A DNA stretch of 64,000 nt. It comes from the human T2T-CHM13v2.0 reference genome, Homo sapiens. Below the pieces are notes generated by a model. The model was not told where the DNA came from. It saw only the letters and a list, made by a program, of their open reading frames with translations, and made no database searches. The stretch is from the NCBI RefSeq assembly GCF_009914755.1, contig NC_060930.1; one strand, written 5' to 3'. Made by a program: the position numbers and the translations under genes. Positions 1-64,000 of this stretch are shown piece by piece. How positions within the stretch are numbered: the stretch's first letter is position 1; the number at the start of each line of letters is the position of its first letter.

Positions 1-460
1 AATAGATGATATATGTATCATATATATCATCTATTATATTAAATAGATGATATATGTATCATATATATCATCTATTATATTAAATAGATGATATATGTAT
101 CATATATATCATCTATTATATTAAATAGATGATATATGTATCATATATATCATCTATTATATTAAATAGATGATATAAGTATCATATGTCATCTATTATA
201 TTAAATAGATGATATATGTATCATATATATCATCTATTATATTAAAAAGATGATTATATATAATCTATTACATTAAATAGATGATACATATATCATGTAT
301 CATATTTTACATTAGATGATATATATGAGATACATCATATATTATATTAAATATCTGTTATATTAAATATATGATATATATCATCTATTATATTGAATAT
401 ATGATAAGATATTGAATATATGATAAGAATATTGAATGAATGATGATAAGATGATGTTCT
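1..460. repeat. AT-rich minisatellite with a 41-bp internally palindromic unit, degenerating rightwards
   Basis: The unit AATAGATGATATATGTATCATATATATCATCTATTATATTA repeats with period 41 from position 1. Several near-perfect copies are followed by degenerate copies to about 460. The array is truncated by the window start. Confidence 0.95.
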
Positions 461-1076
461 TCTTATCATCAAAATCAGTTATAAATGTTTATCTGTAAAA
501 ACAATTCTTAATTCGCAGGTTATATGAGAGAAGGGCCAAATTCTGTCCATGGGCTATAGTTTATTTTTGATCCCTGCTATGTATACAGTAACATTTTAAA
601 AAATTATAGAGTCATAGAAAAACATAAGAAGACACATAGAAAATCTAATCCAATTATTTCATGTTACAGGTTAAAAAATGAGATCCCAAGTGATGAAATA
701 ACTTGCTTAATTTTTTTAACCACAAATCTTTAACTTGATATAAAAGAATAAAAATGAAAAAAATGAGATTTTAAGACAGAATAAAAATGAAAATAAAATA
801 AAATGAAAGAGAATAAAATGAAAAAGGAAAGATTTAGGCACGTTTATTTAAGAGTTATCTATTGAGTGTATGCCATGTGCCAGTGATTTTTCAAGGAGCT
901 TGTGGTATATCAGGAAACACATCAGAAAGTATGAGTCATGAATTTCAGCAAAAATTCAAATAAAAATTACTTCAACACTTCTGTTTATTTTCAGAAAATC
1001 AGTATTTGGGCATTAATTCAGGATATCTGGCAACATTACTGATATAATGACATATTTCTTAGGTAAAGAAATCTCA

Positions 1077-1411
<335 letters not shown>

Positions 1412-1845
1412 CTATTAGCTATTACATTCTATGTTCAAGTTCCCTTATAGTTGGAAGGGTAGTACAAGTTGTACTCAAAGAAAGGTCAATGGACGTGATA
1501 TTCTGGTAGTACCCAGAAGAGAATAATAACGTAATATTTTTCTTAATGGGAATTAGTTCATTGGCAATAGGCTAAAGATAAGGAAAAGGTAAACAATCCT
1601 TACTCTAGCTATACACTATTACCATAGATAAGATTTTGGTGCTGATAACTATATTCAAACATTTTCTCCAACACTTTACAGTGTCAAGATTAGAATCTAA
1701 ATAACCGTAACTAAATAATACTGATGTAATTAATGCAATGATCTTTTAATACCCAGAGTATTATCATTATTTTGTCAAGAAATAAACCAGTGATTCCTTC
1801 TCTAATTCAGCAATACAAATATCCCTGCATAAAAGTTTATATTAC

Positions 1846-2224
1846 CTGGTGGAATTCTGATCTTAAAAGAGAACATAATAACTTTTATTATTTTTTTTGA
1901 GACGCATTCTCGCTCTGTCGCCCAGGCTGTAGTGCAGTGGCATGATCTCTGCTCAGTGCAAGCTCTGCCTCCCAGGTTCATGCCATTCTCCTGCCTCAGC
2001 CTCCCGAGTAGCTTGGACTACAGGCACCTGCCACCATGCCCAGCTAATTTTTTGTATTTTTAGTAGAGACAGAGTTTCACCATGTTAGCCAGGATGGTCT
2101 CGATCTCCTGACCTCGTGATCCGCCTGCTCTGCCTCCCAAAGTGCTGGGATTACAGGCGTGAGCCACCGTGCCAGGCTGGAACATAATTTTTTGAAAAAA
2201 GAAAATAAAAAGTAGAATCTTAAT
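1846..2224 (-). pseudogene. Beta-defensin signal-peptide pseudo-exon 1 disrupted by an Alu
   Basis: Removing the Alu and one TSD copy (GAACATAAT) gives ATT AAG ATT CTA CTT TTT ATT TTC TTT TTT CAA AAA ATT ATG TTC TCT TTT AAG ATC AGA ATT CCA CCA G|gtaata, i.e. (I)[22 protein letters not shown], phase 1. The 17 nt across the donor are identical to DEFB112 exon 1, and a paralogous promoter is adjacent. Confidence 0.8.
1880..2178 (-). mobile_element. Alu (AluY-like) inserted in the defensin pseudo-exon
   Basis: Reverse Alu with AluY-like segments (gcaagctc, gccattctc, ttagccaggatggtctcgatctcctgacctcgtgatcc). TSD GAACATAAT at 1871-1879 and 2180-2188. Confidence 0.93.
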
Positions 2225-2420
2225 AGAAAGGTATTAAAAGACATTTCTTCACATGTAAGGTGTTGAAATGAAGGAACTGAAAAGTTTTGCCTCTCTGGGG
2301 CTTATTAAGAATAAAAAGAGTTCTATGCTTGGTTAAATAGTGTTATCATCAAAGGGCAAGTAGTAAGAAAGATTATTGTACTTTCACAAAAACAGTAAGA
2401 TTTTTCTGTAGAGCTGTCTA
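2225..2420 (-). promoter_or_regulatory. Relic beta-defensin promoter/5' region
   Basis: Plus-strand GCTTATTAAGA...TTCTATGCTTGGTTAAATAGTGTTATCATCAAAG (about 2300-2354) matches the blocks upstream of DEFB110 (16963-17017) and DEFB112 (44899-44952). Confidence 0.7.
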
Positions 2421-3574
2421 TGCAGACATTTATTGCTTGTCTTGATTAGATGGAACCTTATATCTCTGCATCTATGTACAAAAATAACTTAAATATTTCA
2501 GTTAGAGTAACCTAGACAATTATAAGCACATGGTGCATGTCACAACATCAATAATATCTTGTTAAACTAAATAACATCACCCCATCTCTGACCTCCACAG
2601 CACTACTGCTGGAAACAAAAAAGCCATCCTTCCTTAGTGAGGATTTTGGGGGTAAATAATATTGTCCCCGGGGTGCCCAAGAAAGTCCTCATTTTTGCTA
2701 CTACACAATCTCTGCTTTTCCTGTATCTTCATCTTTCCTAGGATTACTGTAACATTTCCCGTTTTCCATATGAACATCAGCTGCACAGCCATGAGAGCTC
2801 TTTCTGAAAATTAAATCACTCCTACAAATATTTCTAACGTTATCCTCTTAGGTAAAACTAACTCAGCTAGATTTCATGATGGATCTTAGAAACATGAGCT
2901 ATTCTGAGTTATGAGTCAGGTTTACTCATCAGCTAACCAAGCTTTGTTACGCAAAACTCTCCATAGTTATGGGATTCTAACTCTTGCCCCAACCAATTTG
3001 AAATTTCCTTCATTAGACACATTCTCTGAGGGTGTAAAATTGAGTTGGCCAGACACCAGCCCTACCCTGCTGAAACAAAGGTACCTATTCCTGAGTTTCC
3101 TTATGAGATTTTCTTTGAAAAAAGAATCACATGGCTAAAAGGGGCTCTATATCTCAGATCTTGTTATTTATCCTTTTGCCGTGCTATGAATAGTGCTTAA
3201 TTACCCTGCAGAGAGAGCATTGTTAAATTGTATCATTTCAAAACCACTGTAATTGGTTAAATGTATGCAAGAACACATCAGACAGGTCAAAATTGGTGGC
3301 TGTCATGTTTGTAAGAACCACATTTTCTGTTAAAGAAGAGTAGATGCCTTAGAGGGATTTGGGTGTGGAAACCAGGATATATGAAAATAACCATAATCCT
3401 CATAGTAAATCTGGCAATAAGGTCACATATACATATTTAGAGAGGGAGCAGAATAACTCAGATAAGTAATATGAATGTCTCAGAGTCAAAGTGGAAATAA
3501 TGAGATTATAAACATAATTAGAGTCTGTTTCCTTGTTTCGATAATGTGTTCATCCATTTGAAATACAAAAATCC

Positions 3575-3857
3575 ATCATTCTCAGAAAACTATCTCAAGG
3601 ACAAAAAAACCAAACACCACATGTCCTCACTCATAGGTGGGAATTGAACAATGAGAACACATGGACACAGGAAGGGAAACATCACACACTGGGGACTGTT
3701 GTGGGGTTGGGGGAGCGGGGAGGGGTAGCATTAGGAGATATACCTAATGCTAAATGACGAGGTAAGGGTGCAGCACACCAACATGGCACATGTATACATA
3801 TGTAACAAACCTGCCCATTGTGCACATGTACCCTAAAACTTAAAGTATAAAAAAAGA
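3575..3857 (+). mobile_element. 5'-truncated young L1PA 3' end
   Basis: L1 ORF2 end and 3'UTR ending in ...taccctaaaacttaaagtataa plus A-tail. A 15-bp TSD GAAATACAAAAATCC lies at 3560-3574 and 3858-3872. Confidence 0.95.
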
Positions 3858-4039
3858 GAAATACAAAAATCCCCAAGGAATAAGTAGAGACTAAATTCAT
3901 TATATGTAAATAGATATATTTAGAATTTAAAAGTGTATATTTTCATTAAATGTTGCAAACATTTTTTTACCTACTCTTGAGTGAAAAACATGCATCTCTG
4001 TTCCAGACTTGATCCTCAATAGTACTTCTTTTCCAGAGT

Positions 4040-4173
4040 TTATACGCAGCACTGACTTCTCCATTTAATGCAGTATCCATAATCATACTCAACATCATCA
4101 CAAAACGTTTTACATATTCCTCTCACTTTTTCGCATCTTTCAAATCTATACTTTGGTTCAAAATTGCTTCTGG
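4040..4173 (-). CDS. DEFB110: Beta-defensin 110 distal alternative terminal exon (isoform b, historically DEFB111)
   Basis: Acceptor ttgcag|CC. Encodes (A)RSNFEPKYRFERCEKVRGICKTFCDDVEYDYGYCIKWRSQCCV* with C-X6-C-X3-C-X9-C-X6-CC spacing. Joined to exon 16784-16838 it gives 55+134=189 nt, 62 aa. Confidence 0.95.
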
Positions 4174-5424
4174 CTGCAATCAAGAAAAATATCTAAAGTT
4201 ATTAGTCTATTATTGATTTGTGGGTTTTCTTGCTAAAGAAAGACAAAAACTGTTCCAGTTATGAGATCATGTGTGTGCAAGTTGGAGACAATGGAACGTC
4301 AAGTTGTTTTGTAGCAGAATTTATGAATCATTTCAGAAAATGACTGAGCTACTAACATTATACTTGTACAAAATGTCTATGTCCTTATCTTGCAGCTCAC
4401 ATCCATACTAAATGTCAGCTGGCTCAGTCTACAGTAACAACGAGAAAGTGACACACAATTTGGTACTTAATTATATGTATTTTTGTCAGACATTTGTTGT
4501 GATACTTTGTTATTGCAGCCAAAATATCAGCCCTTCTATAATAGTTATAATTTATTTTGATTCTTTATCTCTTTCCTATTTGAACATAGTGGTCACACAA
4601 ATAGTAATCATAGAGAAACTAGAGAAGACTTCTAATGTACTAACTTCACTGATAGGGCAACTGATCGAGAAAACTCAAAACTAAAGTACTTTAGATCTAC
4701 ATAGAGAAACATAATTTTGTCATACACTGCCTATCTAGCAAAAAGTGGAGCCTCACATTAGTATTCTATTATAGTTTCTTGTGAACCATCTAAGACAATG
4801 AAAAGAAAGATGTTCTGAGATTCCAAAATCACAGTTTTATATTCATACATTAAACTATAGTAAAGGGAGGTAAATTATTTTGTTACTTTAAAGTTTTATT
4901 GTTCCTAGTGATACAACTGTACTCTGAAAATGCCTTTAGAGTAGAAAAGAGACTTTGGAGTCAGGCATATTTTTATTTTTCAATTTTATCAATGTACTTA
5001 CCTATCTTTGGTCAGTCATTCTACCTATCTGGATGATATAATATAATCAACATAATTGTCAGAAATATATTTTGAGTATTAAATGTTGTTATGTGTGCAT
5101 ATATGTGTCAGGAAAAAATGAGGCAAAATAATTTTGTTAAAATTTAGAGAATGAATTGAATTGAATTCAGATTTAAATTATGTAATATCTGTTAATAGAA
5201 CCTAATTGTCTGCATAGAATCGAATTGGAATTTAGAAAAATGTTTCATTTCAAATCAAAATGGTAGGCATTTATTTTAGTACCTAGTATTCACCAGGCAT
5301 TAGGTTCCGAAGCAGAGAAAAACTAGAGAAGATCTCTAAAGCACTTACTTATTGCCCTTAATGAAGTTGGTAGAAAATAATTAAACGTAAGATGGAAGAG
5401 ACTGTCAGGTGGATTTTAACATGT

Positions 5425-5535
5425 TAATATATATATATATATAGACATACATAGACATATATATAGACATATATATGACATGTAAATATATATATTTGAC
5501 ATGTAAATTATATATTTTTGATGTATATATATATA
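5425..5535. repeat. (TA)n-rich low-complexity repeat
   Basis: Runs of atatatat interspersed with agacat/gacatgtaaat units. Confidence 0.8.
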
Positions 5536-8500
5536 TTTTTTAGTGAATGGTAAACTAATTTATAATGACAGAATCCCTACCTTTGGTGAATTTTAGTGAA
5601 ATCTGAAGTCATTTCAGAGACATGTTTGATATAATTTAAAGTCAGGAAGACAATGATGCATAATTGCATATACTTTTTGTAACTGTTGCTAGAATAGAAA
5701 CTTTTTAAGCCAATCAACATTCCTGAGCCATTATATTTTGTCAACTCTAAAACCACCAAAGTCTATGGTGGTTTTTAAGATATATTCAAATTAGAAAAAA
5801 GTATACACATAGAAATAATAGTAATATTTAAAATGTACTAATTTTGTTCTGACTTTCTAATTATTTTAAAGAATAAGAATGTTTTGAGTTATGAGGAAAT
5901 CTATAGAACCATATAAAAACAAAAAGCATGCATTGTAAAATTGGTTCTATTGCTTATAATTTATTTGCAAATTATGGCTCACTATAGAATCAAAGGTTTG
6001 CCATGTGTAAATTATGAATGAAAATAACATCCCTTTGTATTGTTATGAAAATTGATACGTATCAATTTATAATACATATAGATAAATATTGATATATATA
6101 TATCAATATATAAAAACAATTTTAAGGTGTTGAATGCTATACAAATGTCATCCATAAGTGCATGAGTATTTATGTGATATGAAACTGGGTGATACATACC
6201 ACATAAAAACAAATTGTTTGGAGGAAAGATGCATAGTATCTCTTTCACTCACTTATATTTCCGCACATTTTGTACATCACTGGAGAAATTGAGCCCATGA
6301 TAACTATTTTTCATAAAAAGAGACATTCAAATGCTAGTTTGGGGCCTTAGTCAGGAGAATATATTCCAGAAGGTTTCTGGGAGTCTCATCAAGAGTGAGG
6401 TACCACAAATAGAGTGGAGATATGCTGTGGACATCAACACAATCCTGCATACACACAGATGGGGACAAATCTGTTCGAAAGCTAGAGCTTAAAAGCGCAG
6501 TGGTCTCCATGACTCAATGTTAGTTTTTCCAAATGGTATGCGGAGTTTTTCACTCTCCCAAGGGAAGTGTCTGGCATATATCTCTCCACCTCCTCACAAA
6601 TAACATCTCTGAGGGTGACTGCTTCACCTACCTCATGATGCTCCTGGAAATGTCATCCATAAGTGCAGAGTTGAAAGTAGAGGGAGGCAGTGTTGAAAGT
6701 AAAAAGAGTTATGTTTTGGAAGATATTTGCTCTTGCTGGATAGAAGTTGAAGTCAAGGCAGAAGCAAGGCCGTGGGTCAGTTGAAAGTTTGAAAAGGTAT
6801 GATCTTTCAAAATCAGATAGAATTAAGTTTCATGACTGGATATTTTATTTGTCATTTTGCTATATAGCACAAATGATTTAGATCACTGGATTTCAGTTTC
6901 CTTATTAAATTGAGGTTTTATTGAAATTTCAAAAGATATAATGAGATAAAATATGCAGGTTGCTCTTATAGTGCTAAAAATTAATAAGCCTTCAAAGTCA
7001 GGTTATTCTCATTTCCTTTGTCTTTATTTGCCTTTTGGATTTCACACCAAAACCTTATAAAGCCTTACCCTAAGTGGAGCACTGTTACTCACTGTTTATG
7101 CCCTGCTATCACATTGTTACTAGTGTTTAATTCCTGCTATGGCTTTTTGCTATAGTTAAACCACAAAATTCTCGTCTTAAAGTTACAGTAGGCCAGGCCC
7201 ACTATATACCTCATTCACTGATTTATTTCTGCACATAGGAAAATGCTTGAAACAAATTACTCAATAAATAAGATAAATAACTGAAAAAAAAGAGCGAGTG
7301 AATGCATATGTTATTACAGATAGGGACCTAATTCATATTATATAATAAAAAACTCTATGTTTTATTACATGTTATTCATCAGTTATTTCCTGTCAACTTA
7401 GCAAGTGACTTAGGCCCTATATTTGCAGTTTCCTTAAGTGAAAAATGCATTTAGTAATACTTCAGAGGGTTGTGTGGCAATCAAATGAGGTAATACATAA
7501 GGAAAAATTGTTTGGCCCATAATTTTATGAAGTAAGTTTTCATTGTCACTGTAAATGAGTTATTTATAGATTTATGGCAGATTAAAATAACCTTTTCTTA
7601 ATTTACATATTTTTCTCTACTTTTACTGTTAAATGAAGAGAATGCTCTTTTTGTGATTCATACAACACACATTTAGTTAGCAAATATGTTGCACTTGGTC
7701 CTGTGATAGGTGGGGACAAAGATAAATAAAATATTTAAGCTCTTCACCTTCAAAAGACAACTATTATTTGTTGGGAGATGATGACATAGATGAGAAAAAA
7801 AATGCATCACTTTTAAAGGCAATTCTGAGATATAAGCAAAATGTCCTTGCATCACAAAATAAAGAGTTGTAAACTCTTCCTGGAATAGTCTATTTTTACT
7901 ATTACTATTTTAACTGCTACTACCACTGCCACTATTAATAGCTATGTTTTATTAAGTGTTCACTAGGTTTCAGATTCTTTTCTAAGCCAGTTATATTCAT
8001 TTTTGGATTTATTACTCCAATAACTCTTCCCATTTCATACATAAAGATAGTTGAATTCAACTCTTCCTAAGGTTTCAGAGGGAGTAGGAGAGCAAGTAGC
8101 AAACAAAGCTAGGTTTGTTGGACTCAAAAGCAATATATATGCTTCATTGCTTCACTGAGGAGATGACAGGTGGCTGGATCTTTAAAAGATAAAAGCATAT
8201 TTTCCTGAAATTGTGGAGAAGGTCTTACAAGCAAAAAGATGTATCCTAAACATAGATACTATGTTTTGAAGAATGTGTGATCTATGCAGAATGGTATGAC
8301 CTTTTAGCACAATAGAAATTATATGGATGTGAACTTTAGAAAATCAAACTGTGCACAGGTGGCAAAAGGCCCTACCAAGCTAAGGAGTTGAATATTATCA
8401 TGAATGGAGTGGTAAAACTGATGATATTTTAAGCATCTTTTCAATTTTTTTTCTCTTTTAAGGGAGGAAATAGAGAAATTTTTGTAGCAGGAAATCTATG

Positions 8501-9559
8501 TCAAAGTTTATTAAAACAGTCTAAATAAGAAATGATGAATAAGATAATTAAGTTAATGAAACTTGAAAATAGAGAGGAGAAAGTGAACCTAGAAGATATT
8601 TCTGAATGAGACATAGCCCAATAGATAAGTTTTGGATTTGCAGGGAAAGGAACCTGGGACATAGAGAAGCAATGACCAGAAGTGTTTTAGCTTCTAAGAC
8701 TGCGTGACTGATTACGAAATGACAATGTTTTGGCCTTTAGGATGTATGTTTGATATTGAAACAGAATAAAAGACATGGAACAGATTTTAGCCCTTGCGAG
8801 TAATATGATTTCGTTCTGGACAAATTATGATTAAGGAATTTGGAGGCTATCCAGTAGGTTCGGTAAGTAGTAATAAATACTGTTTTGTGGTTTAAGACGG
8901 AGGTTGAGAAAAAGACTTGATAGGAGAAGTCATTGGCATTAACAAGATAATATAGAGAAAGCACATCAAAATAAGAGGAAAAGGGATTCAGAGACAACAC
9001 ATTGGAGGCCATTGACATTTAGAAGACTATCAAAATAGATAATTCAATTAATAATTGTAAAATAGCAATCGATTCTAGCATGTGTTCAGAAGTCCAGCAA
9101 GATAAATAATTAAAATAAACCTTTGAGTTTGCTTTAGGAAAACATATATAACATGAGCAAGAAGAGTTTCAGTTAATTGGTGTGAGTGAATTTATGGTGG
9201 GAAGAGTGTAAAAGAGTTAATGAAGTGGAGACTATGGATCTAAGATTCTTTTCAAGAAATTCGATGAAGAAGAGAATAAGGCAGATTAGAAAGTGGCTTG
9301 AAGAAAAATTAAGAACAAAATAAGGGAGGATTTTTGTAAGATGAAAGAGACTTGAGAAAATTTGTGTTTACTAATTAGAACCATATAAGGTTGGTAAAAT
9401 TTTTAAGAATTTTGACTTACAAAATGGCAAAGTCATATGTGTTCAAACATATAAGAAGAAATGAAATATTCAACAAATGACGGGAAAAAGATGCTGGAAA
9501 TAGGACAGTTGTGAAGAATACCTACAGCCTACTCAACTTACTCCTTGAAAACACCTTTA

Positions 9560-10735
9560 CAAATTCTCAGCTCTCCTCGCAATTTCAAAACATCCTTCCT
9601 GTCTTCACTCTCAGCTAATGATCTTGCTCCCTTCAATTCAATGATCCAATTGAAGATTCCTGAGACTCTCCACAGACTTTCAGCACCAAATTAACCTGCC
9701 AATCAGCAACTGCATCTATGTATTCTACCCCTCCTGCTTATGAATGAAGAAAGCATCCCCATGCTCTAATGAAGGGCTAGTCCCTCAATCTCTGCATTAG
9801 ATGTCATCCTGTCTTGCCAACTCAAAAGATTACTGTCTCCACTCTCATTTTCTGTCTCTTCTCTTAACCACTTGCTAAATCTATTTGATATGACAAACTC
9901 TACATGTCCAAAATTGGATCAATCGTCCAACCAAAATTTGTTACACCTAATATCCTTCCCATTTTAGTCAATGGCACAGCTCAATCTTTCCAATTGCTCA
10001 GACAAGAAATCTTGGAGTCATTATTGACCCCTCTGTCTGCCATAGCCAAAATTTAATCCCTCATGAAATCTAGCTAGCTCTACATTTAACAGATCCAGAA
10101 TTCTACATCCATTCCTCATTGTTTGTATTATTATGGACTTAGCTTCTATAATTTACCACCTATATTATTTACTACTTATATTATTTTAATAACTTCGAGA
10201 GACCTTTACAATATTCAAATTATGTCTCTCCCCTGGCTAAAACCCTTTGAATTGCTCTCAGAATAAAAGTCAAGATCTTTTCTAGCTCCTAAAAATCCCT
10301 GGGTAATCAATTTGTCAAGATATTTTCTCTCCAATTTCCTCTCCCAGGACTCACCTCCTCAGTTACTCTTTTCCAGCAATTCTTTCCTCCCAGGTGTTCC
10401 CCACACATTCCAGGTATGCTCTTATGAACACTTTTTTCAGCCTTTACAATAGGGCTCTATGACAAATCATGTTTAAAATTACTATAGCCCAGGATTGTGG
10501 GCTACTACACTCTACTTTGTTTCCTTTTCTCTAACACTTATTGCCTTGTAATATAATAGATAATTTGCTTATTTCTATTATTTACTGTTTATATTTGTAT
10601 CCACTCACTATACTATGAGCTCCATAAAACCAGACAACATTGTTAGTTTTGTTTTTTTATGTGTCCCAGTTATATTGTACTCTGACACATAGTAGCTGTT
10701 CAATAGATATTTATTGAATTGGTAAATAAATGAGG
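9560..10735 (+). mobile_element. L2 LINE 3' portion (ancient)
   Basis: Pyrimidine-rich L2-type motifs (aaatcttggagtcattattgacccctct; gaataaaagtcaagatc) ending in the L2 tail aatagatatttattgaattggtaaataaatga. Confidence 0.65.
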
Positions 10736-12293
10736 GAGAATATATTGAATGTAGTTTAACCTGTTTATTATCCATATTACAAATTGACATTGATCTTTTT
10801 GGAAGAATATTCCATGCTTTATTCATTTGTGAACTCTATCAAATTGAATATTACTTAAAAATCAGTTTGTAGTCAATCAATATCAGTTCCTTAAGCCAGG
10901 AGCTATAATTTTTCAATCTCCAAATCCAAAACCCATGACATTAAGCCTGGGAAGAAGTAATCCACTTATGAAAAGTTGCCTGAATAAGTACATTGCTAAT
11001 TGGAATTAGATTTTGTTCTTGCCCAAGGATATTGAGGTAAAATAAATACTGATATAGGTTGGGTTTGAATACATGATATCAGGTAGGAGTCTAATTTCTT
11101 TCTTCCTAGTTCACGTGAGAATTTGACGGTGATAAATCTAATTTCAATATAATGCTTTTAATTGATTCATATGGGTATTGAACTACCAAATAACAACAAA
11201 AATTTCCATCACTTAGTGGCATCTATTTTTATCAGAGTCACTGCTCAAGACTCACAAGAAACTAAATATGAACGAAAATACATAGTGTCATGAAAATTTA
11301 TATTGTGGGCCATAGGAGGGAAAAATATAAAACTTAAGTTTTTTAGAACGAATTAGTTTAACATTATCTAGTTCTTTTGTAAGTTCATACAATAAAAATT
11401 ACAATGTATCAGCAAGAAAATCACCAGAAATATTTCCATTTTTAAGCATTTTTTTGCCTTCCTTTTGTTAATAAATTACAAACTTAGACAAATGTAAATT
11501 CTGGGGGCAGAGTAATTAGTAACACCTTTATCTTTTTAAGGAAGCAGGCTGAAGAACTTCATCAAAAGGGTTTCTAGAGTTTTCAGTCTTTTTTTCACGC
11601 AGAAAACACTTAAAAGATTTCCTCAGGAAAAAAAAAATATTAATTTTGAGGTTGATGCACGTAGGTTCACATTCTCCTTCAATTTTCTTAAATTTGTCCC
11701 TTGAGCTGAAGGCAGAGGCTGGTGGCTTAAATGTATTGAACACAAGTAAAGGCCACCTTAGAAATTTAGATGGTTTTCGTGCTCTCTGTCAAGCACTGAA
11801 AGATACAGGGTACACCAGGAGTTTTAGCACAGCCTAGATTTTGTGCAGAGACGCCTCACATGTTTTTTAGAAAATCTCTCATCTTCTTGGTGGGTCCTAA
11901 CAAACTCAACTCTTATTTTCCCCATATTAATAGTATATTAGGCCTCTCAATTCTGATTTAGATGTCTTGATGGAGAGAGGGCTCAGTCTCTTCTTAGGTA
12001 AAATAAATAAAAATCAAACTTTCATAACTTTCATTTTAAACATTTATTTTTACTAATCTTTTTCTTGACGTAGCTAATATATTCATTATCCAAAAGTTAG
12101 GCCAATTTTTCTTTCTGGAGCCAGCAATATATCACATCTAGCCCATATGTAATATATAAAAAATTTAAATAGATAACTATTTCTCATAAAACACAGAAAA
12201 TGTAATTGGCCACCTGAAAATCTCACTGATTTTTTTATTGTTTCCATTTTCATTTTTAAATTTTTGTGAGAATGGGTGCTTGACTTTATAAAT

Positions 12294-12514
12294 CAGTAGT
12301 TCTCAGCCAAGTGTAAATTTGCCCCCTCCCGCAAAGAGGATATTTGGCAATATAGGTAGACATTTTTGATTATCACAATTGGGAGAAAGTGTGCTATTCG
12401 CATCTAGTGGGTAGGAGTTAAGGATGCTGAAAAACATATAACGAGCAGAATAGCTCCCACAACAAAGATTACCTGGACCAAAATATCAATAGTGTCAAGG
12501 TTGAGAAACCCTGT
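12294..12514 (+). mobile_element. MER20-like hAT DNA transposon
   Basis: Termini cagtagttctcagcc ... aaggttgagaaaccctg. Internal catttttgattatcacaattgggag and gcatctagtgggtagga resemble the MER20 consensus. Confidence 0.75.
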
Positions 12515-13765
12515 TATAAATAACTATTGTAAAGATACTTTTGAAGATATTTACATTGCAAGAAAACACACTGAACAATCAAAGACTATGTAAATTTTAT
12601 CTGAGTGGAGAAAAAAAAATTTCCCCATTCATGGCTTGTTGTAGATAATGCTTAGTATAAGCATACTTAAATCTCATATCTGCATTTGAAGAATAGAATG
12701 GATCCACAGAGAGGCCATAATAAAAATATCAAGAGAGTAGGAAGCCCCTGGAATTTTTTGATTTACCATCTCCTTTTGAGTCTAAGTCCGACCTATATGT
12801 ACTGTTTAATACATTTTATTTTTCTTTAGTTAATTTCCCAAAATATTGGTTAATTTTATTTTGAGGGGTATGAAGAGAGGATTCTATTTTATTATGATGT
12901 TGTGGTATTGACAATGTTTCTTAAGAATTTTGAATTAATATGGATTGTTAAATTGTATTCCTAAACTCATAAAATAATATAATTAGCTCTTCTAAATGGA
13001 AAACAAATGGTACAGATGCATCACTGACATGTTCTAGTGAGGAATACTGTGGCTCCTCAGAGGAAGCAGTAGAGGAACTGAGGCAGAGTGAAATTGAAAA
13101 GTGAAGGTTATTGCTGCTTCCTTTTGTCATGGATCTCCTCAGACATAGTCATCTCTCAGGACTGAATAGCTGCATTAAACTATTAGTCATAATTTTTGAC
13201 TTCTTTGGTCTAAATTTTCAGTTATTTTCTCCTCTTCTTTCTGAAATTATTCTCCTTTCTTTTTACTACCTCTCATTTCTTGATACACATTTATCTTTAC
13301 AAAATAATAAATATGAGTAGAAATTGGAGCTGGTTGTGATTCTTCTCTGGTCTTCCATTCTTATACTCATGATCCTTTCACTTCAGCTCTGTCTCTCTCA
13401 CAATAAAGATCTGCCCTCTCAATGTCCAGTCTCCCAAGCCCAGTGGATTTATATATTTACGTGGGGGTAATCTGTGGAACAGTATCTAATAAAATAACAG
13501 CGCATTTCCACTGGAAGCTTGTATTTTAGAAATATGCTTACCCAATTCTTTGACCTAGGGTTTCCCACAACCTTACTTATGGCAACTAACACAAGGCACA
13601 TAAAAGTTGTGGAACTTGTGGAACATGAAGCACTGAAAACTTGAGGAACTTGCATAAAATAAGTCCTGCTACTTCTGGTACCAACAAATCAGGAGAAAAG
13701 TGTAATGGAAAGGCACCAGACATGAGCGTGACATATGATCACTTCTGAATGGTTCAACATTAATT

Positions 13766-13771
13766 TTTATT
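13766..13771 (-). terminator. AATAAA polyadenylation signal for DEFB110 isoform a
   Basis: First minus-strand AATAAA, about 110 nt downstream of the stop at 13880. Confidence 0.65.
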
Positions 13772-13879
13772 TAGTTCTTGTGTATTATAGAGACACACAC
13801 GCCTTGAAGGATGTGCTGGGAAAACTTAATAACGCTGGTCTCTCTTCTTGGAGCTTGTGACTCTTTTCTTCTGTCATCG

Positions 13880-14028
13880 TTACTGCTGCAAGCAGCAATG
13901 AGTTCCAGGTCTTATGCAGTAAGCAATCCTAATTTCATTTTCATGACACTGATTTTTACATTGACCATTACCTATTCTGCACTCTCTCCTCAAGTCCAAG
14001 CTACCATACTCAGGATATTTCTTTTTGG
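13880..14028 (-). CDS. DEFB110: Beta-defensin 110 proximal terminal exon (isoform a)
   Basis: Acceptor cccttcttacag|CC. Encodes (A)[48 protein letters not shown] with the six-Cys beta-defensin motif. With exon 1 it gives 55+149=204 nt, 67 aa. Confidence 0.97.
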
Positions 14029-14749
14029 CTGTAAGAAGGGAAGAATGACTAAAATTAGCCATCTAGCTATGACACATCCATGTTTTAAAAGGAGAAAGTC
14101 CATGAAGCAAAAGATTATAGAGTGAAAATGTCCACCTACCTATGGAGGAAAGTTTAAGTGAATTTACTGTCCCTTGGTACAAGCTACATTCTAGAAATAA
14201 AAAGGGTCTTGGACTTAAGTTAGGTGTTTCCACTTTCTGTCTTACAAGAAACTGGGCAGTGACCCAAGGATGGTTCCCTAAATCAATGGAAAAAAAGTGA
14301 CCATAATTTATCTTTTGGTCAGACTCTCTCTCTGCAATCATCTAATTGCATTTGAGCTGCCTGTTCTCTGCTCTCACTAACATTATTTAGACTGAATGTT
14401 GTGCTTTATGAATTCTTCTTCAAGTGATTTTCACTGTAGCTTGATTTTGCTTCTCTAAAATGTCAAGAGCTAGGCAACGCTAGTGAATTTGTCTAAATTC
14501 CTGCAACTCCCCTGAATATTTGGGGTTTATTTCCCAAAGAAATCATCTAACTCAGACATGTGTCTAATAACAACATTGATAAAGAAAAAAAAAGTGGAGC
14601 CATTGTTAACCATTACATGATTTCTGAAATTACCAGTGATACCTTTTTTTTTCTTTCACAAAAAAGTTTCTAAAATAATAACTTACAAACAATTTCTGTC
14701 AATTACTGTGTGTACTATTAAACCTTTTGACTAGGAATCAATAAACTAT

Positions 14750-14940
14750 TGTCAGGGAGCCAAATCCACCCTGCCACCTATTTTTGGAAGTAATTTTAGT
14801 GGCACGCAGACACACCCATTTGCTAACACATTGTCTATAACTGCTTTTGCATTAAAATAATGCAGTTGAGATCATAGGGTTCATAAAACCTACAATATTG
14901 GTTGTCTCACTTATTTCTAGAAAAAGTGTGTTAACTCCTA
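14750..14940 (+). mobile_element. MER58-like hAT DNA transposon fragment
   Basis: gagccaaatccaccctgccacctattttt ... acacacccatttgctaacacattgtctataactgctttt resembles MER58A. Confidence 0.6.
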
Positions 14941-16074
14941 CTCTGGCTTTATATTTTCTTATCAATCATGAAAGAATGGGTGAGGGATTTGTAGCTGGGG
15001 TCACAAGAAGACATGTCCAGGAGAGCAAAACTGCAACTAAAATTTGCACATTATAAGAAACACAAAATTTGACACAATACAAAAATAACTTTGTAATAGT
15101 CAAAGCTGTAAGAAAAGATATGTTTTTTTTTTAGCTTAAAGATGGACTCTCACTAGAAGTTTCTTATTTAGAATTGAATATATTTAGGGGGTTTGAGGAC
15201 ATTGGTTTGATTGGTTATGTGATCTATTCCAAGTCAATTTTTTTAAGTTTATATTTTAAATTGTACCAAGTCAAAATTTTTTTATTTTATATTTTAAATT
15301 GTACCCTGGCCGATTCGTTTTCAGAAGTCATTTGTTTTGTAGCCTTTTTTTTTTGTATACACATCAAATTCTTGACCAAAGGACAGATTTAATATTTTCA
15401 CATATGAAAACAAATAAATTATGCCACTGTTTCCTGCTATTAATTATTGCTTGGTCTTCTCAAAGGCCAGGCCTTTTGGCCTAGGCAGTCTGTCTGCAGT
15501 TCCAACAGCTGACACCTGATGGTGAGTAGTAATACCTGTTAGCTAATACATAGACTCAGAGCTACATTATCTATGTCATTGGTATAATGGCTATAAAACC
15601 AAGTCCTACTATTAATATTGGCTTTCTTCTCAATGTAACCAAAGCAATTCAGAGTATGAAGCAACTTAAAGAAACAAAAGCATAGAAGAGCATCTAGTTA
15701 ATCTGCACAATTTAAATATTCACTTCTAAAGATCATTACTTATTCTACATTTTCTGAGGAGTTATTATTATCAAACCCATATGTGATTACCCGTGACAGA
15801 CACCTGAATTATACTCACTTTTGGCAAAAGTTCTGTCATGTTTGGCACTGTTGTCCATGAATGCACCTTGGACTGACCCCACCCCTTCTCTTATTCATTC
15901 TTTGTCTTATTTCACCTTTCTAAAACATTATTGTCTTCTTTCTCCTCATTCTGACCTCTACATGTGTTCTCCAGTTTGTGTCCTTGGATTGCTAATCTCC
16001 TTTGCAAGCATTCATCTCCTCATTCAAATAGTATCAATTAAATATACTCCCTGTCAATTGGATGCCAAGCTCAA

Positions 16075-16293
16075 GGGCATGGTGTCTCACTCTAAGCAAT
16101 ATTGATCTTTTGAATAGGACAATTCTTTGCTCTAAGGGGCTGTTCCATGCATTGTAGGTTATTTAGCAGCATCCTGGGTTCTATCTACAACTGGTACTGT
16201 GCCAGTAGTACAAGTTGTGATGAGCTAAAAGGTCTCTAGACGTTGCCTGATGTTCCCTTGAGCACAAATTCACTCCTCTCTGAGAACCACTGG
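16075..16293 (-). mobile_element. MER20-like DNA transposon (reverse orientation)
   Basis: ggacaattctttg...gcattgtaggttatttagcagcatcctgg...tgagaaccactgg is a reverse-complement homolog of the element at 12294. Confidence 0.7.
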
Positions 16294-16783
16294 TCTAGTG
16301 ATACTTCGATATTTCAATAATTATTATTTCTGCCTTCAAATACATTGTTCAAGTCCAATCTGTCTGAAGTCTCTGATCATTACTTTCAACAAAGTAAAAT
16401 CTCTCTCCATTTCTGTCTCACATCACTTTTTGTTATGATATTATTTTAGATTCACAGAAGAGTTGCAAAGTTGGTGGAAGCCAGCTTCCACTTATGTTAT
16501 ATATTGCATAAACTTGGTAATGTTAATTAAGATTAACGAATTAATGTTGATGTAATAGTATTTACTAAGCTATTCAGATTTTGCCAGTTTTCATACTTGT
16601 TATTTTTGTCTGTTTTTCACTATTGTCTTTATTATCTGTTCTGGAGTCCAATCTAAAATACCACATTACATTTTTGTGAAATGATGTTTTAATCCCTATG
16701 TTATTATCATATTTTTTATCAAGAAACAACTTATGTCTTCTCAAATTTGTTAGTATAAATCCCCACAAATATTTGCATATTAC

Positions 16784-16838
16784 CTGGTAAAATTGTGACC
16801 CAAAAGTGCAGAATAAAGAAAAAAAGTTGAATCTTCAT
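16784..16838 (-). CDS. DEFB110: Beta-defensin 110 exon 1 (signal peptide MKIQLFFFILHFWVTILP)
   Basis: ATG at 16838-16836, 18 hydrophobic codons plus 1 nt, donor CCAG|gtaata (phase 1). Confidence 0.96.
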
Positions 16839-17060
16839 GGTAGAGAGTTTCTTAAAAAAAGGGGGCAACAGACCTCCTTTTTCAAGTCAGTTGTTTTGAA
16901 ATAAGGAAACAGAGATCCCTTTTATTTGTGGATTCTCCTGGGAAGTACTTTTAACCACTGAGGCTTATCAAGAGCAAGAACATTTGTATGCTTGGTTGAA
17001 TAGTGCCACCCTCAAAGAACATGAACTCAAAAAGTATTATTAAATTTTTCTCATAAAAGT
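16839..17060 (-). promoter_or_regulatory. DEFB110 5'UTR and proximal promoter
   Basis: Directly upstream of exon 1. Contains blocks conserved with three other paralogous copies in the window (TAAGGAAACA; GCTTAT.AAGAG; TATGCTTGGTTGAATAGTGCCA...CAAAG). Confidence 0.7.
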
Positions 17061-17393
17061 AAAACCTGCTGTGTAACCTTAACTAGACTTTCATGAAAAC
17101 AACACAGTTTTTAAGATATTTTATTTATAGGGGATATGTGTTTGGATTGCTAAATGTTATAGTAATCATCTCCTCTATTCTATGTTATATGTAATATTAA
17201 GTATTCTAATGCCTTAGTATAAAATTGTTGAATGCCTGAATCATAAGATTTTAGAGAAAAAGTTTCCATTGAGATCAGTTTTGTTTTGCTGATAAAACAA
17301 TGAGAACCAGGGAGATTAAATAACTTTATTTCAATTAATATAATATGCAATTATTTAAATAATCAGTAAATTCTGGATTCACTAAAAATGTGA

Positions 17394-17711
<318 letters not shown>

Positions 17712-17885
17712 AAGTCTTTGTATGATTCATAAATTTTCTATAGTCATCTGATTTCAAAATTTCAGGTTCAATGTTTTAATTCTGTTTATGGAACTGAAAA
17801 TTTCATATCTGATCTAAATTGCATGCTTGCAAAAACTATTATTTTGGATATGTGAGAAAGAGCTGGAAGTTTTGCCCAGTACTCA

Positions 17886-18235
<350 letters not shown>

Positions 18236-18281
18236 AAATCAATTAATCAATTATTTCCTACCACATAGTTAATTTTTAAGA

Positions 18282-18450
18282 CAGTGGTTCCTAAACTTTA
18301 GCTGCATCAGAATCCCTTAGAAAGCTTGCTAAAATCAGATTGCAGTGTCCCACCCCCGGCATTTCTGATTTAGTAGATCTGGAATAGGGACTAAAATTTG
18401 CTTTTCTAACAAGATCATTGAATGCTAATGCTGCTGAAAGGGACCACATA
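18282..18450 (+). mobile_element. MER5A hAT DNA transposon
   Basis: cagtggttcctaaactttagctgcatcagaatc...tttctgatttagtagatctgg...tttgcttttctaacaag. Confidence 0.8.
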
Positions 18451-18989
18451 TTAGTCTAGGAAACCTAACTCATTCATTCTATAATGTCTAGGAAAAATGT
18501 TTCACAGAGTCATAGAATCTGCAGCATACATTAATAAAGAATTAAAAGCTGCTTAGAGTTTCTAATCAAATATACTCACATTACTGGTGAGAAAAGTAAA
18601 ATCAAGATAGATGAACTTATTTACCTAGTAATTGTTATCCTTTGCAACAAATGCTTCATATTATAAAATAAAAATAACAACTTTTGGACTAAATCAATTA
18701 TGGGGAACTTGAGTTATCTATTTCCTTTCTGGGAAAGAAAAGAAAAATTGAGAATGCAGCATTAGTTGATAGGAGGAAGACCACTTCAGTATATCACTAT
18801 GCAACACTTAACTCAACAAATATTATTGAGCACTAAAATTAAGAGTTCAGTTATTGATTTCAAATTGATTTTGAATTGATTTCATCTTGTTGCAGTCAGA
18901 AAACATACAGAAGACTAAGAAAGGATTCCTATGAATAGAAAGTACTCTATTGACAAAGGTTAAAAAGAAAAAAAAAAGATAACTGTATC

Positions 18990-19820
18990 TCTAATACAGA
19001 GCATTTATCCCTTATCAATTGGTTTTGCTATTAGAATGGACAAAGATATCCTATGCAAAAGAAAACTGGAGAGACTAAACTGACATAACAGAAAATAGAC
19101 TTTAAGAAAAAAATTGTTACCAGAGACAAAGAATAACATTGGATAATAGTAAAATGGTCAATTCATCAAGAATATAGAGAAATTACAAATATTTGTGTAC
19201 CTAACATTAAAGCTCTGAAATGCAAGAAGTAATACATGACAGAATTGAAAGGAAAGATAGATAGACAATAAAAATAATACTTGAGGTCAATAATACCCCA
19301 CATTCAATAATGGATGCAAAAACTAGACAGACCAGTATGGAAACAGAAAAACTTTAGCAACCTTGTACGCTAACTAGACCAACAGATACTTGTAGAATAT
19401 TCCATCTATCAAAAGCAAAATACACATTATTTTCAAATGAATATGGAACATTCTCTATGATAGTCATATATTAGGTCACAAAACAAGTGTCAATATATTT
19501 AAAAATTGAAATTATACAAGGTACCTTCTTTGACTACAATGGAATAAATTTAAAATCTGTAACTGAAGAAAAATAAAAAAAATTTACAGATAACTGAAAA
19601 TTAAATAATATACTCCAAAATAATCACTGGTTCAAAAGTAAATCCAAAGATGAATTAGAATATGCTTAGTATGAATAATAACAAAAATACAATGTGCCAA
19701 AACTTATGAGATACAGTGAATGCATATGAAAATGCAAGAAACCTAAATAGCAGAAATCATCTTGAAAAAGGACAGTGTTGGAGGACTCACACTTCCTAAC
19801 TTCAAAACTTACTATCAAGA
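18990..19820 (+). mobile_element. Old L1M ORF2 (endonuclease region) fragment
   Basis: Degenerate L1 ORF2 5' sequence (aaaatagactttaag; ggtcaattcatcaagaa; catatattaggtcacaaaacaagt). Confidence 0.75.
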
Positions 19821-19829
19821 AACTGAGGA

Positions 19830-22800
19830 AGGTTGGAGCAAGATGGTGGAAGAGAAGGCTTCACTTATAGTCCCCTTACCACCCCCAACTGCAAGGGCAC
19901 CAATTTAACAATTATCTAAACAAGAAAACGCACCTTCATAAATAAATCAGGTGAGCACTCACAGCACCTGGTTTTAATTTCATGCTGAAAGAGGCACTGG
20001 AAGAGGGTAGGAGAAACAGTCTTAAATCACAGATACCACCCCCTTTTTTCATCCCTTGACAGTAGCTGAGTGGTGCAGAGAAAGAATCATGTGCTTGAGA
20101 GAGGGAGAGAACAGCAACTGTGAGACACTGCATTGAACTCAGTGCTGCTCTGACATAGCAGAAAGCAAAACTGGGTTGAACCCAGCTGATGCCCACTCAT
20201 GGAAGGAGTATTGAAACCAGCCCTAGCCAGAAGGTAGAATTTGATTCTTGGCAAGCCTTGCCGCTATAGTCTAAAGTGCCCTGGGCTCCGAATAAACTTG
20301 AAAGGCAGTCTAGGCCACAAGGACTGCAACTCCTATGTGAGTCCTAGTGCTGAACCGGGCTCAGAGCCAGTGAATGTGAGGAACATGAGACCTATTGAGA
20401 CACCAGTTGAGGTGGCTAAGAGAATGCTGGCATCACCTCTCCCCTAACCCCAGGCTACATAGCACACAGATCCAATAGATACTTCCTTCCATGTGAGGGT
20501 AGGAGAGAGATGAGTAAGGAGGTCATTGTTTTGCACAGTAGATAGGGAACCAGAGTCACGAGGCCCCCTTTCCGGGCCCTAGCTCCTGAGTGACATTTCT
20601 AGACACACCTTGAGCTGGAAGTGAACCCACTGCCTTGAATGGAAATTACCTGAGGGCCTTGGGAGAGACTCTGAGATATGCTGGCTTCAGGTAAGACTTA
20701 GCACATTCCCAGGAGTGATGGCTATGGAGAGAGACTCCTTCTGCTTAAGAAAAGCAGAGAGAAAGGTAAAGTGTGCTTTGTCTTGCACCTTAGGTACCAG
20801 CTTAGCTGCAGAGGGGTAGAAAACCAAGTAGGCTCTTGGGGTCCCAGATTCTAGGCCTTGGCTCCTGGGTTGCATTTCTGGACAAGCTGTTGGAAAGAGG
20901 GAAGAGCACTGTCCTTAAAGGTGAGTCTCAGGCCTGGTGGCATTTACCACAACCTGACTAAAGAGCCCCTGGACTTTAAAGGAACATCCATGGTAGACTG
21001 TTAGTATTCCCTGTGGGCCTGTGGTAGTAGTGCCTATGGGATGAGGCTCCTCTGACTGTTGAAAGGGGAGGGAAGAATGGGAAGAGCTGTGTATTGGGGT
21101 TTGAGTGTCAGCTAAGCTGCAGTATAATAGAATATCAGGTAGACGTCTAAGGTTTTTGACTCCAGTCCCTGGCACTCAGGTGGTACCTCTGGATACCTCC
21201 CCACATCAGGGCTTTAGGGAACTTGCCACCCTGAAGGGAAGGACACAAGCCTAACTGGCTTCACCATCTGCTGATTGTGGAGACCCAGGACCTTGAGTGA
21301 ACATAAGTGGTAGCCAGCTAGTGGTTACAGAGGGCCTTGGGTAAGACCCAGTGCTATGCTAGCTTCAGGTCTGATCCAGTGAAGTCCCAGTGGTGGTGGC
21401 GGCAGAGGTGTTTGTGTCACCTCATCCCCAGCTACAGTTAGCTCAGAAAAGAGAGATACTCCATTTGTTTGGGAGAAGGTAACAGAAGAGAAGAAGAGTC
21501 TCTACTAGGTAATCCAGAGTATTATTCCAAATCTTTTCTAAGACCATCAAGACATAGTACAATAAAATATAAATAGAAATAACAAAAATTTAAAAGCAGG
21601 AGGATGAAGTTGGGGTGTAGAGTTTTAATTCATTTTATTTTTGCTTGTTTAGTTTTTTTTTATGCAAACAGTGTTGTTACCAGCTTAAAATAATGAGTTA
21701 TAAGGTTGTATTTGCAATCCTCATGGTAACCTCAAATCAAAAACCATATAACAGATGTACAAAAATAAAAATCAATAAATTAAATCATATCACCAGAAAA
21801 AATCACCTCCACTAAAAGGAAGAGAGGAAGAAAGGAAAGACCACAAAACAACCAGAAAACAAGTAGCAAAATAGCAGGAATAAGTACTTACTTGTCTCCA
21901 ATCAAAAGACATAGAGTGGCTGAATTGATTAAAAACAAACAAACAAAAAAAAAACAGGCCGAGCGTGGTGGCTTATGGGCTCATGCCTATAATCCCTGCA
22001 CTTTGGGGATCGCCTGAGGTCAGGAGTTTGAGACCAGCCTGGCCAACATGATGAAACCCCATCTCTACTAAAAATTAAAAAAAATTAGCCAGGTGTGGTG
22101 GCGCGAGCCTGAGATACCAGCTCTTATTCCCAGCTACTCAGGGGGCTAAGGCAGGAGAATCGCTTGAACCCGTTGCAGTGAGCTGAGATCGCGCCACTGC
22201 ACTCCAGCCTGGACAACAAGAGTGAAATTCTGTCTCAAAACAAAAACAAAAACAAACAAACAAAAAAACAAGACCCAATAATCTGTTTTCTACAAGAATC
22301 ACACTTCATCTATAATGACACACATAGACTAAAAATAAATGGATGGGAAAATATATACCATGCCAACGAAAACCAAAAAAGACTGAGAATTGCTATACTT
22401 ACATGAGAAAAAATACATTTCAAGGCCAAAACTTTATAAAGAGACAAAGAAGGTCATTATATAAGGATAAAGGGGTCAATTCAGCAAGAGAACATATTAA
22501 TTGTAAGTATGAACCCAAAACTGGAGACCCCACATATGAAAAAAAATTATTAGAGCTAAAGGGAGAGATAGGCCCCAGTAAAATAATAGTTGTGTACTTT
22601 AACACCACACATTCAGCATTGGACAGATCTCTTGGACAGAAAATCAACAAATAAACATCAGATATAATCTGCACTATAGACAAAATGTATCTAATAGACA
22701 TTTACAGAATATTTCCTCCAATGGAGGCAGAATACACATTCTTTTTGTAAGCACATGGATCATTCTCAAGGATAGACCATATGTTAGGTCACAAAAGAAG

Positions 22801-24905
22801 TCTTAAAACATTCAAAAAATTAAAATTATATCAAGCATCTTCTCTGACCACCATGGAATAAAACTAGAAATCAACAGCAGGAGGAATTTTGGAAACTATA
22901 CAAACACATGGAAATTAAACAATATGCTCCTGAATGACCAGTGGGTCAATGAAGAAATTAAGAAGAAAATTGAAATTTTTCCTGAAATAAATGATAATGA
23001 AAACACAACATATCAAAACCTATGAGATACAGCAAAAGCAATACTAAGAGAGAAGTTTATCGCTATAAGTGCCTACATCAAAAAGGTGGAGAAACTTCAA
23101 ATAAACAACCTAACAATGTATCTTAAAGAACTAGTAAAGCAAGAGCAAACCAAACCCAAAATTAGTAGAAGATACAATAAAGATCAGATGAAAAATAAAT
23201 GAAATAAAATACAAAAGATCAATGAAACAAAGAGTTGGTTTCTTCAAGGTTTACAAAAATTTGACAACTCTTTAGCCAAACTAAGAAAGAAAGAGAGAAC
23301 ACCCAAACACATAAAATCAAAGATGAAAATGGAGACATTGCAATTGGTAGTGTAGAAATTCAAAGGATCATTAGTGGTTACTATAAGCAGCTATATGCCA
23401 TTATATTGGGAAATCTAGAAAAATGAATAAATTTCTAGACACATATAACCTATCAAGATTGACCCAGGAAGAAATTCAGACCACAGACAAGTAATGAGAC
23501 TGAAGCCGTAATAAAAAGTCTCACAACAAAGAAAAGCCCAGGACTCAATGGCTTCATTGCTGAATATTACAAAACATTTAAAGAAGAATTAATACCAATC
23601 CTACTCAAACTATTATGAAAAATAGAGGAGGAGAGAATACTTCCTAATCATTTTGTGAGGCATGATACCAAAATCAAACAAAGACATAACAAATAAAGAA
23701 AACTATAGGCCAATATCATTGATGAATATTGATACAAAAATCCTCAACAAAATGCCAGCAAACTGAATTCAACAATGCGTTAAAAAGATCTTTCATCATG
23801 ACCAAGTGGGATTTATCCCTGGGATGCAAGTATGGTTTAACATACTTGAATCAATGAGTGTGATACATCATGTAAACAGAATAAAGGACAAAAATCATAT
23901 GATAATTTCAATTGATGCTGAAAAAGCATTTGATAAAATTCAACATCTTTTCATGATAACAACCTTCAAAAAACTGGGTATACAAGGAACATACCTCAAC
24001 ATAATAAAAGCTATATTCAGCAGACCTACAGCTCTCATGCTGAATCTTCCTCTAAGATAGGGAACACAACCAGGAGACTCATTTTCCCCACTGTTGTTCA
24101 ACATAGTACTGAAGTCATACAAATAGTAATGAGACAAGAAAAAGAAATAAAGACCATCCAAATTGGAAAGGAAAAAGTCAAATTATCCTCTCCTTGTTTG
24201 CAGATGATATGATCTCATATTTGGAAAGTCCTGAAGACTCCACCAAAAAAACTTAGAACTGATATAAAAATGCAGTAAAATTGCAAGATACAAAATCAGC
24301 ATACGAAAATCAGTAGCATTTCTATATGCCAACCATGAACAATCTGAGAAAGAAATCAAGAAACTAATTCAATTTACACAAACTACAAGAAAAATAAAAT
24401 ACCTAAGAATTAATGTGACCAAAACAGTAAAAGATCTCTACAATGAAAACCATAAAGCATTGAGGGAAGCAATTGAAAAAGACAAAAAAACATGGAAAAA
24501 TATTCCATGTTCATTGTTTGGAAGAATCAATATTTTTAACATGACCATGTTACCCAAAGAAATCTACAGATTCAATAGAATCCCTACCAAAATACCAATG
24601 ACATTCTTCACAGAAATAGAAAAAAAAAATCCTAAAATTCATATAGAACCACAACAGACCCAGAATAGCCAAAGCCATCCTAAGCAAAAGGAACAAAACT
24701 GGAGGAATCATATTACCTGACTTCATATTATACTACAGAGTGATGGTAACCAAAACAGCATTGTAATGGCATAACTGCATGTAGATCACTGGTACAGAAT
24801 AGAAAACCCAAAGATGTATCCATACATCTACGGTGAACTCATTTTTGAGAAAGGTTCCAAGAACATAATTGAGGAGAGGACAGTCCCTTTAATAAAACAT
24901 GATGG
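19830..24905 (+). mobile_element. L1MA/L1PB-type element: 5'UTR plus ORF2, ORF1 missing, 3' end truncated
   Basis: 5' end ggagcaagatggtggaagagaagg, long GC-richer 5'UTR to about 21550, then inter-ORF and disrupted ORF2 (ORF track 22343, 23806 '[13 protein letters not shown]', 24415). Interrupted by an Alu at 21957. Confidence 0.85.
21957..22270 (+). mobile_element. Alu (AluS) with small indels, inserted in L1
   Basis: Alu body with (CAAA)n tail and A/C-rich TSD-like flanks. Confidence 0.93.
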
Positions 24906-25183
24906 GGCCAGGCACTGTGGCTTGCGCCTGTAATCCTAGCACTTTGGGAGGCTGAAGTGGGTGAATCACTTGAGTTCAGGAGTTCAAGACCAGCTTGGCC
25001 AACATGGTCAAACCCCATCTCTACTAAAAATACAAAAAATTAGCCGGGTGTGGTGGTGCATGCCTGTAATTCCAGTTACTCAGGAGGCTGAGGCAGGAGA
25101 ATAGCTTGAACCCAGGAGGCAGAGGTTGAAGTGAGCCGAGATTGTGCCACTGCACTGCAGGCTGAACCACAGAGCTAGACACC
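24906..25183 (+). mobile_element. Alu (AluSx/Sz-like) lacking its poly-A tail
   Basis: Alu body to ...agagctagac, fused directly to L1 5'UTR sequence. Confidence 0.92.
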
Positions 25184-28100
25184 CCGCATGGACGTTTGAA
25201 CTGGCAGGGGCATCTTCCCAGAGATTAGACAGAGATGGGGCTTCAGCAGGCACCAAGCCAGGGACCTTTGTGTGCGGGAGAGCTCCGGTTGAGCTCCGCT
25301 ATGGATGCCCATCCCAGGGCTCTCTGTCACTCTGAGAGGCTCTGTCCTCAGCTAACCACAAGAACGGGAGATAGCAGAGCCAGTTTCCCCGCGGGAATGG
25401 GGCACGAAGGTCCTGCAAGGCCCGCCTGCCCGCCAGTCCCTCCCAGGGCTCCCGCCTGGCCATCCCACAGAAATATAGACACTGCGCATGCTCTACTGCC
25501 CGGCCTGGGTGCTTTGTTCCGACTGAAGGAATTTTGGCAGCCTGGAATCCTTTTGGATCCCCCAAAACACCCAGAACCCAACCCTGAAGGTCCAGAGAAG
25601 GGAGAAGCCCCAAGCAAGTCCTGGTGTTTCAGGGCTGCAGCCTGCAGCTAAGGAGTGCTGGGGATGTCTGCAAGCACTGGAGCCAGGGAGAAGCTCACAT
25701 ACACAGAAAACTAAGAGGGATGAGTTATGCAAGTTCGCGGGCTGGTGTGAGGTTTGGGCATGGCTCCCTCCACTGTTCTGGTCTGGTAAGCGAGCGGCCT
25801 ATTTCCCTGCTGGACCTCTTATAGGGGCAGCCCCTCAGCCTGAAACCCTAACAACAACATCAAGGACAACAAAAACGCAGGCATAGTGCCAGTGATCAGA
25901 GGTGGCTTCCTCAAGGCTGAGGAGTGGATCTGGTGAGCGCGTCATCTCTCTCCACCTGGCACCGCAAAGTGCAGCTGCAAATGCAAGGATACACAAAGGA
26001 GCCACGCAGCTGAGGGACAGTCCGTCTACCGCCCATTGTTGTCAAGCACCATCTACAGGACGCAGCGCAAACTACAATAACAAAAAAACGAATTATTCCT
26101 TAGCAAAACCAAGGGCAAGAAATCAACAACAGAGACCCTAGACAAAGCCTTAATCCTGTGAAAACTTACAGAAATAAAGCCAACTCAATATATATTCAAT
26201 TTACGCAACAGTTGAATGAAGACCAACCTTCCCAGATAAGAAAGAATCAGCACAAGAACTGCGGCAATTCAAATAGCCAGTGTCCCCTTAACTCCAAAAG
26301 AACCCATTAGCTCCTCAGCGATGGTTCTTAACTAGGCTGAAACGAATGAAATAACAGACATAGAATTAAGAATATAGATGGAAAGGAAGCTCATGGAGAT
26401 GCAGAAGAAAAGTTGAAGCCCAATCCAAGTAAGCCAAGTAATTCAGTAAAATGATTCAAGAGCTGAAAGATGAAGTAGCCATTTTAAGAAAGACCCAAAC
26501 TGAACTTCTTCAGCTGAAAAATTTATAAGAATTTCATAACACAATTGGCAATAATTAACAGCAAAACAGACCACGCTGAGGAAAGAATCTCAAGCTCAAA
26601 AGCCAGTTCTTCAAATCAGCTGTCAGACAAAAATAAAGAAAAAAAGAATTTTTTAAAATGAACAAAACCTTCTAGAAATACAGGATTATGTAGAGACCAA
26701 ATCTATGACTTATTGGCATCCCTGAGAGACAAGGAGAGAAAATAAGCAACTTGGAAAGTATATTTGACGATATAATCCATGAAAATTTCCCTAATCTTGC
26801 TAGGGAGGTTGACATGCAAATTCAAGGAATACAGGAATCTCATCTGGATAGCATACAAGATGACCATCCCCAAGGCATATATTCATCAGACTCACCAAGG
26901 TCAACACAAAAGAAAAAATCTTAAAGGCAGCTACAGAGAGAGGTGAAGTCGCATACAGAGGGGACACCATCAGACTGGCAGCAGACCTCCCAGCAAAAAC
27001 CTTACAAGCCAGAAGAGATGTGGGCCATTTTCAGAAACCTTAAAGAAAAGAAATTTCGACTAAAAATTTCATACCCCACCAAACAAAGCTTCATAAGTAA
27101 CGGAAAAATAAAACTCTTCTCAGATAAGCAAATGCTGAGAGAATTCATATCAACTAGAAGAGCTTTCCAAGATGTCCTTAAGGGAATGCTAAACATGAAA
27201 TCGAAAGAATGATACCTGCTGACACAAAAACTAACTTAAACACATAGCTTACAGACATTATAAAGCAACTACACAACCAAGTCTACATAAAAATTAACTA
27301 ACAACAAGATGACAGGTTCAAAATCTCACATATCAATACTAACCCTGAATGTAAATTGGCTAAACACCCCTCTTAAAAGAAACAGAGAGGTAAGCAGAAT
27401 AAAAAAACAAGACCCAACCATCTACCATCTTCAAGAGAGTAATGTCACATGTAATGATACTCAGAGGTTCAATGTAAAGGATTGAAGAAAGATTTATCAT
27501 GCAAATGGGAAAAGAAAGCAGGAGTCACTATTCTTATATCAGATAAAATGGACTTTAAATGTTTTACAGTTAAGAAAAACAAAGAAGAGGATTAGATAAT
27601 AATAAGTGGTACAATTCAAAAAGAGGACTGAATTATCCTGAATACGTATGCACGCAACATTGAAGCACCCACATTCATAAAACAAGTTATTCTTGACCTA
27701 TGAAAAGATTTAGACAGCCACACAATAATAGTGGGAGGTGTCAACACCCCGCTGGCCGCATTAGATAGATCATGGAGGCAGAAAACTAACAAAGACACTC
27801 TGAATTCTAATGCAACACTTGCCCAATTGGACCTACAGACACCTACAGAACACCCTACTTAGCAACCACACTATATGCATTCTTCTCATCTGCACACAGA
27901 ACATATTCTGAGATTGACTACATGCTAAGTCATAAAGCAATTCTCAATAAATTTAAAAAAATCAAATCATAACCAACACAGTCTTGGATCACAGTGCAAT
28001 TAAGACAGAAACCAATTTCAAGAAGATCTCCCAAAACTACACAAATACTTAAAAATTAAAAGTCTTCCTCCTGAGTAACTCTTGGGTGAACATCAAAATA

Positions 28101-31100
28101 AGGACACTAAGAGGAAAGTTTGTAGCACTAAATGCCTTCATCAGGAAATTAGAAATATCTCAAATTAACAATCTAATTTGCACCTAAAGGAACTAGAAAA
28201 AAAAGAAAGCAATTTATAAGCTAGCAGAATAAAAGAAACAACTAAAATTAGAGAAAAACTGAATGAAATTGAGACAGAAATCCATGCAAAAGAACGAGTT
28301 GGCTTTTCAAAAGAATAAACAAAATTGATAGAAACCCTAGCTAGATTAACAAAGAAAAATGAAGAGATGATCCAAATAACACAATCAGAAATGACAAAGG
28401 CAATATTATGACTGATCCCACTGACAAACAAAAGATCCTGAGAGACTGCTATGAACTCAATGCACACAAATTAGAAAATCTAGAGGAAGTGGATAAAATC
28501 CTGGATGCACACTATCTCCCAAGATTGAATCAGTAAGAGGTTGAAACCAGGAATGTACCAATATCAACTTCTGAAACTGAATAGGTAACAAAGAAACTAC
28601 CAAACAATAAAAGCCTTGGGTCAGATGGATTCACAGCTGAATTCTACCAGACATACAAAAAAGAACGGGTACCAATCATATTGAAACTATTTCAAAAAAT
28701 TGAGGAGTAGGAGATCCTCCCTACCTCATTCTGTGAAGCCAGCATCAACCTGATACCAAAATCTGGCAGAGATAGAGTGAAAAAAGAAAACTTCAGGCCA
28801 ATATCGCTGATGAACATAGACACAAAACTCCTCAACAAAATATTAATAAACCAAGTCCAGCAGCACATCAAAAAGTTAATATACCACAATCAAGTAGTCA
28901 TTATTCCTGGGATGCAAGGCTGGTTCAACCTACATAAATTAATAAATGTGATTCACCATATATACAGAGTTAAAAGCAAAAGCCATATGATCATCTCAAT
29001 AGTCATGAAAAAAGCTTTCAATAAAATCCAACACACCTTCATGATAAAAACCCTAAAGAGATTAGACATTGAAGGAACGTATCTGAAAATAGTAAGAGCC
29101 ATATATGACAAACACAACCAACATCATACTGAATGGGAAAAGCTCAGATCATTCCTCTGGAGAATAGGAAAAAGACAAGGATGTCTACTTTCACCACTCC
29201 TATTCAGCATAGTACTGGAAGTCCTAGCAAGAACAATCAGGCAAGGAAAAGAAATAAAAGGCATCCAATTAGGAAAAGAAGAACTGAAACTATTTCTCTT
29301 CACTGACAATATGATCCTACTCCTTGATAATCCTAAAGGCTCTGCCAAAAGGCTTCTAGAATGTAGAATTAATAAATGACTTTGGTAAAGTTTCAGTATT
29401 AAAAAAATCAAAGAAATCAGTAGCATTTCTACACATGAACAACATACATGCTGAGAGTGAAATCAAGAACACAATCCCACTTATAATAGCATAATAGCCA
29501 CATAGCAAATGAAATACCTAAGAATATGTCTAACCAAGGAGGTGAAAGATCCCTACAAAAGGAACTACAAAAAAAAAAAAAAAAACTGCTGAAAGAAATC
29601 AGTGATAACACAAATAAATAGAAAAGCATTCCATGCTCATGGATTGGAAGAATCGATATCATAAAAATGGCCACACTATAGATATATAGATTCAGTGCAA
29701 TTCTTATAAAACTAACAACATCAGTTATTCACAGAATTAGGAAAAACTATTTTAAAATTCTTATGGAATCAAAAAAGAGCCTTAATAGCCAAAGGAATTT
29801 TTCAGCAAAAGGAACAAAGCAGGAAGTATCATACTATCCAATTTCAAACTATACTATAAGGCTACAGTAGCAAAATTAATGTGGTACAGATACAAAAACA
29901 GACACATAGAACAATGGAACAGTAAAAAAGTCAGAAATAAAGCTGCACACATATAAACATCTGATCTTTGACAAGGCCAACACAAATAAGCAATGGGGAA
30001 AGTACTCCCTTATTCAATAAATGGTGCTGGGATAACTGACTAGCCGTGCGCAGATCAAAGCTGGACCCTTACCTTTCACCATATAAAAAAATTAACTCAA
30101 CATGGATTAAATATTTAAATGTAAGACCTCAAATTATAAAAAATCCTAGAAGATAATCTAGGAAATACTCTTATGAACATTGGCCCTGGCAAATAATTTT
30201 TGGCTAAGTCTTCAAAAGCAATTGCAACAAAACCAAAAATTGACAAGTGGAATCTAATTAAACTAAAGAGCTTCTGCACAGCAAAGGAAACCATCAACAG
30301 AGACAATGTACAGAATGGGAAAAGATATTTGCGAACTATTCATTTGTCAAAGGCCTAATATCCAGACTCTATAAGGAACTTAAAGAATTCAACAAGCAGA
30401 AAACAACCCCATTAAATATCAGGCAAAGGACATGAACAGACATTTCTCAAAAGAAGACATACAAGTGGCCCACAAACATATAAAAAAATGCTGAGCATCA
30501 CTAATCATGAGCGAAATGCAAATGAAAACCACAATGAGATACCATCTCACCCACTCAGATTGATTATTATTAAAATGTCAAAAAATGAAAAACACTGGCA
30601 AGGCTTCAGAGAAAAGGGAATGCTTATACAGTGTTGGTGGAAATAAAATTAGTTCAGTCACTGTGGAAAGCGGTCTGGAGATTTCTAAAAGAACTTAACA
30701 CAGAGCTACCATTTGACCCAGCAATCCCAATACTGGGCATATAACTTAATGAAAATAAGTAAGTAAACCAAAAGACACATGCACTTGTATGTTCACCACA
30801 GCACTATTCACAGTAGTAAAAACTTAGAATAAACCAAGGTGCCAATCAAAAGACTGGATAAAAAAATATGGTACATATGCACCATGAATATTATGCAGCC
30901 ATAAGAAAGAATGACATCATGTCCTTTGCATCAACATGGATGCAATTGGAGGCTATAATCTTAAGCAAAATAAGGCAGAAACACAAAACCAAATAATGCA
31001 TGTTATCTCTTATGAGTGGAAGGTAAACACTGAGCACAGATGGATATAAATATGCGAACTAAAGACACTATGGACTACTAGAGTGGAAAGGGAGGGAGGG

Positions 31101-31248
31101 AGCTGAAAAACTGTCTATTGGGTATTATGCTCACTACTTGGGTGATGGGATCCATTCCTCAAACTTTAGCATCATGCAATATTTTCATATAACAAAACTG
31201 CACATATAACCCCTGTATCTAAAATAAAAGTTGAAATTTTTTTAAAAG
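25184..31248 (+). mobile_element. Near full-length old L1PA (approx. L1PA13-16 class), inactive
   Basis: GC/CpG-rich 5'UTR (25184-26150), ORF1 remnants (about 26236-27212, ORF 26943), ORF2 from ATGACAGG at 27309 with an RT segment (ORF 28777-29379 '[13 protein letters not shown]...[10 protein letters not shown]'), and a 3'UTR ending ctgtatctaaaataaaagttgaaa. Many stops and frameshifts. Confidence 0.92.
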
Positions 31249-31509
31249 TTAGGCATAAAGATATCAAGGCTTTTATAGGAGATACTAAACAGATATATTA
31301 ACTATTATATTAACTAATAATACTAAACTAATACATATTGAACAAATTAATGTTGGACGCTGTATCAGGAAACACCAAATATAGCCGTTCAAAGAGGCAA
31401 TTATGTCTTTTGAATCACTCTTTTAAGCTGGGCTTGCAGACATATCTATTTCATTAAAAATTTCTATTTGATTGCCATTGAATTTGAAGCATGCAGAATA
31501 ATTTCCCTC

Positions 31510-31883
31510 TTTTCTTCTTACATATCCACATCCGAATCCTGGAAACAGTGAATGTGTTAATTTACATGGAAAATAATACATTGCTGGTATAAAATAAATT
31601 AAGGATATTGAGATAGATTATTGTGAATTAACCAGTTAGGCACAAGGTAATCACAAAAGTCTTTATAAAAGGAAGATGGAAGAAACCATGAGCCAAGAAA
31701 TTCAGGTGACATCTAGAAACTGGAAAAGTCAAGAAATAGATTCTTCCCTAGAGCCTCCAGAAGGAGCACAGCCCTGCTGACACCTTGATTACAGCCCCTT
31801 GAGACATATTTTGGATTTCTGACCTCCAGAACTATAAGATAACATTTCTGGTAACTTGTTAGAACAGCAATAGAAAACCAATA
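31510..31883 (+). mobile_element. MLT1 (MaLR) solo LTR
   Basis: gattcttccctagagcctccagaaggagcacagccctgctgacaccttgatt...gacctccagaactataaga...acagcaatagaaaaccaata. Confidence 0.8.
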
Positions 31884-32021
31884 GAGGGTTGCCTCAGCTA
31901 TATCTATAGTTATTATTATTTTTATTCATAACATTATTCATCTATGCATTCATTTTGTTTGATTAGTCTTGAGTCATAAATTTTGTTATTGTCATTAAAT
32001 AACAAATATTTAAACTTTTAG

Positions 32022-33480
32022 TTTTTATTTATTATTATTATTATACTTTAAGTTCTGGGATACAAGTGCAGAATGTGCAGGTTTGTTAATAGGTATACAC
32101 TTGCCATGGTGGGTTGCTGCACTCATCAACCCGTCATCTGCATTAGGTATTTCTCCTAATCCTATCCCACCCCTATGCCCCCACCCACCAACAGGCCCCA
32201 ATGTGTGATGTTCCCCTCCCTGTGTCCATGTGTTCTCACTGTTCGACTCCCACTTATGAGTGAGAACATGCGGTGTTTAGTTTTCTGTTCCTGTGTTAGT
32301 TTGCTGAGAATGATGGAGTCCAGCTTCATCCAAGTCCCCGCAAAAGACATGAACTCATCCTTTTTTATGGCTGCATATTATTCCATGGTATTTATGTGCC
32401 ACATTTTCTTTATCCAGTCTATCACTGGTGGGCATTTGAGTTGGTTCCAAGTCTTTGCTATTGTTAACAGTACTGCAATAAACATATGTGTTCATGTGTC
32501 TTTATAGTAGAATAATTTACAATCCTTTGGATATATACCCAGTAATGGGATTGCTAGGTCGAATGGTATTTCTGGTTCTAGATCCTTGAGGAATCTCCAC
32601 ACTGTCTTCAACAATGGTTGAACTAATTTACACTCCCATCAACAGTGTAAAAGCATTCCTGTTTCTCCACATCCTCTCCAGCATCTGTTGTTTTCTGACT
32701 TTTTAATGATCACCATTCTAACTGGTGTAAGATGGTATCTCATTGTGGTTTTGACCAGTGATAATGAGCTTTTTTTCATATGTTTGTTGGTCGCATAAAT
32801 GTCTTCTTTTGAGAAGTGTCTGTTCATATCCTTCGCCCACTTTTTGATGAGGTTGTTAGTTTTTTTCTAGTAACTTGATTAAGTTCCTTGTAGATTCTGA
32901 ATATTAGCCCTTTGTCAGATGGATAGATTGCAAAAATTTTCTCCCATTCTGTAGTTTGCCTGTTCACTCTGATGATAGTTTCTTTTGCTGTGCATAAGCT
33001 CTTTAGTTTAATTAGATCCCATTTGTCAATTTTGGCTTCTGTTGTCATTGCTTTTGGTGTTTTAGTCATGAAGTCTTTGCCCATGCCTATGGGCATGGTA
33101 CTGTCTAGGTTTCCTTCTCGGGTTTTTTATGGTTTTAGGTCTTATGTTTAAGTCTTTAATCCATCTTGAGTTAATTTTTGTATAAGGTGTAAGGAAGGGA
33201 TCCAGTTTCAGTTTTCTGCATATGGCTAGCCAGTTTTCCCAACACCACTTATTAGGTAGGGAATCCTTTCCCCATTGCTTGTTTTTGTCAGGTTTGTCAA
33301 ACATCAGATGGTTGCAGATATGTGGCGTTATTTCTGAGGCCTCTGTTCTGTTCCATTGTTCTATGTGTCTGTTTTGGTACCAGTACAATGGTGTTTTGGT
33401 TACTGTAGCCTTGTAGTATAGTTTAAAGTCATGTGGCATGATGTCTCCAGCTTTGTTCTTTTTACTTAGTATTGTCTTTT
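32022..33480 (-). mobile_element. 5'-truncated L1PA (3' ~1.45 kb)
   Basis: Reverse L1 3'UTR and ORF2 C-terminus (ORFs 32162, 32639, 32824, 33062) with the tail as (TTA)n. Confidence 0.93.
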
Positions 33481-34457
33481 TTGGTTCTTTTTTTCTGTTC
33501 CATTAGTATTTTTTTCCTCTTATTTTTACTATTTCATTCCTCCTCATTCCTTTGACCATGTTCTGGTCCTTTTCCAAGGTCTTAACTAAAACATTTAGCT
33601 CATTACTTTTTACCTTTTCTTTCTTCCTTGTATACTCATTTAAAGCCATGCATTTTTCCCTAAACAATTTTTTGCTACAATATTGATATATAGCAAATAA
33701 ATTTTTAAGCAATTTTAAGTTTTATTATAATTTTTCTTTTTCAAATATATGGAGATTGCTTAATTTATTATTTTCTTACTCAATTTTTAACATTTTATTT
33801 TAAAAATTATAACTCACAGAAAAGTCACTAAATGTTATGATTACCTCCTATATTCCCTTCACCTAAACTCACCAATTGCTCACTTTTTGCACATTTTAAA
33901 TTCACTAACTCCCATCTATATGCATCTCTCTATATATGTATTTGTATATACACACACGTATATGTTTATGCACTTATAAAATACATTTATATTTTTATTT
34001 GCTAAATAATTCAAGAGTTAGTCACAGACATCATAACACTTATCACATCTATTGTAAATAGTTTAGCATGTATCTCCTAAGAACATAGATACTCACATAA
34101 CTCCAATAAAATTTTCCCATTCAAGTAATTTATTTTTTATAAGATACATATTTTTAACGTGCAGTCTGTGTTCAAATTTTCACAGTGGTCTTTATAATGT
34201 TTTAGTTTATCTGAATGAGCACTCAGTAAGGATTACCTGTTATATAGTTGTCATGTCTCCTTATTTTCCATTAATCTAGAATAGTTCCTCTTCCCAGACT
34301 TTCATTGTCATTCATTGTGTTAACAGTTTTGAAGATTCCAGGCCAGTATTTCAGAACATCTTTCCTTTTGTATTTGTCTGATTTTTTTCCCTAATGGATG
34401 AATTCAGATTGAAAAATGTTTAAGGTATTATTACATAGGTGATAAGTCCTACCTACA

Positions 34458-34591
34458 TGATATGGTTTGGCTGTGTCCCCACCCAAATCTCCCCTTGAAT
34501 TGTAGCTGCCATAATTCCTACGTGTTGTGAGAGGGACCTGGTGGGAGACAATTGAATCATTTGGGAGGTTTCCCCCATTATGTGATCGTGA
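34458..34591 (-). mobile_element. THE1 (MaLR) LTR fragment
   Basis: tgatatggtttggctgtgtccccacccaaatctc...gggacctggtgggag; truncated after about 130 bp. Confidence 0.85.
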
Positions 34592-34864
34592 TCTGGCACT
34601 TGTTAATTGGCCAAAATGTGAAGTCCAGCAAAGATTACTTACAATTTCAGTGAATGTTAAAAAATTTCCAGGTAGCAATTTCGGTTTTTGTACATTATTT
34701 CAATTAGCCTTCAGAGCTCATTAAAAATGTTTTTAATTTATAAAAATAAAAAGAAATGTTTCACAAAAATAAGTAACTTCTGTAAATTTGAAGGAAATGT
34801 GACAGTGTTGGAATTTTAATCCCTGTCCATCTAACTCCAAAGCCAGATCGCTTAACTGGAATGT

Positions 34865-35007
34865 TTTTCATTTATTTTATTATACTTTAAGTCCTGGGGT
34901 ACATGTGCAGAACATGCAGATTTGTTACATATGTATACATGTGCTATGGTGGTTTGCTGCACCCATCAACCCGTCATTTACATTAGGTATTTCTCCTAAT
35001 GCTATCT
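34865..35007 (-). mobile_element. L1PA 3'-end fragment
   Basis: tattatactttaagtcctggggtacatgtgcag...ggtatttctcctaatgctatc. Confidence 0.9.
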
Positions 35008-37074
35008 TCTTAATCAAGCCGAATGGTTTCTTGGAAAAGCATATTATAAGAAAAAGCAATGCAAAGTAATATCATTCAAATTTAAGCAGAAGATAGTTAT
35101 TAAATTTGAAACTATTGGAGATTTAGAAATTGTCTTATGTCAAATTTCAGGTTGAAAAAGTCTTTTTTCTCTTACTTTTAAACTTCTTATCCTATTTTTT
35201 TCATCTCTATGTTTGATACCAAACAAACTGGATTCTCTTCACTAGCTATAGGTTAAAGAAATGATCTAGTCAATTAAGAATATGGAATCTAATTATTTTG
35301 AACCTATCAAAACCTCATTATCCTGTGTAATAAAAATGGTAAAAATATTGTGTATATTATCTTTGCTGGTCAAGTAGAGAATAGAATTCCCTTTAGACCA
35401 ATGAAGGAATTCTATTTATTTGTCATACAAATTATTTTTTTACTTTATCCATTAAAAATCTTTATTCTTTATTTCAATAAAAGTGCATGGCAGACTTTTT
35501 AGAAAAGAATAGCAAGATAAATCTAGCAATTCCATAACAGAAAGATCACCGGAAAAAAAGTGTAGATAGATATATTTTTATAAAGATGAAGAACTTCCAC
35601 AATAACTTTTATTTTTGCTTACAAGACTCAGCTGGCTTGTGAGACAGAAAAAGCTAGCTTGAAGTGGAAAAAGCTAATTTATCATCTGTTACCTTTACCT
35701 TAAATCTAGCAGAGCCACATGACATCAAATCTCCCATCCGCCCACATGGATCTCAGTTCATGGATAAGGTAACAAACTCTCACCAAAGTTCTCCATCACT
35801 TCCTTTTCCTTGGAGCCACAAGCTGTGTGCTGTCTCTCTCTAATTACAAAGTTCTAGTACTCACTGCTGATCTTAAATTCACATTTCAGAAGTTCTGGCA
35901 ACTGATACTCAGAGTTTGGAAAAAATGTTTACAGGAAACAAAGAAAGTGGCCAACAATTATATTTCCCTTTGCTTTTTTTTTTCCTCCCCTCACTTTCTG
36001 TAGAGTAAAAGCCTCACAACTATAAAGGACATTAGTGAAAAATTAGGACGATTTGAATATGGGCTGTTTTAGATAATATCCCTTTAATTATTTATGTCTG
36101 TAATTTCTATCCACAATATTTTGTAGCTTGAGATGCCATTTTTGTTGGAATTATTTTTAAATATCTAATAATCTAAAATGTGTCATTTTAAAATTTTGTT
36201 TTCAATTTGATTCTAGTGCCTAGAAATATAATTTACTTTTTGTATTGACTTTATTTAGTGACTTTGCTGAATTGATGTATTAATTCTATTAGTTTCTAGA
36301 TATTAAAAAAGTAGATATCTAATCATGTTACATGTGAATAATGACAGCTATATTTCCTCCTTTCCACTGCTTATACTATTTGTCCTATTCTTAACTTACA
36401 GCACTGGTGCAATCCTCTAGTATAATGTTGTATGGAAGTATTGATAAATTAACATTCTTTGTTTATTTCTGAACTTGGGTGAAAGTGTTCAATAATCCAC
36501 TGTAAAATATGGCATTTGATGTGGCTTTTGGTATAGGTAAAACATTATCAGTTTAAAGTGATTCCTCTGTCCTCATTTTACTGATATTTTTATCATGACT
36601 TAATGTTTTATAACTCCTACAAATCAACAGGATAAAGAGGTACAACCACTAAAAAAAAAAAAAAGAATGTCGCCAAGACTCAAATACAAATTCACAAAAG
36701 AGCATCTCTAATGGCCAGTATCAACATCAATTATGGAAAAGTTATCAACATCATTAATGGAGAGGAAAAAGGAAATAAGACCAAAAGACCAAGATGATAT
36801 GAATTTACACACACAACAGAAGGGCTAAAATTGGAAAAAATGTGGACCAGCTGGAACTGTGGTACACTGCTTATGGGAACTTAAATTGCCCTAATCATTT
36901 TTTGCTGTCAATATCTCTAAAAGATAATAATATAAACAGTTTATGTTGAAACTTCTCTACTCCTAGGTATATAACCATTAATAATGAATGCACACATTAA
37001 TACAATTATAGCAGCTTTATTCATAATTTTCATCTATCCTACCACAGATACATTAAATTATAGTATAGGTATAC

Positions 37075-37667
37075 TGTGAGACCCCTGAAGTGGGGTTCAG
37101 AGTTTGGATCATAAACCAAAATCACAAGATGCAAATAGGGTTATTTAGCTCCAAATTGACACTGGTCAGAGAGCATAGTATTATACATATCAGGAATATC
37201 ATATATAATTTGGACACCCAGATGCTTTTCCCTATGTGCCCAGGTACTGTGTACAGGATATGTTTTGGTTATAAGATTAACCCAAAGCTGAAATGTGTAT
37301 ATGTCACAGCAGCATAAGAAACCTACCAGGTACAAGTAGCCTCAACTTAAATACCTTGTTACCACATAATTTTAAGTGACTAGCTCCCTTTTCTTCATGT
37401 GGCCTTAGTCCACAGGTTGTAAGTCACATAATAACCAAGGCTGCCAGCCAAGGACAAAGCCTAGAGGACATTCTTTAAGTAATACTTAGCACATACCAAG
37501 CCCTGCAAAACCATCACCTATTTTTAGAGTTGATATTTCAAAATGTTTGAATAAGGGGAAAATCTTTAATCTAGGTGAGGTATTAAGACCAACTGCTGAC
37601 CCTTTCCCTCAAGGCCACAATTTAGCCTTTGTTAACACATCCTTGCCACATAAATCCTGGGTATGAC
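37075..37667. mobile_element. Possible ancient solo LTR
   Basis: A ~590-bp segment of higher GC bounded by TGTGAGA... and ...ATGACA (TG...CA termini). Family not recognised. Confidence 0.35.
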
Positions 37668-38356
37668 AAAAATTTCTATAATAGAAATTATATGTGTGAG
37701 CATGCATACACACATATATAATTCTGTTACATTATTTTTTAAAAACTTAAAATTTACTAAGACACCAATAAGTAGCATGATAAGAATCATCTGATAATAT
37801 GTGGAAACATTAAAAACATGAAACAAAGCAAAACAAAACAAAAAAGTTAATCATAATTTCACATTATCGTTATTGCCACAAGCTACAGGGATTTACCATT
37901 CTTCTTTTCCTTCCTCAACCTAGTCTCCCTCTATTCTACCTTTTGAGATTATTCTTGGAAAAAAAATCAGTTATTTTTATTTTCATAATTCTTTCAAAAA
38001 AGAGAGAAAAAGTATAACCAGGAAGTATAAGCAATATGAGAAAGTTATGAGGATTTCATAATCCTTCAAATTTCTTGCAACGATTTTTACTAGTTCAGGG
38101 GTCACATCTCTTATCAACTCTGTCCCCACTCCTGAGTCTCCTCAAAGAATTCTTGATAATACCTCACTAATGACTCATAATATGCTTTTCACACTAAATA
38201 AGGAATTGGCCCCAGAATCTCACTAAACTTAGCGGTCCCATCATGGATTTTCTTCTCCACGCTGCTTCTATTCCAGAGTTCAAATCCCTGCTTTGTATTC
38301 TGATTCTTTCTTCTAAGCAAGCACAATGTTTATAAAAATGTCCAGCTGAAATATAT

Positions 38357-38362
38357 TTTATT
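38357..38362 (-). terminator. Candidate AATAAA polyadenylation signal for DEFB112
   Basis: Minus-strand AATAAA about 115 nt after the stop; a second copy lies at 38369-38374. Confidence 0.5.
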
Positions 38363-38476
38363 TAATTATTTATTCATTATAGGTATGCATGCATGGAAAT
38401 TATAGGTCATTAATGAAGTGATGAAATAATGAGAGGACTTCATTCAGATGTATCATCTTCTTGTGCATGGATTTCT

Positions 38477-38703
38477 TCAATGACGTGAGTCTTTAGGGTA
38501 CCATTCTTGAGTCCCTACTGAGTCCTTTGGGATCCAATTATTTGGGTCCGTAGGGTCACATTCTGTCACGCAGCAATGAGTTGTAGGTCTTGCACAGTAT
38601 GAAATCCTAAATTCACTATCATCACATTGATTTTTACATCGACCTCCAATCGCTGTACATGACTTCCACCTACTAAAGGTGATATGGTGCCCTTCACTTC
38701 TGG
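38477..38703 (-). CDS. DEFB112: Beta-defensin 112 exon 2 (mature peptide with C-terminal extension)
   Basis: Acceptor cttctttcag|CC. Encodes (A)RSEGHHITFSRWKSCTAIGGRCKNQCDDSEFRISYCARPTTHCCVTECDPTDPNNWIPKDSVGTQEWYPKDSRH* with the six-Cys motif. 227 nt. Confidence 0.96.
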
Positions 38704-40493
38704 CTGAAAGAAGGCAAGAACAGCTGGAATTAGTAATCTAGGTGGGAACTCCCAAGATTTAAAAGAAGACATGGGAGTAATCACAGACAACAGAGGAGAA
38801 ATAAAGGAAATGGATATTTGCTTTAATTTTTTTGTCCATATCAGAGAAAATCAAGGAAACCAACAAGTATACAGTTCCTAAACTGTAGAGGTTCCATTCT
38901 TATGCAGTTTAAATAATTCTGTAGTGACTCAATAAGGGATTTCTGAAGGGCTTGCAATGTATTAATCTTCCTCTGTCTGTCTTGTACATTGACTAGAACC
39001 ATTGGATATGAGTGGGACGATCTCCATCCTCTCATTTATTATTTATTCTTAGTACTGTTCTGTGGTAAATGTTCTCTTCCTTTTTAAGATTCCATTGTTC
39101 TTTTTAACCTGACTTGAGCAGTTCTAAAATATTGAAAGATACAATTTTATTTTCCTTAAATATCTCATCTCCTCTTGGATTTGCACCCTAGAGCCAAGCA
39201 CAAGAGAAGTTTTGCTAAAAAAATAGACACTTTGGGGTGATTAGAATACGGAGATAGTAAATAACCACAAGCTGTGGACATAGTGAACATTTCAGCAAGG
39301 CTCATAATTTTCTAGTTCTACTTTGCCATTTTTCTCTTTCATCCTGAAGTTTCCAATGCTATAGAAAATTTTTAAAAATGTCTCTAATCTCACTTTACAG
39401 CATAATTTCTTCGACTTTGTAACTTCCACAAGTATAAGGAATGATGTATGTACCTAGATAGAAGGTCTCTCTGTCACTAACAGAAGTTCTGATCTGTAGT
39501 TGCAGATATTCATTTATTCTCTGTATCTCCACAGATACATAGCACATATCACTGGAGAGCCAGGTTTTGAATCTATATAATAATTTTTAAATTAATTAAA
39601 AAGTTTAATAAAAATTCTGGAGGAGACTGTCTTAGGAAGTACATATCTACCATTACTCGACTAATATAAGCATGCATTGCTGGACATATTTCAGAAGGTG
39701 GATAAAAATGACCAAGTCCTTATCACTGATGTCTGTAAGTATGCTTTCATCTCAAAAACCTTTTTATTCTGTAATTAACCATTTTCGTGTCCATCTTTTT
39801 AAATAAAATACATATATATCATTTTATATAAAGTAGTAATATTACCCACAAATTTTGCAGCAAGAATTTAAAATAACTGAGGATTTTGAGACTACACTAT
39901 CAGAGGATATTCCTTTTAACATACTCTGGATTTGCAGTGATGTGTACTCAGTCATCTAGGAGACAGCACTTTATGCAGTTATCTTTGCTAATAATTGTAT
40001 TTTATTTGCAAATAGTAATAGTAATATGAATAATGGTAATAATAATATTTCAAGCCCATATTTACCCTGAGATATGAAAGGTACATTTCATAATTGGATT
40101 AGCCTCAGCATAGTTCTGTTCACAAAGCAACATATCACAAGGGGTATTTCCTTCTGAGAGAAGAACACAAAATATAAATGCAGAGCCTAATGTAGCACTG
40201 TAAATGAAATAGCCATGAGATTACTACCTACATCAAGAAACAAGATATTACTAGAAGCTTCACACCCTCATGCCACATCATAACCCCCTCCCTCTTCCCT
40301 AAGAGTAATCACTGTCTTGAATTAAACACTAACTTTCTTACTTTGCTTTATATTAATATTTGTATACCTCAATTATGCATTTTTTATGCCTGCTTTTGAA
40401 CATGTATACACATAAAATATGTATAAATCTAGATATACACACAAATATATATATACACACATACAAATAAATGTGTACATATGTGTATACAAT

Positions 40494-40757
40494 CAGGTGT
40501 CACTTAGGGACAGGGATATGTTTTGAGAAATGTGCCATTAGGTGATTCTGTCCTTGTGCGAACACCATAAACTGTACTTACACAAATCTAGATGGTACAA
40601 CCTATCACATACCTAGGCTGTAAGGTATAGCCTATTACTCCTGATCTACAAAATGGCACCTGTTACTGGACTGAATACTTTAGGCAACTGTAACATAATG
40701 GTAAGTATTTATGTATCTAAACATAGACTGAAACACTGTTTTGCAGCACATGACTGT
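40494..40757 (+). mobile_element. Tigger3a/MER7-like Tc1-mariner element
   Basis: gggatatgttttgagaaatgtgccattagg...tacttacacaaatctagatggtac...atggtaagtatttatgtatctaaacata. Confidence 0.8.
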
Positions 40758-40762
40758 TTATA

Positions 40763-41121
40763 CTGATAGTCCCCGAATTACAATAATTTGACTCAATTTT
40801 TCATCCTCAGAATGGTGCAAAAAAGACATACGTTCAGTGGATACAATATTACAAATAGTCATACAACAATTCTGTTTTATGCTTTTAGTACATTATCAAA
40901 CACATTCCATGATATATTCAATAATTTATTATAAAACACTCTTTATGTTAGATGATTTTGCCCAATTGTAGGCTAATGTAAGTATTCTGAGCATGTTTAA
41001 GCCAGGGTAAGCTAAGCTATGATGTTCTGCCAGTAGGGTGTATTAAATCCACTTTCAATTGATGATATTTTCAACTCAAAATGTCTTTATCAAGACATAA
41101 TTCCATCATGAATTGAGGAGC

Positions 41122-41125
<4 letters not shown>
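40763..41125 (-). mobile_element. MER47A-like Tigger element
   Basis: gttagatgattttgcccaattgtaggctaatgtaagtattctgagcatgtttaag...gctaagctatgatgttc, ending ttgaggagcactg. Confidence 0.8.

Positions 41126-41168
<43 letters not shown>
41124..41168. repeat. (TG)~22 microsatellite
   Basis: Perfect TG dinucleotide run in the DEFB112 intron. Confidence 0.98.
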
Positions 41169-41170
<2 letters not shown>

Positions 41171-41749
41171 CTTAGAGAGAATCATACAGTTTGTTTGTTT
41201 CTGGATTTTTAAATTTATATTCATAAAATTGAACTTTGTGGTTGGATGTAGTTTGCAGTACTGATTTTCATTAATACATAGCATTCACTTTATCTAATAA
41301 ACTTTATATGATCATATAGGTTATTTGCTACAGGGAGAATTTGGCTGCTCTTAACATTCTTGTACTGTTTCTTGAAGCATATTTAATAATCTTCTGTTGG
41401 ATAGATTTCAAATTTTGAATGTTCTGTTGAATGTATGGTGGTAGTTTATCGTGGTTTAAATTAGCATTTTCTTGATTGCAAGTGAGGATGAGCACTTTAA
41501 AGAGGTTGTTTATTCACTCTTTCAAGTGGCTTAGGTCTTTTTTTCATATTTCTGCTGAATTACCTAGCATTTTCTTATTTATTTATTAGAATTTTAAAAT
41601 ATATTCTAGATTTAAGCCCTTTGCTAGTTATATATGTAGCAATGTTTGTATTCTACTCTATGACTCTACTAAGCTGATATACAAGAACTGAAGGAAATTT
41701 TGCCATTGAAGTGATTGGTAAAGTGGTGTAATGGACAAGAGGGAAGAAC

Positions 41750-42555
41750 CTTTAAAGGCTATGGGTCCTAAAACATAGGTTTGGAATAAAGGTGAGCCTA
41801 GGGTTACATGAGCTGGCCAGGTACTGAGTGAACCTGGAGCCTGTATCCACCGAGGCTGGCCTCGGGGCTGAGTCCACAGGTCCTTCCCTGATGACTATGG
41901 CTGTGGAGCTCACCTTGTTCTTGGACAAGCCTGAAACCTGGGGGTCAGCTTGGTGTTGGGGGGATCCAGAGCCCAGGAACACTGGGGCCAGCCTAGCTCT
42001 AGAGAAACTCTGGAAACCGAGTGTGATTATTGGGCCTAGCCTGAGTCTGTGGGGCTTGAACTAGCACTAGGGCTACTGGGCAGGCCTGGAGGGGCAGTGA
42101 GCTGAGACTTGATGGGCTGGCCTAGAGCCAGAGGCTGTCAGATCCGGCCTGGTGCCAGAGCAGACTTGGAAGCTCAGTCTTCAGGTACTGGTCTGAAGTC
42201 TGAGGCCATGGGGGCCTGCTCGGTGCTGGGTTCTACTTAGAAAGGGCATCCAGTGTTGGGTCCAAGGCTAATTTCTATGGTCATTTCCCTCTCTTTCCTT
42301 CACAGGGAGGGTATCTGTCTCCAGGCTGTGCTATCTAGGCTTGGGAGAGAGGTCCATGAGCAATGTGACACTATCTTTCCTACCCTCTTTAATGTGTCTT
42401 TTCTTATTTCTGTAATCTACCCAAGTGCTGTAATCTCTCACCTGGTTTCCTTAGCTCTTGTGAAGGCATTTTCGTGCATGGATAATTGTTCAAATTAGTG
42501 ATTCTGTAAAGGAAGGAGCATTGAAAAGTCCCATTCCAACATCATGCTGACATCC
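41750..42555 (-). mobile_element. Old L1M 5'UTR fragment
   Basis: The reverse complement of 42380-42555 resembles the L1 5' end at 19830-20010 (aatttaacaattatc, gcaccttcataa, caggtgag...acagcac). GC-rich internal repeats. Confidence 0.7.
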
Positions 42556-42771
42556 AGTGAAACTTAGTCAAAAAGAATTCTTTTAAAACTAAGTTCCCAG
42601 TCCCTTATCTAGACTTTTGTTGCTCAATTGCCTTTTTGAGTTATCTTAATTAAACCGTGCTTTCAAATAAACAGAACACCTTTATCATTCTTTTCATATA
42701 ACAATATACTTTTTATATCCAAAAATATCAGTATTTTGAACAGTAGTGATTGATAAAAATAGTTTTGCCTT

Positions 42772-43070
<299 letters not shown>

Positions 43071-43444
43071 AATATGTCCAGCTGTTGAGTAGGAGGGAAA
43101 CTGAGACAACAGTATAATTCCTAAGCACAATTACATTAAAACATTTTAAAAAGTAATAATGTTGCTGAGAACAATGGTTAGAAAACCTTTCTTCATGGAA
43201 ATGATAAAAGGACATTTGTCTAGCCAGCATTTTATCAAAAAAATCGGCCTCTACAACCTTAAAATAAGATTTCTTTCTTGTTTTAAACATGAAATTCAGT
43301 CTTCATAAAGCTATGAGGTGAAAGACAAGAACATATAAGTAAACAGGGACTGAGGTAGAGAATATACTCAGAATATTTACTTCATTTCAGTCAAAAAGTA
43401 TTGATTAAAATGTGCAAGACACAATTCTACTTATTTTGTTTTAC

Positions 43445-43559
43445 CTGTGCTGATTTTCTCTGTCCCATGTCGGGCCTTTTCAAATATTGTGGAAGATGTA
43501 TTTGTCTTTGAGTACATTTTTTCAAGTTTCAGTCTACATATGGTTGTCAATAATTTCAT
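43445..43559 (-). CDS. DEFB112: Alternative, probably mis-predicted DEFB112 first coding exon (MKLLTTICRLKLEKMYSKTNTSSTIFEKARHGTEKIST), no signal peptide
   Basis: ATG at 43559, 38 codons plus 1 nt, donor ACAG|gtaaaa in phase with exon 2, giving 113 aa. This matches the long DEFB112 sequence I recall, but it is hydrophilic and has no paralogous promoter. Confidence 0.4.
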
Positions 43560-44719
43560 AAGAGTGCTAAGAGGTTGTTAAGAGCTCACTGTAAAGTGAA
43601 AAAATTACTTTAAAAGTAGGAGGAAAAATATTTTCAGAAATAAGGACACAAATGTAGTTGCCTCTATTTAATGGTCCTATATATTATAAAAGGTTTTACA
43701 AAATGATAAACATATAGTACATATGTTTAAAAATCCAGTTAAATGAATAAATGACTTGGCTATTAATAAGTTCACCTTGCATGGCTATTGTTAGGAAAAA
43801 TAAATTAATACAGGCAAAAGGCTGAACAAATGCTAGCTATTAAAATCATTATTATGAAGAAAACCTATCAGTGTTTATTGAAATCTGTATAATTCTTTGT
43901 ACCTCAGAAAAGTTCTAAATATAGAGAGAATTCTAATGAGCACACTTTAATTAATTTTTATAAAGAAGAAAAATTATTATCTGATTTAAATTAACTCCCT
44001 TGTTGGTTTACATTATTAACTGAAGTTCACCTCCTTGTCCCCTTTTGGTGAGAAATTATTAGCTAAAAAGCTATTTATGTTTAAATGTTAGGGCAGAATA
44101 ACAGTAAAATAATGAGTTACTACAGATTTATTTTAAGGTTACCTCCTCTGATCTCAATACTGAAAGATATCTTGATAATCAGAGAAAGCAGCAAGATAAA
44201 GAAAAAGGAGAATTTAACTGGAAGTGAGCAGTAGACAAGTGCAGCTTGTCTCAATTGTTAATAAAATACAATCTGAAACTTTTAGCAAGACATTTTATCT
44301 GATTAACCTCTGCTATAAATATCACTGTGGGGATCAATGATTTCCAAGCATAATTCATAACTTTCCCAGTTTTTTCTAATCTATTAATAGATCAAATTCA
44401 GTTAAATTTGAGTGTTGAATAAATACACATTTCATGGATCTGTGAAATCAACGTAGCATTATTTTCTTCTAATCATTTACATATATGCATATATATGAAT
44501 GTATATTTTCATGTAATTAAGGTGAATTACAGCCTTTTCTAGGATGCTGTGCTTGAAAAATTATTCAAATATTTTTACCTGAGAACTGTGAATAAATGTA
44601 ATGTAACATGATGATGGTATTAATAAAATGTTTTATAATGTCAATTCTACTTTAAATAACCCAGCTCCCCGACTTTAATGCTGGCCCCTTGACCCCTCTA
44701 GCAATAATATTCATATTAC

Positions 44720-44777
44720 CTGGTGGAATAAGGACTCCAAAGAAAAGCAAAATACAGAAAAAGAGAAGGATCTTCAT
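44720..44777 (-). CDS. DEFB112: Beta-defensin 112 exon 1 (signal peptide MKILLFFCILLFFGVLIPP)
   Basis: ATG at 44777-44775, 19 hydrophobic codons plus 1 nt, donor CCAG|gtaata. Clearly homologous to DEFB110 exon 1. Confidence 0.92.
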
Positions 44778-45070
44778 TGTAAATGATTTCTTGGTATAAA
44801 ACAGTGTACAGATCATCTGTCTGACTCAGCTGTTGTTGAAACAAGAAAAAAAAACCCTTACATTTAAAGAATTCTTCTGCATAGTTTTGACTACTGAAGC
44901 TTATTAAGAGTGAGAACATTTCTATGCTTGGTGCATAGTGCCATATTCAAAGAGATAGTGACTAGAAAAAGCTGCATTGTCACACAAAAGTTACATCTGC
45001 TGATTTCTCTTGCAGTCAGTTTCTTTAAGAAACTTTAACAGTTACAAGAATATGGGTATAAATTGCTAAG
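44778..45070 (-). promoter_or_regulatory. DEFB112 5'UTR and proximal promoter
   Basis: TATA-like TTTAAAT on the minus strand (44862-44868) and the conserved block GCTTATTAAGAGTGAGAACATTTCTATGCTTGGTGCATAGTGCCATATTCAAAG (44899-44952). Confidence 0.7.
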
Positions 45071-45856
45071 TGACCAAGATCCGAAATAGTCCTGCAGCAA
45101 TTCACTTGATACCCCAGGAGTACTAGTTTTATATAATTCCATTCACTATTTTAATGGCCCCAGTATTAACAATGAATCTCAATGTAATAAGAAATCAAAA
45201 CCACAGAACTTTAGACTGAAATTATCATACAGAATATTTAATTTTACATATAAAAATGTTGAGATCCAGATTTGTCAGGTAATTTTATAATCCATACCTT
45301 CTTTACTTAAATTATGTATGAACATAAATCATGACAGTATTCTGGTGTTTATGGATATTATCCTATCGAGCTTAGCTGTACCACAAAGAAAGGTCTGTCC
45401 CCTCAAGTAGGATTTGTGAATGTCAGTGCAAAAACATTCAATGTTATAAACCTAGAATGCATTTCTCTGTTTGTTTGTTGTTATTTTCTATGTAGTGAGA
45501 AGTTATTTCTGAGTTAATTTGTAAGTTTTCCAAAGTCGACTATAGCAGATATACGATAAAGAGTTGATATTGTTCCCCAGACCCCATAAGGAATAATGAC
45601 CCATTGAATCTCTCTTACTATACTCATAAAGAGCACTAAGAATCTGGGTGTAAAGAAGCCCCAGTTAATATTAGTCATCCTTATTTTACATTTATGAGAA
45701 TGTTATTTACAAAGGTGTTGCAACTGAAACATGTACAAATAATCAGAATTGTGGCAAGGCTTCCTGGGCAAAGTGATAAAGAGATATGATCAATAATTTT
45801 TCCCTTCTACAACCAAATTCTTCACTGATAAAATATGAATTAAAAGTAAAGGACTT

Positions 45857-46149
45857 GACTAGATGCAGTGACTCATGCCTGTAGTCTCAGCACTTTTGGG
45901 GGCCGAGACAGACAGAGCGCTTGAGCTCCAGAGTTCAAGACCAGTCTGGGCAACACGGTGAAACCCCATCTCTACAAAAATACAAATATTAGCCAGGAGT
46001 GGTGACACACGCCTGTAGTCTCAGCTACACTGGGATGCTGTGGTGGGCAGATCTCCTGAGCCCTGGGAGGTCGAGGCTGCAGTGAGCCATGATCATGCCG
46101 CTGTACTCCAGCCTGGGTGACAGAGTGAGACACTGTCTCAAAAAAAAAA
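45857..46149 (+). mobile_element. Alu (AluJ)
   Basis: AluJ-type features (cttgagctccagagttcaagacc, ggaggtcgaggctgcagtgagccatgatc) and an A-tail. Confidence 0.92.
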
Positions 46150-48179
46150 GCTAAGAATTTATACTAAAAGCTAAGGACTTACTGGGGTTCACTGAATAGA
46201 GGATTTAACTATCATTTGACATAGTATAAGATTATTTAAACCCATCCCTATGTAAGATTAATTGAACAGATATTAATCAAACACCTACCATGTGCCTGTT
46301 ACTTTTCTAGTTGCTGTGGTACAGCTGTGAAAAAGATAGGGCATTTGATTGTTGTAGATGAGACAAAGTTCTAATTGGGCACTGAAACCAAAACCCAAAT
46401 TTCATTAGAAATAATTTATATATTATTATGCTTTCTTTGTTATCAGAACTTCTGTGAATAAACACAAAGAAAGAAGAGCAAAGAAGATAAATGTCTCATT
46501 GATTTTTAATTTTAGCTCTTTCCAAAGACATGACAAGGGTGCAATATTGCTGCCTTACTGCAAGGACTAAAGTCATTTAGAAATTTTATTTTGAATACTT
46601 ATTTGTTAAATCCAAAGAGTGAAAAATCAAACAGCAACATGACAGTATTACAGGTGATTCACTTAGGGGACTTTGTGACCCAGGTCTAATCCCATGGAGA
46701 ATGTGGAAACTGCTCCTTTTTTTGAACAGGTAAACATCGATCCTGTATTATAAATGTCCAACATATTAAACACATTCTACAGGATCTACACCACAAAACA
46801 GAAATAGAGTATGCCTTTCAACATTTGGTATTTGGACGTAAGAATACATACACTTTAAATTGCTTTTTTTGAATATATTAAGAATTTTAAATCACAAACA
46901 ATAGAATTATGCAGGAATACTTGGATTCACTGATCTCATGGCCACCTCCTAGTCGCTGTAGATGTTTAGAAAACAAATAAATAAAACATTTTCACTGCCT
47001 TAAGAAACTCAAATTATTTTTGAAAAGACATGCAAATAAATATATGACAAATGAATAAAATAAATGCTATGAATGTTTTATGACAATAGTTCTCATGTGT
47101 TTTCTGAGTATAGTATTTTTTTTAACTGAAGCACAGATAAATCTCAATACATTTGAAGCTTGCATATTATAAGGTTTCTGGACCAAAATTTTGTTGATTT
47201 AATAAGAAACTTTGTCCTGAGGAAACTAAAGCTAACACTAGTATGCTGAAGAAAATATTTTATCCTTCTTTATTTTCCCTTTACAGTCTAATTCTACATT
47301 TAGTTACACAATTAGTGAGTGACTTGGGTTCTACAAAATTTAGGTTTAACAAAAACCTCATCACCCTGGATAATAAAGACACACAAATTATACTTACCCT
47401 CTGCTGGTCAAGGAATAAGAAGAGTAACTCCCATTGGACCACTGAGGGTGCCTCTGCATGAACAAAATGTCCCCAGTTAAGTTGTTAAGCTGTTTTTTGT
47501 TCCTAATAAATTGTTATTTTTCACTGCCTAAGAAAAAAACTTTCAATTTTCCTAAATATTTTAGAGGAAAATTTATAGAGAAGTTGAGTGCATTTATGCT
47601 TATGCTCATATTTAAATGTCTTCTTTGTTAACTACATAGCCATTTTGCTTCCTTGTCATTTATCACCTAAATATCGGTAAGATAACTCTGCTTGAAAAGA
47701 TATATCTAGACAATCATCAAATATCCCTTTTCATTTTTAACCTAATTTTAGTGACCACTGTGAAGAGCATCAGCTCCATAGAATATAAATTCATGAGTCA
47801 CCAAGTCCTCTTTTCTCTCTGTTTGTTTTGCTCATTCATTGACCGTAACCAGGACCGGAGAGAATTTTAGTAAACCTATGTGTTAATTAAGCCTCAACAA
47901 GCAGATAGCAATGACATCCCTGCCATCTGTATAGCTTAATTTTTACGTATATATTAAATATAAATTGGTTGCTGTGTAGGCTCATAATTAAGAGATTGAT
48001 CAAATCTGTTACCCCATTTTCTAACTTTATGTTAAAGTAATGAATATATAGCACCTTTATCACTGCAAAGGCATTCACTTTTAGAGACTATTTTTTAAAA
48101 ATAACATTTAATTTTGTTTTTTTTTGTGACGTAAGCTTTTATGTTTTCGTGAGAAATAAAAATAAAACTAAAAATATTC

Positions 48180-49010
48180 TTTTGGGATAGAGTATTTGAA
48201 TTCAATAACTATAAAACAGAGAAAAAAAGAAAAAAATTTCACTGTAAATAATTTATTTATCAGGTGTAAAGAACCCTCTGATGATTTTTTTGGTTCAGGT
48301 GTTGTTTAAGTAAGGAAACAAAAGAATCCCCTCATTTATAGAATTTCCTTAGTAGTCTTGATGTTGAGTCTATATTGGGATGAATAATGCCAAATTCAAA
48401 GAACTGATGGTCAGAAAAGAAAAAAATGCATGGTGAGAAAAGAAAAAAATGCATTGTCACACAAAATATATCATCTATTTTTTATAAATTCAATGAAATC
48501 TTCTTGAAGAGAAACTTTACAGTTACAAGGATGTATGTTTAAATTCTTAAAACCTCAGTTTTAAAATTATGCTATAACAATTTGATCCTTGAGATTTTTT
48601 TAAATAAATCTCTCAATGCTGAATCTTGATGTGCAGAGATATCTGAGCCATAACAAATTAATTTGAAATATCGTAAAGAATACTAAGGTTTATAGATGAA
48701 GACATTGAAACCCAAAGAGTTTAGGTTATATATTATGTATTATTTATAATTTATTAAAAATAGACTCACCAATAGTTATAACTCTGCCTAGCTAACCTTA
48801 GACTATTTTGATAAAAGTTCCTAAAGTAGGACTTATCACAATTCAGAAATATTTCACTTTTTTAAAACTAGAATCCATGAATTTGATTTTTTCCCTAAAT
48901 TACTGTTATTTCTAATTTAGTGTGTAAAATTTGCATAAGCTATTGCATATTTATGTTTATTCCTCAGATGCTGGTTGTGAAAACAGAAATTGATTAGTTC
49001 TTTTTCACAA
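48180..49010 (-). pseudogene. Decayed fourth copy of the beta-defensin promoter + exon 1 cassette
   Basis: GTG at 48242-48240 aligns to the DEFB112 ATG (ttcactgtaaataattt vs ttcattgtaaatgattt) and reads (V)KFFSFFLCFIVIEF. Collinear blocks shared with the DEFB110/112 upstream regions: taaggaaaca; tgaataatgccaaattcaaag; gcattgtcacacaaaa; gaaacttta-cagttacaag; aagtagga...ctagaat. Confidence 0.65.
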
Positions 49011-50089
49011 CACTTCAAGCGTGCCTGGAAAGTATGGAAAAGTAAGATCTTAACTCATGTTTATATGCAGAGTAAGAAGATTATTAATCACACAATCATA
49101 ATAATTTTAGAATGTATAAAGATTCCAGGCAGATCCCATCATAACTAGAGTGATTAAGTAATTATCTAGGAATTGCTTCCCTTCTAAATATTTTTTCCCT
49201 GTATAATCTGAGATGAAAATTATACTATTATACTACTTAAATTGAGTGCCAGGAGCTTGATTATGACATGTGCCCTTGCTGGGAATAAAGGAATGAGAAT
49301 TTTCTCATCAGTTGACATGAGGAAGACCATTTCAGCCAGTCTCTAGGTAAAATTAATGTACCTGGGCCTGTTCATGGTTCACAGTAATCAACACAGACAA
49401 TTGAATTTTGTTATGAATAAGAATGATTATCAATTTGGATCACCAGGCCCGCAGGTAAATTCATTAAAATGTACTTTGCCACCAGAACTCCTATGGACAA
49501 GAAGAGTAGAAATGAAAACAAATTCATTGATTTTTTTCTCCTATTCCTTTCAAAGATATAAAAAAAAAATGAGATTATTCATTTACTGAGAGGGCTGCAG
49601 CCATTGGAATATTTGCTTCGAACCAACATTTTCCAAACTGGAAAAGGGAAAATGGCAAGCTGCAAGAGAAGAAGTTGTAGGTCTCTAAATCCCCTTATCC
49701 CTCTAGTAAACTGAAAACAATTTTGTAATAATTTTGGATCCTATGGAAAACTCATTTTGAGAACTATCATACTAGTGTCTTTTGGGGGGCCTATCCATAC
49801 CCATCCTACAAGTTCTCTCGACATTTCTCATTTAAAACCTGTTTTCATCAAAGAAACTTGTAAATCTAGCGAAGAATTTTATAAATACCACGGGTTGCTG
49901 GGGAGAAATTAGAGATTAAAGGTCATTTCTATTCTAGTAACTTACTACACAGATCAGAGACTATATAGACTCCTTATTTGAGGACATTACTAAGGTCACC
50001 TCAGAGACAAAAAAGCATATCTTATTTGCACTTGACCTAGTAGAGAGAAAGGTCATGTTTTCCTGCATAAAGACTCTTGATCCAGATAG

Positions 50090-50285
50090 CTTTAGCATTT
50101 CTTCTCATCTTGACTAAACTTTATAGAAGTTTCTTTTTGACTCTAGGCCCCCAACTTCCTTTTTCTTAGATCATTTTCTTTCAAAATGTATAATTACAAA
50201 TTTTCTCTCTACCTCTTTGAGATATAAATCTTTTCCCAGGCAATTGTCAGTTTTGCAACCCAAGAACGTCTTTCTCAAGGACATT
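50090..50285 (+). mobile_element. ERV1 LTR fragment (MER34/MER39-like)
   Basis: ctctttgagatataaatctt...cagttttgcaacccaagaacgtctttctcaaggac. Confidence 0.55.
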
Positions 50286-50872
50286 CTCCAGGAATAGATG
50301 ATAGCCAGAGTTTGCCGGCCTTTGAAGTCCAACAGCACGAAAAAGTGGAAAAATAAATATGACCCAGATTTTGTGATTTAAATAGAGAAGATAATATTTT
50401 TGAGGAAATAGACAATAAAGAATAAGATGTATGTATAAGGTGGTAGCAAGTACAAATTTCAGATGAAATGAAGATACTTGTCACTTCATGTAACTTCACA
50501 AAATCTGCAAATGCAGGAAAAGGAACTTTCCTTAGGAAGAGGCTGGGATAGTTATGATGTCATTTGGAGAAAAGAAAAAGATATTGCAATAGTAAGGTAA
50601 TTCAGAGAAAAGGAAACCAAATGAGAATTAAGTTCAAAGTGAGAGAAACCTTGCCTAGAATTGATGCAGCAGAAAGAGGTATAATTTAAGCAACATTGAA
50701 TTAATAATGTTTTCTTGTGATCCCCAAACTGGAAACTGCTCACACAGAGTATAAGGTGAAATTTGTAAGGTTGAGGACCCAAGAACATCCTGTAAGATCA
50801 AGAACAGATGATGAAATTAATTAAAGATGGTAGTTCTTGCTGAACAGAACCTAACAGTTCAACCCAACAGCG

Positions 50873-50930
50873 TGTTCTATTTCAATAAGTTGAAATAGAA
50901 CAATTTATTCTGAAACAGAATAAATTGTTC
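50873..50930. repeat. Two overlapping perfect inverted repeats
   Basis: TGTTCTATTTCAA-taag-TTGAAATAGAACA (13-bp arms) and GAACAATTTATTCTG-aaa-CAGAATAAATTGTTC (15-bp arms). Confidence 0.95.
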
Positions 50931-51879
50931 ATTAAAATGCTGCACTCCCTTTGATCCAAATCTATGCTCCACTGATATTCTAAGTAGTGTTAGTCATTAG
51001 ATTAGTGATAAAATTTTATTACATAATGGAAATGATGAAAGCTTTGTCTTTCCATGAGACAAAAAGGAAAAAAAAAGTCAAAGCAACTAGTTCACAAGGG
51101 AACAGATGAAAATAGAAAATGTGAAAATTGACTTGAAAAGGTCATGAAACATTTTCCTACTTACAGATTCCACTATTTATGTAAGGAGTGAAAGGAATTT
51201 GGTTCTAGAGTAAGGTAGGGAACATTGTTGAAGGTTTTTGTGTGTAGCTAAGATTTATCTGAGAACCTCCTTTGCTCTCCTCAGTCACCACTGCAACTCC
51301 TCTTAGCTCACAGTCACAAACACATGTGGGAGTGAAACTGTTTAGCCCCAGAATGTCAAGGTAGAAGCAGAAGAACCATAGCAAAGATCAATGGTTTTCT
51401 CTTTCACTATATCACTATGGCTCGAGAAGTGGTTTCTTCTTCATCCTTGTAAAAAGATGTGCAACAAAGTCCTTTCTCTTTTCACCTAATATAGACTGCT
51501 CTCAGGAGTTTAATGAAAAGCCTTGATGACAATTATACTTTTCTTAGTCATATCACATTAAATGTTCACAAATTTACTCAATAATTGTGACCCCCAGAAC
51601 ACAATCTGTTAAAAAATGTAGTAATCTTTTATACATCTCGATGTTCTCATTGAAAAAGGGAAAGTTGGCTAGAAAGAGTTCTAATGTCTCTTCTATGCTC
51701 AAAACCTTTCTAAGATTTTTTTTAAAAGCATTTATTGAACACCGATTTGCTCAATATTATACTAGACACTTTTTTTTGGTCTATTTATTTTTCACCATAA
51801 CATTACTGGATGGTTAATGCTATATTTATTTTAAAGAAGGGATAATTTAGATTCAGATAGGTCATATTACTTGATAGTA

Positions 51880-52302
51880 AATGTTATAATACAGCAACCA
51901 AAACATGTATAATGTCTCAAACATGAAATAAGTTTCTTTATTGCTCACATAATGTCAAAATGGGTACCACTGATCTGTATGAATCTCTCCTTCAAGCATT
52001 TATTCAGGGACCCAGGTGTTGTTCCATCTTAGCATTCTGTCATCTTCAACATGTGGTTTTCAATGTCACTGAAGAAAGGCGAAGCAAAACAGAATCTTGC
52101 ATCAAAGTATTTTATGAACTGGGTCTGAAAATGGTGCACATCATTTCTACCAGGATTTATTTTATTCACCAGTGTGAACTGGCCTCGGTTATATGGCCAC
52201 TCTTAACTATAAGGTAGGCTGGAAAACGTAGTCTAGTTTCTATACTCTGTGCTCTCAGGAGAAAGAGAAAAAAAATACATCATTAAATAGCTAGCCAGTC
52301 TG
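51880..52302 (-). mobile_element. Old MLT1 (MLT1K/L-like) LTR
   Basis: tttctttattgctcacata...attcagggacccagg...ttccatctt...tatggccactcttaactataagg.aggctggaaaa.gtagtcta. Confidence 0.65.
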
Positions 52303-55300
52303 ACGTACAATACCTTTTTTCCATTCAATAAATATCTATTTAAATTTTTGTCTCACATGTAGAACAACCTCCTTCCCTCCTCAAAGGATACAGCTAAAAA
52401 CGCATTTCAATGAAACAACCATCTAAGAGTCCAGGATCTTTTGGTTTTGTGAAGTTCTTTCTCTCACGTCATGATGTGATGTATTAAAACATGTAATCTT
52501 TCAGGAGACATGTATAAGAATAATCATAACAATATTGCTTGTAGTAGCATATCACTGAAAACAAAAGTTCACAGACGAGGATGAATAAGTCATAGTCATT
52601 CAAATAATGATAAATTCATGATGAGAATGAATTAACTCCAGCTACATCCAAAAATATAGATGAATCAGAGAAAGATAATGCCTGTGACTATATATAATTT
52701 TAGAACTTTTTTGTAACAATATGAATACAGTATTATTTTCTCAGAAACTGGTATTACTTCTCTCTAGAAGAAACATCCTGTCTTAACTGATTACCTTCTC
52801 TGAAAAGTCCATTCTGAGTATAAACAGATTCTCTGAGCACAAATATGAATCGAGGTATCTTCATAAGAAAGACGAAAAAATGTATTGCTCCCAGGAGCTG
52901 AGATATAAACAGCTAGAATATGAGTAGCAGTCTACATGTGCCACAGTGCGAAACTACCCTATGACCACTAAGTATTAATTAAATTTACTATGTGTAAATA
53001 GTATTTAAATGCAAGTAGAAAATTTTGAGTAACCAGAGCAGGGAGTGAATTTTAAACCTCAGTTAAATGCAGAGATGTAGATGGGTGAGTACAAAGATAA
53101 AAAGAAGAATGGGATGCCAGTTGTAGAAGGGTTCTTGACTCTCACAAGACTATGGAGGCAGAGTTCAGCCTGATTTTCATCACATCATGGCTGGACAAGT
53201 AAATTCTGTAGAACTTGTGGGGCATGCTGATTGACACTTGAACACAGAGTATTTCGGAGGCAGTAGAGTAATTATTTAGAGGAATATTCGAGGATGATAT
53301 TCACCATATTTTACATGGATGGCACAGCCAGGCAGTGACCAGGCAGAATGAATTCTATCTCTGATGCTGAAGGAGGGTACTGGCGGTTCCCGATATGCCA
53401 AATATTACCCCTTTTGTTACTAGTTCCTAGGAAAGTCTGGACATTTCAGGAGAAGGATGATAATCCCGTGGTGACAGTGAGTGTATTTGGAGAATTAGCA
53501 CAGTGGTTATTTACCAACAACAATAAAAGGGTTTCAATATTTTAACAACTAAAATGGTTATATCTATGTGTACCAGTGGCATATAACCTCTAGGCATTTT
53601 GATAATAAAAGAAGTTACAAGTGAGAAGCTGAAAATAAAGAAGGGAAGAAAATAACTTTCATTCTGTTCCCTTAACAGTAACTCATATTCTCCTTGCTTG
53701 CAATTTACCATTGTAACTCCTGTGAATAAGTACAGGGTTTTCCACCTAAGGAAGGGGGAAATATGATATACAGAAGTATCTCATCCTGCCAAGAAGAGAG
53801 AGAAATCCAGTTCCTGCTAGTTTCCCCACAAAATGTGGAAAAGCGACAAAAGGGGCAGTAGAAGAGAGATGCCTGTATCACAGACTTCCCTCCAGTCTCC
53901 AACATGATCAGAGAGAACATGGGCGAGATGGATTGATAAGATAGATGATCAACAGCTTGGAAATTTTACCCCCACTTCAATACTTAAGGAAGATATCCCA
54001 CTCAGGATATCTTTATACCAACCTGGGGTCAATCATAAACAAAGGAAAAAAAAACTGCCACATAGGCTAGTTAGGCAATGGGGAAGTAGACACAGCTTTC
54101 CCAGCCACTGCAGCTGCCATGCCAGTCTCAGCTGGGATGAGACCCAGAATTTTTCATATGCACTTGGGAATGTGGAGAGGGACATAGATGTTAGCTAATA
54201 GTCTGAATGTGATGCTGCCAGAAAAATGTGACCCTTATAGGAACAAATTGATCCTGAATTCACAGTCTGTCAGTGCCTGAGGTTAAAGAGATTTGCAGTT
54301 ATATTTCCAAAGGTCTATAGTGCCAAGGAGACCTGAGATTGGTCCTAGGAAGTGGGAAGAACCACTCAGCTCCAAATGAGAAAAATAAACCACTAATATA
54401 ATAGTCATAAAATTAAGACGCAAAGTCCAAAAGGGAAAATAGACCAGGTAGGTGCAGAACATCACTATGGAGACCAGAGGGACAAGAAGATGGTACTGTG
54501 AATCCCAGGGCCACTCCTTTTCTAGCATGTGGTCACATGAGCCCTCTTTCTCCATAAAGACAGATACAATCTTTGTGTTGAGCAGAAGAAAGGAGTACCA
54601 CTCTGAAAGACTAAGCATTTTCCTACTGAGATATTCTAACTTACTATCTAGGGCTGAGTTATCCAAAAGGATTGGTAGAGAATGGAGCTCCCCATTATTC
54701 AGTAGAATGATATTTTTAACATATGCTATATGAAATATAAAGAAAATATATTTGTACACCTTAGTGCAATGTGAGCAAATGTGTGACTTTACAAGACAAT
54801 AACAAAGGCATATCAGTGAACTGTCAAAGCTCAGAAATTTGTAAACCTTCTGAAAAGTGCCTTGTTATCAAAAACAGCCTAAAAATCTTTAAGCTTCCAC
54901 ATGTTAAAACCTACTATGATTATTATATTCAAAATATTGCTAACAAATTTCAAAAAATAAAATATGCTTCCTTGTCCAAGAATATAGGCATTATATAATT
55001 TATTTTATTTTAATATTATAATTAATTAAAATATTTAATTGTAGTTAAAGTGAAAAATGTTAGCTAAAGAAAATACCATTTTCAACTGAAATTTCTGCAA
55101 AATAATTTCATATTATACTGTTTTATGAGAATTTACGATGCTTAAATAATTTATTTTTATTTCATACTCGATAGTGTTTTTTCTTTCAGTGTGTTAAACT
55201 ATGTTCTTTGCTGTTTCCAATAATTGCCATCATATTTTGGTTTCACCAATCTTCTCTCTTTTATCTTTAATGCTACTTTCTCTTTTCAGTATAACGCCAT

Positions 55301-57829
55301 TTTCTTCAAAGTAAGGAAATGAGAAAAAGGTGTATTTAATGACTATTCTAGGTAAGGAAGTACAAAAAAAAGAGGAAGGACTTTGAGATTCAAATAAAAA
55401 AAACCTAGACCAAACTCTACATCTAATCTGTTGATGTTATGAAATGTCAAAGAACTTTAAAATAATTGAGAACAACACTTAATTAATATTCAAGGAAAAG
55501 CTCCAGATTCTAAAAACAGTAGGGCTGAATCCTATCGGTTGCTGCATGGAACTACTTCTTATTTCCCATATTTAAAAAACTGCAAAGAAAGGCTTTTCCA
55601 AATGTTACTTATCATTGAAAACTTGACATTTTAATTTGTGAGACCCTGATCATATATTTTAAACAAATTATATAGTTTTGTGAACATATTAGAAATAAGG
55701 GGGGAAGACTTCTTGGATTGTTCCTCTAAAGTCAAACACAGATGGAGTAAATAAACCTCTCTCTAACATCTTTGACTCAAAGAAATCCATTCACTGACAA
55801 ATGAGTTATTTTCCCTTATTAATAGGGGTAGTATGCTAATAATGGCTTATGAACTAAAAACAATCTGCTCAAGACAAGTTTGAATATCTAGAGACTCACA
55901 ATTGTTACATGAAATGAGAGTAAAGCTGTATATGCCCTTCCTTTGTCAGAAAGATCAAGTGTCTCAGAGCATTTAATTTAAAAAGAAAAAAATTCCACAA
56001 AACACAACAACACTATTTCACCAGTGGAAATGGCTCTGGAGTCTTCCATCAACTTCAAGAATTAGTTTCAAAATGTTGTTTGCTTTCATTCAGTCAGCTA
56101 CCAGCATGGAGCAGACCACCTGCTGTGAAATAAGGGGGTAGCGACCAACAGTTATTATAGCAGTAGCCATAAGTTTATTGCTTATTGGTACCAAACTTAA
56201 ATCTTAGTAATTTTGAATTACTGAGTTAGCTTAGAATTATGGAGATGCACAATCATTTAGAATGGCATTCATTCCAGAAGGGTATATTATCTAAACCAAT
56301 TTTCTTATAGTGATGCAATTGCAATACCATAGTTACGGTTGTATCCGCATTTCCATTATAAAGTCCTATTTTCAGGGTTTTATAATTTGGCCATAAAAAT
56401 TCTCTCCTTGTAGGAACTTGGCAAACAAGGTCTGAGGCATATAACTGAGTTGTTGTGGGTTATTTTATTTTTTTACTGAAATTAAAAACACACATACATG
56501 TTTGATCTGTTCAGCCATTTTACACTTTAACTCTACAAACAACAACAAAAAATACACCAACTATATGTAGACATATGAAAATTTTTGGGGAAAATAACAA
56601 TTAACCAAATCACTAAGTTGGTGGAGATGATCAGTTTTTATTAGTTACACATTAAGTTCCTGTGAGAGTGAAAAAACCAATTGTTTAGAAGTAGGTTTGG
56701 CAGTGCACGTGAAAGTCTCACCAATGTTAATAGCAAACCAATGACTGAGGCAAGTCCTTAAATTTCAAGTCTCAAGTTTCTCATCTCTGAGGTAGAGATA
56801 ATTACACATTCTCATATAAAGTTATAAGAATCCTGTAAGCAGCAATAACGAGTTTGAAAATTTTAAAGTGCTCTGTAATCATGCAATATTACTTTTTAAT
56901 TTATAAGGTTTTCTTCCAAATGTATAAATCGTATTGTCCACACTGCTTATTTAGATTTGTTACACATTCATAGCTCTTCCCAAATATAAACTCCTGAAGT
57001 AGAGTGTCTCTATCTTTGTTCTCATTGTGGTACACAAATATATGTTGAATCCATAACTAATTTATATTTTCTTTCAAAATTAAAAGTGTTTGCCTGACTT
57101 TATTTTGCTATCAGCATGTCTAGTTGGAATTAGTCTACCCTAAAAACATGACAGTCGCCCTCTTATGGTCGACAGAGAGTGTGCACATTGAGTGCCAAGG
57201 AAGGGCCAGAATCCTGCCTTTATGAACCAGATCCATAAGAATTTATCTAATTTATAGAGTATAGAAAAAAAATCATAGGTCATGAAAAATATAAATTATT
57301 CAATGTAAGAGATGGAGGGCATTTCTAAGCATTGTAGCATGGTAAGTGATGAAGAACACAAACTCTGGCAATAGACTGTTTAGGTTCAACGCTGCCTCTA
57401 CTACCTGAAAGCTTTCTCTAAATTAAGAAGATACCTAACAACTCTACAACACAATTTTCCAACTATGATATTGGGAATCATTGTAGCAATGGCTTATGAT
57501 AGTTATTGTAATAATTACATGAGACAATCCATGGATATTCTGGCTCATATTAGGTATTTAGAAAATGTTAGCTATCTTTATGCTGTTCTTTCTGTGGTCC
57601 CATATGAATATAGTATTCTTTCCGAAGTTGTTGTTAATGATAAGTAACCTCTTTAAAATTTTTCTTTGTTTCAATAAGCTTAAATAAATCTATTTTTTTT
57701 GTTGGCTGTGTCTTGCATTAGTAAGGTACTAATACATGACAAAACTTACCTTCAAAAATTTATAATTAATCCTTTCACTTATGATATAAAAATAAAATAA
57801 AAAATCATGGGTCCTGGGTTAAGCACAAT

Positions 57830-59445
57830 ATACAGAAAAAACAAACCTAAAATTTATATGGAACTTCAAAAAACCCAGAAGAGCCAAAGCTATCCTGAGC
57901 AAAAAGAAGAAAACTAGAGAAACCACATTACCTGACTTCTAATTATGCTACAAAGCTACGCCAAAATAGCATGGTACTGGCATAAAAACAGTCACATAGA
58001 CCAGTGGAACAGAATGGAAAACCCCAAAATAAATGCATACATCTACAGTGAACTCATTTTCAACAAAGGTGTCAAGAACATACATTGGGGAAAGGATAGT
58101 GTCTTCAATAAACGGTGCTGGGAAAACTGCATATCTATATTCAGAAGGATGAGACTACAAGGCTATCTCTAACCATACACAAAAATCACATTAAAGTGGA
58201 TTAAAGATTTATATCTAAGACCTTAACCTATGAAACTACTATGAGAACACATTAAAGAAACTCTCCAGTATGTTGGGCTGGTAAAATATTTGTTGAGTAA
58301 TGCTCCCAAAGCACAGGCAACCAAAGCAAATATAGACAAATGGGATCACGTCAAGTTAAAAAGCTTCTGCACTGCAAAGGTAACAATCCAAAAAGTGAAG
58401 AGGCAACCCACAGAATGGGAGAAAATATTCTCAACTCTATAGGAAAAAAAATCTAATAATCCAATTAAAAATGGGCAAAAGATCTGAAAAGACAGTTCTC
58501 AAGAGAAAACATACAAATTGGCAAACAGGTGTATGAAAAGGTATTCAACATCATTGATCATCAGAGAAATGCAAATCAAAACTACAATGAGGTAACTTCT
58601 TACCTCAGTCAATATGGCTTATATGCAAAAGATAGACAATTACAAATGCTAGAGAGGATGTGGAGAACAGGGAAGCCTTGTACACTGTTGGTGGAAATGT
58701 AAATTATTACAACCACTATAGGGGACAGGTTGCAGAATCCTCAGAAGACTAAAAATAAAACTACTGTATGATCCAGCAATCCACTGTTAGCCGTCTAACC
58801 AAAAGAAAGGAAATCCTTATATTGAAGAGATATCTGTACTCCCTTGTTTATTGTAGCACTATTCACAATAGCCAAGATGTGGAAGCAACCTAACTGTTTA
58901 TCAACAGACGAATGGATAAATAAAATGTAGTACATAGACACAATGGAGTACTATTCAGCCATTAAAAAGAATGAGATTCTGTCATTTGCAACAACATTGC
59001 TGGAACTGGAGGAAATTACGTTAAGTGAAATAAGCCAGGCACAGAAAGACAAACTTCACATGTTCTCTCATTTATTTGTGGGAGCTAAAACAATTAAAAC
59101 AATTGAACTCATGGATAACAGAGGGTAGAATAATGGTTACCAGAGGCCAGGAAAGATAGAGAAGTCAGAAAGTGGGGACAGTTAATTGGTAGAAAAGTAT
59201 AGTTAGATAGAATGAATAAGATCTTTTACTTGATAGCACAATAGGTGACTTCAGTCAACAGCAATTTATTGTACATTTAAAAATAACTAAAAAAGTATAA
59301 TTGGATTGTTTGTAACACAAAGAAAGAATAAATGCTTGAAGTGATGTATACCCCATCTATCCTGATGTGATTATTATGCATTGTATGCCTATATCAAAAT
59401 ATCCCATGTACCCCATAAATATATATACCAACTATGTACCACAAT
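57830..59445 (+). mobile_element. 5'-truncated L1MA 3' portion
   Basis: ORF2 C-terminal remnants (ORFs 57945 and 58943 'MEYYSAIKKNEI') and an L1MA-type 3'UTR (cctgatgtgattattatgcattgtatgcct...gtaccccataaatatatatacc). Confidence 0.88.
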
Positions 59446-62400
59446 AGCCACAGTGAATTACTTGTAATTTTCTCAATAGCATTCTGAAATCTCTTATTTT
59501 TATGAATTCATACATACCTTTCTTTCGTCTAGGATAGCTCTTCCTTCTGGGCATATTTCTGGGTATTAGATGGCTGGATCAAGTATTTTAGGAAAGTATT
59601 TTACATTTGATTTATAACTTAAATATATGTGTGTGTGGACATATGCATGTGTACACGCACATATATTACCTTATGTAATGTATATATGTTATGTATTGTA
59701 TATACATCCTACAGTTTGTACTATTTTACTCTTTTAAATCTTAAATTCAAGTTAAAATGTTAAATGGTCATATGGAATTACAGAATTATAAAAACTCAAG
59801 TTCTCTTTCTTCATCTTTAAAAGTATTGTGTTAATATTGTTTATTTTAATTGTTTGTTTATACGCAGGAATATCTTGCACGTTGGGGTTGGAGACAGTGA
59901 CTGCATTTGAAACAAGCTCAGATGATTTGGAACTGTTATAAACTTCAAGTGTTTATTGAAGGACAAGTTTTAAATTGGATGAGCAGAAGCTTAAATAAAA
60001 TTTAAAACTCAACAGAATTTGTAGCAACTGCTTAGAAAGTAGATCAACAAAAGATTTTTTCAGTAGGGATATTTCATCACTAACATTATTTGGAATCATT
60101 GGCACATGGTGATAATAGCAAACAGGTTGAGCTTTGTTGTTTTCAAAATTGTTTTTAAACAATCTGCAGGCAATGCACCCTTTTGTTGACTGCATTTTTT
60201 ATAACCATCACCACCACTACATACTTGGCATTCTACTCCACTGCCACTCAATCTTTCTCTCTTCCTGTTTAATCCCATTACCTAACTTTTAGATTATTTC
60301 TATTATATCTAACTTCTACTAGTTTTTCATATCATTACTACTTCTTATGGAATTTTTCCCTAAACTGAACTCCCTGAATAATACTGAAATCGATGCCTGA
60401 TATTATAAGCTCCCAGATTCCGGCATACTCTATATTTACATTGCAAGTCATCCAGCCTCTTTGTAATAGTCCATTTCCTAGTGTATTTTTTCCATAACAC
60501 TACAAATTCTATAAAGACTGGGACTATATATGACTCTCAGAAGTAGACAACCACTAAAGAGTGTTGAATAACGAAAAACTTCAATTCTACTTCTCTGTCA
60601 AGTAGCCCAAATCCTAACAAGTGTAGACTGACTAGCTAGTTTTCCTCCAGCATGTCATGAGATACATCTTTTATACTCTGTGTTTATGAAAAGACCATTG
60701 AGGCCATATTATACCGACATTTTTTGGCTAGGTCATCCAACATAAGGATGCATCATCGCGAGTAATACTAATCAATAGCTATTTGTCTATACCTGAGACC
60801 AATCTGAGGACACAGCAGAGGGAAAACTTGGGGCATCCATGCTAACAAAAGACATTTGTTCATGTTCCCTATTCAGTCAGTAACATGTTCCCTCTTTCTG
60901 CAACTGATTAAAAATTGTTGATACCAGAAGCTTTAGGTAAACTGTCTTCACCTATAGGAGATATTTTCAGAATCCTCTCATATTTCTTGTCTCCCCTGAG
61001 TATTCTCAAAGTATTATTTGCCCACCTCTGTTAAAGCTCTTACCACATTTTATGAAAAGTACCAGATTTTTTTCAGTCTCTCCCACTAAACCATAATCTC
61101 TTTCAGAGCGTGTATCTATTTTTAATTCATGTTTGAATTACAATCCTCTGTTCAATTTTTTTTGTAACATATATTAAATATATGACCAACGAATTTGAAA
61201 AAGCAGAGTGGAAGATCATCCACCTATAATGTTACTTAAAGTGACCCACAGTGCACACTAAACTATTAGGTAGGCAGTAATCTAACCATTTTCTTTACAT
61301 GCCCATAGCTCTCTCATCAAGGCATACCCCTGGAATACCTCTCTTAAGGCAACACTACTTTCAATAAACTCTTCTTTCATTTGCATAACTTTCTTCCTCC
61401 CTGCATTTGTATTCCATATACACAATGGAGCACTATTCAGCCATTAAAAAGAATGAGATTCTGTCATTTGGACCAAAATGGATGGAACTAGGGAACATAT
61501 TCCATAGCAGGAAATTCTGTGGAACTTGGACACTGAGGACTTGAGTTTTAAGAAGATGACCCTTGCAAAATGGAGACAAACAACATCCCAGAATAAATAA
61601 ACCTCTTTTTAGAAGATAGTTATTCATTGTGGCCTCTTCTTGCATCTACGATTAAATTCTTGGCTCAGAATGCCATAATTATCTGAGAAGACAATCCCTT
61701 TTCAATTATCTAGCAAGTATCCTGTAGAATGGCAATAACATTTCTTATTTTCCTTCTTAGAAAACATTCTTACATATAATTCACTCTGAAGTTATGACTT
61801 CAGAATTTACTCCATAGATAAATAGATTACTAGAGAAAAAAGTCCACATTTCTTTATAATCCATAGAAAATAATTCTTTTTTCTCTGGAGCCATAAAATA
61901 CTTCTTAGCAAGGTTAACATATCTTTGATTTCATATAGGAGACTTTCTGTTCTGTGTGTGTGAGATGACCCAGAAAGTTGAGATGCTATTGAAAAGTAGA
62001 ACATTTTCCAGTTGGCCTCCTGTACGCTTTGGATGTTAGCACTTTCCTGGATCTGGATTTTTCTCCCCCAGCAAAGAAACAAACCTACTTTCTCACTGAC
62101 TGACTATCATGAGTAGGGTTCTGTATCTGCCATGAGCACATCCTAATGCAATGGACTATTTAGACATCTGATTTTTCCATTTGCAAACTCAAGGAGAGCT
62201 TGGGTAGACAGCATTTATTTCTTTTTTAGCATTAGAATCCAAAACAGTGTGAAAAACAATGGTTATCACTGTAATGTTTAACATCTATTGAACATTTGGA
62301 ATGTGAAAGCAGTACACTACATATTTTGTAGGCATTCCTCAGTACAATGTAGATGAGAACATTGTGGCACAGAAATGTGCAGAAACTTTCTCAAGTTCAC

Positions 62401-62629
62401 ACAGCATGAGTGATGATACCTTGTTGAAACTCACTTAATTATACTCCAGAGCTCACCTAATACGCCTCCAACTCTACAGTGCCCTCTTCAGTATATACTA
62501 TATTTCTACTAGGTAAATGTAACTTTCTGAACAGTAATGCCTGCATCTTCGCTTCCATGCCCCCCTGTAACCCAGCACCCATGATTTTTTATTTTATATT
62601 TATATTTTCTATTTTCTATTTTTTCTATT

Positions 62630-63178
62630 ACCAATGTTATTGGTATTTTGAAAAGTATTGCATAACATCTGTAGATTGCTTTGGGCAGTTGAACATCTTG
62701 ACAACATTGATTCTTCCAATCCATGAACATAACAAATATATATTTTTTTCTGTGTGTGTGTCCTCTTCAATCGTTTGCATTGGTGTTTTATAGTTTTCAT
62801 TGTAGAGCTCTTTCCCCTCTTTGGTTAAGTTCATTCCTGAGTATTTTATTTTATTTTATTTTATTTTATTTTATTTTATTTTATTTTATTTTATTTGTAG
62901 CTATTGTAAATCGGATTACTTTCTTGATTTCTTTTTCAGATTGTTCATTCTTGGCATATAGAAATGCTACTGATTTTTGTATGCTGATTTTGTATTCCTG
63001 CAACTTTACTGAATTTGTTTATAAGTTCTAATAGTTTTTTTTTTGGTGGAGTCTTTTTCTTTGTTTATTTCAAATATAACATCATATCATCTGGAAACAA
63101 GGATAATTTGACTTCTTCCTTTTGAATTTAGATGTCCTTATTTCTTTTTCTTTTCTGATTGCTCTAGCCAGGACTTCC
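62630..63178 (-). mobile_element. L1 ORF2 fragment containing (TTTTA)n
   Basis: ORF 62637 'NLTKEGKELYNENYKT...CSWIGRINVVKM'; pentamer repeat at about 62843-62895. Confidence 0.85.
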
Positions 63179-63951
63179 TCGGAGCTATGTTTTGAACTTT
63201 GAACTTGATCTAGTGGATGGACAACTGAGAGCCACTGAAGTTTGTCAAAGTGTATTTAGCATGATAATTTTCACTTTCTGGAGATAATTTATGACTACAT
63301 TGTGAGAGTGGGCCATTGGAGTAAAATACATGAGATCAGTCATTTCATTGAAAGAAAATGGTGCTCTGAGTTAAGATGGTAGATAAAAATATAGGTGAAG
63401 AAAGAGGAGATAAAGTGCTGCTAGCATTTTGACTTGGACAACTGAGTGAGTCAAAAATCCTAGTTACTGGGTTTAGGAAAACACAAACACAAGAGATTCA
63501 GGAGAATGGAGAATTTTGGTACATTGTGCTTAATCTGCCATTGGGATATAGAACCAGAGGTGCCTTAGAGGCAGCAACATGTATTGCCCAGAGGCTGAAG
63601 AAAGACCTAGACAGATACGTAGAATTTGGAATCTGAGAATAGAGATGGTTAGTTAGTTGAAGCTTTTTGACTGTGCACTCCCACTAGCAGTTCTATGTCC
63701 TCAATGCCTTGTGGCACACATCCTATTTCAATCACCACAACCTGCATCACCATCTTGTATTAACTCTATCTCCTTAGTCAGACTATTTAATTTTGCTGGG
63801 CTTTAATTATCTGTAACACAGCAGGTGTCATACATTAGGGGGAAAATATATTTTGAGAGTTCTTAAAATTGGTCCACATTTTTTGTTTCAACTATCTAAT
63901 AAGCTGTGTGATGTTTTCCTAATTAGAAAGGTTTTTTTTCCTTAATTTTGG

Positions 63952-63985
63952 AATCTTTAAGAATCTTTAAAGATTCTTAAAGATT
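63952..63985. repeat. Perfect 34-bp palindrome
   Basis: AATCTTTAAGAATCTTT|AAAGATTCTTAAAGATT, 17-bp arms with no spacer. Confidence 0.95.
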
Positions 63986-64000
63986 TGGAATCTTCAAGAA

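What the first reader, a model, noticed from the sequence alone, without database searches (positions are those of the whole stretch)
1846..2420. Hidden beta-defensin gene relic: signal exon split by an Alu, with phase, donor and promoter preserved
Seen: excising the Alu (TSD GAACATAAT) restores an uninterrupted 70-nt exon reading (ATT)[22 protein letters not shown]+G|gtaata. It shares the KILLF start, the IPP end, the phase-1 donor and 17 identical nt (atattacctggtggaat) with DEFB112 exon 1. The ATG position reads ATT, and the conserved promoter block follows about 100 bp upstream. Established: beta-defensins have this two-exon layout. Inference: this is the first exon of an additional, inactivated beta-defensin whose mature-peptide exon should lie left of the window. 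I do not recall an annotation for it. It may be intact in other mammals.
Basis: partly seen in the sequence, partly recalled or inferred. Interest (0 to 1): 0.8.

Follow-up and report, generated by a model that had tools for sequence, protein, structure and literature searches.

The report
Dead orphan beta-defensin first exon
This is a real but dead leftover of a beta-defensin gene's promoter and first exon, an old copy of the DEFB110 front end later split by an Alu, with no second exon to go with it, so it is an ordinary gene-cluster fossil.

Summary
An Alu (1880-2179) with a perfect 9-nt target-site duplication splits a stretch on the minus strand. Once the Alu is removed, that stretch aligns in register with the promoter box, signal exon, phase-1 GT donor and intron start of DEFB110 and DEFB112. 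A profile built only from those two genes hits it at 40.4 and 19.1 bits, against at most 8.6 bits in 21 controls. The 35-nt promoter box occurs just three times in the whole assembly.

- The copy is closest to DEFB110, not DEFB112.
- ATG reads ATT.
- The TATA-like element and about 47 nt of core promoter/UTR are missing.
- Its unique substitutions are evenly spread (13-16%) over promoter, exon and intron, which looks neutral.
- No second-exon relic exists in the 37 kb down to DEFB113, although the same searches recover all six known second exons.

Published cattle and pig gene lists show no gene at this position. It is therefore an orphan, long-dead 5' module of an ancient DEFB110-like duplicate. 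It is unannotated in RefSeq and I found it in no paper. Whether it was ever a full gene needs other mammals' genomes, which were not available here. Interest is low.

The parts
2295..2342 (-). Conserved upstream promoter box shared with DEFB110 and DEFB112
   Evidence: Alignments. 41 of 47 gap-free columns agree with the DEFB110/DEFB112 consensus. Its 35-nt core occurs only 3 times in the assembly, with 0 hits for the backwards-read control.
2225..2294 (-). Degenerate core promoter and 5'UTR equivalent. The TTCAAC initiator-like site is kept near 2264. The TATA-like element is lost, with about 30 nt and 17 nt missing relative to the live genes.
   Evidence: Alignments. The annotated starts of DEFB110 (16897) and DEFB112 (44837) fall on the same TTCAA motif (with the hub table).
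2189..2224 (-). 5' half of the relic signal exon. ATT at 2224-2222 stands where the paralogues have ATG.
2180..2188 (-). Target-site duplication, copy next to the Alu 5' end
1880..2179 (-). Alu element with A-rich tail, in the same orientation as the exon
   Evidence: 72-84% identity to other Alus in the window. 12 of 179 non-CpG-type differences from the local majority, rank 9 of 16 local copies, 9 CpG left.
1846..1879 (-). 3' half of the relic signal exon. It includes the other target-site duplication copy (1871-1879) and ends in phase 1.
   Evidence: The 17-mer across the junction is identical to DEFB112.
1734..1845 (-). GT donor (1845-1844) and intron start, homologous to the start of DEFB110 intron 1
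   Evidence: blastn 1734-1860 against 16677-16798, 70.8% identity, E 6e-8; 69.1% over 149 nt; nhmmer 19.1 bits.

Best explanation
This is a non-functional, orphan 5' module (upstream promoter box, first signal-peptide exon, donor and first ~110 nt of intron). It comes from an ancient duplicate of the DEFB110-type beta-defensin gene and sits 1.8 kb downstream of the last DEFB110 exon.

It cannot make a defensin, for five reasons:
- The start codon is ATT.
- The TATA-like element and part of the core promoter/UTR are deleted.
- The hydrophobic core of the would-be signal peptide is followed by an insertion carrying charged residues.
- A primate Alu inserted by target-primed reverse transcription splits the exon.
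- There is no cysteine-motif exon for its donor to splice to.

Shown: the homology, the lesions, the Alu with its duplication, and the absence of an exon 2 in human.

Inferred:
- The copy split from DEFB110 about as long ago as the placental radiation or earlier. About 32% intron divergence supports this; the neutral rates used are recalled.
- It has drifted neutrally for most or all of that time.
- The Alu was a late hit on an exon that was probably already dead.
- I lean towards a partial, 5'-only duplication that never had its own exon 2, over a whole gene that later lost exon 2. The human sequence alone cannot settle this.
For: - Homology; controls.
- Only 3 copies of the 35-nt box genome-wide, so it is not a dispersed repeat.
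- Closest to DEFB110. On 330 gap-free columns, identity is 68.8% to DEFB110 and 55.2% to DEFB112, with DEFB110-DEFB112 at 58.8%. In the tree, candidate and DEFB110 are sisters with support 79/82, and the branches are 0.40 against 0.15.
- Unique substitutions in the candidate are even across compartments: upstream 7/54, box 6/47, core promoter/UTR 9/70, signal coding 9/55, intron 14/104.
- Lesions: ATT, missing TATA-like region, 17-nt UTR gap, +12/15 nt in the coding part. Hydropathy falls after residue ~10, unlike DEFB110 and DEFB112.
- No exon 2.
- Partial duplications occur in this cluster. A second orphan exon-1 relic lies at 48213-48418. The exon at 4040-4173 is listed in print as a mutually exclusive homologous exon of DEFB110 that shares its signal peptide (PMC4494069, passage).
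Against: - The excess of unique changes over DEFB110 in promoter plus exon (31 against 20) is not significant (binomial p 0.16), so long neutrality is suggested, not proven.
- The open 23-codon frame, the intact GT donor and the kept phase could reflect a period of function. They are also compatible with chance in a T-rich stretch.
- Tree support is weak (no branch reaches 95/80).
- Transcription or enhancer activity was not testable.
- No other mammal was examined.
- GENCODE/Ensembl pseudogene tracks could not be checked.
Confidence: 0.85

Rival explanations
1. One reading: it is exon 1 of an additional, once complete beta-defensin gene. Its exon 2 lies, or lay, to the left, and the gene may be intact in other mammals.
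For: The frame, phase and donor are kept after Alu removal. The whole 5' module including the intron start was copied. The split from DEFB110 is old enough for orthologues to exist across placentals (by inference).
Against: No exon 2 relic exists in the 37 kb down to DEFB113, by four methods that recover all six known second exons. An exon 2 decaying neutrally should be as visible as this exon 1, so an extra deletion is required. The cattle list (PMC11521603, passages) and the pig table (PMC11877871, passage) show no gene between DEFB113 and DEFB110. Divergence is even across compartments.
Confidence: 0.25
2. It is the lost own first exon of the old 'DEFB111', the six-cysteine exon at 4040-4173 now spliced to DEFB110 exon 1. 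Under this view the two are halves of one DEFB110 duplicate.
For: The two lie 1.8 kb apart on the same strand. For both, the nearest paralogue is DEFB110.
Against: The order is wrong: the candidate exon 1 lies 3' of that exon 2 on the coding strand. The shared-signal-exon layout is described in print as conserved alternative splicing (PMC4494069, passage). Cattle DEFB110-1 and DEFB110-2 are alternative transcripts of one region (PMC11521603, passage). Mouse Defb41 carries the alias Defb16 (PMC4127520, passage). The exon-2 tree is unresolved.
Confidence: 0.05
3. The promoter box is still used, as an enhancer or as the start of a non-coding transcript in the male reproductive tract, even though the coding exon is dead.
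For: 41 of 47 box columns still match the consensus of the live genes. The initiator-like motif is kept. Mouse relatives of this cluster are androgen-regulated (PMC4127520, abstract and passages).
Against: Box divergence (6/47) equals intron divergence (14/104), so there is no sign of constraint. The TATA-like element is lost. RefSeq lists no transcript or functional element here (hub table).
Confidence: 0.1
4. The similarity is a chance AT-rich resemblance or part of a dispersed repeat.
For: The region is AT-rich, and the exon is short and T-rich.
Against: The profile scores 40.4 and 19.1 bits, against at most 8.6 bits in 21 controls. The 17-mer gives 3 matches against 0.03 expected. The box occurs only at the three paralogous sites in 3.1 Gb, with 0 control hits. 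The order promoter-exon-donor-intron is collinear.
Confidence: 0.01

Closest known systems
DEFB110 promoter, exon 1 and start of intron 1 (window 16677-17065, minus strand)
   Same: The same module in the same order: upstream box, initiator-like site, signal exon, phase-1 GT donor and about 110 nt of intron. Identity is 68.8% over 330 gap-free columns, and the two are sisters in the tree.
   Different: DEFB110 has ATG, a TATA-like element about 22-32 nt upstream of the annotated start, a 55-nt coding part and two alternative six-cysteine exons. The relic has ATT, no TATA-like element, a 70-nt coding part split by an Alu, and no second exon.
DEFB112 promoter and exon 1 (window 44706-45021, minus strand)
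   Same: It shares the promoter box, the KILLF start, the IPP end and a 17-nt identical stretch across the donor.
   Different: Overall identity is only 55.2%, and there is no shared intron homology beyond about 15 nt. It is not the closest paralogue.
Second orphan exon-1 relic upstream of DEFB112 (window 48213-48418, minus strand)
   Same: It is also a promoter plus exon-1 module without an exon 2 of its own. The same profile found it (E 1.2e-10).
   Different: It is more decayed. It has GTG for ATG and no GT donor, and its box has diverged beyond the 3-mismatch pattern. It keeps a TATAAA and carries no Alu.
DEFB133, labelled a transcribed pseudogene in the hub table
   Same: It is an inactivated member of the same 6p12 cluster.
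   Different: DEFB133 keeps both exons. The fault visible here is in exon 2, where the final cysteine pair reads C-Y followed by a stop. The relic studied here is a fragment with one exon only.

Membership tests
Beta-defensin gene (two exons: signal exon, then six-cysteine exon) | Promoter and exon 1 homologous to those of bona fide beta-defensin genes | tested here: met
   nhmmer E 1.3e-11 and 4.2e-5 with a profile made from DEFB110 and DEFB112 only; controls at most 8.6 bits; blastn.
Beta-defensin gene (two exons: signal exon, then six-cysteine exon) | ATG start codon opening a hydrophobic signal peptide | tested here: not met
   ATT at 2224-2222 aligns with the ATG of both paralogues. The hydrophobic run is followed by an insertion with Q, K and R, and hydropathy drops.
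Beta-defensin gene (two exons: signal exon, then six-cysteine exon) | Phase-1 GT donor at the end of the signal exon | tested here: met
   70 nt after Alu removal, phase 1, followed by GTAATAT exactly as in DEFB110 and DEFB112.
Beta-defensin gene (two exons: signal exon, then six-cysteine exon) | A downstream exon with the six-cysteine motif (Pfam Defensin_beta_2) | tested here: not met
   There are no PF13841 hits between DEFB113 and the window. The pattern, profile and tblastn searches of -35300..1845 found nothing. Positive controls: all six known second exons were found. In tblastn, 4 of 5 non-self peptides found the exon at 4040-4173 at E<=0.002; the DEFB133 peptide did not.
Beta-defensin gene (two exons: signal exon, then six-cysteine exon) | Uninterrupted exon and intact core promoter | tested here: not met
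   There is an Alu inside the exon. The TATA-like element and about 47 nt are missing.
Beta-defensin gene (two exons: signal exon, then six-cysteine exon) | Transcription in the epididymis or testis | not testable with these tools
   No expression data were available.
Unprocessed pseudogene fragment from tandem duplication | Genomic copy retaining promoter and intron sequence, lying in the parent cluster on the same strand, with disabling lesions | tested here: met
   Promoter and intron homology; same strand, 1.8 kb from DEFB110's last exon; lesions as listed.
Alu insertion by target-primed reverse transcription | About 300-nt element similar to other Alus, with an A-rich tail, flanked by a short perfect direct repeat of the target | tested here: met
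   The element is 300 nt. The 9-nt duplication is exact at both ends. The tail is visible. It is 72-84% identical to other window Alus. Subfamily was not assigned, because no reference consensus was available.
Own first exon of the DEFB110 alternative exon (old DEFB111) | It must lie upstream of that exon on the coding strand | tested here: not met
   The relic (2224-1846) lies downstream of the exon at 4173-4040 on the minus strand.

The most novel reading that the evidence does not exclude
The relic marks a seventh beta-defensin gene of the 6p12 cluster. That gene would have been a full DEFB110-like gene between DEFB110 and DEFB113 in the placental ancestor, and it may survive, unannotated, in some mammals. 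Humans would have lost its exon 2 by deletion, and the promoter and start codon then decayed before the Alu arrived. Together with the second orphan relic at 48.2-48.4 kb, the ancestral cluster would then have held more DEFB110/112-type genes than any annotated genome shows.
Probability: 0.2. Interest if true: 0.4.

Novelty: new member of a known kind. Interest (0 to 1): 0.2.

Why it matters
The relic adds a small piece to the birth-and-death history of the epididymis-type beta-defensin cluster on 6p12. Besides whole genes, the cluster has duplicated single modules: two orphan promoter-plus-exon-1 copies and one extra exon 2. The relic also points to a 35-nt promoter box that is unique in the genome to DEFB110, DEFB112 and this copy. 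That box is a handy starting point for asking what drives their tissue-specific expression. It does not change any gene count or function, and a specialist would not be surprised by it.

Tried and rejected
I dropped it and used the pattern search that the tool does allow.
- A DNA search of the assembly with 2189-2420 found only itself. The first look is word-based, so it cannot see paralogues at about 70% identity.
- Soft-masking to describe repeats in the 37-kb gap: the files carry no lower case.
- Pfam scan of the 18 longest of 68 open frames (>=70 aa) in -40000..-1: 0 of 18 reached a curated cut-off. The two weak matches (DUF4294, NPR2) are below cut-off and taken as chance.
- Weak exon-2 profile hits near -10.6 to -11.5 kb (E 21-38) are not collinear with the profile and show no cysteine pattern.
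- The best tblastn hit (E 0.062) is the head of an Alu.
- The bacterial promoter/terminator scan does not apply to a human locus, and I ignored it.
- Schutte et al. 2002 could not be read: not held by DOI or by PMC id. Patil et al. 2005 was seen only as a reference entry. Either paper may contain cluster maps that bear on this locus.
- I did not assign the Alu subfamily. My impression that it is of the younger S/Y type, and an age of a few tens of millions of years, rest on recall plus the local ranking.

Full report
WHAT IS THERE

Read on the minus strand, the stretch 2400 to 1730 contains, in order:
- a block that matches the upstream promoter region of DEFB110 and DEFB112 (2342-2295);
- a short, gapped equivalent of their core promoter and 5'UTR;
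- the first 36 nt of a signal-exon-like sequence (2224-2189);
- a 300-nt Alu in the same orientation (2179-1880);
- the last 34 nt of the exon (1879-1846);
- a GT donor (1845-1844);
- about 110 nt that match the start of DEFB110 intron 1.

The Alu is flanked by an exact 9-nt direct repeat at 2180-2188 and 1871-1879. It has an A-rich tail.

IS IT MORE THAN CHANCE?

Yes.
- A blastn of 1-3600 against the rest of the window gave three collinear, same-strand matches apart from the Alus. These are 2295-2398 with the DEFB110 promoter (73.6%, E 5e-9), 1734-1860 with the end of DEFB110 exon 1 and its intron start (70.8%, E 6e-8), and 2277-2354 with the DEFB112 promoter (75.6%, E 7e-7).
- To avoid circularity I built an nhmmer profile from DEFB110 and DEFB112 alone. 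I ran it over 134 kb: the window plus 70 kb to its left, fetched.
- At E<=10 the profile gave 9 hits:
  - the two training genes;
  - the first exons of DEFB133 (E 1e-13), DEFB113 (E 9e-4) and DEFB114 (E 0.025);
  - both halves of the candidate (E 1.3e-11, 40.4 bits; E 4.2e-5, 19.1 bits);
  - an unexpected further copy at 48418-48213 (E 1.2e-10);
  - one probable chance hit at -69176 (E 0.22).
- The same profile scored at most 3.4 bits on the reversed sequence and at most 8.6 bits in 20 block-shuffled copies.
- The 17-mer across the donor is exact in the candidate and in DEFB112, and has two mismatches in DEFB110. That is 3 matches against 0.03 expected.
- A 35-place degenerate pattern of the promoter box, allowing up to 3 mismatches, occurs in the whole 3.1-Gb assembly only at these three sites. 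The backwards-read control gave none. It is therefore not a dispersed repeat.

THE EXON AFTER ALU REMOVAL

Excising the Alu and one repeat copy by coordinates gives 70 nt from the ATT to the donor. This stretch is open in frame and in phase 1, as are DEFB110 (55 nt) and DEFB112 (58 nt).

The lesions are:
- ATT in place of ATG.
- The coding part is 12-15 nt longer than in the live genes. The added stretch and what follows carry Q, K and R, so the hydropathy profile falls after about ten residues. In DEFB110 and DEFB112 it stays high.
- About 30 nt between the box and the TATA-like element are missing. The aligned position of that element reads nothing like the A/T-rich motif found about 22-32 nt upstream of the annotated starts of DEFB110 and DEFB112. 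A further 17 nt of 5'UTR are also missing.

'Phase and donor preserved' is correct. 'Promoter preserved' is only half true.

WHOSE COPY IS IT, AND HOW OLD?

- On 330 gap-free columns the candidate is 68.8% identical to DEFB110 and 55.2% to DEFB112. DEFB110 and DEFB112 are 58.8% identical to each other.
- Intron homology exists only with DEFB110.
- In a maximum-likelihood tree of the seven exon-1 units of the cluster, the candidate is sister to DEFB110. Support is only 79/82, and no branch in the tree is strong. The candidate's branch is 0.40 against 0.15 for DEFB110.
- Changes unique to the candidate are spread evenly: 7/54 upstream, 6/47 in the box, 9/70 in core promoter/UTR, 9/55 in the coding part and 14/104 in the intron. 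This is what neutral drift would give.
- The excess over DEFB110 in promoter plus exon (31 against 20) is not significant (p 0.16).
- Candidate-DEFB110 divergence in the intron is about 32%, taken from the counts. Using recalled neutral rates for the human lineage, I infer a split about as old as the placental radiation or older. This is an inference, not a measurement.
- Alus are primate-specific (established knowledge), so the insertion is much younger. Among 16 near-full-length Alus in the 134 kb, this one ranks 9th by non-CpG-type divergence from the local majority (12/179) and keeps 9 CpGs. It is therefore of middling age. I did not assign a subfamily.

IS THERE A SECOND EXON?

- A six-frame search of the whole assembly with Pfam Defensin_beta_2 gave four chr6 hits at E<=0.001: DEFB133, DEFB113, DEFB110 and DEFB112. 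None lies between DEFB113 and the window.
- In the 134 kb, a strict six-cysteine pattern found five exons: DEFB112, DEFB110, the DEFB110 alternative exon at 4046-4135, DEFB113 and DEFB114.
- A protein profile of the six second exons, run on six-frame translations with stops read as X, recovered all six at E<=1.2e-17. The next hit was at E 3.2.
- A DNA profile of the same exons with flanks recovered all six at E<=4.6e-35. The next hit was at E 2.9. Within -35300..1845 the best was E 21, and those weak hits are out of order with the profile.
- blastn of each second exon with 400-nt flanks found only short chance matches and one repeat shared with the flank of the 4040-4173 exon.
- A permissive tblastn gave at best E 0.062, and that hit is the head of an Alu. 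In its positive control, 4 of 5 non-self peptides found the exon at 4040-4173 at E<=0.002. The DEFB133 peptide did not.
- The 18 longest of 68 open frames in the gap matched no Pfam family above cut-off.

In the human genome the donor at 1846 therefore has no defensin exon to join before DEFB113's own first exon, 37 kb away.

RELATION TO THE NEIGHBOURING ORPHAN SECOND EXON

The exon at 4040-4173 is a complete six-cysteine exon with a phase-1 acceptor, and RefSeq splices it to DEFB110 exon 1 (hub table). From memory, it was once named DEFB111. The name appears in a review table citing Schutte 2002 (PMC9825273, passage) and in a boar study (PMC2738690, passages).

It is tempting to pair it with the candidate, since DEFB110 is the nearest relative of both. 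Three things argue against that:
- The candidate lies 3' of it on the coding strand, so it cannot serve as its first exon.
- Abascal et al. list DEFB110 among genes with mutually exclusive homologous 3' exons that share one signal peptide (PMC4494069, table passage).
- Cattle DEFB110-1 and DEFB110-2 are called alternative transcripts from the same region (PMC11521603, passages), and mouse Defb41 carries the alias Defb16 (PMC4127520, passage).

That exon is thus an exon duplicate that did not need a first exon of its own.

OTHER MAMMALS

No non-human mammalian DNA was within reach of the tools.
- From print, cattle list DEFB114, DEFB113, DEFB110-1/-2 and DEFB112 on chromosome 23, with nothing between DEFB113 and DEFB110.
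- The pig table lists DEFB114, DEFB113, DEFB110 and DEFB112 on chromosome 7 (PMC11877871, table passage).
- These are annotation lists, not searches for relics. They are weak evidence against an intact orthologue and no evidence about a relic.

READING

The simplest account is a dead, orphan 5' module of an old DEFB110-type duplicate.

Modules have been copied singly in this cluster: the extra second exon at 4040-4173, and a second orphan promoter-plus-exon-1 relic at 48213-48418. The latter has GTG for ATG, no GT donor and a TATAAA kept.

A partial duplication needs one event. A whole gene that then lost exon 2 needs two. An exon 2 left to decay should still be as visible as this exon 1. I therefore lean to the partial duplication, but the human sequence cannot decide it. 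The Alu is best seen as a late hit on a sequence that was probably already inert.

IS IT KNOWN?

- RefSeq (hub table) has no feature here.
- Full-text searches turned up nothing that, in the listings and passages I read, mentions a relic exon between DEFB110 and DEFB113:
  - 'DEFB111': 2 papers;
  - DEFB110 + DEFB112 + DEFB113 + pseudogene: 0 papers;
  - beta-defensin, DEFB110, DEFB114, DEFB133 and synteny, at least 4 of the 5 terms: 5 papers;
  - DEFB110 + exon: 9 papers;
  - beta-defensin + 6p12 + pseudogene: 1 paper.
- The two papers most likely to hold cluster maps were not readable: Schutte 2002 and Patil 2005 (reference entry only).
- GENCODE tracks could not be consulted.

VERDICT

The feature is real, but it is an ordinary by-product of tandem gene-family evolution, and the predicted second exon is not there. 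I class it as a new member of a known kind, of low interest.

Noticed in passing
window 48213-48418 (minus strand), 3.4 kb upstream of DEFB112 exon 1: A second, more decayed orphan promoter-plus-exon-1 relic, found by the DEFB110+DEFB112 profile (E 1.2e-10). It keeps a TATAAA at 48340-48335. It has GTG (48242-48240) where the genes have ATG, and no GT donor. No exon 2 of its own lies before DEFB112 exon 1.
   Followed up: partly
window 2299-2333, 16962-16996 and 44898-44932 (minus strand): A 35-nt promoter box shared by DEFB110, DEFB112 and the relic occurs nowhere else in the 3.1-Gb assembly at up to 3 mismatches. The live genes carry a TGTTCT motif inside it that the relic has lost. What binds there is unknown.
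   Followed up: partly
window 4040-4173 (minus strand): The DEFB110 alternative last exon is a complete six-cysteine exon with a phase-1 acceptor and its own stop. Its nearest relative is DEFB110 exon 2, at only about 50-61% DNA identity. It is listed in print as a mutually exclusive homologous exon (PMC4494069).
   Followed up: partly
L014, about window -59009..-58881 (DEFB133 exon 2, minus strand): In DEFB133 the final cysteine pair of the motif reads C-Y and is followed two codons later by a stop. This fits its label as a transcribed pseudogene.
   Followed up: no
window 1734-1845 against 16677-16783 (minus strand): The first ~110 nt of the intron are still about 69% alike between the relic and DEFB110, whereas DEFB112 shares only about 15 nt beyond the donor. 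Either the split from DEFB110 is younger than that from DEFB112, or the intron start of DEFB110 is constrained.
   Followed up: no
window -35300..1845 (L009-L012 and the window start): The 37 kb between the relic and DEFB113 holds no recognisable coding relic among the 18 longest of 68 open frames. The matching interval between DEFB113 and DEFB110 is about 9 kb in the cattle list and 19 kb in the pig table, so the human interval is much longer.
   Followed up: partly
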